The notes beneath the pieces are model-generated. The model did not search any database, was not told the DNA's origin, and saw nothing but the letters and a program-made list of their open reading frames with translations. DNA of 64,000 nt from Clostridiales bacterium. GTDB lineage: Bacteria > Bacillota > Clostridia > Christensenellales > UBA1242. Positions within the stretch are counted from its first letter, which is position 1. Every line of letters starts with the position of its first letter. The position numbers were made by a program, and so were the translations under genes. This document shows positions 1 through 64,000 of the stretch, in pieces. The stretch is taken from assembly GCA_015055515.1 (NCBI GenBank), contig SVIC01000003.1, positions 15,435 to 79,434 of the forward strand, given 5' to 3'.

Positions 1-389
1 GGATTTGAATCAGGTGTAGTATCTTTAATAACATACATATAGGCTACATAGCCTGTGCCATTGTTAGGATCTGGCAGATCAACATTATCAAATATAAATT
101 TATTGCTACTAGCAGACTGTCCAGCTCTGTGAACAATACTAGTATCTGTCAAATCAGTATTGTTAGAATCCTGTATCTTTGCAGTCAAATCTGTCCTATT
201 CTCACCATCTACTATCACGCCTTGAGCAGTGATCTCACAGTCCACCTCTTTGGCAACATATGTAACTGTCATAAAACTATCTGTACTAGTTCTTAATGCA
301 ACTAACACAATACCTATAGTAAGCCCTATTATTGCCAAAGCCATTATCACGCCGATAATAATTATCAACGATTTTTGTTTTGTTTTCAT
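1..389 (-). CDS. Hypothetical N-terminally anchored or secreted protein; only the 5' part is present because the ORF runs off the window start
   Basis: It is absent from the ORF track because the window edge truncates it. The reverse-strand ATG is at 389..387, with AGGAGA 7 nt upstream. I translated 129 codons down to position 3 without a stop. The protein starts MKTKQKSLIIIIGVIMALAIIGLTIGIVLVAL (basic N-terminus plus a hydrophobic helix). No family recognised. Confidence 0.7.
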   Translation of the reverse strand, partial: MKTKQKSLIIIIGVIMALAIIGLTIGIVLVALRTSTDSFMTVTYVAKEVDCEITAQGVIVDGENRTDLTAKIQDSNNTDLTDTSIVHRAGQSASSNKFIFDNVDLPDPNNGTGYVAYMYVIKDTTPDSN

Positions 390-458
390 TAATTTATCTC
401 CTTTGTCTTATAATATTTAACCATATGTGCCAAAACATCCACATACAATTCTAATATT

Positions 459-490
459 ATTGTATCACTACCCCCCCCCCCAGAGGTCAA
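459..490 (-). promoter_or_regulatory. Candidate sigma-A promoter of the 1..389 gene with a G11 tract inside a 20-nt spacer
   Basis: The reverse strand reads TTGACC-tct-GGGGGGGGGGG-tagTGa-TACAAT. The -35 is 485..490, the extended -10 (TGaTACAAT) ends at 459, and the spacer is 465..484. It sits between the upstream gene's terminator (520..547) and the RBS/ATG at 389. Confidence 0.55.
471..481. repeat. C11 (+ strand) / G11 (- strand) homopolymer tract
   Basis: There are eleven consecutive C residues, counted directly. By eye there is no other G/C run of comparable length in this AT-rich window. Confidence 0.95.
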
Positions 491-519
491 ACAATTTGCA
501 GGAGAAATTATAAAATAAT

Positions 520-547
520 AAAAAAAACTTGCTATATCACATAGCAA
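520..547 (-). terminator. Rho-independent terminator of the 615..1430 gene
   Basis: The - strand has stem TTGCTAT/ATAGCAA (529..535 / 541..547) with a 5-nt loop, followed by a T8 run (A-run 520..527 on the + strand). Confidence 0.6.
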
Positions 548-614
548 ATTAATTTTGATTTATCCACAATTTGATAAACTCGTCTATAACTTCAACGAAA
601 CATCAAATAAAAAA

Positions 615-1430
615 TTAGCTCACAGGACCATTAGGATCAAAACACCCACAACTCCAAGGAGAAGAGAATGTACAATTGTAATAACGATAATAGTTACCAT
701 CCGTTCCATAATAAATCTCATCACCTATTTGATAAGCATCAACATCTGTATCAAAAGAACTGTCTGGACCTTCACCTCCGCAAGTACTGCAAGGATCATA
801 TACACACCCACCTATAACATTGTGTGATGATAAATAATAACTATACTGAGCATATATATCAATATTACCATCAAGCAATTCACTAGGATTATCAATTACT
901 ATTTTTATTCTATATCCATTAGAGAAGGAAGAAAAAGTAAAATTGTTATAATCATGACAAATAACAACCATAGATAAATTGTCATATGGTAGATTACCTA
1001 TTGTTGTATCTCCCGCTGTTGTATATAATAATGTAAACGTTGAGTCTGTATGTAAATACCATCCATTAAAATAATATGTATGACCAAATAAACTTAGCAA
1101 CTCTTCTCCATCTTCTGCTACTGTAGGTATAGCTATTTGAGATATATATTGCCCTTCACTATTTTTCTCAAAAACAGCATCTATACTGCATATATCTTCA
1201 TGCCAATCAGAAAAGTCAGCGCCTGCCTCATATGCTGGCATTAACCTACCCATAAAATTGACCTTCACATCTATTGAATCGGGAATTATTGCAGAATACC
1301 CTAGGGACACACCAGAATCTAATATAATGCTAGTAGGAGAAACTAATACCACCGCCAAAAAAACCACTACACATAGTAGTGCCACAACCATCATTATTAA
1401 GATAATAGATAATTTTTTCTCTAATGACAT
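615..1430 (-). CDS. Hypothetical membrane-anchored extracytoplasmic protein with a Cys-rich C-terminus
   Basis: The ORF is 271 aa. It has an N-terminal hydrophobic anchor (LSIILIMMVVALLCVVVFLAVVLV). The C-terminal 60 aa are rich in C/G/D/Y (CVYDPCSTCGGEGPD...NCTFSSPWSCGCFDPNG). No family recognised. Confidence 0.65.
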   Translation of the reverse strand: MSLEKKLSIILIMMVVALLCVVVFLAVVLVSPTSIILDSGVSLGYSAIIPDSIDVKVNFMGRLMPAYEAGADFSDWHEDICSIDAVFEKNSEGQYISQIAIPTVAEDGEELLSLFGHTYYFNGWYLHTDSTFTLLYTTAGDTTIGNLPYDNLSMVVICHDYNNFTFSSFSNGYRIKIVIDNPSELLDGNIDIYAQYSYYLSSHNVIGGCVYDPCSTCGGEGPDSSFDTDVDAYQIGDEIYYGTDGNYYRYYNCTFSSPWSCGCFDPNGPVS

Positions 1431-1578
1431 GTGTCATCCCAATAATATAACGATAATATATTCTATATAATATACAAATATATTATATAAATTCATTTAT
1501 TTTTGGTCAAACAAATATGACTAAAAACGAGATTTATTAAAATAATATTTACTTATACCTTATTTTTCAAAAATAAAT

Positions 1579-1608
1579 TAAAAAAAGAAGGGCTATACCC
1601 AACCCTTC
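1579..1608 (-). terminator. Rho-independent terminator downstream of recA
   Basis: Stem GAAGGG/CCCTTC (1587..1592 / 1603..1608) is followed on the - strand by a T-run (A-run 1579..1586 on the + strand). Confidence 0.55.
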
Positions 1609-1615
1609 AAAATAT

Positions 1616-2635
1616 TTATTCTGACAAATCAACCTCAGTTAAGCCATTAGAAGCACTCATCTTCTCCCTAACCTTAGTCTCTATCTCTTGCAACATCTCT
1701 TCATTATCATTCAAGATAGCCTTAACATTCTCCTTACCTTGAGCAATCTTAGTACCATTATATGAATACCAACTACCACTCTTATTGATAATGTCTGCCT
1801 CTATTGCAACATCTACAATACAACCTAATTTATCTATACCCTTGCCATACATTATATCAAACTCTGCAACACGGAATGGAGGTGCCATCTTGTTCTTGAC
1901 AACCTTCACCTTCGCCCTATTACCAATGATATTAGATCCATCCTTAATAACATCAACCTTTCTAATATCTAGTCTTACACTAGCATAGAACTTCAAAGCC
2001 TTACCACCAGTGGTTGTCTCCGGATTGCCATATATTACACCTATCTTATCACGCAATTGGTTGATAAAAATTACACAAGTATTATTCTTATTAGTAACGC
2101 CAGTTAACTTTCTAAGGGCTTGTGACATAAGCCTTGCTTGAGTACCAATGAAGTTATCTCCCATCTCACCATCAATCTCTGCCTTAGGAGTAAGTGCTGC
2201 AACAGAGTCAACTATTACTACATCCATAGCACCACTACGAACTAGTGATTCTAATATATCTAATCCTTGCTCACCTGTATCAGGCTGAGACACATATAGG
2301 TCATTAATATTAACACCTAACTTTGCGGCATATTGTGGGTCTAGAGCATGCTCTGCATCAATAAACGCAGCAGTACCACCCATCTTCTGAGCTTCTGCCA
2401 AAATATGCAGAGCCAAAGTTGTCTTACCAGACGATTCTGGTCCATATATCTCTACAATTCTACCCTTTGGCACTCCACCAATTCCTAGTGCGTGATCTAA
2501 TGTAAGGCAACCAGTAGGAATAACATCTATTGCCTGAGCACCAGTATCACCCAACTTCATGATTGAGCCCTTACCAAATTGTTTCTCTATTTGCATTAGA
2601 GCAAGCTCTAACGCCTTCTTCTTAGCATCATCCAT
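1616..2635 (-). CDS. recA: Recombinase RecA
   Basis: The 339-aa protein has the canonical RecA sequence ([13 protein letters not shown]; Walker [13 protein letters not shown]; [11 protein letters not shown]). It has an AAGGAT RBS and sits in pgsA-cinA-recA synteny. Confidence 0.98.
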
Positions 2636-2670
2636 AAATTTATCCTTTTTTATTCAATTATAACACTTGT

Positions 2671-2699
2671 ATTATAACAACATATAGTGACTTTGTCAA
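2671..2699 (-). promoter_or_regulatory. Consensus sigma-A promoter of recA (TTGACA-17-TATAAT)
   Basis: The - strand reads TTGACA (2694..2699), a 17-nt spacer, then TATAAT (2671..2676), about 35 nt upstream of the recA ATG. Confidence 0.75.
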
Positions 2700-2707
2700 A
2701 CATTTAT

Positions 2708-2721
2708 CGTACATTTGTTCG
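2708..2721. promoter_or_regulatory. LexA/DinR (Cheo-type) SOS box upstream of recA
   Basis: The - strand reads CGAACAAATGTACG, one mismatch from the Firmicute consensus CGAAC-N4-GTTCG. It lies immediately upstream of the recA -35. Confidence 0.6.
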
Positions 2722-3957
2722 CTAATTTGTCAATGTTTGATCAAACAATAAATTATTCTGCTTTAACATCCTTATAAGGTAATAACATATGTTTTTTGTC
2801 ACCAAATCAATAATTTCTGACAATTTACCCTTATATGTATGCTTGTAAATATGTACACCCTCTGTATTACCTATTGCAAGAAAACAATTCGCCACATGCG
2901 TATCTATATTATATGCGCCTAATGAAGCCACAACTACATCACATTCGCCACTATCAATCATTGCTGTAGCGACTTCATATGCTGAATCTACGCTATACAT
3001 TCCATTTCTAGCAATATCGTTAAGATCAATTGTTGGATACATACCCAAATCTTTAACTTTTGTAATAATATTATGATTAGTAATATAAGAGATTATTTCA
3101 TCGTCCATCATAACCATATCTCTAATCAATTTACCCTTGGTAACACTCTCTAATACAGATATTCTCTTGCTGGTTAATTTCACAAGATCTATAGCCATTT
3201 GATACAAGGAAATATCCTCTGTAGCATACAAATATCTACCCAATGATTCACAGACCTTTGCAACGAATTCTTGCAAATCCGATCTATCTACACTATTCTT
3301 ATAACCAACAGAAATAAGTGTATCAAGATTATCTGTACGACATTGTATAGACACGCCTACACTATTATTCATGAATGGCATTAGAATCTTTGTCAGAGCA
3401 TCCTCAGTCAAGCCAAAGCACTTCAAGTAAATAAACTCTTGCGGCAAATCATACAGCCTTGACAGTATAGCAATTAGTTTTGAATTAAATATATCAGATA
3501 CCTGATCAACATCTGGTGGTAAGAATACTAAATTAACCCCCGACCTAGACAAATAGAATCCTTGTACATATCCTAGATCACTAGTAAGTGGCTCGGAGCC
3601 ATCTGGAATAAGGCTCTCATTCTCAAAATTGGCATTATCACCAATTTCCCCCGAATGCAATCTAAGATAACTCTCTATTGCAAAAGATGCGGCAGAGTTC
3701 TTAACCAAGAATGTTTGAAAGCAATCACTTATTACTTCCTTTATCTCCTTATTCTTCTCAAAATTCGAACTAAGCTTAATAAAAATCAAATCATTCTGAC
3801 TAGCCCTTATATATTTCTTAACATCATCGGTAGAAAAAGATATGGCTGAATAATTGTTGAGTATTAAGCCATAACGAGACAAAGTATCAGACAAATAGTC
3901 TAATACTTCATCTTTGTTATTAAAATTATAGTCGATATCAAGATATGTATAATTCAT
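2722..3957 (-). CDS. CinA-like (competence/damage-inducible) protein, divergent, with degenerate conserved motifs
   Basis: The 411-aa ORF lies between pgsA and recA, as cinA does in Bacillus. The block VFLPPDVDQVSDIF aligns with the CinA LLPGPPxEMxPMF region. The C-terminal LESVTKGKLI aligns with the PncC-domain AESCTGG. The N-domain GGLGPTxDD position reads KLSSNFEKNKE. Confidence 0.55.
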   Translation of the reverse strand: MNYTYLDIDYNFNNKDEVLDYLSDTLSRYGLILNNYSAISFSTDDVKKYIRASQNDLIFIKLSSNFEKNKEIKEVISDCFQTFLVKNSAASFAIESYLRLHSGEIGDNANFENESLIPDGSEPLTSDLGYVQGFYLSRSGVNLVFLPPDVDQVSDIFNSKLIAILSRLYDLPQEFIYLKCFGLTEDALTKILMPFMNNSVGVSIQCRTDNLDTLISVGYKNSVDRSDLQEFVAKVCESLGRYLYATEDISLYQMAIDLVKLTSKRISVLESVTKGKLIRDMVMMDDEIISYITNHNIITKVKDLGMYPTIDLNDIARNGMYSVDSAYEVATAMIDSGECDVVVASLGAYNIDTHVANCFLAIGNTEGVHIYKHTYKGKLSEIIDLVTKNICYYLIRMLKQNNLLFDQTLTN

Positions 3958-3960
3958 TAT

Positions 3961-4596
3961 TTAGTCTCTTTTTTCGTCCTCATCAGTTGCCTTATCATCT
4001 TTCTTTGTTGATCTTAATACTGTAGGATTGTTAACTATATAACCAACCTCTGATATGATCATAAGAAGACATGTAATGCCTATTAATGCATACAGTACTA
4101 TTGTATAAATATGTACAAACTCTATTGTTGCAAATGCAAATGTTCTAAGATATGCCAAAAGCATACCAGCACCAAGAGTAATATATAATGCAATTTGCTT
4201 GTTTTTGCCCCATCTATCTGCAGCAATAATAATTCCTTTTAATTGTCCAATCTGTCTAAATCCAGTAATAACATAATCACGCTGAAGATTGATAAACATA
4301 AATATAATACCCGCAATAGTAGGAATTACTGGATTTGCACCAGTTATCAGTAGTACTATTGCAGTTGTAGCAAGCAACTTATCAGCAATAGGATCAAGGA
4401 ACTTACCAAGATCTGTTACTTGGTTATTCTTTCTAGCAAGATATCCATCCAAGAAATCAGACAGAACACCTGCAATAAGCAAGATTAAAGCAAACAACTT
4501 GCCCAATCCAAAAGGTATAAAATCTGCCATATACATAAATAGCATGATTGGTGTCATTATAATTCTAGCAACAGTTATCTTCGTTGGTGTGTTCAT
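3961..4596 (-). CDS. pgsA: CDP-diacylglycerol--glycerol-3-phosphate 3-phosphatidyltransferase
   Basis: The 211-aa protein carries the CDP-alcohol phosphatidyltransferase motif DGYLARKNNQVTDLGKFLDPIADK and is multi-TM. Synteny supports the call. Confidence 0.9.
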   Translation of the reverse strand: MNTPTKITVARIIMTPIMLFMYMADFIPFGLGKLFALILLIAGVLSDFLDGYLARKNNQVTDLGKFLDPIADKLLATTAIVLLITGANPVIPTIAGIIFMFINLQRDYVITGFRQIGQLKGIIIAADRWGKNKQIALYITLGAGMLLAYLRTFAFATIEFVHIYTIVLYALIGITCLLMIISEVGYIVNNPTVLRSTKKDDKATDEDEKRD

Positions 4597-5903
4597 AATA
4601 TTTCTCCTTGTAAATCATAATCTAATACATTTGTAATACGAATAGTATAGTATTGGCCTATATTAAGGTTATTGCCCTTTGCACAAATATATATAACAGA
4701 GTCGGACTCAGGATTATGATATTGGCTACGTGCCACATACATATCATCCTCTATACCATCAATCACAACTTCCATAGTTTTAGCTAGCATAGCATTGTTC
4801 AACGTCTTTACAACCCCATACTGAGCTTCTGATATTGCCTTTAACCTTCTATTCTTTGTAGCAGTAGGTACTTGATCTATAAAATCATATGACCTAGTGC
4901 CCTCCTCTCTACTATAGGTAAAAAATCCTACATAATTCAACTTCTGTTCGATTACAAAATTCATCAATTTATCAAAATGTTCTTTTCGTTCGCCTGGAAA
5001 ACCTAAAATAAAAGTTGTCCTTATAGCAATATCAGGAATATTGAGTCTTAACTTCTTAATAAGGTTAACAATCTTATCATAATTATTGCGCCTATTCATT
5101 TGCTTCAATATATAACTATCTACATGTTGCAGAGGGATATCTATATATTTACATACTTTCGGATTATCCCTTATTTCCGCAATCAATTCTTCTGTTATAC
5201 TCTCAGGATAGCAATATAATAATCTTATCCATTTCAAATTAGTTATCTTAGACAATCTTCTAATAAGTGTCACAATATTCGTGCCATCATTGAGATCTGT
5301 GCCATACTTTGTCACATCTTGGGCAACTAATATAATCTCCGTGGCTCCATTATCAACTAAGTTCTGCGCCTCTATCATTAGATCTGATAATGACTCACTC
5401 TTATACCTACCTCTAATGTATGGGATTTTACAATAAGAGCAGAAATTATTACATCCGTCCGAGATCTTAAGATATGCGTAATGCCTAGGTGTTGTTATCA
5501 ACCTATTATGATTGCTATAACAGCAATCGGAAGCCTTCTTATTATACAACCCGAATATCACATCTACAATTCTCTCATTGTCCTTGATATGCACAAATGC
5601 ATCCACTTCTGGCAAACTCTCTGCCAGATCGGTATACTGCATCTCATTTATACAGCCAGTAACAATTATCTTCTCTAATTTGTCACCCTTTAACTCACCG
5701 CACTCTATTATTGCTGAAATTGATTCTTCCCTTGCAGGGCGAATGAATGAGCAAGTATTAACAATTATGATATTTGCCTCGGTCGCATCAGGCTCTATTA
5801 GAAAACCGGCGGACCGAACAGCATACATCATCTTCTCTAGATCCACTCTATTCTTATCACATCCCAAACTTATAAAACCGATCTTTTTCTTAAGTATATC
5901 CAT
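4593..5903 (-). CDS. rimO: Ribosomal protein S12 methylthiotransferase RimO (MiaB-family radical SAM)
   Basis: The 436-aa protein has the N-terminal IGFISLGCDKNRVD, the radical-SAM motif CNNFCSYCKIP and a C-terminal TRAM-like region. It overlaps pgsA by 4 nt. Confidence 0.85.
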   Translation of the reverse strand: MDILKKKIGFISLGCDKNRVDLEKMMYAVRSAGFLIEPDATEANIIIVNTCSFIRPAREESISAIIECGELKGDKLEKIIVTGCINEMQYTDLAESLPEVDAFVHIKDNERIVDVIFGLYNKKASDCCYSNHNRLITTPRHYAYLKISDGCNNFCSYCKIPYIRGRYKSESLSDLMIEAQNLVDNGATEIILVAQDVTKYGTDLNDGTNIVTLIRRLSKITNLKWIRLLYCYPESITEELIAEIRDNPKVCKYIDIPLQHVDSYILKQMNRRNNYDKIVNLIKKLRLNIPDIAIRTTFILGFPGERKEHFDKLMNFVIEQKLNYVGFFTYSREEGTRSYDFIDQVPTATKNRRLKAISEAQYGVVKTLNNAMLAKTMEVVIDGIEDDMYVARSQYHNPESDSVIYICAKGNNLNIGQYYTIRITNVLDYDLQGEIL

Positions 5904-5905
5904 AA

Positions 5906-8794
5906 TTAGAAATCCTCGCCAAATACTTCTTCAAATTCTTGCTGTGACATGAATATAATTCTATTATTCTTATCATCTTTCTTCGATATATAATTCATTG
6001 CTTCCATATCATCTATTATCTTTGCCGCTCTTGGATACCCAATACGCAAGAATCTCTGTACTTTGGTTGTAGATATATTGCCAGATTTGATAGCAAAACG
6101 AAGTACATCCTTCATCAATGGATCCATATTATTAGCATTACCACCACCAGAAGCACCTGATCCAGAATCGGACATTACATCATCATTATTTCTATTGAAC
6201 ATCTTATCCTCTACCTCTTCATCGAAGATACAGTCGTTATTCTCTTTTATAAAGTTAACAACCTTCTCCACCTCTGAATTCTTAAGGAATGCTCCTTGTA
6301 TTCTCTGGGGTTTATTTGTACCCACTGGAGAATACAGCATATCTCCATAACCAAGCAGACTTTCGGCGCCGCCTTGGTTAAGAATTGTAATACTATCATT
6401 AAATGAAGATACGGCAAACGCTATACGAGATGGCAAATTACTCTTAACTAGTCCAGTAATAACATCGGTACTTGGTCTCTGCGTAGCAAGAACTAAGTGT
6501 ATACCTACCGCTCTGGACAACTGTGCTATACGCACTATCTTGGACTCCATTTCTTTTCTAGTCTGCATCATAAGTTCATTCAACTCATCTACAACTACCA
6601 CTATAGTAGGCATCTTCTCTAACTCGCCACTCTTCACCTTCGCACAAGAATTATACTCATCTATATTTCTGATACCAGCTTTAAGTGAATCAAAGAAATT
6701 AATTCTTCTATTCATTTCATCTATAAGCCAATCAAAAGCATTCATTGCCTTTTCTTTATCTGTAATAACATTTGGCACAAGTAAATGTGGCAAACCATTA
6801 TATAGTGAGAATTCCAATCTCTTAGGGTCTATCAGAATAAGCCTCAAGTCTTCTGGACCTGATTTGTATAATAAACTAATAAGAAGAGAGTTCAAGCACA
6901 CAGACTTACCACTACCTGTTGTTCCGGCAACCAATAAGTGAGGCATCTTCTCTATATTTCCTATAATAGGACTATTGGAGATATCTTTACCTAGTCCATA
7001 CGCTGTCTTATACTTCGAATTCTGGAATTCATAGGAATCAATAATATCCTTTAACCCTACCGTTTCCTTCTGTTCGTTCGGTATCTCTACACCAAATGCA
7101 TTCTTGCCAGGTATTGGAATCTCCGTCCTTATAGATCCCTTACAAGCCAACGCCATCTGCATATCTGGCACTAAGTTGTCTATCTTCTTTACCGATATAC
7201 CTATAGGCATTGTTAACTCAAATCTAGTAAATGAAGGACCTCTTGCAACAGAGCATACCTTTGCAGGTATTCTAAAACTATCCAAGGTAGCCTCTAACCT
7301 TCTTGCCTTCTCTTCGTTATTCTCCTCTACAACGTTATCGTTAGTATAGGTATCCAACAAATCAATAGGAGGCTTGACATACGGTCGTCTCTTTGGCTTT
7401 GCCTTCTCCGCCTGAGTCCTAATCTTATTTATCTCATTTACATTTACAACATTGCTAGTATATGATGTGGCACCCCGCCTATCAGTATTTTCACGCATAT
7501 TGTACACTTCATTAGCCTTAGCAATTTGAGCAGATGCTGTATCAAAGTTATTTAGCCTATCAATATAATCGGATTTATTCTTCTCGTAACCACGCAAAGT
7601 TAGATTCTCATCAAACAAATCTTGTTGCTCTGCATATTGTCGCCTCTTAGGCTTTGCCGGTTTAGGCCTTTCGTCTACATACCTATTTGCACTAGTAAAT
7701 AAATTTTCCTGCTCCGCTGTGCCAAACAATTTTTCCTTAGCATTATACCTATTATCAGTCTTACCATAAGTATTGTCCAACCTTATTTCCTGTCTTGGCG
7801 GAACATCAACGCTGGACCTACCCATTATATCATCCAGATAATCTCTATTACGCTTATCACGCTCATACTTAGCAGCAGCCTCGGCAGACTGTGATGCACT
7901 AAAAGATACCGTTGCTGTACGAAGTCTACCCATATCTACTACTGGCTCATCTACTTCATCTTCCTCTTCATCATCATGGAACACCATATTAGGTCTTCTC
8001 TTAGGCTCAGCAACCTCTTCATCTACAGCAAATAAATCCTCATCATCTTCATCAATAATCACAGGCTGTTCTTTCTCTAGCCCTAGTATCCTTCTAGCAA
8101 TAGATTTGTCTACAGCCTTTTTTTCTACCTTAACATCCTCGTCATCGGATATAAAGACATCTTCATCGTAAGGCACCTCATCAAAAGTAGGAGTAGCTTG
8201 TTCGAAATATTCCTCCTCTTCTTCCTCCTCCTGAGGCATAACAATGTTCGACACACTATCTTCGATATACATTCTAGTCTGCTTACGCTTATATATACTA
8301 TCTACGAATAAACATAAGAACGTAAGTAGTATTATAGCAAAAACAACCGATGCACCTGCTAAATGTGTAAGACTATATACAGGATACACAACAAAGCTGA
8401 ATATTACACCACCAGCAGTATAACACTTAGAACAATTAAAAGATTGTAGCAAATAGTGCGCATACGAATTATTAATAATTGTACTAGACGTGAAAATATG
8501 CGCCATTGCAATTAAGCAAAGTGAGGATAATACAAGGTACACAACTTCCTTGCTAGATAATTTAATATTTACCTTACGAATTCGCATTACGCCAAATACT
8601 ATAAAGAAAATACCAACTGGGTATACACACAGCCCAAACACGCCGTATATAAAATTACTGAACACAGGGAATATATTCAACATTAATAGTGCCAACAAAA
8701 CAGAAAAAACACTAATCAGTACAATTGCTAACTTAGACTGGTGTTTTTTCTTCTTGGATACTATTGAACTCTTATTACTAGGATACACAGGCAT
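5906..8794 (-). CDS. ftsK: DNA translocase FtsK/SpoIIIE
   Basis: The 962-aa protein has N-terminal TM helices, a long acidic low-complexity linker (EEEEEEEYFE..., DDEDV...), a motor domain with Walker A GTTGSGKS and a C-terminal winged-helix gamma domain. Confidence 0.95.
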   Translation of the reverse strand: MPVYPSNKSSIVSKKKKHQSKLAIVLISVFSVLLALLMLNIFPVFSNFIYGVFGLCVYPVGIFFIVFGVMRIRKVNIKLSSKEVVYLVLSSLCLIAMAHIFTSSTIINNSYAHYLLQSFNCSKCYTAGGVIFSFVVYPVYSLTHLAGASVVFAIILLTFLCLFVDSIYKRKQTRMYIEDSVSNIVMPQEEEEEEEYFEQATPTFDEVPYDEDVFISDDEDVKVEKKAVDKSIARRILGLEKEQPVIIDEDDEDLFAVDEEVAEPKRRPNMVFHDDEEEDEVDEPVVDMGRLRTATVSFSASQSAEAAAKYERDKRNRDYLDDIMGRSSVDVPPRQEIRLDNTYGKTDNRYNAKEKLFGTAEQENLFTSANRYVDERPKPAKPKRRQYAEQQDLFDENLTLRGYEKNKSDYIDRLNNFDTASAQIAKANEVYNMRENTDRRGATSYTSNVVNVNEINKIRTQAEKAKPKRRPYVKPPIDLLDTYTNDNVVEENNEEKARRLEATLDSFRIPAKVCSVARGPSFTRFELTMPIGISVKKIDNLVPDMQMALACKGSIRTEIPIPGKNAFGVEIPNEQKETVGLKDIIDSYEFQNSKYKTAYGLGKDISNSPIIGNIEKMPHLLVAGTTGSGKSVCLNSLLISLLYKSGPEDLRLILIDPKRLEFSLYNGLPHLLVPNVITDKEKAMNAFDWLIDEMNRRINFFDSLKAGIRNIDEYNSCAKVKSGELEKMPTIVVVVDELNELMMQTRKEMESKIVRIAQLSRAVGIHLVLATQRPSTDVITGLVKSNLPSRIAFAVSSFNDSITILNQGGAESLLGYGDMLYSPVGTNKPQRIQGAFLKNSEVEKVVNFIKENNDCIFDEEVEDKMFNRNNDDVMSDSGSGASGGGNANNMDPLMKDVLRFAIKSGNISTTKVQRFLRIGYPRAAKIIDDMEAMNYISKKDDKNNRIIFMSQQEFEEVFGEDF

Positions 8795-8920
8795 ATATAA
8801 GACCCCACATATTTAATTGAAGTTAACAGCAGAACAATACTATATTCTACTCCATAATATGTATAAGTATAACATAATAAAGTGATAAATAAAAATATAT
8901 TAAGGGGTTTTATACATTTT

Positions 8921-9637
8921 TCAATTTGCCATTTTTAACATTTCTTTTTTTATCTGAGACACTATTCTCTTCTCTAGCCTACTAATATAACTTTGACTGA
9001 TACCTAGATCATCTGCCACTTCTTTTTGAGTCTTCTCGTCATCGCCAGAAAGACCAAATCTAAGTATCATTATCTCTTTCTCACGACTATTAAGTCTATC
9101 CAATATCTGCCAGAGTATCTGCCTTTCTGTAATCTTCTCTAGTTCGAAATGTGGTGTATCATCATCGCTTGCAACTAGGTCTAGATACTGCAACTCATTA
9201 CCCTCGCCATCCACATTAAAGGCATCATCTATACTAATCTCGCCCCTCTGTCTATTTATCTTCCTAAGATACATTAATATTTCATTCTCTATACATCTAC
9301 TTGCATATGTAGCAATCTTAATATTCTTATCTCCATTAAATGAATTAATTGCCTTGATTAAGCCAATACTTCCGATAGACACTATATCCTCCATATCTAA
9401 ATCGTTATGCTCAAATTTCTTTGCAATGAATATTACAAGCCTAATATTTTTTTCTATTAATGTATTCTTTGCCTCATCATCACCCGCCATTAATCTTTCA
9501 ACTAACAACTTCTCTTCTTCTTCAGTTGGTGCATTTGGCAAAGTCTCACCATTGGTAAAATAATGAAGAATATTTTTAGTCTCTTCAAATTCGAAATTCT
9601 TAAATAAATTTAATATTTTTTTCAAAAAATTAGCCAT
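8921..9637 (-). CDS. sigE: Sporulation sigma factor E (pro-sigma-E)
   Basis: The 238-aa protein matches B. subtilis SigE along its length as I recall it (IEKNIRLVIFIAKKF, IATYASRCIENEILMYLR, GISQSYISRLEKRI). It has an N-terminal pro-sequence and lies directly downstream of spoIIGA. Confidence 0.93.
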   Translation of the reverse strand: MANFLKKILNLFKNFEFEETKNILHYFTNGETLPNAPTEEEEKLLVERLMAGDDEAKNTLIEKNIRLVIFIAKKFEHNDLDMEDIVSIGSIGLIKAINSFNGDKNIKIATYASRCIENEILMYLRKINRQRGEISIDDAFNVDGEGNELQYLDLVASDDDTPHFELEKITERQILWQILDRLNSREKEIMILRFGLSGDDEKTQKEVADDLGISQSYISRLEKRIVSQIKKEMLKMAN

Positions 9638-9655
9638 ATTACACTCCTACATTTT

Positions 9656-10498
9656 TTAACAATATTCTCTATGTAAAATCATATCATAATCCCCGAAATT
9701 CTTCTTAGATACCGCAACGCTAACATTGTCATATACCTTACTCTTGCCACCTCCTATTATGTTAATATTATCTGCACGAAAAACCAACATCTTCTCAGTA
9801 GTATTAACTGTGGACACATCTATGTAATGTGCCGAAGGCAAATCATCGCCTGTAACAGACCCTAATAAAACCTTATGAATTGGAAAATTATTAAATATTT
9901 TGCAAAAACTTTTTAACTCTATAACAACACAAGGCACTCCGTTGTCATCAATAAGATTATTACCAGTATCTAGAAAAGCACGCAAGTGACATATTTTTCC
10001 ATTGACTATCAACGATATATCATAAAACAATGCACGTTGCCCAATCTTCGATGCCACATACTTAAATAGTCTAAGTAAAATACCCGCATACAGTAGTATT
10101 GGCACAACAAAGAGACTAAGCGGAATTTCAAAATTAAGAAAAATAAGACCACTAGTGGTGTACACAATATCAAATAAAGAAAGTGTAGCGATAAGAAATC
10201 CACCGAACAGAAAAGTTAAACCAACAAATAGAGAAAAATATGAAAACCACTGCTTAAGACTGCGATACTTTCTAACAAATATAGTCATTATTATACCCAC
10301 CGCAACTCTATAAATTACTAACAACGCCTCGTTATTAGTAATTAATGGCATAAATACAACAAATAGCGTTCCAATTAATGCCGAAAATATTAAGTTCTTG
10401 CGATTGACTGTAAGATTACAAATCTTTGAAGTAAGCGATAGTAGAACATAGTTAACTAAGATATTATCTATAATTACATACTCAATATATACTTCCAT
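9656..10498 (-). CDS. spoIIGA: Sigma-E processing peptidase SpoIIGA
   Basis: The 280-aa protein has five N-terminal TM helices and a C-terminal aspartic protease motif FLDTGN. It lies 18 nt upstream of sigE. Confidence 0.9.
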   Translation of the reverse strand: MEVYIEYVIIDNILVNYVLLSLTSKICNLTVNRKNLIFSALIGTLFVVFMPLITNNEALLVIYRVAVGIIMTIFVRKYRSLKQWFSYFSLFVGLTFLFGGFLIATLSLFDIVYTTSGLIFLNFEIPLSLFVVPILLYAGILLRLFKYVASKIGQRALFYDISLIVNGKICHLRAFLDTGNNLIDDNGVPCVVIELKSFCKIFNNFPIHKVLLGSVTGDDLPSAHYIDVSTVNTTEKMLVFRADNINIIGGGKSKVYDNVSVAVSKKNFGDYDMILHREYC

Positions 10499-10599
10499 CT
10501 CTCCTCCACTAATTTAATTACATTCTATCAATTAAAGTATAGGTATACGCAAGAAAAAAAAGTAAAATTAATACGATTTTAATGTCATTAAGTCGAAGT

Positions 10600-10628
10600 A
10601 AAAAAACACTAAGGTTATATCCCTAGTG
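10600..10628 (-). terminator. Rho-independent terminator of the small 10646..10783 gene
   Basis: The - strand has stem CACTAGGG/CCTTAGTG (10607..10628) followed by a T7 run (A-run 10600..10606 on the + strand). Confidence 0.65.
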
Positions 10629-10645
10629 CTTTATCGAAGATTTTA

Positions 10646-10783
10646 TTATTTTTTCATTTTTTCTACTTTTTTCTTTACCATATCGGTGCCTTTGTCTACC
10701 AATTCTTTTGCCTTAGGGCTATTCTGAACTAATAGTGCGCCAAAGACAACACCTACAGCAATACCTAATAAACATTCTTTCAT
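10646..10783 (-). CDS. Small (45 aa) membrane protein, YtxH-like pattern
   Basis: It is below the ORF-track size cutoff. A GGAGGTGG RBS lies 4 nt upstream of the ATG at 10783. The protein is MKECLLGIAVGVVFGALLVQNSPKAKELVDKGTDMVKKKVEKMKK, a Gly-rich helix followed by P-K-x-K-E-L and a charged tail. It has its own terminator. Confidence 0.55.
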   Translation of the reverse strand: MKECLLGIAVGVVFGALLVQNSPKAKELVDKGTDMVKKKVEKMKK

Positions 10784-10840
10784 CTTCCACCTCCGATATA
10801 TTTAGTGTTAGCAGAAAATGTCGAATTATACAGTTTTCTA

Positions 10841-11224
10841 TTACTTTTTAGCCTTGGCCTGTTTCTTTCTATAATTAGAGATGGCATCCTCTATAGCCTC
10901 TTTTGCCAATACCGAGCAATGTATCTTGTGTGTTGGCAATCCACCAAGATAATCAATTATCTCTTGATTTTCCAACTTCAAAGCTTCTTCTATAGACTTA
11001 CCCTTTATAATATCACAAGCAACAGAAGATGACACAATTGCCGCAGCACAACCAAACGTCTTAAATGACGCATCTTCAATTATTTCGTTATCATTAATTT
11101 TTAAGAATATTTGCATTATATCTCCGCAGGCCTCGTTGCCAACTTTACCTACGGCATTAGCACCCGGCAACTCACCTACATTCTTTGGATTCTTAAACAA
11201 ATCCATTACTTTCTCATTATACAT
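10841..11224 (-). CDS. iscU: Fe-S cluster scaffold protein IscU/NifU
   Basis: The 127-aa protein has NPKNVG, GNEACGD, FKTFGCAAAI and the conserved C-terminal HCS. Confidence 0.93.
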   Translation of the reverse strand: MYNEKVMDLFKNPKNVGELPGANAVGKVGNEACGDIMQIFLKINDNEIIEDASFKTFGCAAAIVSSSVACDIIKGKSIEEALKLENQEIIDYLGGLPTHKIHCSVLAKEAIEDAISNYRKKQAKAKK

Positions 11225-11235
11225 AGTTCATCCCC

Positions 11236-12411
11236 CTATTTTCTAGTCCTCTTCTTCTTAAGTGGGCTCATTGACCTCAACCTAGTTATTACCTCTACTA
11301 ACTTATCTATAACATAATCTACATCATCTTTTGTGATATCTACTCCAAAAGAAAATCTGATTGCTCCATTAATATCTTCATGACTTTTTCCCATCGCCTT
11401 CAATACATGACTTTTTTCTAAGCTACCAGATGCACATGCAGATCCCGTAGATACACATATACCTTCGAAATCAAGTAGCATTAATATACTCTCTCCCTCA
11501 ATATATTTGAAGCTAACGTTAACTATTCCTGGTGCTTTTTGAATAGCATTTCCATTAATAGAAATATCTGCAATACTATATTGCAATTTTTTAATAAAAT
11601 AATCGACTGTATTTGCAATTATCTTATTGGACTCTTTCATATTCGCTAAATTCAATTCCATGGCCTTGCCAAACCCAACTATAGCAGGTACATTGACAGT
11701 ACCGCCACGTCTATTCATTTCTTGCTCGCCACCTTGCATGAATTTCTTAATCTTAACACCTTTCTTAACATATAATGCACCTACACCTTTAGGTCCATGT
11801 ATCTTATGAGCCGACATAGACATTAAGTCGATATACATATCATTTACATCGAAATCTATTACACTCATCGCCTGCACAGCATCGGTATGAAAATACGCGC
11901 CATAATGATGTGCCGTCTCACCTATAGCCTTAATGTTCTGTATAGTCCCTACTTCATTATTTACACTCATTACAGATACCAGTATAGTATCTTTTCTAAT
12001 GCTTTTCATAATATCGAATAGCGATACCATACCAGTATTATCTACTGGAAGATAAGTTATCTCAAAACCCTCTTTTTCCAAATCTTTGCATGTATCAAGG
12101 ATACTATGATGCTCTATTGAAGACACAATAATATGTTTGCCCTTCGCCATATTGGCATAAGCAATACCCTTTAACGCCCAATTATTAGCCTCTGTGCCGC
12201 CAGATGTAAAGAATATTTCATCTCTCTTAGCCTTGATAGCACCAGCAATTATATCTCTTGCCTTATCAACCCCTGCACTAGCCTCTCTGCCTGCAGAGTG
12301 TAAACTATTAGAATTTCCATATATATCGGTGAAATATGGCAACATCTCATTTAGCACCTCACCATACACGCTGGTTGTTGCAGAATTATCTAAATACACT
12401 ATCTTACTCAT
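11236..12411 (-). CDS. iscS: Cysteine desulfurase (NifS/IscS type)
   Basis: The 391-aa protein has the PLP-lysine motif [10 protein letters not shown] and the active-site loop STGSACASG. Confidence 0.93.
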
Positions 12412-12802
12412 AATTATCTCCTATCATATCTTGTAGAGTTTTACTATCTAACAAATTATTTATTTCAGTATATATATAGTTAAATATGGATTTGCTTGGA
12501 CAAGTCACCTTGTCACACTTACCACTATTGCAATCAGCCAAGTACAAGTTGTCCTCCAATGCTCTCAATATCTCTCCTATAGATATTTCATTTGCTGGTC
12601 TAGATACAACATACCCACCGTTTGCACCACGCTCAGTAACTACCAAATCTGCCTTTTTCAATATTCCCAATATTTTCTCTAAATATGGAGCATTGACACC
12701 TGTACTCTTTGCCAATTCGCTAAGTGTGATCACTCTATCTGGACTTTGCCCCAGATAATACATTACACGAAGCCCATATCTGCCCTTTGTAGATAACTTC
12801 AT
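12404..12802 (-). CDS. iscR: Rrf2-family transcriptional regulator (IscR-like)
   Basis: The 132-aa protein starts [17 protein letters not shown] and has a wHTH. A Cys triad C-x4-C-x4-C ([11 protein letters not shown]) follows. It is the first gene of the isc operon and overlaps iscS by 8 nt. Confidence 0.85.
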
Positions 12803-12819
12803 AATATACCCTACCTTTT

Positions 12820-12842
12820 TAGTCTGGTATAATTGTAGACTA
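12820..12842. promoter_or_regulatory. Dyad TAGTCT-N11-AGACTA overlapping the isc -10; candidate Rrf2 operator
   Basis: Perfect 6-bp inverted arms lie at 12820..12825 and 12837..12842, centred on the -10 hexamer. Confidence 0.4.
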
Positions 12843-12860
12843 TTTAATTATTATTGTCAA
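12832..12860 (-). promoter_or_regulatory. Sigma-A promoter of the iscR-iscS-iscU operon (TTGACA-17-TACAAT)
   Basis: The - strand has TTGACA at 12855..12860, a 17-nt spacer and TACAAT at 12832..12837, about 30 nt upstream of the iscR ATG. Confidence 0.7.
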
Positions 12861-12920
12861 CACATATTTTTATTTTTGATATATATTTAGAAAAAAACAA
12901 GAGAAATTTTAGCATTTCTC

Positions 12921-13922
12921 TTATTTCTCAAGACTAGAAATAGGCAAAGAATAAACATCTGTCAACTTTTTTCTATTAACAAGTCTATATTTCTTGCAAG
13001 CAGATTCGAATAATATATATACTTTATCGCCCTTTACAACCACCTCTTCTGACATGGATGGTGCATTTGTTGTAGATATTAAAGACTCTTCATCCAATAA
13101 CCACAGTGGTACAACACTACCATTAATAGTTATATTGGAATGATTTGCTTCAGACAATACATTCTCATAATAATATATATTGCTATCCGGAATACTGTAC
13201 GAAGTAGACATTACGAACTTACCTTCATTAGTTATATCTATACCCTGACACAACCCTCTGATTGATAAAGCCCTAACTGGAATCACACTGTCTATGCCAT
13301 ATGCTTTTGACTCATCTATATCATATGCAAAAACAACTGCTGGATTTGTCTCTCCTGATCTAGTTTGAATATGATGAGTAGCATCGGTAACATAATTACC
13401 ATCACGATAAAACTCTCCTACCCATAACAAACCTTCATGTTCAAATACAAAATCCGCACCATTATTTGTCGCAAACTTATCTATAATATCTATTTTGCTA
13501 CCACTATTCGCATTAAGAATATCATTTATATTAAAACGATAGCAATAACCACCTTCATCTGTAACAGACACAACCCAGCCAGTATTACCATAACACTGCA
13601 CCCCACCGACATGACCAGTAAAATCTGCACCATTATCAAGCAACGTTACATAGTGATTATCTCCACTGTCAGAATTAACCACATACAACCTAGAAGCAGA
13701 CCCATCACTCATATATCCACTAATAAGGAATGTATTATCATTTATTTCACTAAATCCTTGTGGAGTAAAATTAGAGTCCAATCCAGGTATTGCAAATTCC
13801 TTTGTTGCATTGCTAAAGAACTCTCCGTTCCAAGGAAAAAGAAAATAAATTCCTAATGCAAGCATAATAGCAATTAAAATACTTGCTATAACTATCAATA
13901 AAACTTTTAATTTCTTTAACAT
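12921..13922 (-). CDS. Hypothetical membrane-anchored extracytoplasmic protein
   Basis: The 333-aa ORF has an AGGAGA RBS and an N-terminal signal anchor (VLLIVIASILIAIMLALGIYFLF). The remainder is G/D/N/Y-rich and looks beta-rich. No family recognised. Confidence 0.7.
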   Translation of the reverse strand: MLKKLKVLLIVIASILIAIMLALGIYFLFPWNGEFFSNATKEFAIPGLDSNFTPQGFSEINDNTFLISGYMSDGSASRLYVVNSDSGDNHYVTLLDNGADFTGHVGGVQCYGNTGWVVSVTDEGGYCYRFNINDILNANSGSKIDIIDKFATNNGADFVFEHEGLLWVGEFYRDGNYVTDATHHIQTRSGETNPAVVFAYDIDESKAYGIDSVIPVRALSIRGLCQGIDITNEGKFVMSTSYSIPDSNIYYYENVLSEANHSNITINGSVVPLWLLDEESLISTTNAPSMSEEVVVKGDKVYILFESACKKYRLVNRKKLTDVYSLPISSLEK

Positions 13923-13958
13923 ACATTTTCTCCTATTAAAATAACAAATTGAATTACA

Positions 13959-14180
13959 TTACTTTCTTTTGTCACTTATTTCTACTTTTTCAAATCTTGG
14001 CACACCATTAATCTCCTCGATGAACATTTTGTATGGTCTTACCCACAATTTACATTCTCCATACAGAGCCCTATAGCATACCATTCTTTCTTTTGTTTCA
14101 GAATGTGTAGCAATATCTACTATAATATACAGATTTCCTGTCTTGTTATGTCTATAAATTTCATTTCTTATAACTTCCAT
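13959..14180 (-). CDS. DUF1653-like small protein
   Basis: The sequence YRHNKTGNLYIIVDIATHSETKERMVCYRALYGECKLWVRPYKMFIEEINGVPRFEKV fits the DUF1653 pattern as I recall it. I moved the start to the ATG at 14180 (GAGGAG RBS 5 nt upstream) instead of the track's 14225. Confidence 0.6.
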   Translation of the reverse strand: MEVIRNEIYRHNKTGNLYIIVDIATHSETKERMVCYRALYGECKLWVRPYKMFIEEINGVPRFEKVEISDKRK

Positions 14181-14240
14181 AATACTCCTCAATACGATTA
14201 TAAAAGAAATGAATATTAATAACAAATAAATATTATATAA

Positions 14241-14270
14241 AAATAAAAAACCGATTTATACAATCGGTTT
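14241..14270 (-). terminator. Terminator downstream of mscL
   Basis: The - strand has stem AAACCGATT/AATCGGTTT (14248..14256 / 14262..14270) followed by TTTATTT. Confidence 0.55.
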
Positions 14271-14278
14271 CTTATTAT

Positions 14279-14869
14279 CTATTTCTTTTTTGTCTCTTTT
14301 AACAAATCACGGATTTCTTTTAACAATTCTTCTTGTGTTGGATTAAGTAGTTTTTGCTCTGCTTCCAACTTTGCTTTCTCTTCAGCTGCTACCTTTGCCT
14401 TTTCGTCCGCAATACGCTTCTGCTCTGCCTCAAACTCTGCCCATACTTCCTTGTATGGTCTTCCTTCTTCTTTTGCCTTTTGTCTACAAGCCTTCTTCTG
14501 TGCTCTTACTTCTTTCTTAGATTGAGCCTCAACAAATTCACCTAGTTCTTTGAATTTCTGTCTAGAAGATACAACAATCTTAACCATAATAAATACAGAT
14601 AGAGCAATAATGAAGAAATCAATAACATATTGCAAGAAACTACCATATTTCCACAACAACTCTGTTCCATCTTCTCCAACCCTTAATACAAGACTAAGCT
14701 CTGATACACTAGCAGAACCAGTAAGAGCTGTAATAAGTGGCATAATTATATCATTAACAAGACTTGACACAATCTTGTTGAACGCAGTAGCAATAATCAT
14801 ACCTACAGCCAGGTCAAATACATTACCTCTAGTAATGAACGCCTTAAACTCTTTGAAAAACTTTCTCAT
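14279..14869 (-). CDS. mscL: Large-conductance mechanosensitive channel MscL with a long K/E/A-rich C-terminal extension
   Basis: The N-terminal 130 aa are canonical MscL (FKAFITRGNVFDLAVGMIIATAFNKIVSSLVNDIIMPLI). About 60 extra C-terminal residues follow (EAEQKRIADEKAKVAAEEKAKLEAEQK...). Confidence 0.9.
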   Translation of the reverse strand: MRKFFKEFKAFITRGNVFDLAVGMIIATAFNKIVSSLVNDIIMPLITALTGSASVSELSLVLRVGEDGTELLWKYGSFLQYVIDFFIIALSVFIMVKIVVSSRQKFKELGEFVEAQSKKEVRAQKKACRQKAKEEGRPYKEVWAEFEAEQKRIADEKAKVAAEEKAKLEAEQKLLNPTQEELLKEIRDLLKETKKK

Positions 14870-14900
14870 TTATTTTCTCCTTTGTTATACTAACTACTAT

Positions 14901-14929
14901 ATACTATCATAAAAAAAATAAAATTTCAA
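14901..14929 (-). promoter_or_regulatory. Sigma-A promoter of mscL (TTGAAA-17-TGaTAGTAT)
   Basis: The - strand has TTGAAA at 14924..14929, a 17-nt spacer and an extended -10 with TAGTAT at 14901..14906. Confidence 0.55.
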
Positions 14930-15010
14930 TAATATTAGTCGATATTTATATTAAAGAAAAACCTTAATCAACTTATATTCGTTCACTCCAACAGAATAAA
15001 AATCTCTCTG

Positions 15011-15182
15011 CAAACTAGCGTTCGTTAAGGTGGGGGTAATTAAACAACAAAAAATCACTCGTAAAGAGTGACCATTTTGGTAGGGATGAGTGGACTCATC
15101 TCTACCAACTTATTAACCTTATGAGCCCACTCAACAAAAAATGACCTTACGGTCATTGTTTTGGTAGGGATGAGTGGACTCG
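15011..15182 (-). repeat. Copy 1 of a 172-bp direct repeat (period 282 bp) made of the tRNA-Ile trailer plus the tRNA-Ile 3' end
   Basis: It is identical to 15293..15464 except at 15012/15294, 15039/15321 and 15064/15346. It contains two copies of the 23-mer ttttggtagggatgagtggactc (15075..15097 and 15159..15181) and three small hairpins. Confidence 0.95.
15078..15107. other. 30-nt near-perfect palindrome formed by the tRNA-Ile 3' end and its inverted complement (copy 1)
   Basis: The sequence TGGTAGGGATGAGT-GG-ACTCATCTCTACCA has 13 to 14 pairs including one G-T. One arm equals the acceptor 3' strand plus CCA of tRNA-Ile. Confidence 0.85.
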
Positions 15183-15233
15183 CCCCGTTTGTCGGGCAGG
15201 GTCCCCGACTACAAGCCGACCCCCACACTTATA
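15159..15233 (-). pseudogene. tRNA-Ile 3'-part relic in which 5 nt of the T arm are replaced by a 33-nt GC-rich segment
   Basis: The - strand reads ATAAGtGTGGGGGTCGG-[33 nt, 15183..15215]-CGAGTCCACTCATCCCTACCA, against the intact ATAAGGTGGGGGTCGG-TGGTT-CGAGTCCACTCATCCCTACCA. There is no D arm or 5' acceptor strand upstream. Confidence 0.75.
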
Positions 15234-15359
15234 TTTTTCTTGTCAGAAAAATGAAGGCACAGTTCCACTCTGATACAATCTTTTAGATTGTACGAACTAG
15301 CGTTCGTTAAGGTGGGGGTATTTAAACAACAAAAAATCACTCGTAGAGAGTGACCATTT

Positions 15360-15389
15360 TGGTAGGGATGAGTGGACTCATCTCTACCA
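15360..15389. other. 30-nt tRNA-3'-end palindrome (copy 2)
   Basis: The sequence is identical to 15078..15107. Confidence 0.85.
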
Positions 15390-15415
15390 ACTTATTAACC
15401 TTATGAGCCCACTCA

Positions 15416-15439
15416 ACAAAAAATGACCTTACGGTCATT
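15416..15439 (-). terminator. Terminator-like hairpin immediately 3' of tRNA-Ile (duplicated at 15134..15157)
   Basis: After the CCA, the - strand reads aaaac-AATGACC-GTAA-GGTCATT-TTTT. This is a 7-bp stem with a GNRA loop and a short T-run. Confidence 0.45.
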
Positions 15440-15443
15440 GTTT

Positions 15444-15520
15444 TGGTAGGGATGAGTGGACTCGAACCACCGACCCCCACCTTATCAGAGTGGTGCTCTA
15501 ACCGGCTGAGCTACATCCCT
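15444..15520 (-). tRNA. tRNA-Ile (anticodon GAU), CCA encoded
   Basis: The reverse complement is AGGGATGTAGCTCAGCCGGTTAGAGCACCACTCTGATAAGGTGGGGGTCGGTGGTTCGAGTCCACTCATCCCTACCA. It folds by hand into a full cloverleaf: 7-bp acceptor stem, GCTC/GAGC D stem, CCACT/GGTGG anticodon stem, CTGATAA loop and a GGTGG-TTCGAGT-CCACT T arm. Confidence 0.93.
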
Positions 15521-15557
15521 ATATGCTAAAATTAAAGAGTTTAGCCTCATCTTGTGG

Positions 15558-15645
15558 GACCCACCTTATATTTTCCTAAAGGAAAATGGCGTTCGCTTCG
15601 CTCGGCTCCAGAGTGGTGCTCTAACCGGCTTAAGTTTCTATCCCT
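15558..15645 (-). pseudogene. tRNA-Ile-derived relic (5' two-thirds) with a 39-nt insertion inside the anticodon
   Basis: The - strand reads AGGGATAGAAACTTAAGCCGGTTAGAGCACCACTCTG-[39 nt, 15570..15608]-ATAAGGTGGGTC. It has a degenerate acceptor/D region and no T arm. The same ATAT 5' flank precedes it as precedes the intact gene. Confidence 0.8.
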
Positions 15646-15685
15646 ATATTCATGTTTTACCGACTTTATCATCTGTCAATTAAAT

Positions 15686-15762
15686 TGGTGGAGATAAAGA
15701 GATTCGAACTCTTGACCCCCTGCTTGCAAGGCAGGTGCTCTAGCCAGCTGAGCTATACCCCC
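15686..15762 (-). tRNA. tRNA-Ala (anticodon UGC), CCA encoded
   Basis: The reverse complement is GGGGGTATAGCTCAGCTGGCTAGAGCACCTGCCTTGCAAGCAGGGGGTCAAGAGTTCGAATCTCTTTATCTCCACCA. The G3:U70 identity pair is present, the anticodon loop is CTTGCAA, and all four stems pair. Confidence 0.95.
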
Positions 15763-15792
15763 ATAACGCATCTTTTTTCAAAATGCGATATT

Positions 15793-15821
15793 ATATTAAC
15801 ATTTATTAATAGCGTTGTCAA
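15793..15821 (-). promoter_or_regulatory. Sigma-A promoter of the tRNA-Ala/tRNA-Ile unit (TTGACA-17-TAATAT)
   Basis: The - strand has TTGACA at 15816..15821, a 17-nt spacer and TAATAT at 15793..15798, about 30 nt upstream of the tRNA-Ala 5' end. Confidence 0.65.
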
Positions 15822-15893
15822 TGATTTTTTATAGAAATTTCAAAAAAATTTATTTTTATTATAACACCTCATATAATTATCACTTCTAATACA

Positions 15894-15920
15894 AAATATC
15901 TCTGGTCATCCCAGAGATAT
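15894..15920 (-). terminator. Terminator hairpin downstream of the 15925..16338 gene
   Basis: There is an 11-bp perfect stem AATATCTCTGG/CCAGAGATATT with a 5-nt loop, followed on the - strand by TTTGTATT (a weak U-tract). Confidence 0.5.
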
Positions 15921-15924
15921 TCTA

Positions 15925-16338
15925 TTACAATACTCCTAAATAAAACAAAATTGCAATGATTAATCCAAAAAATGCAACCAAGTATAGTACCAAAGCCAAC
16001 CAGCCTAAAAACTTTTTATTTAGACACAATTGCTTTATAACCAAATTAAGACTTATAAAAATAAACGGAAAACCATACAAAAATAAGTATATTCCCACTA
16101 CTAATGCCAACAATGCAAGAAAGAACGCAAATGGTATATTGTTAAATCCATACACAAACAAAGCCAATCCACCAAAACACAAGCCTGCATATAATATGAT
16201 ATATAATATTGCCCTTTTCGCAAACGCTACAGTATTGTTCTTTATTTCTGGATTAGACTTTGCATTATTATATGCTATTCTTGCTTCGATAAAATAGTCT
16301 ATAAATTTCAACAGACTAAATATATTTCTTTTCTTCAT
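15925..16338 (-). CDS. Hypothetical polytopic membrane protein
   Basis: The 137-aa ORF has a GGGAGG RBS and 3 to 4 hydrophobic helices. It lies 9 nt downstream of the preceding gene. No family recognised. Confidence 0.65.
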   Translation of the reverse strand: MKKRNIFSLLKFIDYFIEARIAYNNAKSNPEIKNNTVAFAKRAILYIILYAGLCFGGLALFVYGFNNIPFAFFLALLALVVGIYLFLYGFPFIFISLNLVIKQLCLNKKFLGWLALVLYLVAFFGLIIAILFYLGVL

Positions 16339-16347
16339 AACGCCTCC

Positions 16348-17193
16348 CTAGAAATCAAATCCTGAATTAAGTGAGGATAAATGATTAACCTTTTTCTTCT
16401 TACACACTCTCTCATAAGCTCTAGCATGTACCATAAAGTCTTCTTGTTCCTCATATGGCAATTCCATAAATTTCTTATTTGCCTTTTTCTTCTCTAATAT
16501 TAAGAAAGTTAACAATGTAGCACACAATGCCATTATTCCTAAACCAATTCCAAGCACTACTAAAACCGCCTTAGTTGGCATATCCTCAACCAGTACAAAC
16601 AATCCAATCATTATGGATGCAATTATCACCATTATAATTATAATACTTCTAATAGAGTTCTTTATCTCATGGCCAACAGCCATCTCTTGAATACTAAACT
16701 TAGACATTGCAAACATTCTTCTAGTTAAATATATAAAGAACAACAATTCTCCCACAAATGCCGCTATAATAATTAAAACAAGCACCCATAAGAATACCGA
16801 CATAATAGAGCCCAGTGCAGGACCTATTGCGAATATATCGTACTCTACCCTAATCATAGCTTGCTCTGTAACACCTATTAGATTACATATCATTGGAATA
16901 AGATTAGTAATCACAAAAAATGTAACAAATGCAATACTTGCCACCAAAAAGACAGCTGAGATTACTCCTAAAATAAGAAAAAGCGTTCGGGCTTTATCAG
17001 GACTATCTACCGAATATTTAAGATATGGTATATCTACACCGTAGGACAACCCTTTTTCTCTTGCCTTCTTTACCCTATTATAAGAATACCTACTATATGA
17101 TTGCTTTTCAATAGCATCACTCTCTGCCACATCTGACATATCGATGTCTTCCGACACCTGGTTAATCATATCGAAAGGATCCTTTTCTGCCAT
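16348..17193 (-). CDS. Hypothetical polytopic membrane protein with an acidic N-terminus
   Basis: The 281-aa ORF has a GAGGAGG RBS and about 6 TM helices. Both the N- and C-terminal tails are charged. No family recognised. Confidence 0.65.
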   Translation of the reverse strand: MAEKDPFDMINQVSEDIDMSDVAESDAIEKQSYSRYSYNRVKKAREKGLSYGVDIPYLKYSVDSPDKARTLFLILGVISAVFLVASIAFVTFFVITNLIPMICNLIGVTEQAMIRVEYDIFAIGPALGSIMSVFLWVLVLIIIAAFVGELLFFIYLTRRMFAMSKFSIQEMAVGHEIKNSIRSIIIIMVIIASIMIGLFVLVEDMPTKAVLVVLGIGLGIMALCATLLTFLILEKKKANKKFMELPYEEQEDFMVHARAYERVCKKKKVNHLSSLNSGFDF

Positions 17194-17278
17194 TACTATA
17201 CCTCCTCTATTCCATTGTAATATATCACATTTATTATTTTTTGTGAAACAAATAAGTCAATAATATCAAAAGTAAAAA

Positions 17279-18790
17279 TTAGAACATAGGTGAAAATATA
17301 GAGATAAATCCACAGAACAACTCAATAAAAATATTCATCCTTGTCATTTCTAACGTCTGTTCTTCACTTACATCTAGAATATTTAGCATATCTGACCTGA
17401 TATCTTTGATACACTCATTTCCACACAACCACACGCCATCTTCATAATGATGTACAAGCGACCTATAATCGTAATTCATTGTTCCAACTATCGCCATTTC
17501 ATCATCAACCAATATCATCTTGCTATGAATAAAACCTGGAGTATATTTATATACTTTTACCCCGTATGACAACAATCTTCTATAATTACTCTTAGTCAAC
17601 GCATACACCATCTTCTTATCAGGAATTCCTGGAACTATCAGCTTTACATCCACTCCTCTAGATACTGCAACCTTCAAAGCATTTAATATCTGATAATCTA
17701 CAATGAAGTATGGCGTAGTTATAATAATAGATTTTCTTGCCTTATTAATCATATTAAGATAAGTATTCTGAGCAATTTGTTCACTATACACTGGCTTTGG
17801 ACCATCACAAAATGGTTGAACATAGCCATCTGTTGCCATATTTACCCTTGATGCAACCACATAATTGCTATACATATCTACCTTTCTTGTCTGAGAATTA
17901 TATTGTTGCAAAAACATTATTGTAAAATTGTCAACAGCCTTTCCTTCAATTCTTAAAGCAGTGTCCTTCCAATATCCGAAAGGATGAACAATATTAACAT
18001 ATTCATCACCTATATTAATACCACCAGTATATGCTATAACGCCGTCTATAATAGTAATTTTTCTATGGTCTCTATTGTTATGAATAGCAGAAATAATCGG
18101 TTTGAACTTGTTATATTTAACAATCTGTATGCCTAATTTTTTTAATTTCCTAAAGAAGTTCGCCGACACCTTATTAATCGTTCCAATGTCATCATACATA
18201 ATGCGTACTTCCACACCATTTGACAAACGATCCTTAATAACCTTCAATATTTCTTGCCACATTATGCCATCTTTGATGTAGAAATACTCCATAAATATAA
18301 ACTTCTCTGCCCTTTTAAGATCTTTTATCAAATTATGCAAAAAGTCTTGACCAGTAGGCAGATATTTGACCGATGTGCCATCATGACAAGGCATAAAAGA
18401 TGTAGAGCATATATAATTACTAATATCAGCATATTTATCCAGTGATTTTATATGCTTTTTTGAATACTTCGATGATACTGCTCTTGTTTTTCTAAACATC
18501 TGCATTTGCCTATAAGAGATGAGTTTCTTAGAAAATATAACATACAATGTTGTACCAGCAACAGGGAAAACTAAACATATAACTAACCATGGTATCTTAT
18601 GTGATGGATTAGTGTCATCATTAACAATCTTTAATAACACTACAAACCTAATAATTGTAAGACAATATGAAACCCATCCCACATATATTGATAGATAATA
18701 CACACCAAAAACTATCAAGGCTAACCTTAATAACATTGATAATATTAATAATGTAGATCTATTAAATATAATTTTGAAATAATTTAGCAT
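17279..18790 (-). CDS. cls: Cardiolipin synthase (PLD superfamily)
   Basis: The 503-aa protein has two N-terminal TM helices and two HKD motifs (HRKITIIDG and HSKMILVDD). Confidence 0.92.
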   Translation of the reverse strand: MLNYFKIIFNRSTLLILSMLLRLALIVFGVYYLSIYVGWVSYCLTIIRFVVLLKIVNDDTNPSHKIPWLVICLVFPVAGTTLYVIFSKKLISYRQMQMFRKTRAVSSKYSKKHIKSLDKYADISNYICSTSFMPCHDGTSVKYLPTGQDFLHNLIKDLKRAEKFIFMEYFYIKDGIMWQEILKVIKDRLSNGVEVRIMYDDIGTINKVSANFFRKLKKLGIQIVKYNKFKPIISAIHNNRDHRKITIIDGVIAYTGGINIGDEYVNIVHPFGYWKDTALRIEGKAVDNFTIMFLQQYNSQTRKVDMYSNYVVASRVNMATDGYVQPFCDGPKPVYSEQIAQNTYLNMINKARKSIIITTPYFIVDYQILNALKVAVSRGVDVKLIVPGIPDKKMVYALTKSNYRRLLSYGVKVYKYTPGFIHSKMILVDDEMAIVGTMNYDYRSLVHHYEDGVWLCGNECIKDIRSDMLNILDVSEEQTLEMTRMNIFIELFCGFISIFSPMF

Positions 18791-18898
18791 TTGTTCACCA
18801 TCTATAAGTATTATATGTCAATATAACACTTTGACTATTATATAGCACAAATTTACTTAAATTAATAATAAAAAAGTATATTTTATATCATTTTTCAT

Positions 18899-18943
18899 AA
18901 AAAAAAGTAGCGTCACATTACTAAAAGTAATTGTGACTACTAC
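18899..18943 (-). terminator. Terminator downstream of the fused ABC transporter gene
   Basis: A long imperfect hairpin (18906..18943, arms AGTAG..TCACATTACT / AGTAATTGTGA..CTACT) is followed on the - strand by T8. Confidence 0.5.
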
Positions 18944-18947
18944 TTAA

Positions 18948-21833
18948 TTATTCTGTTCTAAGTGCAATAACAGGATCTTTTTTGCTTGCAATATGTGCAG
19001 GAATAAGACCTGCAATAAATGTAAGTAACATACTAATACCAATTAGAATAAATGCTCCTCCTATTGGTAATGCCGCAACACCTGATAGACCTGCTAATGC
19101 GTGTATTATTATATTGATTGGGATATTCAATAGTAGCGTTACAACTATACCTAAAACTCCCGCCATAGTACCAATAATAAGGCTCTCCGCCGTGAATACC
19201 CTCTTGACATCTTTCTTTGAAGCACCAACACTCCTTAATACACCTATCTCCTTTATCCTTTCTAGCACAGAGATATAGGTAATGATGCCTATCATTATAC
19301 TTGATACAATTAGCGAAATAGACACAAACGCAATAAGAACATAGGATATTGCATTAATGATTGTACTGATTGACGACATCATAATTCCAACAAAGTCGGT
19401 ATAAGATATCTTATCCTCTTCTACCTTATCTTCATTATATTCTGCAACAATTCTCTCAATCTCTGCCTTACTCTCAAAATCTGTACAATAGATACTAACA
19501 GATGTAGGACTAGATACATCAATAGTCTGAACCATTGTTGCATCCATTCCTTTTCTAATAATCTCTGCATTCTGCATATTTATTATCTTCTCTGTAAGTA
19601 GATGTGAATATCCTATTGCGCCACCTATAGATGTAGCAGACACGCCTTCTTTTGGCTTAACTATCGCCTTAATCTTAAGATCAATCTTGTTCTGACCATC
19701 TACCCTATTATCTATCAAATAATCAACCAATTCATTATACTTTAATTCTGTCAATGGGTTAGACATATTGTCCATTGATTTGATTTTTGTTCTAATGTCT
19801 ACATAATCACCATCGCTAACAATATTACCCGCATTATCCAATCTTTGATAAAAATCAGTTTCAAGGATTAATGGATAAGTCTTGCCTATCACATCACTAT
19901 GATTAAATGAAGATGGCTCAATTACATAATCCTTCATATTATTAGCTAATCCTGTAGCCACTTCTTCTATTGTAGGCGAAGTCTTAATACCAAGTGCATA
20001 AAGATTATAATCACTTAGATTACCATTCTCATCTACAACTAAAATAATCTCATTATAAGCCAAATCTTCAAACAACTTATCTTTGTCTGCACCAGATTCG
20101 ATCGCAACTACATCATACTGCGAGTGCAACAACTGTGGATTGTCTAGCATTTCATTCCACACACCCAAATCGTCCGAGCCCATAGAGCTTAGATCGCCCA
20201 TGGTAGTACCACCAGAACTTGTGGCTGAATTAAATCGTGCCATTGTCTCCGCCATGATCTGAGCTTTTAACGCTGGTCTAACTGCGACTCTTATTGCATT
20301 ACGGTCGGACTCGGAACAACTAGATATTATCATTTGCTTTTCTGCATCAGACAATGCATCTTTAGTAGTATCCACCAATACCTTTTCTTCTTTAGTCATT
20401 GTTACATTGGTTATTCCCAATTGCTGTTTTACTGCATTAGTAATTATTGCATCATCAACTGCGCCTTCAATTCTATTTGGAATTTCCTTCTCTGCAACAG
20501 AATCAAAGAATGCCATTACACCATCCTGAAACATGGTATTAGGAGTTAATTGAGTAGTGATCTCTTTTGTACTACCGCCATCACTGATTGTATGCCTACC
20601 ATAAATATTCATATCAATTGAATATGTGTATTGAATACCAGCAACATACTGCTGCAATTCTTGGTTACTGTCAATAAATTTTTTGAAGTCCTTTAAGTTG
20701 TTAGTTCTAGCACCTTGCAAAATATTCTTAAACAAATTGATAATGACATCATTGCTGTATATTTTGTCAGGATCTGATACGCTATTGTCATTATCTGTCG
20801 TACTCATGACCATTTCAAGCATTGCCGAATAATCTACTGTAGCCGCATTTATAGTTATAGGATATGTGGACAATGTATCATTCTGAACCCTATCAATATA
20901 CGCTTGAAAACCACTAGAAAGCGACAATATTAATGCTATACCGATTATGCCAATACTGCCAGCAAAAGACACTAGAATTGTCCTTGCCTTCTTAGTAAGT
21001 AAGTTCTTAAAACTAAGACTAAGTGCAGTGAGAAATGACATCCTTTTTTTCTTATTTTTTGTTTTTATTTCTTTCTTCGTGAGTTCTGTATCATCTGTCA
21101 TGCTTAGCAATTTATCATTAACTATATCTTCATCATCAGCTACAGGATTACTATCACCCACCAGCTCACCATCTTTAAGATTAATAATACGAGAAGAATA
21201 TGTATCTGCTAGCTCAGGATTATGGGTAACCATAATGATTAGTTTTTCTTTAGATATTTCTTTTAAGATTTCCATTACTTGTACACTTGTTTTGCTATCC
21301 AATGCACCCGTTGGCTCATCTGCTAGTATTATATCTGGATCGTTAACTAGAGCTCTTGCAATAGCCACTCTTTGCATCTGACCACCAGACAACTGATTTG
21401 GCTTGGAATGTAATTTATCTTTCAATCCAACCTTTTTTAATACATCTTTTGCTCTTCTTTCCCTTTCTTTTTTACTAACACCAGATAATGTCAATGCCAA
21501 TTGCACATTCTCTAGTACTGTCTGATGAGGAATAAGATTATAGCTTTGGAACACAAAACCAATGGAGTGATTACGATATGTATCCCAATCCTTGTCTGTA
21601 TATGACTTTGTACTTCTACCATTTATAATCAAATCGCCACTAGTATATTTGTCCAACCCGCCTATGATATTAAGAAGTGTTGTCTTTCCACATCCAGACT
21701 GACCAAGTATTGATACAAACTCACTGCGTCTGAATTTAACACTAACACCTTTTAATGCATCAACTCTAAGATACGTACCCTTCTTTGCCTTGCCAAGTTC
21801 ATACACTTTAGATATCTTTTTCAGCTCTAACAT
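18948..21833 (-). CDS. Fused ABC transporter: N-terminal ATPase plus FtsX/MacB-type permease with a very large extracytoplasmic domain
   Basis: The 961-aa protein has Walker A GQSGCGKTT, signature LSGGQMQRVAIARAL and Walker B IILADEPTGALD. TM1 is near aa 285-308, roughly 500 aa of soluble domain follow, and three C-terminal TM helices (the FtsX-like pattern) close the protein. Confidence 0.85.
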   Translation of the reverse strand: MLELKKISKVYELGKAKKGTYLRVDALKGVSVKFRRSEFVSILGQSGCGKTTLLNIIGGLDKYTSGDLIINGRSTKSYTDKDWDTYRNHSIGFVFQSYNLIPHQTVLENVQLALTLSGVSKKERERRAKDVLKKVGLKDKLHSKPNQLSGGQMQRVAIARALVNDPDIILADEPTGALDSKTSVQVMEILKEISKEKLIIMVTHNPELADTYSSRIINLKDGELVGDSNPVADDEDIVNDKLLSMTDDTELTKKEIKTKNKKKRMSFLTALSLSFKNLLTKKARTILVSFAGSIGIIGIALILSLSSGFQAYIDRVQNDTLSTYPITINAATVDYSAMLEMVMSTTDNDNSVSDPDKIYSNDVIINLFKNILQGARTNNLKDFKKFIDSNQELQQYVAGIQYTYSIDMNIYGRHTISDGGSTKEITTQLTPNTMFQDGVMAFFDSVAEKEIPNRIEGAVDDAIITNAVKQQLGITNVTMTKEEKVLVDTTKDALSDAEKQMIISSCSESDRNAIRVAVRPALKAQIMAETMARFNSATSSGGTTMGDLSSMGSDDLGVWNEMLDNPQLLHSQYDVVAIESGADKDKLFEDLAYNEIILVVDENGNLSDYNLYALGIKTSPTIEEVATGLANNMKDYVIEPSSFNHSDVIGKTYPLILETDFYQRLDNAGNIVSDGDYVDIRTKIKSMDNMSNPLTELKYNELVDYLIDNRVDGQNKIDLKIKAIVKPKEGVSATSIGGAIGYSHLLTEKIINMQNAEIIRKGMDATMVQTIDVSSPTSVSIYCTDFESKAEIERIVAEYNEDKVEEDKISYTDFVGIMMSSISTIINAISYVLIAFVSISLIVSSIMIGIITYISVLERIKEIGVLRSVGASKKDVKRVFTAESLIIGTMAGVLGIVVTLLLNIPINIIIHALAGLSGVAALPIGGAFILIGISMLLTFIAGLIPAHIASKKDPVIALRTE

Positions 21834-21994
21834 AATCCGCCTCCTAAATATTAAACCATTATATCATATAGTAATAATAATGAATAATAAAAATAACAAT
21901 TATTATAAAAAACATCCTCAAATTCTAAAATATTATGTTATAAACTATTAAAAAGTCATGTAATAAAGCCTTTTTATAATTATTGCATATCAGT

Positions 21995-22020
21995 AAAAAA
22001 AACTAGCACCTAAGTGCTAG
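21995..22020 (-). terminator. Rho-independent terminator of gap
   Basis: Stem CTAGCAC/GTGCTAG (22003..22009 / 22014..22020) has a 4-nt loop and is followed on the - strand by T8. Confidence 0.7.
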
Positions 22021-22037
22021 CTATATATCATTAAAAA

Positions 22038-23069
<1,032 letters not shown>

Positions 23070-23101
23070 TTATTGTATTTGGACATCGTCCTATACCATT
23101 A

Positions 23102-23130
23102 ATTTTATCAAAATGATTGTTTTATATCAA
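23102..23130 (-). promoter_or_regulatory. Sigma-A promoter of gap (TTGATA-17-TGaTAAAAT)
   Basis: The - strand has TTGATA at 23125..23130, a 17-nt spacer and an extended -10 with TAAAAT at 23102..23107. Confidence 0.6.
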
Positions 23131-23162
23131 ATTATTTGACATACAATTTGTAAAAATACAAC

Positions 23163-23183
23163 AAAAAAACGCCATAACGGCGT
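23163..23183 (-). terminator. Terminator downstream of the 23187..24101 gene
   Basis: Stem ACGCC/GGCGT (23169..23173 / 23179..23183) is flanked by an A7 run on one side and T4 on the other. On the - strand it is followed by T-rich sequence. Confidence 0.5.
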
Positions 23184-23186
23184 CTT

Positions 23187-24101
23187 TTATTGTATTTTCA
23201 ACTTCAGATTATACTTCTCTGCCTTATCATCCAGATTATTAATCTCTTGCACTTGGACATAATCACCTATCCTATACGACAATCTAGTCTTCGTTATAAA
23301 GACCAAACTAACAAAAGCAGAGACTAAAATAATCGCAACCAATAATATTTGAGCAACAAGCCCCATCTGCATACCCACAGCAAGTGCCACGATCTCAAAG
23401 CCAAGCGAAACAACAAATACAGATAACATCATTATGAAAAATATCAAACTATATTTGTAATTCTTGGATATATCAGTATATTTCTTAGTAATTTCTTTAT
23501 TATCATTTGTCTTATTGTCTACAACATTCACAATGCTAGACTTAAAGCCTACAAAGCAATCAAGAATTCTTAATTGTCTATTCTTCTCAGGTAATTGATT
23601 TATAGTCTTAACAACCTCTAAATCCAACAACTGTATATCCGTCTCACCAGAGAAATCCTTATACACATTCAATACCTTTATGCCTAGATTGTAGAACATT
23701 GACCCAATACTCTGGATAAATTTACCAAAACCCGTTCTGGTCTTCTTAAGATACACAATCTTATTGCCAGACTTCCAACTGGTAATGAATGCCTTAATTA
23801 CATTTGCATTAATATCTTCCTTAGCAGAGTAGACAATTGTCGCAGGATAACTCTCACAATATCTCATACCCACAGTAATAAGCTTGTGTTCATTGACATC
23901 ACTCATCATCTTAATAGCCTTGACAGAGTCATTCTCTATAAACTTATTTCTTATATCAGCAAACATCTTCTGCATATTGCCATTCAACACATATATTACA
24001 TCGAAATCTGTTCTTAATTCCCTACAAGTCCTAGAAATAGTCTCATATTGAGATGTAAAATCATATTCATGCATTACTGGCAACAAAAAAACAACCTTCA
24101 T
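23187..24101 (-). CDS. Membrane protein with GT-A (GT2/GtrB-like) architecture, divergent
   Basis: The 304-aa protein has an N-terminal roughly 200-aa alpha/beta-looking domain that starts like GT2 enzymes (MKVVFLLPVMHEYDF...), followed by two C-terminal TM helices. I could not locate a clean DxD motif, so the call is weak. Confidence 0.35.
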   Translation of the reverse strand: MKVVFLLPVMHEYDFTSQYETISRTCRELRTDFDVIYVLNGNMQKMFADIRNKFIENDSVKAIKMMSDVNEHKLITVGMRYCESYPATIVYSAKEDINANVIKAFITSWKSGNKIVYLKKTRTGFGKFIQSIGSMFYNLGIKVLNVYKDFSGETDIQLLDLEVVKTINQLPEKNRQLRILDCFVGFKSSIVNVVDNKTNDNKEITKKYTDISKNYKYSLIFFIMMLSVFVVSLGFEIVALAVGMQMGLVAQILLVAIILVSAFVSLVFITKTRLSYRIGDYVQVQEINNLDDKAEKYNLKLKIQ

Positions 24102-24298
24102 TAATCTCTCCTAAGTATATTTTTACGTATTCTACAATATTATAATATTCAAGTCAAATCATTTTTAGGCTAAGAGAATTTTTTAATGCAACACATTTGC
24201 TAAATCATTCAAAAAAATCAAAAACTTACTTTTTTCATTTGGTCTTTTTTATTGCATTAAAGTATACTTAATGGCGATAAATAATTAAGGAGAAATAT

Positions 24299-25222
24299 AT
24301 GGAGTTACAAAATTCAAATGAAATATTCAAAAAAGCTATAGATGGCAAATACGCTATAGGTGCATTCAACTTTGTAAATATGGAGGTATTGAAAGCAATA
24401 ATAGAAGCAAGCAATGATAATAACAGCCCTGTTATAGTACAATGCTCTACCGGAGCAATAAAATATGCTGGAGTTGATACACTTGTGGCAATGGCAAAAA
24501 GCATGGCAAAAAATGTTAATATTCCTATATGTCTTAACCTTGACCATGGCAAGACATTCGAAGATTGTAAAATGGCTATAGATGCGGGTTTTACTAATGT
24601 AATGATAGATGCATCAAGTCTTCCGTATGAGGAAAATATTGCATTAACTAAGCGTGTTGTAGAATACGCACATAGCAAAAATGTTACGGTAGAGGCAGAA
24701 CTAGGCGTTCTAGCGGGCGTAGAAGAAGACATATCTGCATCTCACAATATATATACAGATCCTGATCAAGCATATGACTTTGTAAAGAGAACTGGTATCG
24801 ATAGCCTTGCTATAGCCATAGGTACTAGCCATGGCACACACAAATTCAAGGGAGACGCTATACTGAGACTAGACATATTGGCCCAGATTGAAGAGAAACT
24901 ACCAACCACCCCACTTGTATTACATGGTGCAAGTACAGTAACAAAAAAACTAGTAGAAAACGCCGAAAAGCAAGGAGTAATGCTAGATGGTGCAAACGGA
25001 GTTCCTGAGAATATGTTAAGCGAAGCTTGTAGCAAGCATATATGTAAAGTAAATGTGGACAGCGACCTTAAAATCGCATACACAACAGGTATTAGAAAAC
25101 ACTTAAATGAAAATGCTGAAAATGTGGATATACGAAAATATAATACATCTGCTATGGAAGAAGTAAAAAAAGTAGTAGCACATAAAATCCAAAACATATT
25201 CAATAGCAAAAATATGGCTTAA
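24299..25222 (+). CDS. fba: Class II fructose-1,6-bisphosphate aldolase
   Basis: The 307-aa protein has AFNFVNME, LNLDHG, GTSHGTHKF and LVLHGAS, the class II metal-ligand pattern. It has an AAGGAG RBS. Confidence 0.93.
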   Translation: MELQNSNEIFKKAIDGKYAIGAFNFVNMEVLKAIIEASNDNNSPVIVQCSTGAIKYAGVDTLVAMAKSMAKNVNIPICLNLDHGKTFEDCKMAIDAGFTNVMIDASSLPYEENIALTKRVVEYAHSKNVTVEAELGVLAGVEEDISASHNIYTDPDQAYDFVKRTGIDSLAIAIGTSHGTHKFKGDAILRLDILAQIEEKLPTTPLVLHGASTVTKKLVENAEKQGVMLDGANGVPENMLSEACSKHICKVNVDSDLKIAYTTGIRKHLNENAENVDIRKYNTSAMEEVKKVVAHKIQNIFNSKNMA

Positions 25223-25246
25223 TTTAGAAGAATTTTCAAATAATAC

Positions 25247-25273
25247 AAGAGTGGCAAATGTCACTCTTTTTTT
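25247..25273 (+). terminator. Rho-independent terminator of fba
   Basis: Stem AGAGTG/CACTCT (25248..25253 / 25262..25267) is followed by T7. Confidence 0.65.
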
Positions 25274-25408
25274 GTCCACAACGATACCATATAGAAAACC
25301 AACAGATAAATAAATTATTGCAAAATATACAAACATTAACTAAGCAATTAAAACAATTGCAAGAATAAAATATATAAATATATAAAAAATAAAGTATATA
25401 GTATTTAT

Positions 25409-25438
25409 TTGTCAAATTGTGACCAAATATGGTATCAT
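25409..25438 (+). promoter_or_regulatory. Candidate sigma-A promoter of the giant ORF (TTGTCA-18-TGgTATCAT)
   Basis: TTGTCA lies at 25409..25414, followed by an 18-nt spacer and an extended -10 with TATCAT at 25433..25438. It is about 40 nt upstream of the start and is preceded by a roughly 130-bp extremely AT-rich tract. Confidence 0.5.
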
Positions 25439-25476
25439 GATTATTGTAAAAAGTATGCAAATTACTTCGAAGAAAA

Positions 25477-28400
25477 ATGGAGAAAAATATGATTAACACT
25501 AACATCAAGAAAACAACAGGTAAAAATATTATTGCAATATCGCTAAGTATAATACTTGCATTTGTATTATCGCACATAATATTTAGCACAAAAACTCTGG
25601 CAGAGAATAGCACCTACATGCCAGACTTTATTGTAGCAACAACCAATATAAGAGAAACAAACAACTATCAAAACAACGCCGTAGATATAATATACGAAGA
25701 GAACTCTGCGGGATCTTTCGTTATGTGGGCGAACGAGTATTATAACCTAAGAGACAATACTCTTAGCCAAGTACCTAACTACAAGCAAGTTATTAGCGTT
25801 GATGGAGATACAAATGTTGCTTCAATAAGTGACTACTACACCTATGATGCAGGAACGGGAAAATTTACTGGCTTGCTTGAACTTCCAGAGGCTAATAAGT
25901 GGTATAGATACGATGATAATGGCAAGCTAAGCCCAATAGGTGCTCGCCTATCAAAAGACAATCTTACTAGTGCCATTTCAATGGAAGATAGCAGAGTAGA
26001 TAGCAAAGATTCTGATGTTAGAAAAATAATTATAGATGGAAAAGATGTATATATACAAGTAGGAGAAGAAAACAAAATTTACTCAAAAGACTACTATTAT
26101 GGATATAATTATAAGTCTTTCAAATCAGAGTATAGTTATAAACCAATTACGCCATCTGATAGTGCGGAAATATCCTACACATATATCTCCGATCTAACAA
26201 CCGATCCTATATCAACAAGTGAGCACAAGTATACTTATATTTCAAATATATTTGAGAAGCATACAGACACAAGTGGCAAATTCGCATATTACAATAACTC
26301 TTGGATGAAGGTTGAATTATGTAATGCTGATGGCATAATCACCAATACAACTGATGACACATACGTAATATTAGAAAAAGACGGACAACTACCTAAGATA
26401 TGGGTGTCTGGATCAACATATTATTATAAAGATACAAATGGCGATAAAAAACAACTTGAGAGCCAACCCGAATTCTATACATATTCTATTCAAAACGGCT
26501 TATATTGCATATCCGGAACAGAATATCTATTACTAGAAAATGAGAATATAGATAGATTTGATGGAACTAAATTAACCCTAACTGGTAATGTCGAGCTAGA
26601 ACTAGATCAACTATATACCAGAGTATACATTAACGAACCATATCTAAAAATAGGCGCTAACACAGAAAAAACTGTAGAATTCGTAAAATTAGACAATACC
26701 GACCCTGCAAATATAAATTTCATATCTGGTAGCATATCGATTAACAAGCACTTATTCAGCATTTCCTATGACAATGCTAATATAATAAACTATAATGGTG
26801 TATGGCAAATAATAGAATATTGTCGTGCAGATGGAGGAAAATTATCCAACACCACAGAAAAAACTAATTATGTAATATTAGAAAAAGATAATAACAATAC
26901 ATCAGTATGGGGTGAATTGAACTCCAACAAGTATTATTACAAAGATGGTGCAAACACAAAAGAACGAACTACCAATGCCACTAACAATGCCCTTCCAACA
27001 TTATATGGCTATAAATTAAACAGTGGATTATATAGTCACAAAGACTACGAATATATTCCGCTAAAAGATGCCGTAATAACAAATATTAGTTACGATGAAA
27101 ACACATTAAAAGAAATAAAGGTTACAACTAATACTGGTAGAGAGCTAACAATCAACAACCTTTCAGATAACCTTTATACAAACAACTATTATTATGAGAT
27201 CTACAAAGCCGTATATGGCGAAGATAAGAACACAATCTTAGATTATGAATTATACAATTACGAATTAAAAGCAAGCGACAACACAAAAGGAAACTTCGAT
27301 AGTTATCAAAGCTTTATAAGTACATATTTTGCAGAAGACAACCTAGATGAATTATACTTCTTGGGCACAGACGGGGCTTATCACGAACTATTCAACACCG
27401 TATACGCTAATAGTGCTAAAGAAGTAATAACTTCTACCACTAGCGATATTGTACTAGACAACTACAAAGTACAAAGAGATCTATACAACTCTGATATTGC
27501 AACTACAGATAATCAAAATGTAGAGAATATATATCTTAGTTTTGGCGATATATACTACCCTAACATAAACGACAACAGCAAAAATGCATTTAATATCATT
27601 ATCACAGAATTGTCTGTTAATATGACATTGACTAATAGTTATTACAACGAGATACCGGTAATAATTAATGAGCCAATTAGACAAGAAAATATCAACTTAT
27701 CTAATGATGTAACCAAGCAAAATTGTTTCTGGTTCCAATATCTAGACCTTCAAAATCTAAGAACATATTCGGGATCAAACCTATCTGACACCAGAATAAT
27801 AGAACATTCTGCCGGAGAATACCAAATTGAAATAACATACAATACTTACAATATCGAGACAGGTATCAGTTCTACATCACAGAATTTCTCTTATTCGTTA
27901 ATTGTAGATGAGACAAGCAACAAAGACAGTTATCCTATTATAAATAATACTGAATATGTAGAAAAAGATAACAACTACCCTATATATACATATAACTTCC
28001 AAAGCATGAACAAGCCAGAGATAATGTTCGATGCTAGCGAATACTCGATGCAATATTCATATAACTACGATGAGTATAATACAGATTACAATTCTGCATT
28101 GAACATATTCAAAAGAGACACTGTTACAAAAGACACATTAGTAACATATGCTACTGCCACTGGAACTGAGAACACAGAGCAGAATATAAAATATTATCAA
28201 GAACATTCAATATTTACTTGGGTAGAAAGCGGATACATCAATAATATCGAAGTAAACAGAACACATTCTAGAACAAAAATACTAGCAAATGCCACTATTA
28301 TAGAAAAACCAACAAATGGTAAAATCCAAATAGTTGGCGCCACCAATGTTGATATTGACAAGGTTGCGATATTAGAATATACATATTATATCGATTCCCC

Positions 28401-31400
28401 TTCAAATGCATTCGTGAACGACAATTATTCTTCGCTGCAATTCGATAAGAAAATTGTCTCAATTGTTGGATACAGCACAGCAGAGAATACTTACTACATT
28501 TGGCACTATATAACAGATATTGAAAAATCAAAAGATGATTCTTTTGTAAGTTATAACAAAGTAATTAATGAATATATAACAAAGATATCCAAGCCAGTAA
28601 ATTATAGGTCATACGACAATATGTACAAGTTCTATAACTTAGATAAAACGCCTGCTACAGATTATGCAAAATTAGAAAAAGGTTTTGCTAGCAGAAAATA
28701 CGACTACTATTTCGATTATGAGCAGTTGGATTTCGATTATATCATAACTGATGAATTTTCCAACTTAGGTGAATACGTATTCGAAATGGGCTATGTAACA
28801 AGCACAAAATACTCACCTAGCAAAACACCTTATAACACATACAATCTGCACAATATCTCTAAAGACGTTATAGCAATTGAACCAAACTTCGATCCAAAAG
28901 GACTTGTTAATCTGCAACAAGGCACACTAAATGGAGGATATAATATATCTATATTTGGTGTAAAATCATATTTCAATAAGTACATGTCTGCGACATCAAC
29001 TACTGTACAGACCGAATTAATGCTAGAGTCAGAAAATATTTATAGTGACATGACCGCCACTATTAATTCAATTAATAACACTAATAAAATTGAACAAATG
29101 CCACAGGCAGGAACAACAATAAATAATGCGGGAACATCTATAGGAAAAGTACCTAATACCAACCAAGTACCAATTTACTTCGAATACTTATGTTCTTATG
29201 CATACACTGGAAACATTTCGAATAGCAGAATTTACAGATACCCTAGCTTCGTATACAACGATGATAATACATGCACAATCAAAAATACTAATAATTATAT
29301 CACCAGCTATTTTGATAAGAACTCAAGACCTGAAGATGATGGATATTATGAGATTATAATAGAGTATTCATATAAAAATAACGATACTAATTACGAGTCC
29401 GACAAGCAATATCAAGTATTTGCATTCGTTATAGACAACTCCTCTCCAGAGGTGGCATACGATACACTAAAAGAAACAATTGACAGCAAAGAATATAAAT
29501 ACTTAGATTGGCAAAGCATGGCATCCAACAATATAACAAACTCTATTGTTAGAGCTAATTGGAATACGCCTAATTACTTCCAATACGATATAATTCCAAC
29601 CATTACAAAGGAAAATTACTCTGGCGTATCAAGCATCTATGGATCAAGTGATAGCACTTCAACAATTAATGCTATAAGCGGAACTAATGAAGAAGTATTC
29701 ATTCATATTAATGAGACAGAGAAGATATCTCTTACAGGCAATGCAGATATTGTAAAAAATAATGGAGTAATACAATATACCGATAAAGCTGGACTAATTG
29801 CAGAAAAGTATTATATAACAAAGTATGACAATGCACATTTGACCAAGGTACCTGTATTCAAGCTAATAGTAGATCAGAACGCAAATCTTGACACAATACT
29901 AGAACAAAGCAAGAAAGAGTATTATCAAACAAGAATATTGAATAATACACTATATCCATCAGATATGTACAACGCTAAGATTGTGGATATTATTAACACT
30001 ATTATCCAGAGTGGAACATCAATTAGTTTTGAATTTATAGGATACAAATGGCAATTCATGATATACCCTACTTCGACACATCTAGATGAAATTAATAAAA
30101 TACAATCTAGTGGTAGCATATGGGGAAGCGGAAACTACTTATTAAAACTAACATATGGTAGCAGTGCAACATCTAACATAACTAGTAGGTTTGTTATAGA
30201 TACACTACCTATATCAAATGTCGTAGCTAGAAGTGTTATGTTATATAACAGCGGAAATATAATATCCAAAGGTTTTAATGGAAATTGCAACTTTGCAAGC
30301 GGATCGAACAACTTAATAAATGAGCCATTTACATTAATATACGATTCTAAAACAAGTGGAGCTGATATCACTACTTATTATAGAAAGATTTCATTCAAAT
30401 CCACTACAATAGATAAAGATTATGACAGACTGTATCTAGCAGACACCACCGTAGGTGTACTTACAGATATAGAGTTAACTGCAAGCGAAGATGCTCGATG
30501 GAAAAAATATACATATAATTATAACTACGGAGAGGCAGGATCAACAGTTCCTACAGGAAACGAATTCAATCCTGATTCTACATCACTATATGTATTCTAC
30601 TTAGAAGATCGTGCGGGCAACAAAGCTAATTATTATGTATTGTATGACAACTCTACACCTAAATACAGTGTGGAGTTAAGTGAAAAAGATAAAACATCAA
30701 ACAACTTCAATCTATACAATATTATCACAGACAATACAACACTATTCTGGGGAAATTATAAGGCAATTGAAGTATCTGGAAGCCTAGATATAGGTTATAT
30801 TATTAATAGAGCAAATCATATCAACTATCAACCTACAGCAATTGAAATGGCACTGAAAGATATCGTTGCAAAAAGCACTAATAACACTTATCTAGGAGCA
30901 AGCTACAAAACTTTTAGAAAAGATAATAACAAGTGGGAAGAAATAAGCAATGCAGACTATTCATCGGGAGATAAATGCTTTATATTAATACCTTTATCTA
31001 ACACAACATTCAACTATTCTCAAACAAACGCCGATGATAAGACAGAGAAGCAATTCATATTCAATATGCTTACTGGCAAAATTAACCAAACCATACTATC
31101 CCCTACAGCATTAGATTTAGCAATTGCAAATGGCTTAGTGGCAAACAACGCAACAGATACTGAAAAAGAGGCAGCAAGAAACCTAATAAAACGTAGCCCT
31201 CAAGGCACATATGGATTCTATGGCGAGATTCAATATGATTACGTAATAGAAGATATTCTAGGAAATAGCGATGGTGGCTTCTTATGGATGAACAACGACT
31301 TGACAGTAGCAATGGCATGGATGACTAATGCAAAAACTGACAAAGAATTGAGCAACAATGATGATCTGGGCGTATTTGCAGCAACAGATCTATCTAGCGC

Positions 31401-34400
31401 ATACGCAACTAGCCAAGTATACTTCACTTATTTAACTAGTATAGATAGTTCTATACCTACTGCAGAATTCGATTATAAATATTATCCATTTGAAGATTTA
31501 AGTAAAACCGGATTCTATAACAATTATAAAATAAAAAATATTTCATACAATAGTTCGAAAAGCTGTTATGAGATAATATTTGTAGATGAAAAGGACAACC
31601 AAATTACACATAACTACAGTGCTTTGTCTACTAACAACTATAATGCTGATGGAGATGCAGTAAATGAACCAAATAGTACTTATCCATTTACTATTTCCCC
31701 TACAACAGCATCTAACAATGGTTGGAACAAAATAACAGCAACTTCTAATTACAATGTTGCAGGAGACCCAAATAGAAAGGTGTCCAATCTAATTAACGAT
31801 ATATCTGATACATCTATTAAATATTCTGGAGCTGGTCTATATGTATTTAGAAGAGTATATGTAGATTATGTAGATGCTACACAATATAGCAATGGCATAA
31901 CAATTGTCAATAAAGCAAAAGCTGAAGAACTGGATAAAGATAGTGCTGTAAGATACTATGTATATTATATTGACAGAAATTCTATAATAGATGTAACTAA
32001 CATGATAGGCTCTGATATAACACTAACATATGGTAACTATATTCATGCTGTAACAAACGACAATGAGAATAACTTAAGCATTGATAATAACTATGCCAAT
32101 GTATATGGCTATGACAGCATATCAATAGATGCTGTACAGCAATCCAGCACATCAAATAGTGTTCAGACTTATGTATCTAGCGATAGTACCAACAAGATAT
32201 ATATCTCTCTAGATATGCCTATGGATAAATACAATCAGCCTAGAGCAGTAGCATTTGCAAAAGAAACTGATTTTGCATTGTCTATGACCGAAGCTGATAA
32301 AGCAAATACTGAATCTATGCTACGTAAGTTCTACAACCTATCTGAGAATCAGAATATTACTGAAGCACAAATAAATGAATTTATTAACAACTTCCTTGGC
32401 AAATACATGTTCGATAATTACAACGGTTTTGCAAACGGAACATATAATAAAAATTTCCAATTGAACGTAACCTTAAAAAATGGAAACAATGCGATCATGG
32501 AAAATAATATTATCACAGAGAATAATTCCATATACTTCAAACAGTATTCTGCAACAACATTACAGACCTCAACTGTTTCATCTATTGATAGACAAAACTT
32601 TACTAATTATTTAAGAAATGATATTACTTCAATCATCCTTAATGATCCTTCCGGCGATGGTTACAACTTTGCTATATCAGACAGCTCATTATTTACAAGA
32701 AATAACGTTATAATATCTGAAGCAAACTCATTGAATATTAACAACATTAATATCGCACCTATGAAGCCTACAGGATCTGTAATAGGTAAAAACCCAAATA
32801 CTAAATATCTAACTGATACAGAGTCTGAGAACTATGTACAAAACTTGTTCCAAAATGATCAGTTAAAGAGTATGAAATATTATGTTGCTTCGGCAGATAG
32901 CATATACCCTAATTCTAACAACAGTACCTTAATATTCTTAATAGATAATGATATATTAACTAACCTTACAGCAACAACAAACCCTTACAATATTGTAATT
33001 AATAAATTTAGTGAAAATGGTACTAAAAGCACAATATTTACTAGTAGCCTAACATACGAGATAGTTAATGGCGAAGTTGTTCCAAAATTCACTGCCAATA
33101 ATGCAAATGCCTTCATTAGTAATGCAACGATAGATAATAAGGCTACAAAATGGGCAATAGTAGTATTTGACAAGACTGCAAAGAATGAACAATATAAGAA
33201 TATATTATCAAATGCTGATGACAATGCAACATACCAGATTACTATCCAGCACTATGGTAAAAAAGAAGATTATATAGACAAAGATGTCAAACAGAACATA
33301 GCATTCAGCGATACTCAAGAGATAACAATTGATCACATAAAACCAATAATTAACCAAATAAAATTAATGGAGCAAGACAAATTTATCTCAAAGAATTTTG
33401 CAAAAATAAAATCATCAATTGAAGCTCAGAATAACAATCTTGTATATAATGATATACAATCATACTACAACGACTTAATTAGTAGAATTTCTAGTGGTAC
33501 AATCACCAAGATTGGAGCACAAAAATATTTGAAAAATGTATATGATATATACCTTGAATGCTACAAGAACTTAATGGGTAAAGAAGATAATTTCTTAAAA
33601 ACATTTACCGATCAATTCGGAGAAAAAGTAAATTACTGGAATAACTATTATTTCACAGTAGATGATAACTTCGAATTCATAAGTGGACTTCCTAGCCTTA
33701 ACAATGAAGATGGTAACGGAATGGGACTGGATTGTTATAACAATATTTATTTTAGAAAAATATCAGATCTGACTAAATACAAATATTCAATAACAACAGA
33801 TGACTTTACATCAACTACTAGTTCAGATATTACTGGTCACAGCATATTCTATGATAACATTGCAGAGACCTATGACAGCAGCAATAACCCAACTATAGAA
33901 TCTGACACAACCTTCTATAAAATAAGCCACACAAACAACAAAAATTATAAATTATTTGGTGAATCTATCAAAGATCCTGGTTATTATGAAATAATAGAAC
34001 GTGATGAGGCTGGAAACTATAGCGTATACCTAGTACACTATAATAATAACGGTAACGAATATAAATACACTTATTCTAAGTTATTTAATGACAAAACAGA
34101 AGATGAAATCAACCTAAGCTCAACAAAAGTTAATGAGATTCTAGGTACTGGGCTGGCATTGTCTAATGCGAATACGGATAATGTCGCCGATATGTTCCGT
34201 GCAGAAATAGCCTATACATTCACGACTATAAAAGAAGATGGCACTGTTGATAGAGTATACAACAATACATCCTCACCTATTTATATTTATTCTACAATGA
34301 TGAACAACGCTGTAGATATATATTATGATCGTAAGAATGACAATATGATAGACATAGACTCTGATTTATTGCAGTCTATCACTGGAATTGTAGCACTTGA

Positions 34401-37242
34401 AAACACAAGTTTAGGTAATGAGATAATCAACAAAGCATTATCAAGAATAAAAGAAATACTGATGTATATATCTAATACTTACACTGATATAGCTCTTGAC
34501 TTTGAATACAGTATTAATATATATGACAAGGTATATGGTAATTATGTTATATCTTACAAATGCCCAGGAAAGCAGTTAGAGTTGGATATAAACAAAGGCG
34601 ATTATTCATTCAATGTTACAATACCTAACAACGAAGTAGGAAGAGCTACCAAGATTGTAAGCTTTAAGGCACGATACTCCAATAGTTCTGCCCCTATACA
34701 GCGTGACAAAAATGGCAACGAGATTCCTGACACTTCTAATAACAAACTTCCATTAAATTCTACTACTTATACATTTAACTATGCAGATGGATCTCAAACT
34801 CAAGGATCTGCTATCATTATTGAGACTATAGACAATTTCGGCAGAAACAAAATATATTATATTACTAACAAAAATGATAGGTTATATTATACCGAAATGA
34901 ACACTATAAAACACTATAATGATACTTATACAGATGATGAGATCAAGATAGTATATAATAGTGATCTATATAACGCAGTAATCATAGAGCAAGTAGATGA
35001 ATCTAATCAACTAACTATTACAACAAGATTAAATGCAAATAATAGTTATCCTATAGCAAATAATGATTATTTGAGATACGATGTCACAGATCTACCTACT
35101 TGGACTAGAAAAGATGACAAAGGAAATATAATATATACAGTATCTAGCGACAAATTATTAAATGAGACTGGTTATATTACTCTAACAATTAAGCAAAACA
35201 TAGATAAAAAATCGAAATTTATTATTTTATTCTTGGACAAGAGCACAATAACAAGTGAAACAACCATAAATGAGTTATACAAAAGTTATGTATCTTTCGT
35301 TAGCAAGCCTGAAGGAATATTATATAACGATGATACGAAGGTAACAATGTATACTTATCTTCCAGAAATCAAATTAATTAATAATAGCAATAGAGTAATT
35401 ACTACTTCTAAAACTATAAAAGATCAAAAAGAACTACTACTATTCATAGAACAATTAAAATACAGATTAGAATATAGTCAAGAGATATTGTTTAATCCAA
35501 GAATATCTATTGCAAAGAACAATATTCAATATGCTGTCATTCCTGAAGAATTAAGTGAAAACGTAAGCCTTGGCAATGGTACATACAGGCTTGTAATATC
35601 TAATGACCTAGGATATTATAGTGAAATAAATTTCAAGATAGAAATCCAAGAAAATATAGCAGACTATGCATTATATATTAATAATAATTTGATGCAAAAA
35701 TCTACATATATTAATACAGATGACGGTAAAATAGTGTATCACTATTATACTACCCTATTGGATGCAACAACTAAGCCGAAGATTAATATAATAACAAATT
35801 CTAACAACAACATTGCTTGCACAAAAATAGAAGATGCTGTAGTAGAAAACAGCAATGATTTGTATGAAACATATAAGGTACACAAGAAAGATAATCCTGA
35901 TGTAATAATAGAATATTTCACTATATATTATTTAGAGAAAGACAAATACAACTTTGTCGATGATAACGGTGGACAAATTGTAAAGATTAATAATAAGAAA
36001 TCATTCAATACCGCACAAGATATAGCATCTGTAAGCAGTTCTAAGAATGACAACAAACTATATATAATCTTTGCCAATACCATAAACGGAAACAACGATC
36101 ATACACAAGGCAATACTATATCACTAACCTATTATTACAATAATGCTTCGACTAAGACAGAAGAAATAAAAATAAATAAGTTAAACAAGTTCATAGAAGA
36201 TGGCAAAACTTATTATTACTATGAAATATCTGAAACTGGTTTACATAAATTTGTAGTAAGTGACCTTGCTGGACAAAGATTAAAATCTGGCAACAGAGAT
36301 TACTTCAATATAACTTTGATTAATAGCATAATATATGAAATCAAAGTTGATGAAGATAAATATATTCAAAATCTACAAAATTACATAACTAACAACGAAG
36401 TTGTTATAAGATTGCTAGATCAAGTAGGCAACACTAACCTATATGATATTATATATGATCAAATAAGAATAACTAGAAATGGTGAATTGTTAACAGACAT
36501 AAAACAAACAACTAAAAATGTATATACTTTCACTACTCCTGGATCATATGAAATACAAGTAAGTGCTAGTGATTCAAGCAATCCTAAGCCTATAACTCAT
36601 TCTATATACTTTACTATAGTAAATCCGAACATAGCATACAGTTCGTATACAATATCATCTGCAAAAGGCTACACAATTAAATCGGTAACAAAGAGATTAA
36701 ATAACACAGAGAATTCCAAGCCTACACCTATAAACGCTTTCAACAATTCTAATTCGTTACTAATTAGTTGTGCCGAGCATGGTGCTGGATATTATACCAT
36801 AACGGTTACAAAATATCTAGAAAGCATTAAGTCTGAAAAAGAATTTTCATTCAATGTATGGCTAAATGATAGAACTGAATCTAGTATAATTATAGCATCT
36901 ATTCCATTCGGAACAGAGACAACAGATACTATTACTATACGATATAACGCATCAAATATATATAATAATATAGGTGAATCTTTCATTAAGATAAATGGAA
37001 ATATTATAGACACTATTACAAAAGATAGCACCTCTGAAACTTCTACCTATAATATAACTGAAAAAGGTGTATATTGGGTAACAATAGAATCTGCTAATGG
37101 TCAAGTTATAGCTAGCTATAAATTAACCAAGAATGAACCACTAAATGCAACTGCCCAGATAATAATAATTGTTGTTGTTGTAGCAGTAATTGCTCTAGTA
37201 GTTATATTCATAATCTTGAGAAAGAAGACTAAGTTCAGATAA
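25477..37242 (+). CDS. Giant (3,921 aa) N/Y/T/I/D-rich cell-surface protein with an N-terminal signal peptide and a C-terminal TM anchor; function unknown
   Basis: A single uninterrupted 11,766-nt ORF. The second ATG at 25489 has the better RBS (GGAG 6 nt upstream). The signal peptide is IIAISLSIILAFVLSHIIFSTKTLA/EN. The C-terminus is AQIIIIVVVVAVIALVVIFIIL-RKKTKFR. Recurrent beta-sandwich-like module ends are present (G-x-Y-x-I/V ... D-x-AGN). I recognised no enzyme, LPXTG, SLH or YD/RHS motif. Confidence 0.85.
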   Translation: MEKNMINTNIKKTTGKNIIAISLSIILAFVLSHIIFSTKTLAENSTYMPDFIVATTNIRETNNYQNNAVDIIYEENSAGSFVMWANEYYNLRDNTLSQVPNYKQVISVDGDTNVASISDYYTYDAGTGKFTGLLELPEANKWYRYDDNGKLSPIGARLSKDNLTSAISMEDSRVDSKDSDVRKIIIDGKDVYIQVGEENKIYSKDYYYGYNYKSFKSEYSYKPITPSDSAEISYTYISDLTTDPISTSEHKYTYISNIFEKHTDTSGKFAYYNNSWMKVELCNADGIITNTTDDTYVILEKDGQLPKIWVSGSTYYYKDTNGDKKQLESQPEFYTYSIQNGLYCISGTEYLLLENENIDRFDGTKLTLTGNVELELDQLYTRVYINEPYLKIGANTEKTVEFVKLDNTDPANINFISGSISINKHLFSISYDNANIINYNGVWQIIEYCRADGGKLSNTTEKTNYVILEKDNNNTSVWGELNSNKYYYKDGANTKERTTNATNNALPTLYGYKLNSGLYSHKDYEYIPLKDAVITNISYDENTLKEIKVTTNTGRELTINNLSDNLYTNNYYYEIYKAVYGEDKNTILDYELYNYELKASDNTKGNFDSYQSFISTYFAEDNLDELYFLGTDGAYHELFNTVYANSAKEVITSTTSDIVLDNYKVQRDLYNSDIATTDNQNVENIYLSFGDIYYPNINDNSKNAFNIIITELSVNMTLTNSYYNEIPVIINEPIRQENINLSNDVTKQNCFWFQYLDLQNLRTYSGSNLSDTRIIEHSAGEYQIEITYNTYNIETGISSTSQNFSYSLIVDETSNKDSYPIINNTEYVEKDNNYPIYTYNFQSMNKPEIMFDASEYSMQYSYNYDEYNTDYNSALNIFKRDTVTKDTLVTYATATGTENTEQNIKYYQEHSIFTWVESGYINNIEVNRTHSRTKILANATIIEKPTNGKIQIVGATNVDIDKVAILEYTYYIDSPSNAFVNDNYSSLQFDKKIVSIVGYSTAENTYYIWHYITDIEKSKDDSFVSYNKVINEYITKISKPVNYRSYDNMYKFYNLDKTPATDYAKLEKGFASRKYDYYFDYEQLDFDYIITDEFSNLGEYVFEMGYVTSTKYSPSKTPYNTYNLHNISKDVIAIEPNFDPKGLVNLQQGTLNGGYNISIFGVKSYFNKYMSATSTTVQTELMLESENIYSDMTATINSINNTNKIEQMPQAGTTINNAGTSIGKVPNTNQVPIYFEYLCSYAYTGNISNSRIYRYPSFVYNDDNTCTIKNTNNYITSYFDKNSRPEDDGYYEIIIEYSYKNNDTNYESDKQYQVFAFVIDNSSPEVAYDTLKETIDSKEYKYLDWQSMASNNITNSIVRANWNTPNYFQYDIIPTITKENYSGVSSIYGSSDSTSTINAISGTNEEVFIHINETEKISLTGNADIVKNNGVIQYTDKAGLIAEKYYITKYDNAHLTKVPVFKLIVDQNANLDTILEQSKKEYYQTRILNNTLYPSDMYNAKIVDIINTIIQSGTSISFEFIGYKWQFMIYPTSTHLDEINKIQSSGSIWGSGNYLLKLTYGSSATSNITSRFVIDTLPISNVVARSVMLYNSGNIISKGFNGNCNFASGSNNLINEPFTLIYDSKTSGADITTYYRKISFKSTTIDKDYDRLYLADTTVGVLTDIELTASEDARWKKYTYNYNYGEAGSTVPTGNEFNPDSTSLYVFYLEDRAGNKANYYVLYDNSTPKYSVELSEKDKTSNNFNLYNIITDNTTLFWGNYKAIEVSGSLDIGYIINRANHINYQPTAIEMALKDIVAKSTNNTYLGASYKTFRKDNNKWEEISNADYSSGDKCFILIPLSNTTFNYSQTNADDKTEKQFIFNMLTGKINQTILSPTALDLAIANGLVANNATDTEKEAARNLIKRSPQGTYGFYGEIQYDYVIEDILGNSDGGFLWMNNDLTVAMAWMTNAKTDKELSNNDDLGVFAATDLSSAYATSQVYFTYLTSIDSSIPTAEFDYKYYPFEDLSKTGFYNNYKIKNISYNSSKSCYEIIFVDEKDNQITHNYSALSTNNYNADGDAVNEPNSTYPFTISPTTASNNGWNKITATSNYNVAGDPNRKVSNLINDISDTSIKYSGAGLYVFRRVYVDYVDATQYSNGITIVNKAKAEELDKDSAVRYYVYYIDRNSIIDVTNMIGSDITLTYGNYIHAVTNDNENNLSIDNNYANVYGYDSISIDAVQQSSTSNSVQTYVSSDSTNKIYISLDMPMDKYNQPRAVAFAKETDFALSMTEADKANTESMLRKFYNLSENQNITEAQINEFINNFLGKYMFDNYNGFANGTYNKNFQLNVTLKNGNNAIMENNIITENNSIYFKQYSATTLQTSTVSSIDRQNFTNYLRNDITSIILNDPSGDGYNFAISDSSLFTRNNVIISEANSLNINNINIAPMKPTGSVIGKNPNTKYLTDTESENYVQNLFQNDQLKSMKYYVASADSIYPNSNNSTLIFLIDNDILTNLTATTNPYNIVINKFSENGTKSTIFTSSLTYEIVNGEVVPKFTANNANAFISNATIDNKATKWAIVVFDKTAKNEQYKNILSNADDNATYQITIQHYGKKEDYIDKDVKQNIAFSDTQEITIDHIKPIINQIKLMEQDKFISKNFAKIKSSIEAQNNNLVYNDIQSYYNDLISRISSGTITKIGAQKYLKNVYDIYLECYKNLMGKEDNFLKTFTDQFGEKVNYWNNYYFTVDDNFEFISGLPSLNNEDGNGMGLDCYNNIYFRKISDLTKYKYSITTDDFTSTTSSDITGHSIFYDNIAETYDSSNNPTIESDTTFYKISHTNNKNYKLFGESIKDPGYYEIIERDEAGNYSVYLVHYNNNGNEYKYTYSKLFNDKTEDEINLSSTKVNEILGTGLALSNANTDNVADMFRAEIAYTFTTIKEDGTVDRVYNNTSSPIYIYSTMMNNAVDIYYDRKNDNMIDIDSDLLQSITGIVALENTSLGNEIINKALSRIKEILMYISNTYTDIALDFEYSINIYDKVYGNYVISYKCPGKQLELDINKGDYSFNVTIPNNEVGRATKIVSFKARYSNSSAPIQRDKNGNEIPDTSNNKLPLNSTTYTFNYADGSQTQGSAIIIETIDNFGRNKIYYITNKNDRLYYTEMNTIKHYNDTYTDDEIKIVYNSDLYNAVIIEQVDESNQLTITTRLNANNSYPIANNDYLRYDVTDLPTWTRKDDKGNIIYTVSSDKLLNETGYITLTIKQNIDKKSKFIILFLDKSTITSETTINELYKSYVSFVSKPEGILYNDDTKVTMYTYLPEIKLINNSNRVITTSKTIKDQKELLLFIEQLKYRLEYSQEILFNPRISIAKNNIQYAVIPEELSENVSLGNGTYRLVISNDLGYYSEINFKIEIQENIADYALYINNNLMQKSTYINTDDGKIVYHYYTTLLDATTKPKINIITNSNNNIACTKIEDAVVENSNDLYETYKVHKKDNPDVIIEYFTIYYLEKDKYNFVDDNGGQIVKINNKKSFNTAQDIASVSSSKNDNKLYIIFANTINGNNDHTQGNTISLTYYYNNASTKTEEIKINKLNKFIEDGKTYYYYEISETGLHKFVVSDLAGQRLKSGNRDYFNITLINSIIYEIKVDEDKYIQNLQNYITNNEVVIRLLDQVGNTNLYDIIYDQIRITRNGELLTDIKQTTKNVYTFTTPGSYEIQVSASDSSNPKPITHSIYFTIVNPNIAYSSYTISSAKGYTIKSVTKRLNNTENSKPTPINAFNNSNSLLISCAEHGAGYYTITVTKYLESIKSEKEFSFNVWLNDRTESSIIIASIPFGTETTDTITIRYNASNIYNNIGESFIKINGNIIDTITKDSTSETSTYNITEKGVYWVTIESANGQVIASYKLTKNEPLNATAQIIIIVVVVAVIALVVIFIILRKKTKFR

Positions 37243-37249
37243 TAAAGAC

Positions 37250-37288
37250 AAAAAAAAAGTATCATTAATATTAATGATACTTTTTTTT
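37250..37288. terminator. Bidirectional terminator shared by the giant ORF and the convergent lipoprotein gene
   Basis: The sequence A9-GTATCATTAA-TA-TTAATGATAC-T8 has a perfect 10-bp palindromic stem (37259..37280) with an A-run on one side and a T-run on the other. The T-run overlaps the lipoprotein stop codon. Confidence 0.8.
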
Positions 37289-39314
37289 AAGTCCAAATAG
37301 ACAATGTTACCAAATCTATAATTTGTGGAGTTAAAATATTTGCCTTTGCAGGATCATATATGTCTAGCGAATCTTCACCGAAATACGCCAAATCAACCTG
37401 CAAGAAGTTATCACCACCATTGAATACGAATGTAAACTGCCCATTCTCATTGTAAGACACTGAATATAAAGATTTGTCACTAAAAGTACTAGCAATTGTG
37501 GCTGTAATCAATAAATCTTCTCCATCTGCAGAATGGAAGTAATCAGAACTTGGTGTATTATTATCATCAAATACCTTTACTCCGTTATAATCGCTGAATT
37601 TCGCCCCAGACATAGACTGACCAACTGAATAACTTGCTAAATCATTAGCGTTGCTATAAACATAATCCAAGTTAAGTGCATACTTGTCATAGAAAGACTC
37701 TGAACTTGTTCCCATATTCATACTTGCGGGTTCATTATCTACATATCCACTGTGCACAACCTCACCTTCTGCCTTGATAGTGAATGAAGGAAGTAAGATA
37801 AATGCATTTTCTTCTGCTTCTTTTGAAGCATTGAAGGACATATTTACCGACATAATATCAAATCTATAATCAATGTGTTGGGTATAATCTTCGCCCTTAT
37901 CCTCGTAATATTCTTCTAAGTCTTCCAGATAGTCTTTCTTAATAGACTCACTAAGTTTTGGCAAGAAAACAATCTGCTTTAATTTGATATCATCTAATAT
38001 AGGCGTATACTTATCACCATTCAATCCCGAAGAAGCAGTATCAAATCCAGACATACCGCCAGACTCTTCTTTGTCCTCTGTAAACAGCTCGCTACATCTC
38101 TTGATCTCGATATTAGTACGAGGCATAATTGTATATGTCATAATCTTACTATCATCTGCAAATGAATCAAAAGTAGTGTCTGTTGTATATATACCAGCGG
38201 TCGTAATATTTGCCATTCGCTCTACCAATATATCTACTACATAATTGTAACCCTTATAATAATGAATATTAGTGTTCTGAGGAAACATATCCACCTCATT
38301 AACAGCAGATATATCCACTGCTGAGAAAGGTACATTCTGTCTAATAGATTCGTCGTTTGCATACGCTCTACCTATTACAACATTCTTCACATAATTAGCT
38401 ATGTTTATTAAATCATTCTGTGAAAATCCTAAATATTCTATATTCTCTATACACTCTTCATACGGAATATCTGATACATTGCCTATGCTATATGACTGGC
38501 TACATACAACATTTGCAATCCCATCTCTGATGGCCTCTGAAGTTGTTTGCCCTTGAACATTCATATCCCACGCATAAGATGAATTCAAGTCATTAGTAAA
38601 TCTTCCCGTTGGGTTCTCACTATCTTCATCCTTCTCATAGTTATATCCACCAAGAATGGCTTGGTTGAAATAAAATTGTCCAGCATTAACCTCATCTATC
38701 CCTAACCCAGCAACTGCACTAAGAGAACTAGCTAATAAGTCTTTTGTATTCGTGTAATCATTAGTATTAAGTATATAACCACTAGATGCATTGCCTTCGC
38801 TAAGAATTGTAGCATTGTTAACCCCCAAGAGATCATACTTGCCCCACAATGATCCAAGTTCGCTATTTATAGATAACAGATTTACTACAGCTGTACTACT
38901 AGGTACCGCCGTATCATCACCATATATAACATTGAGAGCGTACAATAAATGTGATGTAAATGTCTCGAATTGTCTATGCAACAGATCCTTAAATGTCTTG
39001 CTTTCTTCAGTGGCACTATCATAAAAATATCCAGCATGCCCAGCATCATACATAATAAGTACACCACTAAAGAAATCATCTTCGCTAACAGATGTAGGCT
39101 CTATAGGACAAGTGGTACTACTGCTAGACCCACTACCCGAGCCTCCTGCATTGCCACCACTACCAGACCCACCAGAAGAAGAACCACCGCCCGAGCCCCC
39201 ACCAGACCCATTAGATGATGGCAAACAACCAGTGGCAGAAAAACAACAACTAATAATTAGTAGTAGAATTAATATAATATTAAGAATTTTCTTTATTTTG
39301 ATACTTTTTCCCAT
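37287..39314 (-). CDS. Lipoprotein (675 aa) with a Gly/Ser-rich tether; function unknown
   Basis: The signal peptide has lipobox-like LIISC / SATGC. A roughly 40-aa G/S linker follows (GSGGGSGGGSSSGGSGSGGNAGGSGSGSSSS), then a D/N/Y/S-rich globular part. No family recognised. Confidence 0.75.
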   Translation of the reverse strand: MGKSIKIKKILNIILILLLIISCCFSATGCLPSSNGSGGGSGGGSSSGGSGSGGNAGGSGSGSSSSTTCPIEPTSVSEDDFFSGVLIMYDAGHAGYFYDSATEESKTFKDLLHRQFETFTSHLLYALNVIYGDDTAVPSSTAVVNLLSINSELGSLWGKYDLLGVNNATILSEGNASSGYILNTNDYTNTKDLLASSLSAVAGLGIDEVNAGQFYFNQAILGGYNYEKDEDSENPTGRFTNDLNSSYAWDMNVQGQTTSEAIRDGIANVVCSQSYSIGNVSDIPYEECIENIEYLGFSQNDLINIANYVKNVVIGRAYANDESIRQNVPFSAVDISAVNEVDMFPQNTNIHYYKGYNYVVDILVERMANITTAGIYTTDTTFDSFADDSKIMTYTIMPRTNIEIKRCSELFTEDKEESGGMSGFDTASSGLNGDKYTPILDDIKLKQIVFLPKLSESIKKDYLEDLEEYYEDKGEDYTQHIDYRFDIMSVNMSFNASKEAEENAFILLPSFTIKAEGEVVHSGYVDNEPASMNMGTSSESFYDKYALNLDYVYSNANDLASYSVGQSMSGAKFSDYNGVKVFDDNNTPSSDYFHSADGEDLLITATIASTFSDKSLYSVSYNENGQFTFVFNGGDNFLQVDLAYFGEDSLDIYDPAKANILTPQIIDLVTLSIWT

Positions 39315-39416
39315 CTTTCTACACTCTTATCATTAGTGTACCACAAAGTAATAAAAAAAACTACTAAAATATTTCTATCACAAAAATGATAATATATACT
39401 TTAGCAGTCATGAAAA

Positions 39417-40037
39417 TTAAGTAGTTATATAGAAGCAAATAATAAGATTAAGGCTGAGACAATATAAAAATAGTAAAATTACATCCAATATGCCTAATAT
39501 TACTATTAATCTCTGATAATTAAATCCATCATAACAACCGTATTTGCGCACCACCATATTCTTCTTCCAGACAATTGCCAGTATCAGACTATATAAAAGC
39601 ACAATCAAAATGTTAAAAACGGGTATAATTATAATGGCAAATACAAATGCAAGAAAGTTAATAAAACTAATAAGTATGATAAAATTACAACCCCAAACAT
39701 AGCCAAAGAAAAATAATATTATTAAGTTAATAACATATAACACAATATTTCTATTAATAAACATAGAGTATAAAATAAGTAATAGATATACAATCAAATA
39801 ACTGATAAATAATGAAAGAAAGTTGCTATCTCTACATAGGAAAGAAAGCATAGCAGTGTCCGACATATTGTCAATACTAAGGTCTGGAATAAGTGGTGAA
39901 GTAATAACTATTCCTATCACCACTCCTAATATAAACACTGCAAATATTATCAACGTTTTGATACCATACATACGCCATAAGTTACTACAAATATCATTTA
40001 TCTGGTATTTTACTCTATAATAATTACTTCTAGCCAT
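39417..40037 (-). CDS. Hypothetical polytopic membrane protein (weak SpoIIM/DUF95-like topology)
   Basis: I placed the start at the ATG at 40037 (MARSNYY...), because the track's GTG at 40091 lies inside the dut terminator hairpin. The protein has about 5 TM helices. The SpoIIM resemblance is topology only. Confidence 0.55.
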   Translation of the reverse strand: MARSNYYRVKYQINDICSNLWRMYGIKTLIIFAVFILGVVIGIVITSPLIPDLSIDNMSDTAMLSFLCRDSNFLSLFISYLIVYLLLILYSMFINRNIVLYVINLIILFFFGYVWGCNFIILISFINFLAFVFAIIIIPVFNILIVLLYSLILAIVWKKNMVVRKYGCYDGFNYQRLIVILGILDVILLFLYCLSLNLIICFYITT

Positions 40038-40072
40038 ATTATATAATATGATTAGATCGGTATTTATTTGAC

Positions 40073-40113
40073 AAAAAAAACTAACAAACACTATATCAGT
40101 AAATTTGTTAGTT
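40073..40113 (-). terminator. Terminator downstream of dut
   Basis: The - strand has stem AACTAACAAA/TTTGTTAGTT (40079..40088 / 40104..40113) with a 15-nt loop, followed by a T-run (A-run 40073..40078 on the + strand). Confidence 0.5.
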
Positions 40114-40120
40114 CAAATAT

Positions 40121-40591
40121 TTATTTATTAACTTTGTTATCAGTAGAGCCAAAGCCACCGTCTCTAACAATGCCTTGACAATTATCAATATCTGTTGTTA
40201 GATATTTCAAGAATATTCCTTGACCAATCTTCTCTCCAATCTTAAATGTATAAGGCTCTGATCCTAAATTGGTTAATCTAAAACCAATATTACCATCGTT
40301 ATTAGTATTACTATAATAATCCTTGTCTATTATCCCTATTGCGTTAGATAGTATAATACCCCTCTTGCCCATACCAGAAGTAACAGCCAACATCAAGAAT
40401 TCGTCCTCTAACATATCTGCCTTAATATTTGTCCATACAATCTCTGACTTCATGCTAGGAATAGTAATCTCAATAGGCGAAAAGAAATCGTATCCTGCGG
40501 CAAACCTTGTTGCCCTAATTGGCATAATAATATCATCAGGCTTTACATCATACTTAATTGCGTCATCCCTAACTCTTTCGAACTTTCTCAT
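40121..40591 (-). CDS. dut: dUTP diphosphatase (trimeric dUTPase family)
   Basis: The 156-aa protein has AAGYDFFSP, IGIIDKDY and the C-terminal motif RDGGFGSTD. Confidence 0.88.
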   Translation of the reverse strand: MRKFERVRDDAIKYDVKPDDIIMPIRATRFAAGYDFFSPIEITIPSMKSEIVWTNIKADMLEDEFLMLAVTSGMGKRGIILSNAIGIIDKDYYSNTNNDGNIGFRLTNLGSEPYTFKIGEKIGQGIFLKYLTTDIDNCQGIVRDGGFGSTDNKVNK

Positions 40592-40605
40592 TTGTTAACC
40601 TCTTA

Positions 40606-41919
40606 TTACAGAATATATTTCTTTAGGTCATATTTCTTTGTAGTGTCTTTGAATGTATTCTCTACATACGCCCTATCGATTGTCACAGGGCTCATAGGAT
40701 GTGAGCCATTGGCATTAAAGGAAATATCCTCTAGTAGAGATTCCATTAATGAATGTAATCTTCTAGCACCCAGATTCTCATTGGTATCATTTTCCTTTTC
40801 TGCCAATTCGGATATGAACTGCAATGCATCCTCTGTAAATGAAAGATCTATATTATCTACCTTCAACAATTCTTTGTATTGAGTAATAAGTGCATTCTTA
40901 GGCTGAGTCAAAATCTTGAAAAAATCCTTTGCTGCAAGGCTATCCAATTCTACTCTGATAGGGAATCTACCCTGGAACTCTGGAATCAAGTCCTCTACCT
41001 TGCTGATATGGAATGCACCTGCACAAATAAATAATATATAATCGGTCTTGATTGTACCATATTTCGTACTAACAGTACTACCCTCAACCAGTGGAAGAAT
41101 ATCCCTCTGAACACCCTCTCTACTTACATCTGGGCCTTTCTGCTGTTGCGCCTTGCCTGCAATCTTGTCTATCTCATCAATGAATATAATACCCTCTTGC
41201 TCTGCTCTAGCGATAGCCTCTGAGTTAATAGAATCATTGTCTATTAACTTCTCTACCTCTTCATTAAGCATTATCTCCTCTGCCTTAGATACAGTAACTT
41301 TCTTTCTCTTTCTCTGTGGAGGGAATATACTACCCAGTACATTGCCGAAATCCATCTCTCCGCCCATGCCAGGCATAATATTTATTGCCTTTGGTGCATC
41401 TACAAGATTGATCTCAATTAGTTCGTTATCATACACACCATTTCTAAGATTGGTAGCAATCTCTTCTTTTAATTCATCTACCATTCTATTAGGGTCTTCA
41501 TTTTTCTTTACATTGTATATTGCTTCAACCAATCTTTGCTCAACATTCGCTTTTGCTTTCTCTTGGACATTCTGCCTCTTCTCTTCCTTTACTAATCGAA
41601 CAGACACCTCGACCAAATCCCTGATCATGCTCTCACAATCTCTACCTACGTATCCAACTTCAGTAAATTTAGTAGCCTCTACCTTCAAAAAAGGTGCTGA
41701 AACAAGCTTTGCCAGTCTTCTAGCGATCTCTGTCTTACCTACACCAGTAGGACCCTTCATTATGATATTCTTAGGAGTAATCTCATCTCTAATCTCTTTA
41801 GGTAATTTACTCCTTCTATATCTATTCCTAAGAGCAATAGCAACCGCTCTCTTAGCATTATCTTGACCTATAATATAGGTATCCAATTCCTTTACAATTT
41901 GCTTTGGTGATAAATCCAT
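40606..41919 (-). CDS. hslU: ATP-dependent protease ATPase subunit HslU
   Basis: The N-terminus MDLSPKQIVKELDTYIIGQDNAKRAVAIALRNRYRR matches the HslU N-terminus, and Walker A is GPTGVGKTEIARRLA. I moved the start to the ATG at 41919; its GGAGGTG RBS is formed by the last codons of hslV. Confidence 0.95.
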   Translation of the reverse strand: MDLSPKQIVKELDTYIIGQDNAKRAVAIALRNRYRRSKLPKEIRDEITPKNIIMKGPTGVGKTEIARRLAKLVSAPFLKVEATKFTEVGYVGRDCESMIRDLVEVSVRLVKEEKRQNVQEKAKANVEQRLVEAIYNVKKNEDPNRMVDELKEEIATNLRNGVYDNELIEINLVDAPKAINIMPGMGGEMDFGNVLGSIFPPQRKRKKVTVSKAEEIMLNEEVEKLIDNDSINSEAIARAEQEGIIFIDEIDKIAGKAQQQKGPDVSREGVQRDILPLVEGSTVSTKYGTIKTDYILFICAGAFHISKVEDLIPEFQGRFPIRVELDSLAAKDFFKILTQPKNALITQYKELLKVDNIDLSFTEDALQFISELAEKENDTNENLGARRLHSLMESLLEDISFNANGSHPMSPVTIDRAYVENTFKDTTKKYDLKKYIL

Positions 41920-41920
41920 A

Positions 41921-42457
41921 CTACACCTCCTCACAAGTAATGTGATCATTAGTAAATATACATATACTTCCAGCAATCTCTATCGCCTTAATTGCTATTT
42001 CTTTCGCTGTAAGATCGGTATTGTTCATAAGTGCAAGACCTGCAGATAATGCATAGTTGCCACCGCTACCAATAGCTGCAATTCCGTGCTCTGGCTCTAT
42101 CACATCTCCACCACCAGACACAATGAACATCTGGTCCTTATCCGCAACAATCATCATGCAATCCAACTTTCTAGCATATTTATCATCTCTAAATCCGATG
42201 GCTAGCTCCACCGCGCTACGCATTAAATTACCACTGAATTTGTGTAGTAATTCCTCAAATCTATTTGTTAGACTAAATGCATCAGAGACAGTTCCCGCAA
42301 AACCTACGACAACCTTGTCATTAAATACACGCCTTACCTTGATTGCATTGCCTTTTGCTACGACTTGCTGACCCATAGTCACTTGTCCATCACCAGCGAT
42401 AGCAATCTTACCATCTCTCTTCACACCTATAATAGTAGTTCCCTTAAATTCTGTCAT
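41921..42457 (-). CDS. hslV: ATP-dependent protease subunit HslV
   Basis: The N-terminus MTEFKGTTIIGVKRDG carries the catalytic Thr, and GDGQVTMG is present. I moved the start to the ATG at 42457 (AAGGTGA RBS); the track's GTG is part of that RBS. Confidence 0.93.
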   Translation of the reverse strand: MTEFKGTTIIGVKRDGKIAIAGDGQVTMGQQVVAKGNAIKVRRVFNDKVVVGFAGTVSDAFSLTNRFEELLHKFSGNLMRSAVELAIGFRDDKYARKLDCMMIVADKDQMFIVSGGGDVIEPEHGIAAIGSGGNYALSAGLALMNNTDLTAKEIAIKAIEIAGSICIFTNDHITCEEV

Positions 42458-43760
42458 TAATATCACCTTCTTGTATATATTTAGCCAATAGATCTAACGA
42501 TCTATCAGACAATATTTTATATTTTTCTTTTTTATCTTTTACCTTATATCCCAGATTATTAATTAGTCCCATATTAGCACTCATTGGTTGAAAGTTACTA
42601 GGACTAGTAGTCGCTATATAATTCTGCAATGCTCCACAGATAGTCTCTATCGGCAAATCGACCATTGGCTTGTTTTGCAATAAATTACACATATTAATAC
42701 CACATATTAGACCACCGAATATACTCTCCACATACCCTTCTACTCCTGACAACTGTCCTGCAATAAATACATTGGGATATGATAGTAATTGAAAATTCCT
42801 AGTCAATACTTTTGGAGCATTGATATATGTATTCTTATGCATAGTACCATATCTTAAGAACTCGGCATTCTTAAGTGCTGGAATTAACGAAAAGACCCTT
42901 TTTTGCTCACCGAATTTCAGATTGGTCTGAAATCCCACCATATTATAAAAATCATATTCTCTGGTCTCTCGCCTTAACTGTATAACGGCGTAAGGTGTTT
43001 TACCCATTTTGTCGGTCAATCCTACTGGCTTCAATGGCCCAAAACGCATTGTGTCATAGCCACGCTTTGCCAATATTTCTATAGGCATACAGCCCTCGAA
43101 TACTTTCTTATTCTCAAAATCTTTTAACTCAACTGTCTCTGCAGAAATTAATGCATTGTAAAAGTTATCGTATTCTTCTTTGTTCAATGGGCAATTAATA
43201 TAATCGCCTGTACCCTTGTTATACCTATCTTGTATAAAAGCGCTATCAAAATCTATGGTGTCATATGCAACAATAGGTGCAATCGCATCGAAGAAATATA
43301 GACTTTCTTCTCCTACCAATTCTGCAATCCTCTTACTTAAAGTATCGCTAGTCAGTGGACCTGTCGCAATAATTGTAGGCTTAGACAAATCTATATCTGT
43401 CACCTCACCTTCGATAATCTTGAAATTATCGTACTTCAATAATTCATTAGTAACAGCAATACTAAATTCATTTCTATCCACTGCCAGTGCAGATCCCGCT
43501 GGTACAGCCACCTTATCTGCAATCTTTATAAGCAAGCTATCTAACATCCTTAATTCTTGCTTCAACAAACCTTCTGATGTCGTGACATCATTACTCTTAA
43601 GACTATTAGAACACACCAACTCTGCAAGAGTATTCAGCTTATGAGCAGGAGAGAATTTCTTTGGCTTCATTTCATACATATTCACACTAAATCCGCGCTT
43701 CAATAACTGATATGATGCCTCACAACCTGCCAGCCCACCACCTATAATATTTACTATCAT
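42444..43760 (-). CDS. trmFO: Methylenetetrahydrofolate--tRNA-(uracil54-C5)-methyltransferase TrmFO (Gid)
   Basis: The 438-aa protein has the FAD-binding motif IIGGGLAGCEA and sits in the topA-trmFO-hslVU order seen in Bacillus. Confidence 0.9.
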   Translation of the reverse strand: MIVNIIGGGLAGCEASYQLLKRGFSVNMYEMKPKKFSPAHKLNTLAELVCSNSLKSNDVTTSEGLLKQELRMLDSLLIKIADKVAVPAGSALAVDRNEFSIAVTNELLKYDNFKIIEGEVTDIDLSKPTIIATGPLTSDTLSKRIAELVGEESLYFFDAIAPIVAYDTIDFDSAFIQDRYNKGTGDYINCPLNKEEYDNFYNALISAETVELKDFENKKVFEGCMPIEILAKRGYDTMRFGPLKPVGLTDKMGKTPYAVIQLRRETREYDFYNMVGFQTNLKFGEQKRVFSLIPALKNAEFLRYGTMHKNTYINAPKVLTRNFQLLSYPNVFIAGQLSGVEGYVESIFGGLICGINMCNLLQNKPMVDLPIETICGALQNYIATTSPSNFQPMSANMGLINNLGYKVKDKKEKYKILSDRSLDLLAKYIQEGDINDRI

Positions 43761-45892
43761 ACGCCATCACCGCTTGGCTTATTATTTTCGACATTAACCG
43801 TATGATTGCATTGCGGATTAGAGCACTTCTGCCTTAACTTGCCATACACAACTTTCTCGGTCATATAACTACCACAACTAGGACACTTATCAATGCTTGG
43901 CTTCTCCCAAGACCAGAAATCACATTGATTAGGTCTATTGGCACATGCATAGTAAGTATCTCCCTTCTTGGACTTTCTATCATACACCTCTCCACCACAT
44001 TTAGGACAAGTAGCCACTGCCTTTGCCATAGACTTTATATTCCTACATTTTGGGAAATTACCACAAGCCAAAAACTCGCCAAATTTTCCAGTTCTAATAA
44101 GCATCTTTCCACCGCATTTATCACACACAATATCGGTTTCTTTTGGTGGATCCCTGAATGTTGTAGAATCCTTATCTGCACTCTCCAATGTCTTTACAAA
44201 GAAATTATAGAATTTCTGTATCACAGCTTGCCACTCGATACCATCATTAGCAATCTCATCCAGCTTATTCTCCATATCTGCTGTAAACTGAACATTAATA
44301 ATAGAAGAGAAGTACTTATCTAACATATCTGTAATCTTGAACGCCAACTCTGTAGGTATAAGATATTTACCATCTTTTTCTACATATTGCCTATTAAGCA
44401 GTAGTACTATTGTAGGAGTATATGTAGCTGGTCTACCTATACCTTTATCTTCCATCTCCTTCACTATTGTTGCTTCTGTAAATCGCGTTGGAGGCTTAGT
44501 AAACTTCTGTGCTGGAATTAGATCTGACAAATTCAAGACATCACCTTCCTCTAATCTAGGAATCTTAATATCCTCATCATCCTCATCCTCTTCTACTTCA
44601 TCAGCCTTTTTCTTAGATTTCTTCTTCTCTGATAGATTATATACCTTAGTAAAACCATCAAATATCAGAGTTCTACCTGATGCCTTAAAAGTATATATAT
44701 CATTATCTATCTCCACAGTCAATGTATCATATACAGCCTCTGCCATCTGACTTGCTAAGAATTTGTTGTATATAAGTTCATACAATTTATAATTATCTGC
44801 AGACAGATATTCCTTAACTGAAGCAGGAGTTCTATCTAGCGAGATTGGTCTAATCGCCTCGTGGGCATCCTGGGCAGATTTTTTTACCTTATACACATTT
44901 GGGGTCTTTGGCAAGTAATCATTGCCAAAATTCCCTGCAATATAATCCTTTGCCATTGCCATTGCTTGAGGAGATACACGAACAGAGTCTGTTCTTATAT
45001 AGGTAATTAGCGCTACCTTTCCTTCCGAGCCTATATTAACACCCTCATACAATTCTTGTGCACAAGAACTAACTTTTTTTAATGTCATATTCAACTTATT
45101 AGTAGCTTCTTGTTGCATAGAACTAGTAGTATAAGGCGCTGATGGATGCACTTTACTAACTGCTTTTTTGATACTAGACACCTTGAATTGACCAGATTTT
45201 AGTTTTGCCAAGATCTCATCCATGGTCTCTTTGTTAGATATATTAGGCTTCTTGCCATTAATTTTAGTCAATGTAGTCTTGAACTTATCATCTTCTATAG
45301 CCTTATATAAGATAGCATTCAATGTCCAATATTCTTCTGGCTTGAACGATGTTATTTCTTTCTCTCTATCTACTATTAGTTTCAATGCAACACTCTGCAC
45401 ACGACCAGCCGATAGATTTGGCTGAATCTTCTTACAAAGGATTGGGCTTAACTTATAACCCACCAATCTATCTACGACACGCCTAGCTTGCTGTGCATCA
45501 ACCAAGTTAAGATCTATTGGCCTTGGCTTAGTCAACGCTTCTTGTACAGCATTCTTACTAATCTCATTAAATTCTATTCTAACATTGTCCTTTGGATCAA
45601 GATTAAGCACATGACACAAATGCCAACTAATAGCCTCACCCTCTCTATCCGGGTCGGTCGCAAGATATACTCTATCTGCCTTTGCTTGCTTTGCTCGCAA
45701 CTCTCTAGCAACATTGTGCTTATCACTCATAATCTCGTATTGTGGGCGAAAATTATCGTTTACATTAACACCCAATGACTTAACTGGTAAATCACGTATA
45801 TGTCCTTTGGTTGCAATAACCTCATAGTCCTTACCTAAATACTTACTAATTGTGTCTTTCTTTCCGGCACCCTCGATAACAACTAAATTCAT
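43757..45892 (-). CDS. topA: DNA topoisomerase I
   Basis: The 711-aa protein has a Toprim N-terminus (LVVIEGAGKKDTISKYLG), the active-site region ITYIRTDS and C-terminal Zn ribbons (CDKCGGKMLIRTGKFGEFLACGNFPKC and others). Confidence 0.96.
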   Translation of the reverse strand: MNLVVIEGAGKKDTISKYLGKDYEVIATKGHIRDLPVKSLGVNVNDNFRPQYEIMSDKHNVARELRAKQAKADRVYLATDPDREGEAISWHLCHVLNLDPKDNVRIEFNEISKNAVQEALTKPRPIDLNLVDAQQARRVVDRLVGYKLSPILCKKIQPNLSAGRVQSVALKLIVDREKEITSFKPEEYWTLNAILYKAIEDDKFKTTLTKINGKKPNISNKETMDEILAKLKSGQFKVSSIKKAVSKVHPSAPYTTSSMQQEATNKLNMTLKKVSSCAQELYEGVNIGSEGKVALITYIRTDSVRVSPQAMAMAKDYIAGNFGNDYLPKTPNVYKVKKSAQDAHEAIRPISLDRTPASVKEYLSADNYKLYELIYNKFLASQMAEAVYDTLTVEIDNDIYTFKASGRTLIFDGFTKVYNLSEKKKSKKKADEVEEDEDDEDIKIPRLEEGDVLNLSDLIPAQKFTKPPTRFTEATIVKEMEDKGIGRPATYTPTIVLLLNRQYVEKDGKYLIPTELAFKITDMLDKYFSSIINVQFTADMENKLDEIANDGIEWQAVIQKFYNFFVKTLESADKDSTTFRDPPKETDIVCDKCGGKMLIRTGKFGEFLACGNFPKCRNIKSMAKAVATCPKCGGEVYDRKSKKGDTYYACANRPNQCDFWSWEKPSIDKCPSCGSYMTEKVVYGKLRQKCSNPQCNHTVNVENNKPSGDGV

Positions 45893-45959
45893 GCATACCT
45901 CTCTATATATTTTTTCGCATCTGTTTCTTATTTTACCAAAATTACTCTATCTTGGCAAA

Positions 45960-47051
45960 CTAATTCATAGCCATTGTATACATATTTCCTGGCATTTTCT
46001 TAACAATATTTTTTAACTCTAATTTCATTAATATACTATTCACCTTGGCCGATGTCAAGCCACTCTGAGTTATTATCGCATCAAAGTGCACTTCTTTGCC
46101 ATTGAGTACATCTATTATTAGTTGCTCCTCTAGCGTGAATTGCATGACAACACTTTTGCCTCTATTATTGAGCGTTTTACCAAAAGAATTAAGTATATCC
46201 TCTGGAGATAGAACAATCGCACCTTGACAACTCTTAATCACCTCGTTCGATCCCTTAGAGTAAATATCTGTAATCCTACCTGGAACTACAAATATATCTC
46301 TATTACAATCTAGTGCATATTCCTTCGTAATTAAGGCACCGCTCCTAAGAGGTGCTTCTATTATAAGTACCCCTTTGCTAATACCAGCAATAATCCTATT
46401 CCTTGCTGGAAAATGATAGGCCTGCGGACCCTCATTAGGAGGATACTCGCTTATAACCAAACCACCAGTCGCTATTATTTTCTCGGCTAGACCCACATTA
46501 ACAGCTGGATAGATATTATTAATCCCGCTACCAAGCACAGCAATAGTCTTACCCTTTACATTAACCGCTGACTGATGTGCAAATGTATCTATACCATCGG
46601 CAAGACCACTAACTATGCATAATCCTTCCTTCGCCAAGGTCTTGCAAAATACATTTGTCACTTCCTCACCATACGAAGTAGCTCGCCTAGTACCCACAAC
46701 TGCTAGATTATCACTACCTGACATTAGACTTAAATCACCCTTAGTATACAATAGCAATGGAGGATTGTGTATCTCTCTAAGGTTATCAGGATACATATCT
46801 GACAAATAAGTCACTATATCTATACCCATAGAATTTACATTACAAATGTAGTTGTTTAATAACTCTACATCTATCTTATTTATTTCAGAAACTAGATTTT
46901 TGCTAATTAATCCACTTACCTTATCAATAGAAAAAATTAGAGAAACATCGGGTAATGTTTCTATAATTTCTTTTATTTTCGCATACGTAATATTTGTCTG
47001 TATGACTAGTGCTATTACAGCCTTATCATTATCATTCAGTATGTTATTCAT
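45960..47051 (-). CDS. dprA: DNA processing protein DprA (Smf)
   Basis: The 363-aa protein has a Rossmann-like core with SGLADGIDTFAHQ and lies upstream of topA as in Bacillus. Confidence 0.88.
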   Translation of the reverse strand: MNNILNDNDKAVIALVIQTNITYAKIKEIIETLPDVSLIFSIDKVSGLISKNLVSEINKIDVELLNNYICNVNSMGIDIVTYLSDMYPDNLREIHNPPLLLYTKGDLSLMSGSDNLAVVGTRRATSYGEEVTNVFCKTLAKEGLCIVSGLADGIDTFAHQSAVNVKGKTIAVLGSGINNIYPAVNVGLAEKIIATGGLVISEYPPNEGPQAYHFPARNRIIAGISKGVLIIEAPLRSGALITKEYALDCNRDIFVVPGRITDIYSKGSNEVIKSCQGAIVLSPEDILNSFGKTLNNRGKSVVMQFTLEEQLIIDVLNGKEVHFDAIITQSGLTSAKVNSILMKLELKNIVKKMPGNMYTMAMN

Positions 47052-47054
47052 ATA

Positions 47055-48587
47055 TTAACTCCAGTATTTATTATCCAAAGACCTATAAGATATAGCCTCC
47101 ATAATGTGCTCGTCTTGAATGTCCTTCGAACCTTCTAAATCTGCTATAGTCCTAGCGACCTTAAGAATTCTATTATAAGCCCTAGCAGACAAATTCAATT
47201 TTTCAAAAGCAACCTTTAATATAAAATGGCTCTCTTCGCTAATATTGCAATATTTCTTAATTTGCCTATCATTCATCTTGCTATTAGCATAATTATCGCT
47301 ATCGGCAAATCTCTGCAATTGAATCTCTCTAGCCTTATCTACTCTTGCCTTTATACTAGCACTAGATTCCTCATTCGCCTCACCCTGCAAATCACTATAT
47401 TTTACATTGTCTACCTCTATATGCATATCTATTCTATCCATAAGCGGTCCCGACAATTTATTTAGATATTTCCTAATTGCTTGTGGAGTGCATTTACACT
47501 CATTGGTCGTACTACCATAATTACCACATGGGCATGGATTCATACTGGCAATAAGGGTGAAATTAGCAGGATATACTATACTAGCCTCTAATCTAGATAC
47601 AGTAATTACGCCATCTTCTAATGGTTGTCTCAATGTCTCTAGCGAATTACGACTATATTCTGGCATTTCATCTAAGAACAATACGCCATTATGAGTTAGG
47701 CTAATCTCTCCAGGCTTTGCCGTCCTACCACCACCAGTCAATGCAATAGTTGTCGCTGTATGGTGAGGAGATCGGAAAGGTCTCTTTGTAAGTATTCCAG
47801 TATTGGAATCTAGCGTTCCTGCGATACTATGTATCTTAGATATCTCTAAAGCTTCCTCAAATGTCAAATCTGGCAATATGCTAGGAAACGCTTTTGCCAT
47901 CATAGTCTTACCACTACCAGGAGGACCTATTAGAAGTACATTATGGCCACCTGCTGCAGCAATCTCCATTGCACGCTTTGCCTTCGCTTGCCCCTTAATA
48001 TACTTAAAATCATTAGAAACCTTGGTATTATTCATTAGATCTTTGAAACTCTGCACCTCTACCTTCGGTATGTCCAACTCCCCCTTCAAGAACATCACCG
48101 CTTCTTCTAGTGTAGATACAGGATATATATCCATACCATCTATGAAGCTAGCCTCCTTGGCATTTGCTTTAGGTATAATAAATTTCTTAATACCAGCTTG
48201 CTTAGCATAAATAAGCATAGGCAATATACCATTTACCTTATTAACTGATCCATTTAATCCCAGTTCTCCTAGCATAACATATTCTCTAGTCTTATTCACA
48301 TCCAGTTGGTCACTGGCACATAATATCCCTAGTGCTATTGGCAAATCATACATAGGGCCTTCTTTCTTGGTATCTGCAGGAGCCATATTGACTATAATTT
48401 TTAATATAGGGTACTGGAACTTACTATTCTTAATTGCACTCTTTATTCTCTCCTTGCTTTCTTTGATAGAAGCACCTACCAGCCCTACAATATCATAGCC
48501 AGGCAATCCTTGATTAATATCCACTTCTATCTGCATCTTATATCCATCTAGACCAGACAATCCTAGGGAATGTATTATAGCTAACAC
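47055..48587 (-). CDS. comM: Mg-chelatase-like AAA+ protein YifB/ComM
   Basis: The 510-aa protein has an N-terminal Lon-protease-like domain, Walker A LIGPPGSGKTMMAK, Walker B LFLDEMPE and a C-terminal Mg-chelatase-subunit-like tail. Confidence 0.9.
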   Translation of the reverse strand: MLAIIHSLGLSGLDGYKMQIEVDINQGLPGYDIVGLVGASIKESKERIKSAIKNSKFQYPILKIIVNMAPADTKKEGPMYDLPIALGILCASDQLDVNKTREYVMLGELGLNGSVNKVNGILPMLIYAKQAGIKKFIIPKANAKEASFIDGMDIYPVSTLEEAVMFLKGELDIPKVEVQSFKDLMNNTKVSNDFKYIKGQAKAKRAMEIAAAGGHNVLLIGPPGSGKTMMAKAFPSILPDLTFEEALEISKIHSIAGTLDSNTGILTKRPFRSPHHTATTIALTGGGRTAKPGEISLTHNGVLFLDEMPEYSRNSLETLRQPLEDGVITVSRLEASIVYPANFTLIASMNPCPCGNYGSTTNECKCTPQAIRKYLNKLSGPLMDRIDMHIEVDNVKYSDLQGEANEESSASIKARVDKAREIQLQRFADSDNYANSKMNDRQIKKYCNISEESHFILKVAFEKLNLSARAYNRILKVARTIADLEGSKDIQDEHIMEAISYRSLDNKYWS

Positions 48588-48667
48588 TAGCCACCTCCAA
48601 CTTATATATGTACAGATTATATATCATATAAAAACATTTTGCAATGATTTTAGAATAAATGTTCTAT

Positions 48668-48703
48668 AAAAAAATCGATATGAGATTATGCTCCCATATC
48701 GAT
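48668..48703 (-). terminator. Rho-independent terminator of gltX
   Basis: The - strand has stem ATCGATATGGGAG/CTCATATCGAT, about 11 bp with a small bulge (48674..48703), followed by T6-7. Confidence 0.7.
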
Positions 48704-48709
48704 CTTATA

Positions 48710-50353
48710 TTATATACTTCTAGCAATGTCATCTAATCTATGTTTTCCTAGACATACACATATAGAATACAAATCTGGCGTATTTGTTTTACCAGTTATT
48801 GCCACTCTTAATATATTGCAGAATGTTGCTGTATTACCATTGAATAGCGCAGGATTCTGCTTATATATCTTGTTATCTGTACAGAAATTGTATTTATTTG
48901 CCAACGCCTTCACATTATTGAACCATGTATCTTTATCTGCATGTACATCAAATGTAGACACATAATCATCCATAATCTTCTGGATAGTAAGGTAGTCAAC
49001 ATCAAATTGTGTGAAGTCAATATTCAACTCGGAATACTCCTTGAACATATAGTTATAATACTCTGGAACATCTTCCCACTTTGCAATATCTTTTCTTGGC
49101 TTATCTCCACCACGATCTATACTAAATACTTTTATAGCAAAATCCTTATCTCTCTCTAATATATTTGCGAATGGAATATTGTATTCTTTTGCCCAATTAT
49201 ACACCCTATCATATACTTCTTCAGCTGTAAATCTTGCTATAATATTCTTGGAAATATCATTCAGTTTCGCAATATCGAACATTGGATTGTTAGAGCCTAT
49301 CTTATTTATAGAGAATGGGAAACTAGTATATGGCAGAGTTGGATTTGCCATCCTCCACTCTTCAAAATCACTATTTGCAAGGCTAATAAGATACTCTACC
49401 ACAGCCTCTCTAGGATAGCCCATAATCCTAAACACTCTAGAATCGGCTTCTACATCCTTTCTTTTGCTTAATTTTCTCTTATTTCCGTTGTCTAACTTGC
49501 ATATAACAGGAGTATGTGCATACTTCAGCCTTGGATAACCAAAAGCATCAAATAGCTCTAAGTGACTAGCTAGCGACTGATACCACTCTTCCCCTCTTAC
49601 AACAATCGTTGTTCCCATAAGTGTGTCATCTACCAAGTGAGCAAGGCTATATGGTGGAATGCCATCACTCTTCAATATAACAATATCCTTACCATTCTCT
49701 CTGATTTCTCTGTCGCCCTTAATCTCATCTCTTATCTGCATAGATTTATTAGGATCGCCCATAGATAGAAGCCTTATAGCAAATGGTTTACCCTTTGCTA
49801 AATTATACTCAATCTCTTCCATAGACAAGTCTCTACACTTATCATGCTCTACAAGATTGCCTTCTTCTAGCTCTTTTTCTCTTCTCTCTAATATCTCTGC
49901 CTTATCCTCAGCCTTGTCACAGAAGCAAGGATATGCCCTACCTATACTAACTAGATATTTTGCAAATGCCTTATAGATATCCTTTCTCTTGCTCTGGATA
50001 TATGGTCCATATTCACCCAACTCACCAGCATCGCCAATATATCCCTCATCTGGAGTCATTTCAAAGTATTGCAGAGCCTCGTAAGCTATATTACCAGCCT
50101 CTTTTACTTCTCTTTTCTGATCGGTATCTTCTAACCTGAAATAGAATATACCATTTGTGTTAAGCGCTGTCAATTTGTCTATTATAGCACCATACAGACT
50201 GCCTAGATGAAAATACCCAGTAGGACTAGGTGCAATTCTTGTCACCTCACTACCACTTGGTAGATTTCTTTTCTTATATTTTGAGAAGTAGTACTCAGGA
50301 GTCTTTAATATATCTGGAAACAACATCTCTGCTATTCTATAATAATCTTTCAT
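48710..50353 (-). CDS. gltX: Glutamate--tRNA ligase (long form)
   Basis: The 547-aa protein has the class I signature IAPSPTGYFHLGS (the HIGH region), RLEDTDQKR and KLSKRK (KMSKS). It has about 37 extra N-terminal residues and a long C-terminal domain. Confidence 0.85.
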   Translation of the reverse strand: MKDYYRIAEMLFPDILKTPEYYFSKYKKRNLPSGSEVTRIAPSPTGYFHLGSLYGAIIDKLTALNTNGIFYFRLEDTDQKREVKEAGNIAYEALQYFEMTPDEGYIGDAGELGEYGPYIQSKRKDIYKAFAKYLVSIGRAYPCFCDKAEDKAEILERREKELEEGNLVEHDKCRDLSMEEIEYNLAKGKPFAIRLLSMGDPNKSMQIRDEIKGDREIRENGKDIVILKSDGIPPYSLAHLVDDTLMGTTIVVRGEEWYQSLASHLELFDAFGYPRLKYAHTPVICKLDNGNKRKLSKRKDVEADSRVFRIMGYPREAVVEYLISLANSDFEEWRMANPTLPYTSFPFSINKIGSNNPMFDIAKLNDISKNIIARFTAEEVYDRVYNWAKEYNIPFANILERDKDFAIKVFSIDRGGDKPRKDIAKWEDVPEYYNYMFKEYSELNIDFTQFDVDYLTIQKIMDDYVSTFDVHADKDTWFNNVKALANKYNFCTDNKIYKQNPALFNGNTATFCNILRVAITGKTNTPDLYSICVCLGKHRLDDIARSI

Positions 50354-50368
50354 ATTCTTTTCCTCTTT

Positions 50369-51463
50369 TTACCCTATAATATTCGATAACGAATCTAAAT
50401 AATAATTGTCTACAAAGTCTTCTATATGACATAAGAAATCATATGCGTTGGCTTCATCATATGATGCAGATTGGTGATATACACCTACACCACCTTCAAT
50501 TTCACCAAATCTATACATAGATAATTTATAATAATCTATATTAACCGCAATGGACTGAAGTGTCAATATATTTTGTCGTAAAATATTTGAATAATGCATG
50601 TACAGTTCGGCATTATTCATCATTTGCATATCATGCTTAACATCCAATGCCTCTATTACACTTAAGCTTAATTCATTGTCCATCATATCCAAATAATCTA
50701 TACAAACGTACTCGTTATTTTCACAATATGCCTTCATCAGTATGCTTAAATCACATATGGAATTAGTTCCATTCTGCATACTAAATGGTCTAATATTATC
50801 CACATACACATACTGAGCAAAACTAATGATCATATCATCCATAGTTCTTGCCACTGTATTTGCAGATAGACTATCATCTGAGAATATTTTAGATACATGT
50901 AAGTTTCTAAAACAATTAATGAAATCGGATGCTGTGTCAAACAATACATTTAACTGGTACATATACGTAGTAATTTCTATATTAGATATTTCATTTGAGC
51001 CTATATTTGTCACTCTTAATTCTAATGCATCTCTTAATGCATTAACTTCTATTAATTTATCATTCAATTCTTTTAATTTGGTATGTAGATTTGAAAAATC
51101 CTCGCTATTTAGCTTCTGATCAGCTGTTTCATAGAAATTCTCATTCCAATTATTGTAATACCTAAATATAGCACTAAACATCCTATTGTATATTTTATCA
51201 AGTGTATATAGATTGTATTCATTATCTGTCAATGTAGTATTAAGTTCTAGCCGACTAATGATGTCATTGTACTGGATATCAATACTATAACCATTGAACA
51301 TGGTATTGCTACCAGTCTCCCCATCCACATGATTCTCTATCATAGTCTTATATAGATCTTTTATGTCTTCAGATTTGTAATTATTTAGACTACAAGCACT
51401 GAGGGTAATAGAGGAGCATATACTAATCATCATTATTAATATAATCATCATTATTTTCTTCAT
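50369..51463 (-). CDS. Lipoprotein of unknown function, Y/N/D-rich and helical-looking
   Basis: The lipobox is ITLSAC. I placed the start at the ATG at 51463 (AAGGAGG RBS 5 nt upstream) rather than the track's GTG at 51469. The gene ends 15 nt upstream of gltX. Confidence 0.7.
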   Translation of the reverse strand: MKKIMMIILIMMISICSSITLSACSLNNYKSEDIKDLYKTMIENHVDGETGSNTMFNGYSIDIQYNDIISRLELNTTLTDNEYNLYTLDKIYNRMFSAIFRYYNNWNENFYETADQKLNSEDFSNLHTKLKELNDKLIEVNALRDALELRVTNIGSNEISNIEITTYMYQLNVLFDTASDFINCFRNLHVSKIFSDDSLSANTVARTMDDMIISFAQYVYVDNIRPFSMQNGTNSICDLSILMKAYCENNEYVCIDYLDMMDNELSLSVIEALDVKHDMQMMNNAELYMHYSNILRQNILTLQSIAVNIDYYKLSMYRFGEIEGGVGVYHQSASYDEANAYDFLCHIEDFVDNYYLDSLSNIIG

Positions 51464-51473
51464 ACACACCTCC

Positions 51474-52481
51474 TTATAGTCCCAATATGGACATGATAAC
51501 TATCGCAATATCCTCATATCCAACTTCTAGCTTTGAACTAATACCTTTGTCTCCATGCAACAAATCTGCCTTCTGGAAATGTGTAAAAGAATAGATCTGA
51601 TTATAATCTTTTCTATTCTCATAATATAGTTTGCTATATGCCTGCATATAACCATACTCATCCGATATACCGTAACTGATATATTGACCAGCTACATAAT
51701 CTAAATACAAATTGATGTATATAGAAGCATCGTTTAAGAAATTAATCTCTTGATCTTTCTCCACTCTCATTGCTGAATTAATAGTTGATGCAATGGAATC
51801 ATATAACATTGACACAGTCTCGAATTGATAATTACCATCAAAAGACTCTTCTACAACAAAGTCTCTTAATTTTATAACCAATTCCGATTGGTCTAACAAA
51901 TACTGCCTATAAATATTTCTCATCGACTCATATGAATCAATTAAGTCTTGTGTTGTAATAGCACTATCTTCCAATCCATATCTGTTTTGTAATAATACCA
52001 TGTCTTGAACTTTGTTAGACAAATTATATACCGATTCTTTATACTTACTTATTGCAGAATTTACAACACTAGTATTAGAATATTTTGCCAAATCTGCTAA
52101 TGATGCAAAATTTCCATAATATCTTATCCCTTCTGAAAGCACAGCATCATACATTGCATAGCCATAATAATAAAAATGTTCACCCTCGATGCTACCACCC
52201 TCAATAAGATTGGCTCTATCTGTCAAAAACAACCTATCCTTAGTAGTCATAATTGGTGCATGATCATCTTGATTAAAACTTAGGCTATTATTAGCGTACC
52301 CCATAGTATACAAGTCATCTATCTCATTTTGTATATCTAATGCATGCCTATAACGCATAACATCATTGGTGTTGTTATACACAGATAGATTACGATCGAT
52401 ATTAAAGAATATGAAATATACGCCTATCCCTATTCCTGCAACCAATAGTATTATTAATATTATCTTCAATGCTTTTTTCAT
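51474..52481 (-). CDS. Membrane-anchored protein of unknown function, possible distant paralog of the downstream lipoprotein
   Basis: The start at ATG 52481 (MKKALKIILIILLVAGIGIGVYFIF, GAGG RBS) is preferred over the track's 52502. It shares composition and an RYY(G/N)N(F/W) block with the 50369..51463 product. Confidence 0.65.
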   Translation of the reverse strand: MKKALKIILIILLVAGIGIGVYFIFFNIDRNLSVYNNTNDVMRYRHALDIQNEIDDLYTMGYANNSLSFNQDDHAPIMTTKDRLFLTDRANLIEGGSIEGEHFYYYGYAMYDAVLSEGIRYYGNFASLADLAKYSNTSVVNSAISKYKESVYNLSNKVQDMVLLQNRYGLEDSAITTQDLIDSYESMRNIYRQYLLDQSELVIKLRDFVVEESFDGNYQFETVSMLYDSIASTINSAMRVEKDQEINFLNDASIYINLYLDYVAGQYISYGISDEYGYMQAYSKLYYENRKDYNQIYSFTHFQKADLLHGDKGISSKLEVGYEDIAIVIMSILGL

Positions 52482-52586
52482 TGGCGCCTCATCAATAATC
52501 ATTAATTGTAGATATTTGCTATATCCAAATATTATTATATTATTAATTTAATAATCAGTCAAATTAAAAGAACAAAAATTGCAGTA

Positions 52587-53642
52587 TTACAAATTTGTAA
52601 CACCGCAATCAAATTCTCTTCGACAACTTTTCCTAGAATAACTAAGGAGAAGCACAAAGAACATTATACTGAATACACCTGTCAATGAATATAGATACTT
52701 TACAATATTACTAAATCCAAAAAGAGAGACAAATATGCCAAGTAAAATAGTTATAAACACACAGAAGTTATATGATGAAAATTTTCTATTAAGATAATCA
52801 ACTGTTATATACGAAGAACTAATAATTGTTGTGTATATGCCACAGAATTGACATATGGCAAAGATAACAGAGTAGACCGATCCCATATTAATAGATTCTG
52901 CAAGAAGAGGCATATCACTACTCATAACATGAGTGGCGGACAAAGTGATAGAAAGTGTTATAACTAGTATCATTATACCTATTATAATACTTGATATCCT
53001 ACTGCTACGCTCGATCTCTTTTGTCGAGTATTTATATCCAATCTTTATAAGCAATACACCAAGTAATAGCATATTAAAGAAAACATAAATAATTGAACTT
53101 ACAACACCACCAAAAACACTAGACAAAACATCTAAATTAGGCATTGTGATAGTCGACGAATTTGCTATGGTTGTTAACGCAATAACAGCTATAAGAATAA
53201 CTAATACCGGAACTAAAATAATATTCACTAAACGCATTCCATTGTATCTATATTTCAATGCTAATATGGTGAGTAAAATAAGCATTACAACCAAAGCATA
53301 TGCAACTAAATCATTGTATAAAATATTACCTATACTATACACTCCAGCAATCATTGCCCCTACATTAATAACGGCAGATAACACAACAACAATATTGACA
53401 AAAGTCTGCAACATTTTGTTATTGGATACAGACTTTTTGTCACCATTGTTATATTTTTTACCAAAATGTAAGCAATACTTAATAAAAATATAGAAAAACA
53501 ATATTTCTAAAATTGCACACACACATCCCACAAATCCAAACCTGGAAAAATATGTTGCAACCTCTCTGCCACTAACAAAACCAGCACCAATAAACGTACC
53601 AATAATAACACTCACAAGTTCAAAAACTTTCTTATTTGACAT
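52587..53642 (-). CDS. Polytopic membrane protein, YkvI-like (amino-acid-permease superfamily)
   Basis: The 351-aa protein has about 10-11 TM helices. Its N-terminus IIGTFIGAGFVSGREVATYF resembles the YkvI-family signature as I recall it. Its start overlaps the spoIIID stop by 11 nt. Confidence 0.5.
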   Translation of the reverse strand: MSNKKVFELVSVIIGTFIGAGFVSGREVATYFSRFGFVGCVCAILEILFFYIFIKYCLHFGKKYNNGDKKSVSNNKMLQTFVNIVVVLSAVINVGAMIAGVYSIGNILYNDLVAYALVVMLILLTILALKYRYNGMRLVNIILVPVLVILIAVIALTTIANSSTITMPNLDVLSSVFGGVVSSIIYVFFNMLLLGVLLIKIGYKYSTKEIERSSRISSIIIGIMILVITLSITLSATHVMSSDMPLLAESINMGSVYSVIFAICQFCGIYTTIISSSYITVDYLNRKFSSYNFCVFITILLGIFVSLFGFSNIVKYLYSLTGVFSIMFFVLLLSYSRKSCRREFDCGVTNL

Positions 53643-53868
53643 ATCTTCTTTTTGTTGCCAAACCTCCCCTTATATGCTTTTCAGAAAAATTCTTTATTAA
53701 TATTTTTTGTACTTTGCAATACAATGAATAATTTTGCTTTTTTAATTTGTTCGACACATCATTATGCACTGTACTTTTGCTATAAGCAAAATGCCTAGCA
53801 GTTTCTCTTATCGTACATTTATTCAATACAATATATTCAGCAAAATCTTCCGCTCGTGATCGTTGCAT
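53632..53868 (-). CDS. spoIIID: Stage III sporulation protein D (SpoIIID), HTH transcription factor
   Basis: The sequence RAEDFAEYIVLNKCTIRETARHFAYSKSTVHNDVSNKL...KHIRGGLATKRRY parallels B. subtilis SpoIIID (GVSKSTVHKDL ... RHLRGGEATK). The start is at ATG 53868, with a GGGGGTG RBS. Confidence 0.88.
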   Translation of the reverse strand: MQRSRAEDFAEYIVLNKCTIRETARHFAYSKSTVHNDVSNKLKKQNYSLYCKVQKILIKNFSEKHIRGGLATKRRYVK

Positions 53869-53941
53869 ATACACCCCCAACATAAAAAACATCTAATATT
53901 AAATCTTATGTCGAATGAGTATGAATTATATCTAATTTTGC

Positions 53942-53970
53942 AAAAAAATAACAGGCTTTTTAACCTGTTA
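53942..53970 (-). terminator. Rho-independent terminator of the Smr-like gene
   Basis: Stem TAACAGG/CCTGTTA (53949..53955 / 53964..53970) has an 8-nt loop and is followed on the - strand by T7. Confidence 0.65.
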
Positions 53971-53972
53971 TA

Positions 53973-54314
53973 TTAATACACCAGCACCACCGTCACACCA
54001 CTATTAATTCCTGATACTTGGCTATTTATACTTAACTCAGGAGCATACTTGTATATTTCTCTTACATCATCACTATCTTCCATCCAACGGTCGCCTCTTA
54101 CATAAGAGATTATTTTCTTGTCTTTTTTCAATTGAGACAACCTTCTGTCAACCTCAGTCTTAATAGCTCCACCATGCCCACTAGATCCATATCCATGTAT
54201 AAATACTATAACATGACTGCCTTCTGCCTTAGCAAACGAAATTTCTTTTTCCATTAAATATATAGCATAGTCGGTATTAGGCATACCATCTTTCAAATTT
54301 ACTAATCTATACAA
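53973..54314 (-). CDS. Smr-domain-like small protein
   Basis: The 113-aa protein has VIVFIHGYGSSGHGGAIKTEVDRRL and the C-terminal GVTVVLV, which fit the Smr (MutS2 C-terminal) domain pattern. It lacks the LHG of the canonical LDLHG. Confidence 0.5.
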   Translation of the reverse strand: MYRLVNLKDGMPNTDYAIYLMEKEISFAKAEGSHVIVFIHGYGSSGHGGAIKTEVDRRLSQLKKDKKIISYVRGDRWMEDSDDVREIYKYAPELSINSQVSGINSGVTVVLVY

Positions 54315-54320
54315 TCCCCT

Positions 54321-54869
54321 TTACTCCTTCTTCTTAATAAATGTAACAGCGATTGTGCCATAACACTTAACACTATCTACGATATAATTTTCTCCAAAAT
54401 CATATAGCTCATCGCTTCTTAAATGTTCATATATTATGAAACCATCTTCCTTCAATAATCCATATTCCTCTATCAGCCTAATCGCTTTCACTCCATAATT
54501 AGTATTAAACGGAGGATCTAAATATATGTAATCAAACTGTGCATTCATTGCAGATAACTCTTTCAACGCTTTAATATAATTACTCTTAATTAGATTTGGT
54601 CTTATCTTGCATTTAGAGTAATTTTCTGTAATCAACGACCAGCTATCCTTATTGTCATCACAGACAAATACACGGCTAGCACCCCTACTTATAGCCTCTA
54701 ATCCTATTGCACCTGTCCCACCAAATAAATCTAACCACTCACTATCCATTATCTCGAACTGTATTTTTGAAAAAACAGCCTCTCTAACTTTATCTGGAGT
54801 AGGTCTCACATTATCATAATCAAAAGTCTTTAGCTGTATACCTCTATATTTGCCAGCAACAATTCTCAT
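54321..54869 (-). CDS. rsmD: 16S rRNA (guanine966-N2)-methyltransferase RsmD
   Basis: The protein has MRIVAGKYRGIQL, RPTPDKVREAVF, the SAM motif LDLFGGTGAIGLEAISRGA and DPPF. The start is at ATG 54869. Confidence 0.9.
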   Translation of the reverse strand: MRIVAGKYRGIQLKTFDYDNVRPTPDKVREAVFSKIQFEIMDSEWLDLFGGTGAIGLEAISRGASRVFVCDDNKDSWSLITENYSKCKIRPNLIKSNYIKALKELSAMNAQFDYIYLDPPFNTNYGVKAIRLIEEYGLLKEDGFIIYEHLRSDELYDFGENYIVDSVKCYGTIAVTFIKKKE

Positions 54870-54957
54870 AAAACACATCCTTCATCAAATGTTATTTATC
54901 AATAGTACACAACTAATATATCATAGATAAAGACAATTAAAAACAAAAAAAGAAAAA

Positions 54958-56046
54958 TTATTTTTCTTTTTTTATCACAACCTCACACCTTTTATGTTTG
55001 AAATTGACTAAAATATCATATGATGATCTGTTTAATACTTTTGCCATGTCTGACAACGTAATCTTGTTATTATATTGCTCTCCCAATATCACCACTTCGC
55101 TACCTACATATACATTATCAACATTAGACACATCAACCATAAAACAATCCATACATATATTGCCTACAATTGGCGCTTTTTCACCATTTATTAACACATA
55201 GAACTTATTACTTAATCCTCTATTTATTCCATCCGCATATCCCATTGGAACAATCGCTATCTTAGACCTTTTGTTACATTTATATGTTCTATCGTAGCCT
55301 ACACATTGACCTTTTGCAACCGAATTAATCCCAATAACTCTACTCTTAATAGACAATACATTCTTTAACGCCAAGCCCTCCGCTCGTACATCACCATACA
55401 AATTTGCACCTACTCGCACCATACCCATTTGATATGTACTACTAAGCATAGTCGCAAAACTATTAGCACAATGCCTAATAATATACTTAGGTAAATTATG
55501 TACATATTCATTAAATATATCTTTTTGAATTGCGATATACTCAACATCATCTTTTTTTGTTGCGAAATGAGTATATACACCTTGCAAAATAATATTGTTG
55601 TTATGCTTTATTAATTTTAATGCCTTATTAAACTCTGATATTCTATCATACCCATATCTATTGAGTCCTGTATTAATCTTAATATGTATTTTTATAGTGC
55701 TATGCAAACCATCAATTAACGCCTTAAGATAGTTGTTATCTGAGATTGTAATTGTGAGATTATTAGCGCTACAAATATCTATATCATTAAGCGATACTGG
55801 GGCTAAGATTAGAATTGGTATACTATTATTCAATGCCCTAACCTCTAACCCCTCATCTATATTTGCAACAGCATAATAATCGACATACTCATCTATTATA
55901 GGTATAACATTCTTTACCCCCAAACCATATGCATTAGCCTTAACTACCGCACATAATTTTACCTTATCCTTCAGTAGTCTCTTAATAACACTTGCATTAC
56001 ACTTCAAATTATCTGCATCAATTACAAATTTATTAAAATATTCCAT
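54958..56046 (-). CDS. alr: Alanine racemase
   Basis: The 362-aa protein has the PLP-lysine motif AVVKANAYGLG and a C-terminal beta domain with the GYADG block. Confidence 0.92.
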   Translation of the reverse strand: MEYFNKFVIDADNLKCNASVIKRLLKDKVKLCAVVKANAYGLGVKNVIPIIDEYVDYYAVANIDEGLEVRALNNSIPILILAPVSLNDIDICSANNLTITISDNNYLKALIDGLHSTIKIHIKINTGLNRYGYDRISEFNKALKLIKHNNNIILQGVYTHFATKKDDVEYIAIQKDIFNEYVHNLPKYIIRHCANSFATMLSSTYQMGMVRVGANLYGDVRAEGLALKNVLSIKSRVIGINSVAKGQCVGYDRTYKCNKRSKIAIVPMGYADGINRGLSNKFYVLINGEKAPIVGNICMDCFMVDVSNVDNVYVGSEVVILGEQYNNKITLSDMAKVLNRSSYDILVNFKHKRCEVVIKKEK

Positions 56047-56118
56047 AATAAAATATATGCCTCAAATCAAGCGATTGATACAAAAAAATACAATTTGTAC
56101 AAAATATAATAAAAGACT

Positions 56119-56146
56119 TTGCAAGAATTAGGAATGCTGTTATACT
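56119..56146 (+). promoter_or_regulatory. Sigma-A promoter of the Rho-like gene (TTGCAA-16-TGtTATACT)
   Basis: TTGCAA lies at 56119..56124, followed by a 16-nt spacer and an extended -10 with TATACT at 56141..56146. Confidence 0.6.
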
Positions 56147-56175
56147 ATATATAAATATAATCGTAAGGAATAATT

Positions 56176-57309
56176 ATGGATCAAAAGGAATATGAACTAC
56201 AACTTAAAAGCCTAGAAAATATGGGTATTCACACCCTTAGGACTTTTGCCAGAGAGTGTGGTGTAAAGGCACCAACTACCCTAAAAAAAGAAGAACTAAT
56301 AGATCTAATAATGAAAATAAAAAAGGGAGAAATAGAGCCAGTAATTAGCAAAATGGGAAGAAAACCAAAAACACTTCCTGATTTTTCTTTTGCCACTTCA
56401 TCCAACATGGACTCTGGATTTCTATCTCTACATTCTCCTACAATATTGAGTAGCAATACACCTTGTCAAGTATTAGAATGCCAAGTAAAATTCAATGAAT
56501 TAAACAATCCAATTTTTAGATTAATAGAGAAAACTGGCAGAGTCGTGGACATACCAGTATTGCCATCTTTGCTTACTAAGCACAATCTTAAGAAAGACGA
56601 TTTAGTCACAGCAGAGATGAAGACATCTCCTGATGGATATAGTTATATAATTGGAGACATTATAACAATTAACGGCATCGATGCAACCAAATATCATAGC
56701 GATTTGTTTTATAATCTTGACAATGTACCTAACTTAATAGACTATTTAAGAATAGAAAACTTTGAGAAACATGAAGCTATAATGTATCAACCTAAGATAC
56801 TAAAAGGTAAATCTTGCTTCTATTACTATAAAGATGGCAAAAATTTGGCAAACTATATAACAGATTTTGCTAACGATATAAAAGAAGACAAGTTGCATAT
56901 AGTTATATTAAACGCCTCACACACACCTACTCCAAATATTAAAGATACTACTATATACAACATAGATTATAACAAGTCGTACGAAGAGATCTTCAAGGAT
57001 ATAATTGTTGCTAGAGAACATGTGAAAAATCTGTTCATAAGCAACCAAAAGGTCCTATTTATAATCAGTGAAATCGATGAATTGTTCAAGATCATAAATT
57101 ACAATATCACCAATACAATAAGTGATGATGTAGCACCAGACAGCCTAACCGAAGTAAGAAAACTGGTTAATTTATCTAAATACATAAGCAAACAACAGAA
57201 TTTAAGTGTTGTAACATTCTCTTCGTTTGCCACTGGCAAAAATTACAGAGATATATTAGTCTCTAACATCATACAGTATTTATACGAAGTCAAATTAGAA
57301 AGAAAATAA
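56176..57309 (+). CDS. Rho-like protein: Rho_N and Rho RNA-binding-like domains plus a RecA-like domain with degenerate Walker motifs, C-terminally shortened
   Basis: The N-terminus LENMGIHTLRTFARECGVKAPTTLKKEELIDLIMKI fits the Rho_N pattern. DIPVLPSLLTKHNLKKDDLVTAEMKTSPDGYSYIIGDIITINGID parallels E. coli Rho [43 protein letters not shown]. The P-loop position reads YYKDGKN (Rho: PPKAGKT). The Walker B position reads HIVILNASHTP (Rho: LMVLLIDERPE). Confidence 0.6.
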   Translation: MDQKEYELQLKSLENMGIHTLRTFARECGVKAPTTLKKEELIDLIMKIKKGEIEPVISKMGRKPKTLPDFSFATSSNMDSGFLSLHSPTILSSNTPCQVLECQVKFNELNNPIFRLIEKTGRVVDIPVLPSLLTKHNLKKDDLVTAEMKTSPDGYSYIIGDIITINGIDATKYHSDLFYNLDNVPNLIDYLRIENFEKHEAIMYQPKILKGKSCFYYYKDGKNLANYITDFANDIKEDKLHIVILNASHTPTPNIKDTTIYNIDYNKSYEEIFKDIIVAREHVKNLFISNQKVLFIISEIDELFKIINYNITNTISDDVAPDSLTEVRKLVNLSKYISKQQNLSVVTFSSFATGKNYRDILVSNIIQYLYEVKLERK

Positions 57310-57310
57310 A

Positions 57311-57340
57311 TAAGAAGATTGTACAAAAGCAATCTTCTTA
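57311..57340 (+). other. Strong hairpin without a proper U-tract between the Rho-like gene and the permease-like gene
   Basis: An 11-bp stem TAAGAAGATTG/CAATCTTCTTA with an 8-nt loop is followed by ATACTTTTAT. Confidence 0.6.
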
Positions 57341-57361
57341 ATACTTTTATAGAGGTACTCA

Positions 57362-58864
57362 ATGTTTATCAATTTAGGAAAAAAATTAAAGGAATCATTC
57401 TTATCCGTTATTCCTATATCCATTATTGTTCTCATATTTTCTATTACCCTATGCCCTCTTGATGTAGACACATATCTGTCTTTTGGCATAAGTGTAGTGC
57501 TATTAATTATAGGAATGGCGTTATTTACCATGGGAACAGATATATCGATGTCACAAATGGGAGAAAGTATAGGCAAAAGCTTATGCAAATCAAAAAAATT
57601 ATCTTTGATGTTAATTTGTTCAGCCTTTATTGGTTTTATTATTACATTTGCCGAACCCGATCTGGCCGTACTAGCCAAACAAATTAGTGACATGGGAATA
57701 CTGAAGCAAGAATATTTATTCATATCAGTAGTATCTATTGGCGTGGGCGTTTTTCTATTATTTGCAATACTTAAAGTAGTATTTAGATGGAAAATGTCTT
57801 ACATACTTGCAATTGGTTATTCTGTATTATTTATATTCTGTTTCCTAGTACCAGATTATATGATACCTATTGCATTTGATTCTGGCAGTGTAACCACAGG
57901 ACCAATATCTGTGCCGTTCTTAATATCTTTTGGACTAGGAATAGCATCAATCACATCTAGCAAGGATGATGACAATGCACTAGGATACATTGCCCTATCA
58001 TCGCTCGGACCAATTATCGCTGTAATGACACTAGGATTATTCTTGCCTAGGGATATCAATATAATACAACAAAGTACAGAAATAACTCACTCAGGCATTA
58101 ATGCAATACTAACAAACCTTACAGGATATCTACTGGATGTAGCAATCACCCTACTTCCCATAGTCATCATATTTGTTATATTCCAGATATTTATGTTAAA
58201 ATTGTCTAAAACAACAATCAAAAAAATTATCATTGGATTGATCTATACATATGTAGGAGTTGTATTGTTTTTAACAGGTGTCAATGCAGGATTCTTACCA
58301 ATTGCATCGAAACTGGGCAGTGTTATAGCAAGTGGCGATTTCAGTTGGATACTAATACCTTTAAGCATAGTATTGGGATACTTCATAATAGCGGCAGAGC
58401 CAGCAGTACACGTGTTAAAGAAACAAGTAGAAGAAGTAACAAATGGTGCAATAAAACAAAAAACTATTCAGACATTTGTGTCAATTGGTGTAGCAATATC
58501 AGTACTTCTTGCAATGTTAAAAACATTATATGATATTAACCTATTATACATATTGTTGCCTATATACATAATGGCGATTGTGTTATCATTTATTAATGGC
58601 AACCTATTTGTATCAATAGCTTTTGATGCAGGCGGAACAGCTACTGGAGCGATGGCTGTATCATTCATACTACCATTCATATCTGGAGTAGCAAGCGTAA
58701 TAGGCAACAACACAACCGGCTTCGGAACAATAGCATTAATCGCCGCAATGCCAATACTTACTCTACAAGTGCTAGGCTTAATGTACACAATAGCAACAAA
58801 GAAAAAAGACAGAAAGAAACGAAAGTCCAACAAAATCCATGTGGAAATTATCGAATTCGATTAA
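57362..58864 (+). CDS. Internally duplicated polytopic membrane protein (DUF1538-like permease)
   Basis: The 500-aa protein has two homologous halves visible by eye: FAEPDLAVLAKQ / AAEPAVHVLKKQ, and FDSGSVTTGPISVPFLISFGLGIAS / FDAGGTATGAMAVSFILPFISGVAS. The family name is from memory of this AEP/DxGxxxTG pattern. Confidence 0.7.
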   Translation: MFINLGKKLKESFLSVIPISIIVLIFSITLCPLDVDTYLSFGISVVLLIIGMALFTMGTDISMSQMGESIGKSLCKSKKLSLMLICSAFIGFIITFAEPDLAVLAKQISDMGILKQEYLFISVVSIGVGVFLLFAILKVVFRWKMSYILAIGYSVLFIFCFLVPDYMIPIAFDSGSVTTGPISVPFLISFGLGIASITSSKDDDNALGYIALSSLGPIIAVMTLGLFLPRDINIIQQSTEITHSGINAILTNLTGYLLDVAITLLPIVIIFVIFQIFMLKLSKTTIKKIIIGLIYTYVGVVLFLTGVNAGFLPIASKLGSVIASGDFSWILIPLSIVLGYFIIAAEPAVHVLKKQVEEVTNGAIKQKTIQTFVSIGVAISVLLAMLKTLYDINLLYILLPIYIMAIVLSFINGNLFVSIAFDAGGTATGAMAVSFILPFISGVASVIGNNTTGFGTIALIAAMPILTLQVLGLMYTIATKKKDRKKRKSNKIHVEIIEFD

Positions 58865-58874
58865 GGAGTGCGAC

Positions 58875-59219
58875 ATGAAGAACAAACATATTAACGCACC
58901 GTTCGAGATGCTAATAGCAATAGTAGAACGTGGCAAATCTAACAAAGTATCTGAAATATTGACTGCTCATGACTGCAACTATACCCTTACAACCATAGGT
59001 GAAGGAACTGCACAATCAGAAGTATCCGACATCTTCGGATTTGGAATTGTAGAAAGAGATGTTGTATGGGCTCTAGTAAATCCAATAATGTCTCAAAAAA
59101 TATTAGATGCATTAGATAAAACTTTAGAATTAAAACAACCTAGCAGAGGAATTGCTATGTGCATACCAATCAACGCCGCAACCAACCTAATGCTAGACTC
59201 GTTAGGAATTAATTATTAA
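58875..59219 (+). CDS. P-II-like signal-transduction protein, paralog 1
   Basis: The start is at ATG 58875 (AAGGAG RBS; the track's 58839 overlaps the upstream gene). The beta-alpha-beta pattern MLIAIVERGKSNKVSEIL...TIGEG... and the C-terminal SRGIAMCIPINA resemble GlnB (GDGKIFVLPVEE). Confidence 0.6.
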   Translation: MKNKHINAPFEMLIAIVERGKSNKVSEILTAHDCNYTLTTIGEGTAQSEVSDIFGFGIVERDVVWALVNPIMSQKILDALDKTLELKQPSRGIAMCIPINAATNLMLDSLGINY

Positions 59220-59229
59220 GGAGTATATA

Positions 59230-59565
59230 ATGGAAGAGAAGAATTATGATTTAATTATAACAATTGTTAATAAAGGTTATTCCGACTACGTAGTGCAAGC
59301 ATCAAGAGAAGCAGGAGCGACGGGCGGAACTATTATAAATGCATTAAGTTCTAACAGTAACGATACAGAGAAATTCCTGGGTATAACCATACAACCAGAA
59401 AAAGAAATAGTACTAACTGTAGTGGAATCAACTACTAAGAACAAAATAATGAAGGCAATAGTAGAGAATACAAACCTTGACACTATTGGAAGAGGCATGT
59501 GTTTTTCACTGCCAATATCCAAATTAACCGGCATCACCGCCCTAAATTCTAAAAACAAAAAATAA
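59230..59565 (+). CDS. P-II-like signal-transduction protein, paralog 2
   Basis: The 111-aa protein has LIITIVNKGYSDYVVQASREAGATGGTII and GRGMCFSLPISK, which match the P-II fold pattern (GlnB: EAIIKPFKLDDVKEAL..GITGMTV and GDGKIFVLPVEE). It has an AAGGAG RBS. Confidence 0.65.
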   Translation: MEEKNYDLIITIVNKGYSDYVVQASREAGATGGTIINALSSNSNDTEKFLGITIQPEKEIVLTVVESTTKNKIMKAIVENTNLDTIGRGMCFSLPISKLTGITALNSKNKK

Positions 59566-59580
59566 AAATATTTTAATATT

Positions 59581-59630
59581 AAAAATAAGGCCTTTTTATA
59601 CAAAAAATTATAAAAAGACCTTATTTTTTT
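59581..59630 (+). terminator. Terminator after the P-II pair
   Basis: A long AT-rich hairpin (arms 59584..59600 / 59609..59625, one C-A mismatch, 8-nt loop) runs into T7. Confidence 0.6.
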
Positions 59631-59691
59631 CGCAAAAAAAAGATATTTTATAAAAAAATAATATTTTTTTGAAAAACTTTGTTAAAACCCC

Positions 59692-59720
59692 TTCACAAAT
59701 GCACAAAACTGTGATAATAT
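59692..59720 (+). promoter_or_regulatory. Sigma-A promoter of the ABC exporter gene (TTCACA-17-TGaTAATAT)
   Basis: TTCACA lies at 59692..59697, followed by a 17-nt spacer and an extended -10 with TAATAT at 59715..59720. Confidence 0.55.
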
Positions 59721-59749
59721 GACATAATTTATTTTCGGAGCATCACAGA

Positions 59750-61525
59750 ATGAAAAATAGAAAAACAAAAGAAAAGAAAAATACATATTATTTTTTCAAA
59801 TCACTAGGCTATATTAAGCCATACAAAAGTAAAGCAATCATGTGTATTATTAGTTGTGCATTATTTGCAGGACTAAGTGTTTTTGTACCAATATATACAG
59901 AAAAGACACTGACTGCTTTTACAAGTGGCGATGGAACTGGACTACTAATTAGTGCTAGCCTACTACTATTATTCCAAGTTCTTAGTTCTCTATCTCACCT
60001 ACTACTATGGGGAAACGCTGCAGACAAATTAAAAGCAAGCATATCAAAAGATATAAGATATAACACACTAGATAGTATCTTAAAATTAAAGACTAAGAAT
60101 TTTGACTTATACGGAAGTGGCAGATTGGTCCAAGTAATATCTTCTGACACTAATTCGTTAGCATCAATCTACAACTCTCTAGTAGATGTATTCATGTCCA
60201 TCCTTAGCAATTTCGCCATTGTAATATACATATTTGCCAGCAACGTATTCTTAGGGTTATATTGTATTGTTGAATTCGCAGTAGTTGCATTAATATTCAG
60301 AATTAGATTAAAAATTAGACTAAAAGACCAAATTGAGCAAAAGAAAACAATGGATAAAAATACCAGTCTTGTAATGGAAACAATCAAAGGTGTAAGAGAT
60401 ATAAAGAACTACAATATACACGATTCTGTAATGGAAAAAGCAAACGAGTCACTTACCGCCCTACAAAACATTGAAGGAAAATTTGGTAGTAAACAATATA
60501 AATTATATAGAGCATCAATTATACTAAAAAATATTATGGCATTCCTATTTATTCCACTTGCACTATTCTTAATACGATTAGAAATGGCGACATTTGCAGT
60601 AGCATTCACTATATTTGTATTCCGTAATTCAATAACATCTCTTATAGATTGGTTCATGATGAGCTGGGAATACTTCAAAGATGGAGGAATGTATGCAAAA
60701 AGAATATTCGATGTTCTAAATGGATATGAAGAAGGATTTGAGAAATTCCCTAAGAAAGACAATTTCAAAGCTTTGCCAGAGAACATTGATATTGATTTTC
60801 AAAACTTAAACTTTTCATACAACGGAGTAGATAAAGTGCTAAACGACTTCACTCTGCACGTAGAACATGGCACAAAGATAGCCTTTGTTAGTGCTAGTGG
60901 CGGTGGCAAAAGTACGCTATTAAAACTAATTAATAAGACATACGATGTAGATAGAGGACAAATATTTATTGGCGGACAAGATATATGTGACTTCTCAAAA
61001 GAAACCCTAAGGAATATAATAACTATTGTGCCTCAAGAGCCGTACATATTTAATTTCTCCATATTAGACAACCTAAAAATAATTAAGCCAGACGCAACAA
61101 AAGAAGAAATAGAAGATGCTTGCAAAAAAGCCCAAATACATGACTACATAATGTCTCTACCTAAGAAATATAACACAATGCTGGGCGAAGGCGGATCTAG
61201 ATTCTCTGGCGGACAAAAACAAAGATTGTCTATCGCCAGAGCATTATTAAAAGACAGTCCAATACTAATATTCGACGAAGCCACTAGTGCCCTTGATAAC
61301 GAAAACCAAAATGCAGTAAAAGAAGTCGTTGACAATATTGGCAACGATAAAATTGTAATCACTGTTGCGCATAGACTATCAACCATTGTCGATGCAGACA
61401 AGATATATTTTATGAAAAACGGTCAAATTGTCGCTGGAGGCACTCATAGAGAAATGTTAAAGACTTGCGAAGAATACAAGTGCTTATATCGATATGAGAA
61501 TGCAGTAGCAGAAGATAATGAGTAA
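59750..61525 (+). CDS. ABC exporter half-transporter (N-terminal 6-TM domain plus C-terminal ATPase; MsbA/multidrug type)
   Basis: The 591-aa protein has Walker A SASGGGKST, signature FSGGQKQRLSIARAL and Walker B ILIFDEATSALD. Confidence 0.9.
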   Translation: MKNRKTKEKKNTYYFFKSLGYIKPYKSKAIMCIISCALFAGLSVFVPIYTEKTLTAFTSGDGTGLLISASLLLLFQVLSSLSHLLLWGNAADKLKASISKDIRYNTLDSILKLKTKNFDLYGSGRLVQVISSDTNSLASIYNSLVDVFMSILSNFAIVIYIFASNVFLGLYCIVEFAVVALIFRIRLKIRLKDQIEQKKTMDKNTSLVMETIKGVRDIKNYNIHDSVMEKANESLTALQNIEGKFGSKQYKLYRASIILKNIMAFLFIPLALFLIRLEMATFAVAFTIFVFRNSITSLIDWFMMSWEYFKDGGMYAKRIFDVLNGYEEGFEKFPKKDNFKALPENIDIDFQNLNFSYNGVDKVLNDFTLHVEHGTKIAFVSASGGGKSTLLKLINKTYDVDRGQIFIGGQDICDFSKETLRNIITIVPQEPYIFNFSILDNLKIIKPDATKEEIEDACKKAQIHDYIMSLPKKYNTMLGEGGSRFSGGQKQRLSIARALLKDSPILIFDEATSALDNENQNAVKEVVDNIGNDKIVITVAHRLSTIVDADKIYFMKNGQIVAGGTHREMLKTCEEYKCLYRYENAVAEDNE

Positions 61526-61568
61526 AAAAAATCTTAAGCAGGAAATTATCCTTGCTTAAGATTTTTTT
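61524..61568. terminator. Bidirectional terminator between the ABC exporter and the convergent dnaI-like gene
   Basis: The sequence is A8-ATCTTAAGCAGG-aaattat-CCTTGCTTAAGAT-T7. The right arm overlaps the last codons of the dnaI-like gene. Confidence 0.7.
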
Positions 61569-62490
61569 GTCTTAGATCTCTACCATCTATCATTATAGTA
61601 AGTGATACATTGTTATCAAGTAGCCTACTACACAGTCTATAATCATATCTCTCCCTAATCTCATCAAGAGTCAGATTTGATGTGATAACAGTCTTCTTCG
61701 ATGCCAGGTTTCTCTCGTTGATCAGCATTATCAGCATTGGTATTGTTACATTATTCAGCATTTGCTCACAACCTAGATCATCTATACATAGCATTTCACA
61801 CTCCAACAGTGGTGCAATTATACTATTCTTCTCTGCCATGTTAGCGGTATGATAATTTAGAAAAGTCTGATTTAGCTTGAACGCTGACAGATATATAACA
61901 TATCTATGATTATCCAAAGCAAAATTTGCCATACATTCCATAAGGTGTGTTTTACCTACGCCTACCCCACCTAAGATAGTAAAATTATTATACTTAGTAA
62001 TATCAATCTTCTCTACAAATTTCTTTGCCCTGTCGTATACTTGCCTCATATAATCAGGATTGTCAAATATATCATAATTCACATTATCAAATGATGCCTC
62101 TACTTCTCTAGACCCATCAACGCTCATAATGTTACTTGTGGCTCTGGCATTGACACAATCGCATATTCCATTACCCTTCATACCAGTGTCTTTACACTCT
62201 TTGCACCAATATTTTGGCACAAAATCTGCCACATTAAAATTATTCTTTTTTAATAGTTTTAATAGTTTTTCTCTGGTTTTTTCCACCTTATCTGATTGCT
62301 TTGCAATATCTTTTCCTTCCAGTTCCATTACTGCAATGTCTCTCTTCATATCCTTGATATTGTCATACAATTCTTTTATTTCTTCAATCTCTAAAGCACT
62401 TAACAACTTCTCATCAGCAATTCTCTCTACCTTGGATTTGTGTGCTTTGATTTCATCTATTGCCATCTGTTGTATTTGATAATAATTCAT
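61546..62490 (-). CDS. DnaC/DnaI-like AAA+ helicase loader
   Basis: The protein has Walker A GGVGVGKTHL, Walker B LCIDDLG and an N-terminal Cys cluster CKECKDTGMKGNGICDC. The start is at ATG 62490 (GGAGAT RBS within the end of the upstream gene). Confidence 0.8.
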   Translation of the reverse strand: MNYYQIQQMAIDEIKAHKSKVERIADEKLLSALEIEEIKELYDNIKDMKRDIAVMELEGKDIAKQSDKVEKTREKLLKLLKKNNFNVADFVPKYWCKECKDTGMKGNGICDCVNARATSNIMSVDGSREVEASFDNVNYDIFDNPDYMRQVYDRAKKFVEKIDITKYNNFTILGGVGVGKTHLMECMANFALDNHRYVIYLSAFKLNQTFLNYHTANMAEKNSIIAPLLECEMLCIDDLGCEQMLNNVTIPMLIMLINERNLASKKTVITSNLTLDEIRERYDYRLCSRLLDNNVSLTIMIDGRDLRQKNLKQG

Positions 62491-62491
62491 A

Positions 62492-63943
62492 TTATATCTC
62501 CACTTCAAATAGATTATTGATTAGGCTATTTAACTGCGTCTTGGAATATTCTGTACCCTTGGCCTTTTCTGCCGTAGGCTTAGGATTAGAATATGGCTTC
62601 TTATCTGAAAGCATTGACTTCGCCTCTTCCACTGTTGTAATCTTCTTGGAATAAAATGAAGATAACAATTTGTTCATATATTGCATAGGCATAGACATTC
62701 CCACACTCTTCTCTATTGCAAAATCTATCAGTTCTTCGCTAATACCCCATGTATACAGCCATACCCTATACATATTTCTATCACTACTATTTACGCACCT
62801 ATCTAGTGCAAGTTTTCCAAGGATAACCTGTATACTCTCATCATCTTTTGCTAAATCATACAGATACTCATCAATAGCGTCAGATGTAAGTAGGCCAAGC
62901 TTGAACAATTGATTCATCTTACCATTCATACCCTCTAGCGTTCTAATACTGAACTTAAAGCAATAATTTGCCAATTTTATAATAGCGTCTGGCTCAAACC
63001 CTAGATTAATCCAAGGCGCAATATAATTATCTACAACAGTCTCTACGCTATCATACCTTAAGCCCAGCCCTTTGCATGTAGTTCTAGCCAAATCATATAG
63101 GGAATCTAGGTTATTGAAATAATCATCAATCTCTTGTGTAGTATTTAGCTTTAGAGTATAACACTTGCCAACCAACGCGTCTAGTTTATTAAATCCCGCA
63201 CCCTTGGCCTTGGCTTTCTTTGCTAAGTGCACAATTATATCTTGTTGCATCTCAAGATTGTTCTTCCACTCTAAGAACAATCTATATTCTTCTTCACTAG
63301 CTCTTCTTCTAATACCAAGTGTCTTAAGAACAAGACTGATATCTTCGCCATTTCTAGCCAAATCCATTAGCCTCTCTTCTACCTGATCACATGTAAGTAT
63401 TCCATCAAATATCCAATTCTTTGCCACTGTCAAAATATAACTAGATGCTATATTCGCCCCTTTCATATCAACGCAATATTTTATAATCATAATTAGCGCA
63501 TCTGGCTCTATCTTCTTATTCTCAATTAAGTAATAATACTCCTGGTACTCTGATGGCGAAATCATCCTTTTTTCCAACAATTCTTGTGCCTTAATATTAA
63601 ATGACTGGTATTTATCAGGATTAAACTTCTTTAACTGTGATGTAGCATTCTTAATAGGCAAATATCTTACTTCTAGAGGGTCTTTTGTAATTATATTAAC
63701 TAGATTTAATTCTTCCCAGTACATAAATGCACTAATTACATCATCCTCTGTATAATTCAACGCCTTAGAAATATCTGATAGATTATTATCAAGACTCTCT
63801 GGATTGTTGCACTTGTATAATCCATACAAGTATACCTTAACGCAGTTCTCGGGTGCATTCAACATAAAATCATTGATAAATACGTTCTCTATACTAGTCT
63901 GATTCTTGGAAATATATTCCGATGAATATTTACAACAACTCAT
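62492..63943 (-). CDS. DnaD/DnaB-type replication initiation (helicase-loading) protein
   Basis: The 483-aa helical protein lies directly upstream of, and is translationally coupled to, the loader gene, as with Bacillus dnaB-dnaI. It has repeated DnaD-like segments. The start is at ATG 63943 (GGAGGG RBS). The family call is by context and general pattern only. Confidence 0.55.
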   Translation of the reverse strand: MSCCKYSSEYISKNQTSIENVFINDFMLNAPENCVKVYLYGLYKCNNPESLDNNLSDISKALNYTEDDVISAFMYWEELNLVNIITKDPLEVRYLPIKNATSQLKKFNPDKYQSFNIKAQELLEKRMISPSEYQEYYYLIENKKIEPDALIMIIKYCVDMKGANIASSYILTVAKNWIFDGILTCDQVEERLMDLARNGEDISLVLKTLGIRRRASEEEYRLFLEWKNNLEMQQDIIVHLAKKAKAKGAGFNKLDALVGKCYTLKLNTTQEIDDYFNNLDSLYDLARTTCKGLGLRYDSVETVVDNYIAPWINLGFEPDAIIKLANYCFKFSIRTLEGMNGKMNQLFKLGLLTSDAIDEYLYDLAKDDESIQVILGKLALDRCVNSSDRNMYRVWLYTWGISEELIDFAIEKSVGMSMPMQYMNKLLSSFYSKKITTVEEAKSMLSDKKPYSNPKPTAEKAKGTEYSKTQLNSLINNLFEVEI

Positions 63944-64000
63944 ATTTATGCCCTCCAACTACATTACTTTATGTGCATATTATACATTATCCTCTTAAAT

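Follow-up and report, generated by a model that had tools for sequence, protein, structure and literature searches.

The window analyzed in this study, a stretch of 64,000 nucleotides from a Clostridiales bacterium, begins with two adjacent genes for membrane proteins on the - strand. The upstream gene (615..1430, -) encodes a 271-aa protein, deposited at NCBI as MBE5735099.1 (locus tag E7361_01460), and has its own consensus promoter, TTGACC-17-TATAAT (1510..1482). Its product is anchored, its C-terminus is Cys-rich, and it contains a 'YYFNGWY' motif, presumably reminiscent of Listeria-Bacteroides repeats and undetected by Pfam; among 5.8 billion proteins, this protein had no homolog besides itself. 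The possibility that the two adjacent membrane proteins are mutual paralogs was rejected after a negative comparison. The upstream gene ends in an intrinsic-terminator-like structure (513..556, -), recognized from its fold and inverted repeat, which consists of the hairpin UUUGCUAUGUG-aua-... followed by U8. This hairpin had a folding energy of -11 kcal/mol (z = -3.7), with none of 200 shuffled sequences being as stable, and was absent from the terminator scan list because it contains only two G-C pairs. Judging from its sequence, the putative terminator insulates the downstream gene transcriptionally.

On the - strand of window positions 1..1500, the promoter region of the downstream gene reads ...caaattgt TTGACC tct GGGGGGGGGGG tagtga TACAAT aatatt.... 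The -35 hexamer TTGACC (490..485, -) matches the consensus at five of six positions and lies within the TTGTTTGAC context common to the promoters of paralogs. The extended -10 element TGaTACAAT (467..459, -) comprises TG at 467..466 and TACAAT at 464..459, and has the form TGgTACAAT in the contig of an ortholog (L086). The 20-nt spacer between them (484..465, -) can be read directly as tct (484..482), a run of 11 G residues (481..471; C11 on the + strand) and tagtga (470..465), which puts a simple repeat, a putative slipped-strand hypermutable element, between -35 and -10 (TTGACC-20-TGaTACAAT). Spacer length equals the number of G residues plus 9, giving 17 nt for G8, 18 nt for G9, and 20 nt for G11. 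From the geometry of the promoter, transcription is predicted to start at position 452, 7 nt past the -10 element. An RBS, AAGGAG (403..398, -), stands 8 nt ahead of the ATG at position 389, from which the 5' part of the regulated gene (1..389, -; 129 codons) runs off the window start. The original prediction had described this anatomy (-35, 20-nt spacer, G11, extended -10, terminator, RBS, and ATG), and each element was found where it had been placed.

At the sequence level, the G11 promoter was the sole promoter candidate in the 225-nt gap between the terminator and the RBS, and a -35/-10 scan of this gap found no promoter with a spacer of 16-18 nt. A perfect TATAAT at 512..507 was rejected as an alternative promoter, as its -35 matches at only three of six positions and it overlaps the U tract of the terminator. 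Reiterative transcription at the G run was also discarded, since the run would lie at about -14 to -24 from the predicted start and not at the start itself. A hairpin formed by a 20-nt inverted repeat around the tract was not significant (z = -0.1). Directly past the predicted start, the 5'-UTR contains a hairpin or imperfect inverted repeat (412..458, -; AAUAUU..UUGUAUGUGG...CACAUAUGG..AAUAUU) with a folding energy of -11.3 kcal/mol (z = -2.3). The ortholog has retained this repeat, and the UTRs of paralogs contain a recurrent CCACATA/CACATA motif. The element could be an operator, or a 5' stem-loop or stabilizing stem of the mRNA. An Rfam search returned only a sub-threshold match to the S15 leader, which was rejected.

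Apart from the G11/C11 tract, the 64-kb window contains no G or C run longer than five; C runs of one to five residues numbered 8261, 1800, 269, 38, and 12, followed by none until 11. A scan of the window for mono- to heptanucleotide repeats found none of note besides G11. Among recA homologs, the best match (78% aa identity) came from a Clostridia MAG of buffalo reticulum (L002), and other matches (64-75%) came from Ca. Scatosoma and from uncultured Clostridia of the gut; no representative of the species itself was found. The surroundings of these recA homologs, 370 kb of low-GC Clostridia DNA, contained neither G or C runs of at least 8 residues nor TA repeats of at least 7 units. The original prediction had judged an 11-nt G/C run very unlikely to be neutral in a genome this AT-rich; the tract is far beyond chance and a gross compositional outlier, and it falls within the hypermutable simple repeats (G/C runs of about 8 or more). 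For a random 11-mer, the chance of being bracketed by a -35 match of at least 5/6 and by TGn plus a -10 match of at least 5/6 was about 4e-4 (this strand, with 36 placements allowed). In L002, the nearest relative by recA, both small membrane-protein genes downstream of recA are absent, so a synteny comparison was impossible.

A census of -35/-10 pairs on the gene-rich - strand yielded 18 pairs at spacer 17, compared with 4-11 at other lengths. Among the nine TG-extended matches in this census, five had spacer 17, and the G11 promoter was the only one at spacer 20. The recA promoter is TTGACA-17-TGtTATAAT, and TGn extended -10 elements are common in the host genome. These sequences indicate that promoters of the host are of the canonical sigma-A type, with an optimum of 17 nt, the same value that had been assumed beforehand for the locus. 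Because host promoters peak at spacer 17, the 20-nt spacer is off-optimum here, and a G8 version of the promoter would rank among the window's best.

The visible 129 aa of the regulated protein start with MKTKQKS and a 25-residue hydrophobic segment that may serve as an anchor or signal. A contig from another sample (L085) extends the protein to 177 aa, with the reading frame uninterrupted over at least 177 codons. A word-indexed protein search with the 129-aa fragment gave no match, and the family was found only by a full HMMER scan of 1.84 billion representatives, in which 54 clusters across genomes shared the N-terminal 125 residues (family consensus MKTKQK..IIGLTIGLVLVAQQA..SMTVSYxAxNVD). 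A scan of viral contigs with the family alignment gave no match. At least 10 family members carry E7361_* locus tags and are paralogs in the source genome, some of them in tandem. The target protein had been proposed to be signal-anchored, in agreement with the predicted anchor found here in one of at least 10 paralogs. The paralogs share a conserved N-terminal anchor, a beta-sandwich, and GLUG-like repeats and have variable ectodomains, as in vlp-like families with conserved 5' ends and divergent ectodomains. In these respects, the family matches the cargo that promoter-spacing switches commonly control.

The ortholog P0003 (GCA_054275055.1) is intact, has 547 aa, and is 87% identical over the fragment. 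In its AlphaFold model (mean pLDDT 72), residues 2-31 form a TM helix and residues 39-220 a beta-sandwich, and the C-terminal region resembles a beta-helix. Foldseek searches with this model returned weak similarities of the pilin/adhesin type only, and Pfam searches on the family gave weak GLUG-motif matches, mostly sub-threshold, with one above threshold in P0059. On the basis of the TM helix, the beta-sandwich, and the GLUG-like region, the product is predicted to be exposed on the surface. The full-length product of the regulated gene was not found in protein collections, an absence that is probably explained by truncation of the gene at a contig or window end.

In comparison with the ortholog, the ectodomain showed 11 synonymous and 4 non-synonymous codon changes, and an 84-nt promoter-proximal/UTR segment was identical in L086 at 82 of 84 positions. 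This synonymous excess and the similarity of the UTR indicate that the locus is maintained and not decaying, and the pattern of substitutions argues that the regulated gene is under purifying selection. Positions 2155-2685 of L085 and 85-615 of L086 were ~97% identical except for a signal-anchor patch (nt ~100-240, 67-85% identity), in which 26 of 44 codons differed. This mosaic suggests recombination swapping 5' anchor segments among family members. Tandem family genes were observed on two contigs, where P0007 is followed after 54 nt by an MKTKQK gene (L087 1773-1949) and P0004 is followed after 16 nt by P0059 (L088 1-2309); some tandem members are probably co-transcribed without a promoter of their own.

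Simple repeats were also identified in the promoters of other family members. The promoter of the paralog P0009 (E7361_02545) reads TTTGACA-tct-(TA)10-AT, with a perfect TTGACA and TATAAT 19 nt apart, and occurs on JGI contigs from two samples (L095 2861-2900, and the same sequence in L096). The promoter of the homolog P0008, located in another genomic context in MAG GCA_964434145.1 (L099 34-70), reads TTGACA-aca-(TA)9-AT and matches the consensus TTGACA-17-TATAAT at 12 of 12 positions. Homology between these two promoters, and between their UTRs, is clear, and in both promoters the end of the repeat itself forms TATAAT, giving a spacer of 2n-1, so that one TA unit shifts the promoter between optimal and non-optimal spacing. 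A length difference, (TA)10 versus (TA)9, is seen between genomes at this analogous paralog promoter, which from its sequence looks like a second, hif-like candidate for a phase-variable promoter in the family. In the three family promoters with G11, (TA)10, or (TA)9, the repeat starts 3 nt past the -35, and 'tct' precedes it in two. The -35 contexts of the paralog promoters were caTTTGACA (L095), tgTTTGACA (L089), and agTTGACA (L099). In terms of sequence, a simple repeat directly past the -35 recurs in this surface-protein family, in three readable promoters but not in each of its members, as no repeat was found in the promoters of P0013 and P0015. For the gene after P0013, the promoter is TTGACA-17-GATAAT and its spacer contains only an A7. 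Two further contigs (L097 and L098) begin ~15 nt past the TA repeat, and the contig of paralog P0007 (L087) begins at 'TAGTAC' following the repeat position. The sequence upstream of P0013 was wholly different in one sample (L092 1-492 compared with L089, L090, and L091), consisting of a - strand gene and its terminator, and the junction falls within the long palindrome AGAGATTAATATGCAATTACTTGCATTATAAATCTCT. The difference reflects either a structural variant, with the upstream paralog P0020 present or absent, or an assembly chimera.

The tract could be followed into another assembly by means of a 90%-cluster variant of the neighboring 271-aa protein, which led to the JGI contig Ga0257077_10204139 (L085). 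This contig, from a different sample, spans the tract, where its G11 and flanks agree exactly with those of the window; over window positions 2543..1 (2.5 kb), the two sequences are 99.88% identical and differ by 3 SNPs. Because an independent assembly with 3 SNPs reproduces the G11 and its flanks, the tract is real and not an assembly artefact of the source record; the exact count of 11 could be off by one. Another contig (L001, JGI 3300032167) breaks inside the tract, ending ...TTGACCTCTGGGG, and the ortholog contig L086 (MAG GCA_054275055.1) begins GGGTAGTGGTACAAT... at the tract and continues with the same 5'-UTR. Both breaks come after only 3-4 G residues, and contigs from either side carry G residues at the junction. 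Poly-G is a known source of sequencing trouble, and Illumina sequencing fails at G tracts ('G's end') (PMC9187656). A stop after 3-4 G residues fits a loss of read quality at poly-G, and we set the breaks aside as evidence of length heterogeneity; they more likely reflect the sequencing problem. The anatomy and the logic of the phase-variable switch put forward in the original prediction have held, but variation in tract length was not seen, with G11 in both spanning assemblies (the window and L085; n = 2, from apparently related samples). Metagenome contigs scanned with the exact flanks and a variable number of G residues gave 0 matches, protein-guided scans of genome and metagenome contigs with the 129-aa fragment gave no match, and exact look-ups of recA, cinA, and pgsA returned only short JGI contigs not reaching the tract.

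We consider it plausible, with moderate confidence, that the locus is a slipped-strand promoter-spacing switch on a surface-protein gene, currently in a weak or OFF setting. The G11 tract would act as a simple-sequence contingency element in the spacer of a sigma-A-type promoter, and slipped-strand mispairing in replication would add or remove G residues and thereby shift the distance from TTGACC to TGaTACAAT. With G8 or G9, a spacer of 17-18 nt would make a strong promoter, and with G11 the -35 would be misplaced by 3 bp, or about 100 degrees of twist, leaving weak transcription dependent on the extended -10. The host's own preference for 17-nt spacers supports this expectation. The population would hold cells with different levels of the protein, with low or OFF as the sequenced majority state. 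At least one other family member in the same genome would be wired alike via (TA)n, and the surface coat could be varied locus by locus.

The present tract is three deletions away from the 17-nt optimum and two from 18 nt, and by our comparison further from ON than most described loci. As a point against a switch, some length drift might be expected if all OFF lengths were neutral. An extended -10 can work without a -35. The element at this locus may give basal transcription independent of the -35, and spacing may matter less than assumed. The weak or OFF setting that had been forecast is still what the promoter predicts, but a strict ON/OFF behavior is not, owing to possible basal transcription from the extended -10; graded volume control, as by a rheostat, and ON/OFF switching are equally likely.

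A real but inert tract is conceivable, in which the promoter runs on the extended -10 alone, TTGACC is unused, and the G run is a tolerated accident. Such an accident would agree with the many TGn extended -10 elements of this genome and their ability to bypass a -35, with the identical G11 in two strain variants, and with the paralog promoters that have no repeat. We regard it as rather unlikely, because no second such run occurs in more than 430 kb of comparable DNA and yet the G11 lies 3 nt past a 5/6 -35, homologous promoters have (TA)n at the same spot, and the TTGTTTGAC context is conserved among paralogs. The (TA)n repeats at the same place also argue for any slippery repeat and not for a G motif, and this speaks against a fixed structural or protein-binding element selected at a length of 11, such as a binding site for a regulator or a poly(dG) segment of rigid, A-like geometry. 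For such an element, a G11 tract would be a poor choice due to its intrinsic instability, and the inverted repeat around it is no better than random expectation (z = -0.1). To our knowledge, no protein needs a pure G11 site. Even with the length of 11 in both spanning assemblies and an adjacent 5'-UTR inverted repeat that could be an operator, a fixed element seems improbable to us.

Loss of the promoter would fit the non-optimal 20-nt spacer and the missing full-length product in protein collections; here, the G run would have grown within a decaying promoter, with a silent gene becoming a pseudogene. The ORF open for at least 177 codons, the intact 547-aa ortholog, the 11:4 excess of synonymous changes, and the conservation of the UTR and RBS (82/84) make this very unlikely. 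Least credible of all is a sequencing or assembly artefact, arising from the poly-G no-signal of two-color Illumina chemistry or from a chimeric join. Two assemblies do break exactly at the tract, where Illumina is known to have trouble (PMC9187656), but G11 and both flanks recur in the independent assembly, which comes from another sample and has 3 SNPs at other positions, contigs from either side carry G residues at the junction, and the flanks form one coherent promoter.

The promoter-spacing switch that we favor has counterparts among known promoter repeats, namely the poly-G/C of porA and opc, the (TA)n of hifA/B, the poly-C of Bordetella pertussis fim, and the poly-A of Mycoplasma hyorhinis vlp (PMC3899988). 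The same review confirms, for porA and vlp, the earlier statement that phase variation by homopolymers in promoter spacers is established elsewhere (PMC3899988). As in Neisseria meningitidis porA and opc, the -35 and -10 of a surface-protein gene are here separated by a spacer with a G/C run, and in porA the gain or loss of one nucleotide alters spacing and transcript level (PMC3899988, citing van der Ende 1995). Unlike porA, which encodes an outer-membrane porin of a Gram-negative pathogen, the G11 promoter belongs to an uncultured low-GC Clostridia commensal and has a TG-extended -10; its state is 3 nt over the optimum, and both variation and an effect on expression are predicted here. The likeness to Haemophilus influenzae hifA/hifB concerns the paralog promoters and not the G11 locus, as P0009 and P0008 have (TA)9-10 in the spacer with one unit equal to 2 bp (17 to 19 nt) (PMC3899988). 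Two divergent genes share the bidirectional hif promoter, whereas the promoters of P0009 and P0008 are unidirectional and their last repeat units form TATAAT.

The vlp genes of M. hyorhinis resemble the present family in belonging to a low-GC lineage and in forming a multigene surface family with conserved 5' regions, and each gene is switched ON or OFF independently by a homopolymer in its own promoter (PMC3899988, citing Yogev 1991). They differ in encoding lipoproteins with internal coding repeats and in using poly-A, in contrast to the non-lipoprotein anchor, the beta-sandwich and GLUG-like ectodomains, and the G or TA repeats in only some members found here. In the gut commensal Bifidobacterium breve, G10-G12 tracts likewise control surface appendage genes, the sortase pili (PMC9187656), but the tracts characterized in this high-GC actinobacterium lie within genes and switch by frameshift. 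The B. breve study also mentions further G tracts in promoter spacers, as well as Illumina artefacts and mis-annotated G-tract lengths (PMC9187656). Within the class Clostridia, surface and signaling functions are phase variable in Clostridioides difficile (cwpV, flgB, cmrRST, and pdcB/C), but all of these loci operate by site-specific DNA inversion and not by simple-sequence repeats, and the documented phase variation within Clostridia is DNA inversion (PMC11868660). Repeat-driven phase variation has been described almost exclusively in pathogens, systems at multiple loci mostly so, and the review asks whether this reflects biology or sampling bias (PMC11868660).

The G11 locus is probably a case of a known mechanism in an unusual host, a slippage-driven expression switch in an uncultured gut Clostridia. 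If true, poly-G and TA-repeat promoter switching would be extended to a new ecological and phylogenetic setting, and the locus is concrete and testable on existing metagenomic reads. Such tracts break assemblies, and surface-protein genes are missed or truncated in MAGs as a result. More tentatively, and with clear doubts on our part, the family may form a multi-locus simple-repeat phasome, in which at least 10 anchored GLUG-type proteins are governed by poly-G or (TA)n at one fixed promoter position and their 5' anchors are shuffled by recombination, a combinatorial surface variation similar to vlp but in a non-pathogenic Firmicute of the herbivore gut, a setting with documented switching by inversion only.

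Additionally, the window contains a 3921-aa ORF (25477-37242, +) on the strand opposite to nearly all of its neighbors. Neither this ORF (at E <= 1e-5) nor the adjacent 675-aa ORF (37287-39314, -) had a Pfam match, and the 3921-aa ORF lies within a 14-kb stretch of altered GC and AT skew.

What the first reader, a model, noticed from the sequence alone, without database searches (positions are those of the whole stretch)
15011..15464. Near-identical 172-bp tandem repeat duplicates the tRNA-Ile 3' end and trailer, while the tRNA body of one copy is replaced
Segments 15011..15182 and 15293..15464 (period 282 bp) differ at only 2-3 positions. Each contains two copies of the 23-mer TTTTGGTAGGGATGAGTGGACTC, so there are four in total: 15075, 15159, 15357 and 15441. 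This 23-mer is the complement of the tRNA-Ile T-stem 3' strand, acceptor 3' strand and CCA plus 4 nt of flank. Each segment also contains three small hairpins flanked by A and T runs. The conservation pattern is the reverse of what simple duplication and decay predicts. The non-coding trailer is about 99% identical, whereas the region where the second tRNA body should be (15183..15292) is almost unrelated to the intact gene. No integrase or mobile-element gene lies nearby, and the copies are too close together to be att sites flanking an island. Possible explanations are fossil att scars from repeated integration and excision at tRNA-Ile, gene conversion that maintains a functional trailer RNA, or an undescribed tRNA-derived repeat or structured-RNA family.
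Basis: seen in the sequence. Interest (0 to 1): 0.7.

Follow-up and report, generated by a model that had tools for sequence, protein, structure and literature searches.

The report
Conserved tRNA-Ile-derived tandem element
The near-identical 172-bp segments are real and belong to a 282-bp tandem unit built from rearranged pieces of the neighbouring tRNA-Ile gene; related uncultured gut Clostridia carry the same unit just after the same tRNA, so it is a conserved but unnamed element of unknown function, not random scar tissue.

Summary
Segments 15011-15182 and 15293-15464 differ at 3 positions, and four copies of the tRNA-Ile 3' 20-mer are present. Two independent metagenome contigs carry the same sequence.

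The interpretation needs correcting. The sequence between the repeats is not a replaced tRNA body. It is a roughly 160-nt hairpin-rich core at 15162-15321 on the minus strand, made of tRNA-Ile pieces in both orientations. These include the exact reverse complement of the anticodon arm, split by two hairpins.

The whole composite recurs directly downstream of the tRNA-Ala/tRNA-Ile operon in at least four other MAG species. Copy number runs from one to three or more. One relative lacks it, and one strain has a truncated copy.

The core is more conserved between species than the flanking protein genes (88-93% against 67-75% nucleotide identity). Its stems are kept while its loops diverge.

I found no integrase in the window or in any relative's flank. 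There was no Rfam match apart from the two tRNAs, and no phage, plasmid or viral-contig match to the element.

Best reading (about 0.45): a lineage-specific tRNA-Ile-linked structured element under selection, amplified and homogenised by unequal recombination. Its function is unknown.

Main rival (about 0.25): cargo-less remnants of integrative elements at the canonical tRNA crossover points.

The parts
15793..15821 (-). Promoter-like site of the tRNA-Ala/tRNA-Ile operon (TTGACA-17-TAATAT with an upstream TG).
   Evidence: The region is collinear and conserved in relatives.
15686..15762 (-). tRNA-Ala(TGC), the first gene of the operon.
15560..15645 (-). Pseudo-tRNA-Ile 5' half. It comprises acceptor 5' strand, D arm and anticodon-stem 5' strand (15609-15645), then a 39-nt insertion in the anticodon loop made of module X GAGCCGAGCGAAGCGAACGCC (15588-15608) and AT-rich hairpin hp3 (15570-15587), then ATAAGGTGGG (15560-15569).
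   Evidence: (D3). The same arrangement occurs in L007 and L014, where the 5' half is a perfect 35-nt copy.
15444..15520 (-). Intact tRNA-Ile(GAT). Its last 20 nt (15444-15463) are copy 1 of the repeated 20-mer.
15293..15464 (-). Proximal 172-bp repeat segment. It runs: 20-mer, terminator 1 (15418-15439), module 2 (TTGAGTGGGCTCATAAGG at 15399-15416, near-palindrome with the second 20-mer at 15360-15389), terminator 2 (15331-15355), the reverse complement of the anticodon-arm 3' part ACCCCCACCTTA (15308-15319), and the start of hairpin hp1.
15162..15321 (-). Core element. It runs: ACCCCCACCTTA (15308-15319), hp1 (15292-15307), hp2 (15274-15292), TATCAGAGTGGA, which is the reverse complement of the anticodon loop and stem 5' strand (15264-15275), hp3 (15233-15252), ATAAGTGTGGGGGTCGG, which is the tRNA anticodon-loop 3' part to the variable loop (15216-15232), GC-rich hp4 (15190-15212), and the third 20-mer (15162-15181).
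   Evidence: It is conserved in L007, L009, L014/L016 and L020/L021, and partly in L017 and L004.
15011..15182 (-). Distal 172-bp repeat segment. It holds the third 20-mer, terminator 1 (15136-15157), module 2 with the fourth 20-mer (15078-15107 and 15117-15134), terminator 2 (15049-15073), ACCCCCACCTTA (15026-15037) and half of hp1.
14969..15012 (-). Decayed remainder of a second core. Only words survive, such as TGGAGTGAAC (14981-14990) and AATATAAGTTG (14969-14979). The array ends here, about 100 nt upstream of the mscL start.
   Evidence: The nhmmer alignment extends to 14984.

Best explanation
The two 172-bp segments are the overlapping part of a head-to-tail duplication of a 282-bp unit. 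The unit never contained a tRNA body. It consists of the last 20 nt of tRNA-Ile, terminator 1, a hairpin that sequesters a second copy of the 20-mer, terminator 2, and a roughly 160-nt core.

The core is a rearranged derivative of tRNA-Ile. It holds the exact reverse complement of the 21-nt anticodon arm, split at TA by two hairpins. After that come an AT-rich hairpin, the sense anticodon-loop-to-variable-loop segment, a GC-rich hairpin that replaces the T-arm 5' side, and the T-loop-to-CCA 20-mer.

This composite is a lineage-specific element of an uncultured Clostridia ('Christensenella'-labelled) clade. It always lies directly downstream of the tRNA-Ala/tRNA-Ile operon, on the tRNA strand, in one to three or more tandem copies.

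Shown: the element is real, conserved, tied to this locus, and variable in copy number.

Inferred: copies within a genome stay about 99% identical because tandem units are recently duplicated or homogenised by unequal crossing-over and gene conversion. Distal copies escape this process and decay.

Inferred: the core is under purifying selection as a folded nucleic acid. It is most likely RNA made by read-through of the tRNA operon terminators. The predicted fold is a four-way junction closed by a 12-bp helix, followed by hp4 and a tRNA-like ACCA 3' end, with each unit closed by its own terminator.

Speculative: it acts on tRNA-Ile or on the operon transcript, since its invariant unpaired segments are complementary to the tRNA-Ile anticodon arm.
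For: Architecture.

The same composite lies next to tRNA-Ile in L007 (198-bp unit, at least 1.5 copies), L009/L003/L020/L021 (211-297-bp units, at least 3 copies plus a partial one), L014/L016 (exactly one copy inside a 632-kb contig), L017 (truncated) and L004 (degenerate).

A single collinear 770-nt match at 79% identity runs from the promoter to the element between the window and L014.

The core is 87.7% and 92.7% identical (ungapped) to the L014 and L007 cores. The adjacent ABC-transporter gene is 72.8% and 74.9% identical, and the cardiolipin-synthase gene 66.9%. Other intergenic DNA aligns at 42-51% identity over the full alignment length.

The consensus fold has 92.8% of cells paired, against 38-51% when partners are slid. 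Six pairs changed on both sides, against 0-1 in the slid controls. hp1 and hp2 have entirely different sequences in the L009 clade but remain perfect hairpins at the same positions. hp4 shows a G-C to C-G swap in L014.

Folding z-score is -4.9 on the tRNA strand.

Between L017 and L009 (about 96% genome identity) the changes fall in loops, not stems.

The window's distal unit has decayed to scattered words, so unconstrained copies do erode.

Profile hits occur only at tRNA-Ile loci in the 307 kb held.
Against: I found no promoter inside the unit. The core sits behind one or two strong terminator-like hairpins, so any RNA would depend on read-through (and the sequence itself).

The element is absent from a relative (L013). 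One strain at about 96% identity to a multi-copy strain has only a truncated copy (L017). It is therefore dispensable.

Stems are almost purely Watson-Crick, with one G-U type in about 180 pairs. The antisense strand also folds well, at z = -3.5. This fits DNA palindromes as well as it fits RNA.

The long closing helix shows no compensatory change. Its 5' strand tracks the real tRNA rather than the element's own 3' strand.

Only four complete, phylogenetically close sequences are available, so the covariation statistics are weak. There are no expression data.
Confidence: 0.45

Rival explanations
1. The element is the cargo-less remains, or a non-autonomous miniature derivative, of integrative elements that used tRNA-Ile as attB. 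Each unit would be an attL/attR pair or an attP-sized insert bounded by displaced tRNA fragments. Units would accumulate by repeated integration, be trimmed by deletion, and perhaps be mobilised in trans by an integrase encoded elsewhere.
For: The tRNA fragments start or end exactly at the known crossover subsites. The 20-mer begins inside the T loop. The sense segment ATAAGG... begins in the anticodon loop. The pseudo 5' half ends in the anticodon loop. Islander counts 2083 anticodon-centred and 1836 T-stem-region sites, and both 3' (3760) and 5' (159) displaced fragments (PMC4383910).

Stacked and degenerate elements separated only by partial tRNAs are described for tycheposons (bioRxiv 10.1101/2020.12.28.424599).

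In L014 the single unit is cleanly bounded by direct 19-20-nt repeats of the tRNA end. Unit length of 198-297 bp is similar to a typical attP, which I state from my own knowledge. Presence, absence and copy number vary between relatives. Perfect DNA palindromes could be protein-binding sites.
Against: There is no integrase, excisionase or transposase in the 64-kb window or in up to 10 kb of flank in six related genomes. All neighbours are housekeeping genes in conserved order.

No viral contig carries the 20-mer, hp4, module X, or either half of this tRNA-Ile. Phage and plasmid BLAST returns only tRNA matches.

Most arrays end in partial units rather than at a tRNA fragment. In L004 the terminator shared with the element-free L013 comes first, not last.

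Antisense copies of the anticodon arm are not explained by integration. Element similarity follows host relatedness.
Confidence: 0.25
2. The element is neutral debris. An old tandem duplication of tRNA-Ile decayed and was reshuffled by replication slippage and template switching at the tRNA's own quasi-palindromes. Concerted evolution then keeps copies similar, and the element has no function.
For: There are many sense-plus-antisense pairs of tRNA pieces, and perfect palindromes with hardly any G-U pairs. This is what templated palindrome correction produces.

Array ends differ between genomes, with microhomology at one junction: GTGGAA in L003 against L017.

Distal units decay. The element is dispensable in L013 and L017.
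Against: Segments with no counterpart in the tRNA gene cannot be refreshed from the tRNA. These are hp4, module X and the invariant AATATAAG. They are nevertheless nearly invariant between species whose flanking genes are only 67-75% identical at the nucleotide level. Neutral intergenic DNA between the same genomes is unalignable. The same order of seven or more modules is kept in four species.
Confidence: 0.15
3. The duplication is an assembly artefact: a collapsed or falsely duplicated repeat.
For: Short-read assemblies often break here. Contig ends fall in the repeats in L001, L002, L015, L018, L019, L021 and L009/L003, and there are N gaps in L007 and L020.
Against: Three independent assemblies give an identical two-copy structure, including the 3 copy-specific differences. 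The same tandem architecture appears in other species.
Confidence: 0.02

Closest known systems
Displaced tRNA-gene fragments and tandem island arrays at tDNA integration sites (Williams 2002; Islander, PMC4383910; tycheposon 'partial tRNAs', bioRxiv 10.1101/2020.12.28.424599)
   Same: Direct-orientation copies of the tRNA 3' end lie downstream of the intact gene. Fragment boundaries fall in the T loop and the anticodon loop. A 5' fragment lies upstream. Copies stack in tandem, and presence or absence varies between relatives.
   Different: The interval between fragments is 198-297 bp with no gene at all, whereas islands are kilobases long and carry an integrase. No mobile-element homologue was found. 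The interval is a conserved, hairpin-rich sequence that itself contains antisense tRNA pieces. Its similarity follows host phylogeny.
Functional tRNA trailers such as the E. coli 3'ETS-leuZ sRNA sponge (Lalaouna et al. 2015; cited from my own knowledge, not checked here)
   Same: A conserved non-coding sequence lies directly 3' of a tRNA gene on the same strand, and could act by base-pairing.
   Different: 3'ETS-leuZ lies before the operon terminator and is released by processing. Here the conserved core lies after one or two terminators, is repeated, and is made of tRNA-derived sequence. No transcript evidence is available.
tRNA-like structures and tRNA-sensing leaders (T-box, tmRNA tRNA-like domain, YrlA)
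   Same: It contains a tRNA 3' end with discriminator A and CCA. An unpaired AUC-A segment is complementary to the tRNA-Ile anticodon loop. UGGU motifs are complementary to ACCA.
   Different: No Rfam family matches, even at E up to 10. ARAGORN finds no tRNA or tmRNA in the element. It has no acceptor 5' strand, no T-box sequence and no regulated downstream gene, since the downstream genes differ between species.
REP/BIME- or MITE-like intergenic palindromic repeats
   Same: Clusters of short perfect palindromes lie at the 3' end of a transcription unit. A 12-bp inverted repeat (ACCCCCACCTTA / TAAGGTGGGGGT) brackets part of the core.
   Different: No dispersed copies were found in the 307 kb examined. 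The element is tied to a single locus, and the 'inverted repeats' are tRNA sequence.

Membership tests
tDNA displaced fragment / integrase island remnant | A fragment identical to part of the tRNA gene, in direct orientation, starting or ending at the anticodon-loop or T-loop/T-stem subsite. | tested here: met
   The 20-mer starts at T-loop position 4. ATAAG... starts in the anticodon loop. The pseudo 5' half ends at G34. Subsites are as listed in Islander.
tDNA displaced fragment / integrase island remnant | An integrase gene, or a recognisable remnant of one, between the tRNA gene and the fragment or adjacent to it. | tested here: not met
   The intervals are 64-282 bp without ORFs. Pfam finds no recombinase in the window or in relatives' flanks.
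tDNA displaced fragment / integrase island remnant | A matching attP in a phage, ICE or plasmid. | tested here: not met
   There were 0 hits in viral contigs for five patterns. BLAST against phages and plasmids returned only tRNA matches. ICE and IME collections were not searchable.
tRNA gene or pseudogene | A cloverleaf recognised by ARAGORN or Rfam RF00005. | tested here: not met
   Only the two intact tRNAs are found, even at E up to 10. The core lacks the acceptor 5' strand, the D arm and the T-stem 5' strand.
Any curated RNA family (Rfam 15), including T-box, tmRNA, ribozymes, ROOL, GOLLD and raiA | A covariance-model match at or near the gathering score. | tested here: not met
   The best non-tRNA hit is HPnc0260 at 41.5 bits against a threshold of 59, and it is caused by antisense-tRNA similarity.
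Conserved structured non-coding element (generic) | Conserved in several species beyond the neutral expectation, with base pairs kept through compensatory change. | tested here: met
   The caveats are that only four complete sequences exist and G-U pairs are nearly absent, so DNA-level and RNA-level structure cannot be told apart.
Conserved structured non-coding element (generic) | Transcribed as a stable RNA. | not testable with these tools
   No expression data are available. No internal promoter consensus was seen, and terminators lie upstream.
MITE / REP-type dispersed repeat | Multiple dispersed copies in the genome. | tested here: inconclusive
   No copy occurs away from tRNA-Ile in the 64-kb window or in the 307 kb held. 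Whole genomes could not be scanned.

The most novel reading that the evidence does not exclude
The element is a new class of tRNA-derived regulatory or quality-control RNA, an 'anti-tRNA'. Its invariant unpaired segments, ACCCCCACCUUA and UAUCAGAGUGGA, would pair with the two strands of the tRNA-Ile anticodon arm. The target could be an unfolded precursor, the upstream pseudo 5' half, or nuclease-cut halves. The element's own tRNA-like ACCA end would recruit tRNA-processing enzymes. This would couple tRNA-Ile maturation, repair or surveillance to read-through of the operon terminators.
Probability: 0.1. Interest if true: 0.8.

Novelty: new variant of a known kind. Interest (0 to 1): 0.5.

Why it matters
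If the element is selected, it would be an unannotated, tRNA-derived structured element specific to a poorly studied clade of gut Clostridia. It would also be a rare case in which sequence downstream of a tRNA terminator is better conserved than the neighbouring genes.

If it is instead the footprint of integrase activity, it shows that att-site arrays can persist and be conserved without any island. That matters for tools that map islands from tRNA fragments.

In practice, the locus systematically breaks metagenome assemblies. It can also mislead tRNA annotation, because it yields 5' and 3' pseudo-fragments.

Tried and rejected
Assembly artefact: rejected, because independent contigs are identical and other species show the same architecture.

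Known RNA families: the Rfam gathering and E≤10 scans found only the two tRNAs.

Tandem Repeats Finder did not report the 282-bp period, because there are only about 1.6 copies.

Phage, plasmid and viral origin: BLAST against phages and plasmids returned only tRNA hits. Five exact-pattern scans of viral contigs returned nothing.

Metagenome scans were unproductive. The hp4 pattern gave 0 hits even though JGI contigs carrying it exist, so that collection evidently lacks those short contigs. The 20-mer found only an unrelated tRNA-Ile locus without the element, the same sequence as the Bacillota MAG locus L005.

A more distant cardiolipin-synthase homologue (L022) was not syntenic.

Cis-regulator of the downstream gene: rejected. 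The downstream genes differ: mscL here, a cupin gene on the opposite strand in L007, a HAD-family gene in L014, and unknown genes in L003.

Split-tRNA idea (pseudo 5' half plus element 3' half): rejected. Both carry the same X-hp3 module rather than complementary ones, and L009 lacks the 5' half.

Hammerhead and other small ribozymes, group I/II introns, the IS200/IS605 hairpin-end idea and a MITE with a TA duplication were all considered from the sequence. None fits in size or motifs, and none had an Rfam hit.

A small ORF reading from the pseudo-half into tRNA-Ile exists only in the window and not in L007, so I judged it coincidental.

Strand assignment from G-U pairs was inconclusive.

Full report
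**1. The observation**

On the minus strand the window carries a promoter-like site (15821-15793), tRNA-Ala(TGC) at 15762-15686 and tRNA-Ile(GAT) at 15520-15444. mscL lies downstream at 14869-14279.

The repeat finder reports a 170-nt direct repeat, 15013-15182 and 15295-15464, at 99% identity and spacing 282. Identity stops abruptly on both sides.

The 23-mer sits at the four stated coordinates. Its 20-nt core, GAGTCCACTCATCCCTACCA, runs from T-loop position 4 to CCA and is not expected by chance. The two internal copies form the 3' arm of a 30-nt near-palindrome, TGGTAGAGATGAGT-CC-ACTCATCCCTACCA. Every copy of the 20-mer is followed by a terminator-like hairpin and a T run on the tRNA strand; 8 such sites were found against 1.1 expected.

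Two JGI metagenome contigs from different samples are 100% identical to the window over 1169 and 1100 nt. They span both copies and the piece between them, and both contigs end inside the 20-mer repeats. The duplication is therefore real, although its copy number could be underestimated.

**2. What lies between and around the repeats**

Reading the tRNA strand (coordinates), the 110 nt between the repeats are not foreign. Together with the end of the proximal repeat they form a core at 15321-15162. In order, the core contains:

- ACCCCCACCTTA
- hairpin hp1
- hairpin hp2
- TATCAGAGTGGA
- a short linker
- AT-rich hairpin hp3
- ATAAGTGTGGGGGTCGG
- GC-rich hairpin hp4 (GTAGTCGGGGACCCTGCCCGACA)
- the 20-mer

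The first and fourth segments together are the exact reverse complement of the 21-nt tRNA-Ile anticodon arm, CCACTCTGATAAGGTGGGGGT. They are split at TA by hp1 and hp2 (inverted repeats I2 and I3). The segment after hp3 is the sense copy of the anticodon-loop 3' part, the stem 3' strand and the variable loop. hp4 replaces the six bases TGGTTC of the T arm.

A further tRNA-Ile relic lies between tRNA-Ala and tRNA-Ile at 15645-15560. It is a 5' half followed by a 39-nt insertion in the anticodon loop (module X plus an hp3-type hairpin) and then ATAAGGTGGG.

So the repeat unit is 282 bp of trailer plus core. The apparently paradoxical pattern of a conserved trailer and a replaced body is simply a tandem duplication of that unit.

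Beyond 15013 the second core has decayed to scattered words.

**3. Relatives**

A scan of one genome per species for the 20-mer found seven loci in six MAGs labelled uncultured Clostridia, Christensenella or Bacillota. More loci came from contigs encoding homologues of the neighbouring ABC transporter and cardiolipin synthase. The same composite lies directly downstream of tRNA-Ala/tRNA-Ile, on the same strand, in:

- L007: 198-bp unit without module 2, at least 1.5 copies, then an N gap.
- L009/L003/L020/L021: units of 297 or about 211 bp, at least three copies plus a partial one.
- L014/L016: exactly one copy plus the pseudo 5' half, inside a 632-kb contig.
- L017: a single truncated copy.
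- L004: a degenerate copy.

L013, a relative with the same tRNA-Ile, has only the tRNA and a terminator. L017 and L020 share about 96% nucleotide identity, so copy number and integrity vary within a species.

Array ends fall at different points in each genome. The L003 and L017 ends differ by a segment flanked by GTGGAA.

Many public contigs terminate in this locus.

**4. Conservation and structure**

The window aligns with L014 in one collinear 770-nt match from the promoter to the element. Ungapped identities are:

| Region | Window vs L014 | Window vs L007 |
|---|---|---|
| Core element | 87.7% | 92.7% |
| ABC-transporter gene | 72.8% | 74.9% |
| Cardiolipin-synthase gene | 66.9% | not compared |

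Other intergenic DNA aligns at only 42-51% identity over the full alignment length.

hp4, module X and AATATAAG have no template in the tRNA gene, yet they are almost invariant.

RNAalifold recovers a 12-bp closing helix between the antisense and sense anticodon-arm pieces. This helix encloses hp1, hp2 and hp3, followed by hp4. On that structure 92.8% of cells pair, against 38-51% when partners are slid. Six pairs change on both sides, against 0-1 in the slid controls. In the L009 clade hp1 and hp2 have unrelated sequences but are still perfect hairpins. hp4 has a G-C to C-G swap in L014, and hp3 differs between the pseudo-half and the core of one genome while staying paired. Between L017 and L009 the changes concentrate in loops. 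The window core folds with z = -4.9 on the tRNA strand and -3.5 on the other strand.

Caveats:

- Only four complete cores were available.
- Almost no G-U pairs occur.
- The closing helix shows no compensation.
- I found no promoter inside the unit.

**5. What it is not**

It matches no Rfam family other than the two tRNAs, even at E up to 10. ARAGORN finds no tRNA or tmRNA in the core.

There is no integrase, transposase or phage gene in the 64-kb window. The window is core genome: recA, ftsK, spoIIGA/sigE, nifU/iscS, gap, fba, topA and dprA. The flanks of the related loci also lack such genes.

Phage and plasmid BLAST gives only tRNA hits. No viral contig holds the 20-mer, hp4, module X or either half of this tRNA-Ile.

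A profile of the core hits only tRNA-Ile loci in the 307 kb held.

The downstream gene differs between species, so the element is not a leader for a particular gene.

**6. Explanations**

Best (0.45): a lineage-specific, tRNA-Ile-linked structured element under purifying selection. Unequal crossing-over amplifies and homogenises it, which explains the 99% identity of the two copies and the decay of the distal one. It is most likely expressed, if at all, as a read-through extension of the tRNA operon. Its invariant unpaired segments are complementary to the tRNA-Ile anticodon arm, which suggests an interaction with tRNA-Ile or its precursors. That last step is speculation.

Main rival (0.25): cargo-less remnants or a miniature derivative of integrative elements. 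The fragment boundaries coincide with the anticodon-loop and T-loop/T-stem crossover subsites. Both 3' and 5' displaced fragments are known (Islander), and stacked or degenerate elements separated by partial tRNAs are known from tycheposons. But no integrase or attP counterpart was found, arrays mostly end in partial units, and the antisense pieces are unexplained.

Neutral debris (0.15): this fits the palindromes and the element's dispensability, but not its conservation.

Assembly artefact (0.02).

**7. Novelty and verdict**

tRNA-gene fragments next to tRNA genes are a known kind of feature. A gene-free, 200-300-bp, hairpin-rich tandem unit of this sort matched nothing in Rfam or in the papers I searched. 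It is built from both strands of the tRNA and is conserved across species more strongly than the flanking genes.

I rate it a new variant of a known kind, of moderate interest (0.5). The rating is limited by the narrow taxonomic range, the lack of expression data and the unresolved choice between an RNA-level and a DNA-level role.

Noticed in passing
window 15560-15645 (-); also L007 6024-6110 and L014 15365-15448: A pseudo-tRNA-Ile 5' half lies between tRNA-Ala and tRNA-Ile. It has a 38-40-nt insertion (GCCGAGCGAAGCGAACGCC plus an AT-rich hairpin) exactly between anticodon positions 34 and 35. The 5' half is a perfect 35-nt copy in L007 and L014 but is mutated in the window. In L007 the tRNA leader hairpin is duplicated along with it.
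   Followed up: partly
window 15651-15679 (-), the tRNA-Ala/tRNA-Ile spacer: The motif TTGACAGATGATAAAGTCGGTAAAACAT is conserved in the Ala-Ile spacer of every related locus that has one (L007, L009, L013, L014, L017, L020). It could be an internal promoter or a processing hairpin.
   Followed up: no
window 25477-37242 (+): A single 3921-aa ORF. Orthologues of 3881-3973 aa occupy the same syntenic position in L013, L014, L017 and L020. Where Pfam hits were looked up, none is on record.
   Followed up: no
window 14279-14869 (-): The MscL homologue is 196 aa, but the Pfam MscL match covers only residues 4-114. It therefore has a long C-terminal extension of unknown nature.
   Followed up: no
L001, L002, L015, L018, L019, L021 and L009/L003 contig ends; N gaps in L007 (6518-6616) and L020 (16954-17046): Public short-read assemblies of this clade systematically break or are gapped at the tRNA-Ile repeat locus. 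Copy numbers in MAGs, and possibly in this window, are therefore lower bounds.
   Followed up: partly
L005 2630-2690 (-) and L010, a Bacillota MAG: Just upstream of a tRNA-Ile with the same 3' end, the hairpin AGGGAT...ATCCCTAC copies the acceptor-stem sequences. This is another case of tRNA-end mimicry, outside the element-bearing clade.
   Followed up: no
window 15530-15478 (-): A 21-codon ORF (ATG at 15540) is preceded by the Shine-Dalgarno-like AAGGTGGG of the pseudo-half. It reads through the tRNA-Ile 5' half to the TGA in the anticodon loop. L007 has no start codon at that position, so it is probably coincidental.
   Followed up: partly

Follow-up and report, generated by a model that had tools for sequence, protein, structure and literature searches.

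Group I introns in tRNA-Leu(UAA) genes comprise about 200 nt or more, while in Nanoarchaeum the halves of split tRNA genes are joined through GC-rich complementary extensions. tRNA-targeting tyrosine integrases reportedly cross over in the anticodon loop or in the T loop, as Williams is said to have described in NAR in 2002. In tRNA-Leu(UAA), nt 34 and 35 are separated by the group I intron (CUU/intron/AAAA); the base preceding the 5' splice site is U, rarely C, and the intron ends with G (bioRxiv 10.1101/2020.01.27.920355). Recombination at tRNA genes is known to leave partial tRNA genes beside them (PMC9897764; bioRxiv 10.1101/2020.12.28.424599; the Islander description, PMC4383910). Accretion and decay of elements flanked by att sites is likewise documented, each partial tRNA copy in such accretion arrays marking a past event (PMC5704250; bioRxiv 10.1101/2020.12.28.424599).

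Here, we analysed a tRNA-Ile-like relic, whose anticodon is interrupted by 39 nt, in a 64-kb stretch of DNA from a Clostridiales bacterium (hereafter "the window", i.e. the whole stretch that was analysed). We consider it likely that the relic is a dead mosaic copy of tRNA-Ile(GAU), which occupies the position of the live gene of relatives and arose from a rearrangement of DNA that was broken in the anticodon loop, and not through gain of an intron.

Results

Anatomy of the tRNA-Ile relic

ARAGORN and Rfam detected two tRNAs in the 64-kb window, tRNA-Ala(UGC) and tRNA-Ile(GAU), both on the minus strand (Table 1). Between them, separated by a spacer of 165 nt that includes the relic, inspection of the sequence had pointed to a second tRNA-Ile-like sequence with the same ATAT flank, and comparison with the live gene confirmed that this sequence starts at 15645. 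The elements of the relic locus follow each other in the order AATAT, AGGGATAGAAACTTAAGCCGGTTAGAGCACCACTCTG, GAGCCGAGCGAAGCGAACGCC, ATTTTCC-TTTA-GGAAAAT, ATAAGGTGGG and TCCCACAAG. The anticodon is indeed split by 39 nt at exactly the borders originally proposed, with nt 1–34 before and nt 35–44 after the interruption, and the interrupting sequence consists, as described, of a GC-rich piece (the "GC piece") and a perfect 7-bp hairpin.

Table 1. Features of the tRNA-Ala/tRNA-Ile locus. Positions refer to the window.
Feature	Position	Strand	Basis
Promoter-like site TTGACA-17 nt-TAATAT with TG, 5' of tRNA-Ala	15793..15821	minus	motif match
tRNA-Ala(UGC), intact	15686..15762	minus	ARAGORN and Rfam
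Ala-Ile spacer, first half, ATTTAATTGACAGATGATAAAGTCGGTAAAACAT	15652..15685	minus	32/34 vs L084; aligned in three species
tRNA-Ile-like relic, between tRNA-Ala and intact tRNA-Ile	15645..~15556	minus	sequence comparison
Relic 5' part, 37 nt, equivalent to tRNA-Ile nt 1–34	15609..15645	minus	comparison with live gene
39-nt stretch: GAGCCGAGCGAAGCGAACGCC, then ATTTTCC-TTTA-GGAAAAT	15608..15570	minus	sequence
GC piece GAGCCGAGCGAAGCGAACGCC, homologous to GAGCCGAGCGATAGCGAATGCC in L084/L085 repeat units	15588..15608	minus	alignment
7-bp hairpin ATTTTCC-TTTA-GGAAAAT	15570..15587	minus	sequence
ATAAGGTGGG, equivalent to tRNA-Ile nt 35–44 (rest of anticodon loop, 3' strand of anticodon stem)	15560..15569	minus	comparison
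Tail TCCCACAAG, without significant match to tRNA or array	15551..15559	minus	shuffle test
Leader of live tRNA-Ile, ATGAGGCTAAACTCTTTAATTTTAGCATAT, with small hairpin; conserved in L092	15521..15550	minus	alignment
tRNA-Ile(GAU), intact; same sequence as tRNA-Ile of L084 and L092	15444..15520	minus	ARAGORN and Rfam
Trailer array, partial tRNA-Ile copies	15013..15443	minus	repeats; JGI contigs identical
Four terminator hairpins	15439-15422, 15355-15335, 15157-15140, 15073-15053	minus	
Three extra copies of the last 20–21 nt of the tRNA	15379-15360, 15182-15162, 15097-15078	minus	
Two W segments	15416-15380, 15134-15098	minus	
170-nt direct repeat, 99%	15013-15182 and 15295-15464	minus	
Unit part X	15265..15318	minus	sequence; same arrangement in L092 and L085
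Unit part Y	15183..15264	minus	sequence; fold z-score -3.95

Preservation of the 5' part is uneven. Its last 21 nt (15629..15609, GCCGGTTAGAGCACCACTCTG) are identical to positions 15506..15486 of the live gene (21/21), and this 21-mer occurs twice where no occurrence is expected, while the first 16 nt of the relic are decayed (AGGGATAGAAACTTAA vs. AGGGATGTAGCTCA). A perfect block of 21 nt adjoining 16 scrambled nt indicates a boundary of recombination or conversion rather than even decay. The D arm, which had been called recognisable, retains its loop and 3' strand, but the 5' strand CTTA (vs. GCTC) is unable to pair with GAGC. Downstream of ATAAGGTGGG nothing resembles a tRNA: the T arm and the 3' strand of the acceptor stem are absent. 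An alignment of the tail with the W units or the 3' end, of which it might have been a decayed version, was not significant, 123 of 500 shuffles reaching an equal score. The live tRNA-Ile with its own leader begins 38 nt downstream of the last tRNA-like base of the relic; the 5' ends of both copies are 125 nt apart, with non-coding DNA only between them.

The promoter-like site upstream of tRNA-Ala is the sole strong σ70 match in the locus and lies in a region conserved in L084, and the first terminator-like hairpin of the locus is found 3' of tRNA-Ile. Co-transcription of the relic, previously suggested on grounds of position, thus agrees with the predicted signals. The GC content of the genome is ~33%, and GC-rich stretches are present in the tRNA-Ile locus. 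Judged by the similarity of its MscL and cardiolipin synthase, the organism falls among uncultured gut Clostridia resembling Christensenellales. The relic region is covered by one assembly, as JGI contigs L001 and L002 corroborate just 15447 down to 14860 (14860..15447); in these contigs the trailer array is base-for-base identical. The organism is present in JGI samples 3300024272 and 3300018878.

The relic is not recognised as a tRNA or as an intron-bearing gene

ARAGORN did not call the relic (15556-15645, minus strand) in default mode, in intron mode (-i) or at lowered thresholds; thresholds down to 60% yielded merely junk on other strands or at other positions. Likewise, the Rfam tRNA model RF00005 did not match the same interval and strand at gathering score or at E<=10. 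When region 14850-15850 was searched with Rfam 15 (4227 covariance models) at E<=10, nothing relevant was obtained and no group I intron model matched. At gathering score, the Rfam matches in the window and in L092, L031 and L033 were exclusively tRNAs, sub-threshold matches in the locus being at chance level, and a search of L085 at E<=10 returned nothing relevant. These searches, of the kind by which the sequence-only reading had wished its pseudogene call to be checked, recovered only the two intact tRNAs. The call is upheld by the missing T arm and 3' acceptor strand and by the silence of both programs.

The same reading had held that the interruption corresponds neither to the 37/38 site of archaeal and eukaryal introns nor to a bacterial tRNA intron of group I size. 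The size argument stands, as 39 nt are far too short; the site itself is nothing unusual, 34/35 being the classical group I site of tRNA-Leu(UAA). The relic shares with the tRNA-Leu(UAA) intron an interruption between nt 34 and 35 of the 7-nt anticodon loop, but it differs by its 39 nt devoid of a catalytic core or Rfam match and by an incomplete 3' exon. In addition, position -1 is G34 and the last base of the 39-nt stretch is T, i.e. the splice-site bases of group I introns are not matched. The relic resembles the split tRNA genes of Nanoarchaeum in that a GC-rich stretch follows a 5' half terminating in the anticodon loop. However, it is bacterial, its 3' half is truncated, a complete gene adjoins, and a complementary partner is absent from the window, in which GAGCCGAGCGAAGCGAACGCC occurs a single time (both strands, <=2 mismatches).

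The 39-nt stretch is part of a repeat module

Homologues of cardiolipin synthase pointed to two related species, and L084 and L085 (cls 64% identical) were reached in this way. Both possess a tandem array 3' of tRNA-Ile, whose units begin with the last 21 nt of the tRNA, a terminator, CCCCCACCTTAA, two hairpins, TAT(C/T)AGAGTGG and AACGTTG, and continue with GAGCCGAGCGATAGCGAATGCC, a hairpin, ATAAGTGGGGGTCGG, GTAGTCGGGTACCCTGCCCGAC and once more the last 21 nt of the tRNA. The 39 nt of the window aligned with the GC piece and hairpin of the L085 unit with 33/36 identities; the local score was 45 as compared to 14.2 +/- 2.3 for shuffled sequences, none of which reached 45 (0/1000). Including the following ATAAG, the stretch is homologous to a ready-made segment of the L084/L085 units consisting of GC piece, hairpin and 3' half. 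In the array units of L085, L092 and the window, a hairpin likewise precedes ATAAG at this position, and paired bases have changed together (CC/GG vs. CT/AG). The match of 33/36 to the L085 unit implies that the "insert" is a segment of a pre-existing module that always precedes ATAAG. The initial picture of a tRNA that received a 39-nt insertion has to be abandoned: the relic is a mosaic, in which the 5' half is fused to a piece of a repeat unit comprising GC piece, hairpin and the start of the 3' half. The insertion point, formerly regarded as unambiguous, is so with respect to the tRNA but not with respect to the left boundary of the module, since TG precedes GAGCC in the L084 unit, too. 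Relic and L084 unit share the 13-mer TGGAGCCGAGCGA, which includes this TG, and the module boundary is therefore possibly located 2 nt further left.

With ~92% identity, GC piece and hairpin still match the L085 units, whereas ordinary intergenic DNA of both species is unalignable; this would be unexpected of a neutral relic and hints at constraint or at conversion from copies outside the window. The GC piece is lost from unit part Y of the window (15264..15183) and from the L092 unit but kept in the relic. A donor unit with GC piece is left neither in the window nor in the L092 unit, which does not favour the mosaic reading.

Other sources of the GC piece were considered and rejected. As a reverse complement of the D arm or another tRNA part it scored like shuffled sequences (tRNA-Ile and tRNA-Ala, both strands). 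The sole exact match in IMG/VR lies within coding sequence on a viral contig that is GC-rich and has no tRNA, and is read as chance rather than as evidence for a mobile element. A motif resembling the GC piece before the 3' block of tRNA-Ala in L046 is weak (44/1000 shuffles) and is treated as unproven. Scans of a metagenome collection gave no hit for the relic junction and none for the non-tRNA 3' block either, although the latter pattern is present in JGI contigs L001 and L002. The collection thus evidently lacks such short contigs, making both zeros uninformative.

Orthologous loci of relatives have plain spacers

Closer relatives were found through homologues of MscL. In L092 (MscL 88% identical), tRNA-Ala is followed by a plain spacer of 68 nt, tRNA-Ile and a terminator. 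Behind these come parts X and Y of a unit, a 3' block with a terminator and, before mscL, an incomplete X. This spacer corresponds to the first half of the window's spacer joined directly to the tRNA-Ile leader (the counterpart of ATGAGGCTAAACTCTTTAATTTTAGCATAT), and ~98 nt, i.e. the relic, are missing exactly in between. L084 has a plain Ala-Ile spacer of 42 nt representing the first half only, and neither L084 nor L085 contains the relic; the L084 sequence includes an N gap. In L086 and L087, tRNA-Ala and tRNA-Ile are separated by a plain 47-nt spacer of unrelated sequence, and the L086 contig breaks off within tRNA-Ile. Plain spacers in orthologous loci, together with the lack of a stable RNA, had been named beforehand as the mark of a decayed duplicate of no consequence; such spacers are found in three relatives (L092, L084 and L086/L087), which points to a lineage-specific and dispensable relic.

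The first half of the spacer is identical to that of L084 at 32 of 34 positions, which places the relic at the ancestral position of tRNA-Ile. Because the GC piece was lost from the units of the window and L092 but retained in the relic, the latter probably predates the split of both lineages and would later have been deleted in L092. A simple tandem duplication predicts two identical leaders, while the leaders of relic and live gene differ, a feature that sits uneasily with the mosaic reading as well. No tRNA-Ile was near mscL in any of 80 GTDB loci inspected for synteny, the surroundings of a cls homologue with 47% identity are unrelated, and in L090 (MscL 84%) the sequence upstream of mscL lacks the array.

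Partial tRNA-Ile copies downstream of the live gene

The trailer of tRNA-Ile carries an array of partial tRNA-Ile copies, in which each 3' block is equipped with its own terminator (Table 1). Unit part X consists of CCCCCACCTTAA (reverse complement of tRNA nt 36–46), two hairpins (15307-15292 and 15291-15275) and TATCAGAGTGG (reverse complement of nt 27–37), and thus represents an inverted anticodon arm with a loop interrupted by two hairpins. Unit part Y comprises AACTGTGCCTTC, a hairpin (15252-15233), ATAAGtGTGGGGGTCGG (tRNA nt 35–50, 15232-15216) and the GC hairpin GTAGTCGGGGACCCTGCCCGAC (15212-15191). The latter takes the place of the T stem and the 5' side of the T loop, and Y continues into the 3' block at 15182. 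All partial tRNA-Ile copies of the locus, the relic included, are broken in the anticodon loop (34–37) or at positions 55/56 of the T loop. A35 is the first base of the 3' halves, and the 3' blocks of 20–21 nt start at C56/G57, on four occasions. Units are 84–282 nt in size and have no coding capacity, and the flanking repeats are 97–99% identical within a species.

Conservation and folding of the modules

The architecture of the units is common to three species (the window, L092 and L084/85), between which neutral DNA has diverged, ordinary intergenic DNA of the window and L084 being unalignable with scores as in shuffles. The GC hairpin is conserved in the stem and in 6/7 nt of the loop, and the GC piece is nearly invariant. 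The 11-nt segment CCCCCACCTTA, antisense to the anticodon arm, is exact in 6/6 copies from three species, and TATCAGAGTGG is exact in 3/4 clear copies, the fourth being an L085 unit with one C-to-T change; it is decayed in the terminal unit of the window. The sense copy in Y, in contrast, is mutated in every species, each time differently. The hairpins of the units keep their positions but change in sequence, one closing pair being A-T in the window and G-C in L092. In the predicted fold, CCCCCACCTTA pairs with TAAG(T)GTGGGGG, and inverted and direct tRNA segments form long quasi-palindromes. Unit folds had z-scores of -3.95 and -4.30 relative to shuffles, while the spacer bearing the relic folded no better than shuffled sequences (z = -1.0).

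Similar layouts at other tRNA genes

We scanned 31 tRNAs on contigs related to the window for copies of their own segments within 450-nt flanks. The layout, i.e. terminator, inverted tRNA segment, ~100 nt rich in GC, the last 15–21 nt of the tRNA as a direct copy and the same terminator again, was present at 8 of the 31 tRNA genes, representing five kinds of tRNA. It is found on gut Clostridia contigs at tRNA-Trp (L031), tRNA-Gly (L033) and tRNA-Ala(GGC) (L046), among others. At tRNA-Arg(CCU), a mirror image lies upstream, namely a tandem of leader and tRNA nt 1–57, which is conserved in L028/L050. This recurrent layout may be a by-product of recombination directed to tRNA loops or may represent a selected class of elements.

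Phage_integrase, recombinase or transposase domains were absent from the 39 ORFs of the 64-kb window, all of which appear housekeeping-like, and no integrase was found beside the arrays in the three neighbourhoods checked (L031, L033 and L084). The GC hairpin and the 3' block had no match in IMG/VR, and BLAST against phages and plasmids returned tRNA matches only. Several further classes of elements were considered, namely IS200/IS605-like ends, IS110 bridge RNA and REP/RAYT as well as group II intron domain V, a 23S rRNA fragment and a retron; all were dropped, as a supporting gene or motif was not found.

Discussion

The mosaic reading, which we judge likely, would involve a break in the anticodon loop and a rearrangement of DNA, by which the 5' part of tRNA-Ile ending at G34 would have been joined to a repeat-module segment (GC piece, hairpin and start of the 3' half) and to unrelated sequence. 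The segment belongs to a tRNA-Ile-derived repeat module, which in this lineage is located in the trailer 3' of tRNA-Ile. Transcription of the relic would most likely start at the putative tRNA-Ala promoter and pass through the Ala-Ile spacer, and the relic RNA would be discarded upon maturation of the tRNA-Ala 3' end and the RNase P cut at the 5' end of tRNA-Ile. Judged by its sequence, the relic is predicted to have no tRNA function. As the break points lie in those loops in which integrases cross over, recombination at the tRNA gene is the leading mechanism, and it is most likely also the origin of the array. The exact path of the rearrangement does not appear to be reconstructible from the present sequences. 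An ordinary tRNA pseudogene resulting from local duplication would also be a dead copy beside its parent that is lost in a sister lineage. The relic differs from this case by its non-uniform decay, with a block of 21/21 followed by scrambled nt, and by the segment from a different repeat module.

A more specific scenario, which we regard as possible although on balance doubtful, is that one or several tRNA-targeting elements recombined at att sites in the anticodon and T loops of tRNA-Ile and later lost their bodies. The relic would then be one attL/attR-like junction, and the trailer units would be accreted, decayed remnants of the CIME type. The break points fit well, with G34 as the last base of the relic block, A35 as the first of the 3' halves and C56/G57 as the start of four 3' copies. 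A terminator on each 3' block, the presence of the relic here and its absence from the close relative L092, and GC-rich stretches inside a genome of 33% GC point in the same direction. However, integrase, recombinase and transposase genes are missing among the 39 ORFs of the 64 kb and beside the L084, L031 and L033 arrays, and neither IMG/VR (3' block, GC hairpin) nor BLAST against phages and plasmids (tRNA matches only) revealed a donor. The units measure just 84–282 nt, and repeats with 97–99% identity within a species fit self-duplication better than a combination of host and foreign copies. Moreover, what is duplicated in the relic is the 5' and not, as usual, the 3' part of the tRNA, and clean excision would leave no scar. 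That the integrase model normally duplicates the 3' part of a tRNA is also a difficulty for the mosaic reading.

Comparison with described att fragments leads to a similarly mixed picture. In the Islander/TIGER accounts, such fragments are partial tRNA genes displaced to the edges of integrated genomic islands and prophages, and they resemble the relic in being partial copies beside an intact tRNA gene with an exact block ending in the anticodon or T loop, in being present or absent among relatives, and in being miscalled or missed by tRNA finders (PMC9897764; PMC4383910). The relic differs in that neither an island nor an integrase lies between the copies, whose 5' ends are separated by 125 nt, in that it is an upstream 5' part and not a displaced 3' part, and by its short hairpin module that is conserved between species. 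In the Islander scheme, the 3' part is restored and the old 3' fragment becomes distal; distal 3' fragments are present in the trailer array, while the relic is an upstream 5' part. CIMEs and the partial-tRNA arrays of tycheposons likewise feature serial partial copies 3' of the gene and have lost their recombination genes (PMC5704250; bioRxiv 10.1101/2020.12.28.424599). CIMEs are characterised by attL and attR sites that persist after the genes for integration and transfer are gone, and by cis-mobilisation through a related element; in the window and L092, repeats flank short non-coding DNA. However, the units described here are non-coding, 84–282 nt in size, contain inverted tRNA pieces, are 97–99% identical within a genome and orthologous across species, and their layout recurs at other tRNAs in housekeeping neighbourhoods.

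Alternatively, the copies could have been generated during replication of a tRNA gene that is rich in hairpins and heavily transcribed, the mechanism being template switching, fold-back synthesis or unequal crossing-over. Partial copies in direct and inverted orientation would arise in this way, and the relic would be an old duplicate patched from a neighbouring unit. The quasi-palindromes formed by inverted and direct copies (unit fold z of -3.95 and -4.30), the "1.5-repeat" layout, the homogeneity within species and the 2-nt microhomology (TG) at the left junction of the relic agree with this idea, as does the absence of mobile-element genes from the 39 window ORFs and the L031, L033 and L084 neighbourhoods. 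We nevertheless hold it to be unlikely, because it explains neither the clustering of breaks in the anticodon and T loops at five tRNAs nor the source of the GC-rich non-tRNA pieces and their conservation across species saturated by neutral change.

With similarly low probability, the units are selected structured RNA or DNA elements, the relic being a co-transcribed variant. One possible form would be an RNA antisense to the anticodon arm of tRNA-Ile that is joined to a mimic of the 3' half ending with CCA. Such selection would account for a unit architecture shared by three species despite unalignable intergenic DNA, for the nearly invariant GC hairpin and GC piece, for CCCCCACCTTA being exact in 6/6 copies while the sense copy in Y is mutated, and for hairpins that keep their place but change in sequence (closing pair A-T to G-C) and fold with z ~ -4. 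On the other hand, the units lie behind strong terminators, no promoter or Rfam family was matched, three species are too few for covariation statistics, and L090 (MscL 84%) has no array upstream of mscL. As to the relic itself, it is missing in L092 and its spacer folds at chance level. Tentatively, and with the same reserve, one may go further and view the hairpin-rich modules next to tRNA genes of these gut Clostridia as a new class of tRNA-derived element, of which the relic is a by-product. Each module may then combine an inverted tRNA arm (for tRNA-Ile, the antisense of the anticodon arm) with a sense 3' fragment, in which the GC hairpin replaces the T-loop region, and may close with the tRNA's last 15–21 nt, CCA included, ahead of a terminator.

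An assembly artefact at a repeat is very improbable. It is true that repeats abound in the locus, that many contigs end in it (L001, L002, L085, L086, L087, L089 and L091) and that the relic region is known from one assembly only. However, the shared 21-mer is flanked by unique sequence (decayed 5' end, GC piece and tail) found nowhere else in the window, and an independent homologue of the GC piece exists in a different species, whereas a mis-join in the assembly graph would merely splice existing sequences. A genuine interrupted tRNA-Ile gene, intron-bearing or split, that yields a working tRNA has next to no probability: although 34/35 is the classical intron site of tRNA-Leu(UAA), this reading is already refuted by the relic's anatomy (broken D stem, absent T arm and 3' acceptor strand), and it is further contradicted by the lack of any call by ARAGORN in intron mode or by Rfam, by a stretch of 39 nt that is too small for a ribozyme core and has G at -1 and T at its end, by the absence of a complementary partner for the GC piece from the window and by the plain loci of three relatives.

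For annotation, it follows that the relic should not be called an intron-bearing tRNA. On its own the relic is of little weight; its value is that of a pointer to a conserved array with break points located in tRNA loops and without mobile-element genes. If the modules are selected, they could act as structured RNAs, by pairing with the tRNA or imitating it, or else serve a recombinase of tRNA loops as its sites. Should the layout prove to be selected or made by an enzyme, it would bear on tRNA genes as recombination hot spots in the small genomes of gut Clostridia, and also on tRNA trailers as possible carriers of tRNA-directed RNAs.

Architecture of the trailer array downstream of tRNA-Ile

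In the window, the intact tRNA-Ile gene is followed by an array of partial copies of itself, which comprises four terminators and three further exact copies of the last 20–21 nt of the tRNA. The array also includes an anticodon arm in inverted orientation, the loop of which is interrupted, as well as a 3' half of tRNA-Ile, in which a GC hairpin substitutes the 5' side of the T-arm, and it contains a direct repeat of 170 nt. An orthologous array with 89% identity is present in L092, the contig of the nearest relative, and the same architecture was found in the related species represented by contigs L084 and L085.

Segment 'W' of the array precedes a 3' block, i.e. an extra copy of the tRNA 3' end. 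Judged from the sequence, GGTAGAGATGAG in 'W' is able to pair with CTCATCCCTACC in the following 3' block; the CCA end would then have its ACC sequestered in this helix. A different pairing, between GAGTGGGCTCAT and ATGAGTCCACTC, is also possible, and the two helices are mutually exclusive. L092 lacks the 'W' segment.

Elsewhere in the window (25477-37242, plus strand), a single ORF of 3921 aa lies on the strand opposite to the majority of genes, and its position matches a change in both GC skew and AT skew.

Features of the tRNA-Ile locus and of comparable loci in other Clostridia
Feature	Location	Strand
Array of partial tRNA-Ile copies, 3' of tRNA-Ile	window 15013-15443	minus
'W' segments	window 15380-15416 and 15098-15134	
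First half of Ala-Ile spacer	window 15652-15685	
Contig ends inside tRNA-Ile	L086:9754-9783 and L087	
GC-piece 11-mer near mscL	L090:1840-1880	
Array at tRNA-Trp	L031:3400-3830	
Array at tRNA-Gly	L033:800-1263	
Array at tRNA-Ala(GGC)	L046:5184-5445	
Tandem copies 5' of tRNA-Arg(CCU)	L028:7800-8200 and L050:6130-6620	minus

The Ala-Ile spacer and possible traces of the relic in relatives

In its first half, the Ala-Ile spacer agrees with L084 at 32 of 34 positions, whereas neutral intergenic DNA of both species is unalignable; this conserved stretch may be a processing signal. In a third species, the contigs of two independent assemblies (L086 and L087) stop at the identical base within tRNA-Ile, after GAGCACCA. 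This common break point suggests a second copy of the tRNA-Ile 5' part that continues differently, and possibly a relic like that of the window, the dead tRNA-Ile copy between the intact tRNA-Ala and tRNA-Ile genes, is present here as well. The Ala-Ile spacer of this species has CGAGCGAA, an 8-mer from the relic's GC piece. Upstream of mscL in the relative L090 (MscL 84%), neither a tRNA nor an array was found. About 110 nt 5' of this mscL gene lies AGCGAATGCCA, an 11-mer from the GC piece of L084, which may be a remnant.

Partial copies at other tRNA genes

Upstream of tRNA-Arg(CCU), a leader with tRNA nt 1–57 is present in one tandem copy in L028 and in two in L050, followed by GC-rich sequence replacing the remaining T arm. 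A GC-rich stretch of 33 nt is identical between these two species.

On MAG contigs of other Clostridia, arrays at tRNA-Trp, tRNA-Gly and tRNA-Ala(GGC) share the layout of the tRNA-Ile array: the tRNA is followed by a terminator, an inverted tRNA segment, a GC-rich stretch, a direct copy of the last 15–21 nt and the terminator repeated. Immediately 3' of the tRNA-Ala array lie repeated cassettes of 615–710 nt carrying small ORFs, inside which multiple matches to the Gut-1 RNA family (Rfam RF01706; 55–66 bits) are located (L046:5475-6985).

At tRNA-Gly, the inverted copy pairs with the T region of the tRNA itself, ahead of a T run. At tRNA-Trp, the inverted segment corresponds to the acceptor 5' strand and could therefore pair with the 3' block; by base complementarity, the two could form a minihelix with a GCCA end.

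Follow-up and report, generated by a model that had tools for sequence, protein, structure and literature searches.

A Rho-derived protein predicted to lack ATPase motor activity in uncultured gut and rumen Clostridia

Introduction

The transcription terminator Rho is usually regarded as an obligate ring-shaped ATP motor, and surveys classify genomes as Rho-positive or Rho-negative by domain detection. Much of the subunit interface and of the ATP site is formed by the Rho C-terminal subdomain. The roles that Rho might play independently of its motor are still debated, as in the 'stand-by' versus 'catch-up' models of termination.

A catalytically inactive, open form of Rho is able to bind RNA polymerase (reviewed in PMC12360218), and Rho has been lost in about 30% of Bacillota (PMC11347177). 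'Type 2' Rho carries an insertion region between the N-terminal domain and the OB fold, and Arg-rich insertion regions raise the RNA affinity of atypical Rho proteins (PMC11347177). Group B Rho is missing the N-terminal domain and keeps the catalytic and bicyclomycin-pocket residues (PMC11347177). In our literature searches we found no account of Rho homologs that are naturally ATPase-dead.

Here we analyze a gene from a 64-kb stretch of DNA (the window) whose 377-aa product had been recognized by eye, in what we call the original prediction, as a Rho homolog with substituted catalytic motifs. An identical protein, NCBI MBE5735136.1, is recorded from the metagenome-assembled genome (MAG) Clostridiales bacterium as 'hypothetical protein E7361_01660'.

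Results

The gene and its flanking signals

The gene and alr are divergently oriented across a 129-bp intergenic region that contains a promoter-like site (Table 1); such sites are no more numerous in this AT-rich region than shuffling predicts, and placement is the sole support for the one listed. The hairpin that follows the stop codon has a folding energy of −14.1 kcal/mol (z −6.6). It had been described as lacking a U-tract; we find it followed by AUACUUUUAU and scored as terminator-like in a scan that returned 3 terminators where 0.6 were expected, and it is likely an intrinsic terminator, weak or bidirectional, that separates the Rho-like gene from the DUF1538 permease gene. Rfam found no RNA elements near the gene. 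Phage and defence origins were also considered and rejected: PHROGs matches were only of the Rho_N type, and PADLOC returned nothing.

Table 1. Features of the Rho-like gene, its predicted product and its flanking signals (window coordinates)
Feature	Position	Strand	Basis
ORF, 377 aa, predicted Rho-derived pseudo-ATPase	56176..57309	+	ORF listing; protein identity to NCBI MBE5735136.1
Promoter-like site, TTGCAA-16 nt-TATACT, TG extension	56119..56146	+	9/12 matches; −10 preceded by TG
Ribosome-binding site AAGGA, 6 nt 5' of ATG	56165..56169	+	read from sequence
Rho_N helix-hairpin domain, aa 13-47	56212..56316	+	Pfam PF07498, 29.6 bits
Predicted disordered, fast-evolving linker, aa 58-94	56347..56457	+	pLDDT below 50
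Basic motif M-G-R-K-P-K, aa 60-65	56353..56370	+	G61 and R62 invariant in 26-member alignment
OB fold, aa 97-170, homolog of the primary RNA-binding domain of Rho	56464..56685	+	five modelled strands; alignments
RecA-like core, aa 208-373, homolog of the Rho ATPase domain to E. coli ~345, catalytically degenerate	56797..57294	+	profile against PDB; domain model
Degenerate P-loop Y-K-D-G-K-N-L-A, aa 218-225, at Rho P-P-K-A-G-K-T	56827..56850	+	alignments
Strand IVILNASHTPT, aa 242-252, at Rho LMVLLIDERPE	56899..56931	+	alignments
Walker B strand and next helix, VLFIISEIDELFKIINYN, aa 293-310	57052..57105	+	alignments
Shortened Q-loop equivalent, aa 311-324	57106..57147	+	SGKxLTGG lost; D317 and P321 conserved
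12-bp hairpin right after the stop codon, then AUACUUUUAU	57311..57340	+	terminator scan; folding energy

Homology to Rho

Is the protein a Rho, and over what length? Of the Rho models in Pfam, Rho_N clears its gathering score (29.6 bits against 24.9; E = 6.7e-7) and Rho_RNA_bind (PF07497) finds no match in the 377 residues. As a whole the protein scores below the cutoffs of the curated Rho equivalog models: the TIGR00767 alignment pairs aa 9-158 with Rho 2-111 at 24.1 bits (cutoff 509), and NF006886 gives 22.4 bits (cutoff 315). A single-sequence phmmer search of the PDB returned no significant Rho match, and profiles were therefore needed. A profile of the nine closest homologs matches Thermotoga Rho (3l0o) with E = 5.2e-9, aligning aa 124-365 to Rho 85-338, and a profile of 26 family members reaches E = 3.8e-37 against Rho in the PDB. 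Structural comparison, which the original prediction had named as a check, points the same way: the best 50 PDB matches of the full-length AlphaFold model (pLDDT 70; Foldseek) are all Rho, with E = 2e-13, and when the C-terminal domain is modelled alone (aa 195-377), PDB ranks 1-43 are all Rho at TM 0.62-0.76, the models being of moderate confidence (pLDDT 70-74) and built on a four-sequence alignment. Judged from profiles and models, the protein is a genuine Rho homolog over its full length, the centre and C-terminus included. The by-eye assignment is thus borne out, and the register of its OB and RecA alignments was essentially right.

Loss of the ATPase motifs

Because hmmalign to a canonical-Rho HMM left the closest subfamily unaligned in its C-terminal domain, we mapped motifs from mafft alignments with bridging sequences and from HMM-PDB alignments. 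The E. coli Rho reference sequence shows the expected motif numbering, and its alignments agree with those to PDB sequences.

In all four alignments N223-L224-A225 lies under Rho G183-K184-T185, with the protein's own 'GK' two residues upstream, and the segment is variable even in close homologs (DNKD, DKEY, DAKN, DPNN and others). The Walker A pattern GxxxxGK[ST] occurs nowhere in the 377 residues. The loss of Walker A proposed from GKN in place of GKT stands in this changed register. Similarly, the pairing of ILNASHTP with LLIDERPE was correct and its label as Walker B was not: this is the strand of the catalytic Glu and Arg valve, in which Rho D210 is replaced by S248, the catalytic E211 by H249 and the Arg-valve R212 by T250. 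Walker B itself, Rho LLD265SITR, aligns with FIIS298EIDE, placing S298 at D265; close homologs have Ser, Gly, Thr, Asn or Cys at this position. Within the C-terminal domain, conservation is highest over the Walker B strand and the helix after it. In the R-loop region, ATGKNY stands opposite DTGSKM and varies among homologs.

The protein stops just after the strand matching GNMELHL. Nothing aligns beyond E. coli ~345, and the last ~72-75 residues of E. coli Rho, with Arg finger R366 and the C-terminal subdomain, are absent, a larger deficit than the ~60 residues first estimated; the loss of this subdomain may prevent ring formation. Among the 131 full-length proteins in the best 150 family members, GK[ST] is present at the aligned P-loop in only five and the Arg finger in only one. 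With the P-loop, catalytic Glu, Arg valve, Walker B Asp and C-terminal subdomain lost, no Rho-type binding or hydrolysis of ATP and no translocation on RNA would be expected. The protein is therefore predicted, as it was originally, to be unable to act as a Rho-type ATPase motor, every catalytic determinant examined having been lost.

The OB fold and the N-terminal module

The primary-site residues of E. coli Rho are F62, F64, R66, Y80, E108 and Y110. The corresponding pocket is remodelled, with NNPIFR at GFGFLR and P127 at Y80, where most of the subfamily likewise has Pro; a Tyr (Y157) near Y110 and one basic residue near R66 are retained. Of the intact RNA-binding-like domain originally proposed, the fold is thus kept and the primary-site signature is not. 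Because the pyrimidine-pocket residues are mostly replaced, RNA binding by the OB fold, if any, is predicted to differ in detail from that of Rho.

The most conserved part of the degenerate family is the Rho_N hairpin together with the basic GR(K/P)PK motif. The hairpin, modelled as three helices with pLDDT about 80, contains the invariant residues L21, R22, A25, R26, G29, V30, P33, T34, K37 and K38 in family alignments. GR[KRP]P occurs within the first 120 residues in 108 of the 153 best family proteins, and the basic motif is common to the canonical Rho of Clostridia/Christensenellaceae MAGs, where the consensus is SKRGRPPK. The linker, with a dN/dS of 0.38 against 0.04 overall (window protein versus L003), lies between Rho_N and the OB fold, the position of the insertion region in 'Type 2' Rho.

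Family and selection

How widespread are such proteins? A word-indexed protein search found only four homologs, and an exhaustive profile search was needed; it returned 1027 cluster representatives with E<=1e-3, of which 173 reached E<=1e-10, with 93 of the 153 best members 330-400 aa long. The traits of the degenerate family, namely the Rho_N hairpin, GR(K/P)PK, the OB fold and a RecA-like core without a P-loop, are all present in the 377-aa protein, and many members are truncated after the GNMELHL-equivalent strand. By these alignments the protein belongs to a large radiation, with more than 100 sequence clusters, of Rho derivatives from uncultured Clostridia of gut and rumen whose ATPase is apparently degenerate.

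Could the gene simply be functionless, a decaying pseudogene or a chance ORF? Its product has lost every catalytic motif and evolves faster than its neighbors (31-49% identity versus 54-92%). However, between L002 and L005 (dS 0.26) dN/dS comes to 0.08 both overall and in the RecA-like part, and to about 0 in the OB fold; all domains of the gene are under purifying selection, which effectively refutes decay. Homologs as distant as 31% identity still have intact ORFs of similar length, and promoter-like, ribosome-binding and terminator-like signals are in place. A functionless gene is thus scarcely credible. Purifying selection on a motor-dead protein argues, therefore, for some function other than ATP use.

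One such function would be that of a DNA-binding, nucleoid-associated protein, since the helix hairpin and GRKPK motif, which is AT-hook-like, could have DNA as an alternative ligand to RNA. In this reading a SAP/LEM-like hairpin and the AT-hook-like motif would act on AT-rich DNA, the remainder being scaffold. The hairpin and GR(K/P)PK show the strongest conservation and are also found by themselves in proteins of 100-150 aa, and the genome is AT-rich (32-37% GC). The same module, however, is found on the canonical, RNA-directed Rho of the clade, and selection on the OB and RecA-like parts is just as strong; we consider a dedicated DNA-binding role improbable.

Genomic context

Loci L001-L010 all retain the order alr, Rho-like gene, DUF1538, two small ORFs, as might be expected of a dedicated regulator of the downstream DUF1538 antiporter-like/small-ORF operon. 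But this linkage is unspecific, the genomes being collinear over more than 10 kb; distant family members have no DUF1538 linkage and lie beside unrelated genes (MazF, MetRS, ABC-F, GreA and sporulation genes); and the hairpin separates the two genes. The tie to the permease cluster in the original prediction thus reflects general collinearity of close relatives, and we regard a DUF1538 regulator as very improbable.

In related Clostridia the slot of canonical rho, spoIIR-sleB-ypeB-rho, holds degenerate forms in L024, L026 and L035 and canonical Rho in L015 and L020, and the gene of the window clade lies at a different locus, between alr and DUF1538. No canonical rho is present within the 64-kb window. 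No homologs of ORFs from canonical-rho loci were found there either, and the window therefore does not cover an emptied rho locus. The 30 loci sharing the N-terminal motif come from 30 different assemblies, with one such gene each, although the pattern scan is stringent and may miss a second, divergent copy, and the MAGs are incomplete. Among the best 120 of 8000 matches to a canonical-Rho profile, a search by name found none with the E7361 tag. Finally, the degenerate proteins form a graded series, from full-length forms with partial motifs (P0134, P0145) through motif-less and C-terminally truncated forms to N-terminal-only proteins of 100-150 aa, the gene for one of which (L012) adjoins veg.

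It is tentatively possible that the protein has replaced Rho as the sole Rho descendant in its genome, motor termination having been lost and a motor-independent function of the N-terminal and OB regions kept. The degenerate forms in the rho slot, the graded series, the single motif-bearing gene per assembly and the frequency of Rho loss in Bacillota (PMC11347177) all favor replacement; against it, the window-clade gene lies outside the slot, and a second copy could have escaped the stringent scan or the incomplete MAGs. Alternatively, the protein would work beside canonical Rho as an antagonist or modulator, the role raised in the original prediction, lowering Rho-dependent termination through mixed oligomers or through competition for rut RNA or RNA-polymerase sites. 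Consistent with this, the clade-specific N-terminal module is common to canonical Rho, related Christensenellaceae MAGs encode canonical Rho, and a locus different from the rho slot fits a duplicated copy. The antagonist nevertheless appears unlikely: among the loci examined no genome was seen to carry both genes, there is no rho in the window, the 30 motif-bearing loci come from as many assemblies, the absent C-terminal subdomain contributes much of the ATP site and of the interface between Rho subunits, and the sequence changes much faster, relative to the neighboring genes, than expected of a partner-locked subunit. The rho-slot position and the single gene per assembly fit replacement at least as well as co-existence.

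Discussion

What might a Rho without a motor do? We consider it fairly probable, on sequence and models, that the protein is a Rho-derived pseudoenzyme, a non-motor factor whose partner would be nucleic acid (most likely RNA), RNA polymerase or both. We propose that binding would be by the module of N-terminal hairpin, basic motif and OB fold. The degenerate RecA-like domain would be an oligomerisation or partner-binding scaffold, and the protein would work either beside canonical Rho or as its replacement in the genome.

It is possible, if doubtful, that rho itself was converted to a non-motor protein, beyond mere loss or duplication, in a sizeable number of uncultured Clostridia from gut and rumen. 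In that reading the degenerate genes would be positional orthologs of rho, graded down to N-terminal-only mini-proteins and kept by strong purifying selection. If so, the Rho scaffold, and especially the N-terminal hairpin and basic motif, would have a conserved ATP-independent function, for which a candidate is a 'stand-by'-like role, bound to RNA polymerase or RNA, that outlives helicase activity. Some genomes scored as Rho-less, or as 'Rho-like' with the N-terminal domain only, would in fact keep a full, motor-dead Rho scaffold. The degenerate proteins would be natural separation-of-function variants for motor-independent N-terminal and OB roles in RNA or RNA-polymerase binding, and could be unrecognised transcription regulators in the abundant Christensenellales of gut and rumen.

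How does the window protein compare with described systems? It has the same order of N-terminal helix hairpin, OB fold and RecA-like core as the E. coli, Thermotoga and M. tuberculosis Rho structures, and differs from them in lacking the primary-site GFGFLR and Y80, the full Q-loop and the C-terminal ~72-75 residues. Its N-terminal module is shared with canonical 'Type 2' Rho of the clade (L014, L015, L020, L021, L023, L027, L028, L030, L031 and L033), the common signature being LRxxxRxxGVK(S/A)PTxxKK ... GExxP ... (K/R)GR(P/K)PK with a disordered insertion before the OB fold. In these Rho proteins, unlike the window protein, all catalytic motifs are retained, and identity to E. coli Rho is 50-59%; the clade's canonical 'Type 2' Rho is likely the ancestor of the degenerate protein.

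By domain detection the window protein falls into the 'Rho-like' bin of Moreira et al. (PMC11347177), only Rho_N passing Pfam. That bin is operational, and the part of our protein that Pfam leaves undetected is a degenerate OB fold and Rho ATPase core. The Group B/Type 4 second Rho (D'Heygere 2013, cited in PMC11347177) is a further rho-related gene, divergent in sequence, that some genomes carry; the window protein is its opposite, with the N-terminal domain present and the catalytic residues absent. Finally, in plant RHON1 and cyanobacterial DUF4912 proteins (PMC13613805) the Rho N-terminal hairpin is likewise reused outside the motor; the OB fold and the RecA-like domain, both kept in the window protein, are absent from them.

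Results

Is the 377-residue product, identical to NCBI MBE5735136.1 (from a Clostridiales MAG, annotated as hypothetical), related to Rho beyond its N-terminus? Pfam detects Rho_N alone (aa 13-47, 29.6 bits, E 6.7e-7). The NCBI equivalog models for Rho pair aa 9-158/172 with Rho's initial ~111-126 positions and score 22-24 bits where the cutoffs are 315-509; a single-sequence PDB search returned nothing significant. Profiles and structure were therefore needed to judge the original prediction, which had extended the likeness by eye into the central and C-terminal regions. A profile of the nine closest homologs (31-73% identity) matches Thermotoga Rho (3l0o, E 5.2e-9; aa 124-365 with Rho 85-338), and a 26-member profile matches all solved Rho proteins (E 1e-26 to 4e-37), its positions 104-378 aligning with Rho ~47-340. 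The AlphaFold2 model (pLDDT 70, pTM 0.61) has three helices at its N-terminus, followed by a disordered stretch at aa 58-94, an OB fold of five strands and then an alpha/beta domain; its best 50 PDB matches are all Rho (top E 2e-13). When aa 195-377 were modelled alone (pLDDT 74, pTM 0.78), ranks 1-43 were Rho (TM 0.62-0.76, rmsd ~3.5-4 Å); the first non-Rho match, a type III secretion ATPase, ranked 44. These matches establish significant similarity in the central and C-terminal parts, and thus the homology to Rho is real over the full length.

Could the ORF nevertheless be a pseudogene? Between the orthologs at L002 and L005, loci from other assemblies (95% identical, dS 0.26), dN/dS is 0.08 for the whole protein and likewise for the RecA-like part, ~0 for the OB fold and 0.13 for the N-terminus; in the comparison with L003 (72% identity) no segment but the linker is relaxed (0.38). 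We reject the pseudogene reading because the overall ratio is low. The gene, which also has expression signals (see the feature table), is a functional, selected protein-coding gene.

Catalytic residues were mapped with mafft, using intermediate family members as bridging sequences, and two HMM-PDB alignments agree with this mapping. Rho G183-K184-T185 map onto N223-L224-A225, so that the GKN previously set opposite Rho GKT is displaced, the protein's own GK lying two residues upstream. The P-loop segment varies among close homologs (DNKD, DKEY, DAKN, DPNN, DNNT and others) without a conserved motif, and GxxxxGK[ST] is absent from the whole protein. ILNASHTP, taken earlier for Walker B, is the catalytic-Glu/Arg-valve strand. 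The predicted early end is genuine, although ~72-75 residues are missing rather than ~60, and this truncation removes the Arg finger (R366). With P-loop, catalytic Glu/Arg valve, Walker B Asp and Arg finger all lost, the protein is shown to be a selected, Rho-fold product unable to work as a Rho-type ATPase or translocase, as had been foreseen for ATP hydrolysis. The RNA-binding domain, thought intact, keeps its OB fold, but NNPIFR replaces GFGFLR and P127 replaces Y80; this Pro recurs in most of the subfamily, within which Y157, a Tyr close to the Y110 position, is invariant. Conservation thus extends to the fold and not to the canonical pyrimidine pocket.

Rho motifs and their equivalents in the Rho-like protein
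Element	Rho (E. coli)	Rho-like protein
Walker A	PPKAGKT	K219-D-G-K-N-L-A225
Catalytic strand	LLID210-E211-R212-PE	ILNAS248-H249-T250-PT
Walker B	LLD265SITR	FIIS298EIDE
Q-loop	SGKxLTGG signature	shorter, signature gone
C-terminus	runs to residue 419	stops directly after GNMELHL-equivalent strand

How widespread is this protein? In an exhaustive profile search, 1027 cluster representatives passed E<=1e-3 and 173 passed E<=1e-10; 153 family sequences were retrieved, 150 from this search and three other close homologs, with lengths of 330-400 aa in 93 and 401-500 aa in 38. Named members are all "hypothetical proteins" of uncultured Clostridia, and a genome scan located the family in gut and rumen MAGs of Christensenellales and Clostridia. 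Among 131 near-full-length members, only five show GK[ST] where the P-loop aligns, and one has the Arg finger. More distant members score Pfam Rho_RNA_bind and ATP-synt_ab and show graded motif loss: in P0145 the Q- and R-loops survive but the motifs read GKM, DES and LLS, P0134 keeps DERPE and D265 without a P-loop, and some others retain no motif. The best-conserved part is the N-terminal hairpin with its basic GR(K/P)PK motif; R22, A25, R26, G29, P33, G61 and R62 are invariant across 26 sequences. In MAG SIG413 (L013), the gene of a 352-aa member is directly preceded by one for a MazF/PemK toxin.

The N-terminal pattern retrieved 30 loci, each from a different assembly. Eleven encode canonical Rho (49-59% identity to E. 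coli Rho, every motif intact) bearing the family's N-terminal signature, including SKRGRPPK; this shared signature makes it likely, at the level of sequence, that the Rho-like protein derives from its own clade's Type 2 Rho, which has an insertion between Rho_N and the OB fold. Eight further loci encode 100-154-aa proteins with little beyond the Rho_N hairpin and GR(P/K)PK motif, and tblastn with E. coli Rho found no OB or ATPase remnant after these genes. At L012 the gene, for a 128-aa protein, directly follows veg. In different Clostridia, the slot downstream of (veg-sipL-)spoIIR-sleB-ypeB holds either canonical rho (L015, L020) or an ATPase-degenerate gene (L024, L026 and L035, the last encoding P0051). 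Together, the shared slot, the veg context and the one-locus-per-assembly count point to degeneration in place: in some lineages at least, the degenerate gene would be a former rho, not an extra copy.

In the window clade the gene occupies another locus. The window and L001-L010 share the order rsmD, alr (both minus), Rho-like gene, DUF1538 (UmpA/UmpB-like), two small ORFs; distant members have different neighbours. An operon-specific regulator might be read from this order. However, because the carrier genomes are collinear over the entire fetched region, the linkage to DUF1538 is not specific; neighbours are 54-92% identical and the Rho-like protein 31-49%, so it evolves fast. The 500-aa DUF1538 product has a weak likeness to each of the two subunits of the UmpA/UmpB Na,Li,K/H+ antiporter, as though these had been fused. 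The small ORFs (126 and 111 aa, the first overlapping the permease end by 26 nt) have no Pfam (E<=1e-5) or NCBIfam (E<=1e-3) match, so their earlier P-II label is unconfirmed.

Elsewhere in the window, parts of a giant ORF without NCBIfam match in its first 1508 aa are ~30% similar to 2321-aa and 2424-aa ORFs adjoining the degenerate genes at L024 and L035. An IstB/DnaA-like ATPase (320 aa) and an adjoining DnaB_2-domain protein (488 aa) look like the Firmicutes DnaI and DnaB/DnaD-type helicase-loader pair. Coding strands are purine-rich: AT skew is ~+0.13 to +0.20 at 24001-36000 and 56001-60000, where large genes lie on the plus strand, and ~zero or negative elsewhere, shifting with the coding strand. 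Such bias has been linked to avoidance of Rho-dependent termination (PMC13323073) and could bear on the presence of active Rho in this genome.

Features of the window and of loci in other assemblies
Feature	Locus	Position	Strand	Remark
tRNA gene	window	15447-15520	-	with next, sole Rfam matches at gathering threshold
tRNA gene	window	15689-15762	-
Giant ORF	window	25477-37242	+	3921 aa
Extended -10 promoter-like site	window	56119-56146	+	sequence scan; well placed for Rho-like gene
AAGGA ribosome-binding site	window		+	Rho-like gene; sequence
Rho-like gene	window	56176-57309	+	377 aa
Strong hairpin, T-rich tail	window	57311-57340	+	directly 3' of Rho-like stop codon; -14.1 kcal/mol, z -6.6
DUF1538 gene and two small ORFs	window	57362-59565	+
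IstB/DnaA-like and DnaB_2 genes	window	61546-63958	-
MazF/PemK toxin gene	L013	7563-7910
Canonical rho	L015	7980-9440
Canonical rho	L020	7971-9476
ATPase-degenerate gene	L024	4257-5327		356 aa
ATPase-degenerate gene	L026	5274-6437		387 aa
ATPase-degenerate gene	L035	10001-11416		471 aa
N-terminal-only gene	L012	411-797
N-terminal-only gene	L016	2139-2516
N-terminal-only gene	L017	242-544
N-terminal-only gene	L018	7965-8300
N-terminal-only gene	L019	7860-8264
N-terminal-only gene	L025	966-1301
N-terminal-only gene	L029	7329-7793
N-terminal-only gene	L032	7881-8324

Discussion

What might a Rho without catalysis do? We propose that it acts by binding: the N-terminal hairpin, basic motif and OB fold would engage RNA (or DNA), RNA polymerase or both, and the degenerate RecA-like core would serve as an oligomerisation or interaction scaffold. 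The best-conserved core stretch comprises the Walker B strand, the following helix and the Q-loop-equivalent region, which would face the pore. In atypical Rho, Arg-rich insertion regions strengthen RNA binding (PMC11347177), and open, catalytically inactive E. coli Rho binds RNA polymerase (PMC12360218); by analogy, this literature is indirectly consistent with the proposed binding mode. A DNA-binding nucleoid protein is one rival reading. A Rho antagonist would presuppose canonical Rho in the same genome, and the 64-kb window contains no canonical rho; a replacement of Rho is the rival to set beside the degenerate genes in the rho slot.

Neither naturally ATPase-dead, full-architecture Rho derivatives nor their occupation of the rho locus is described in Moreira et al. 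2024, a 2025 Rho review or the literature searched. The family represents natural separation-of-function variants of Rho, and it changes the reading of "Rho-negative" Clostridia. As far as the accessible text of Moreira et al. 2024 (PMC11347177) goes, "Rho-like" is an operational bin, reported in 421 species, into which the window protein falls by domain detection; the Group B/Type 4 second-copy Rho described there lacks the N-terminal domain and keeps its catalytic residues, whereas the window protein has the opposite pattern.
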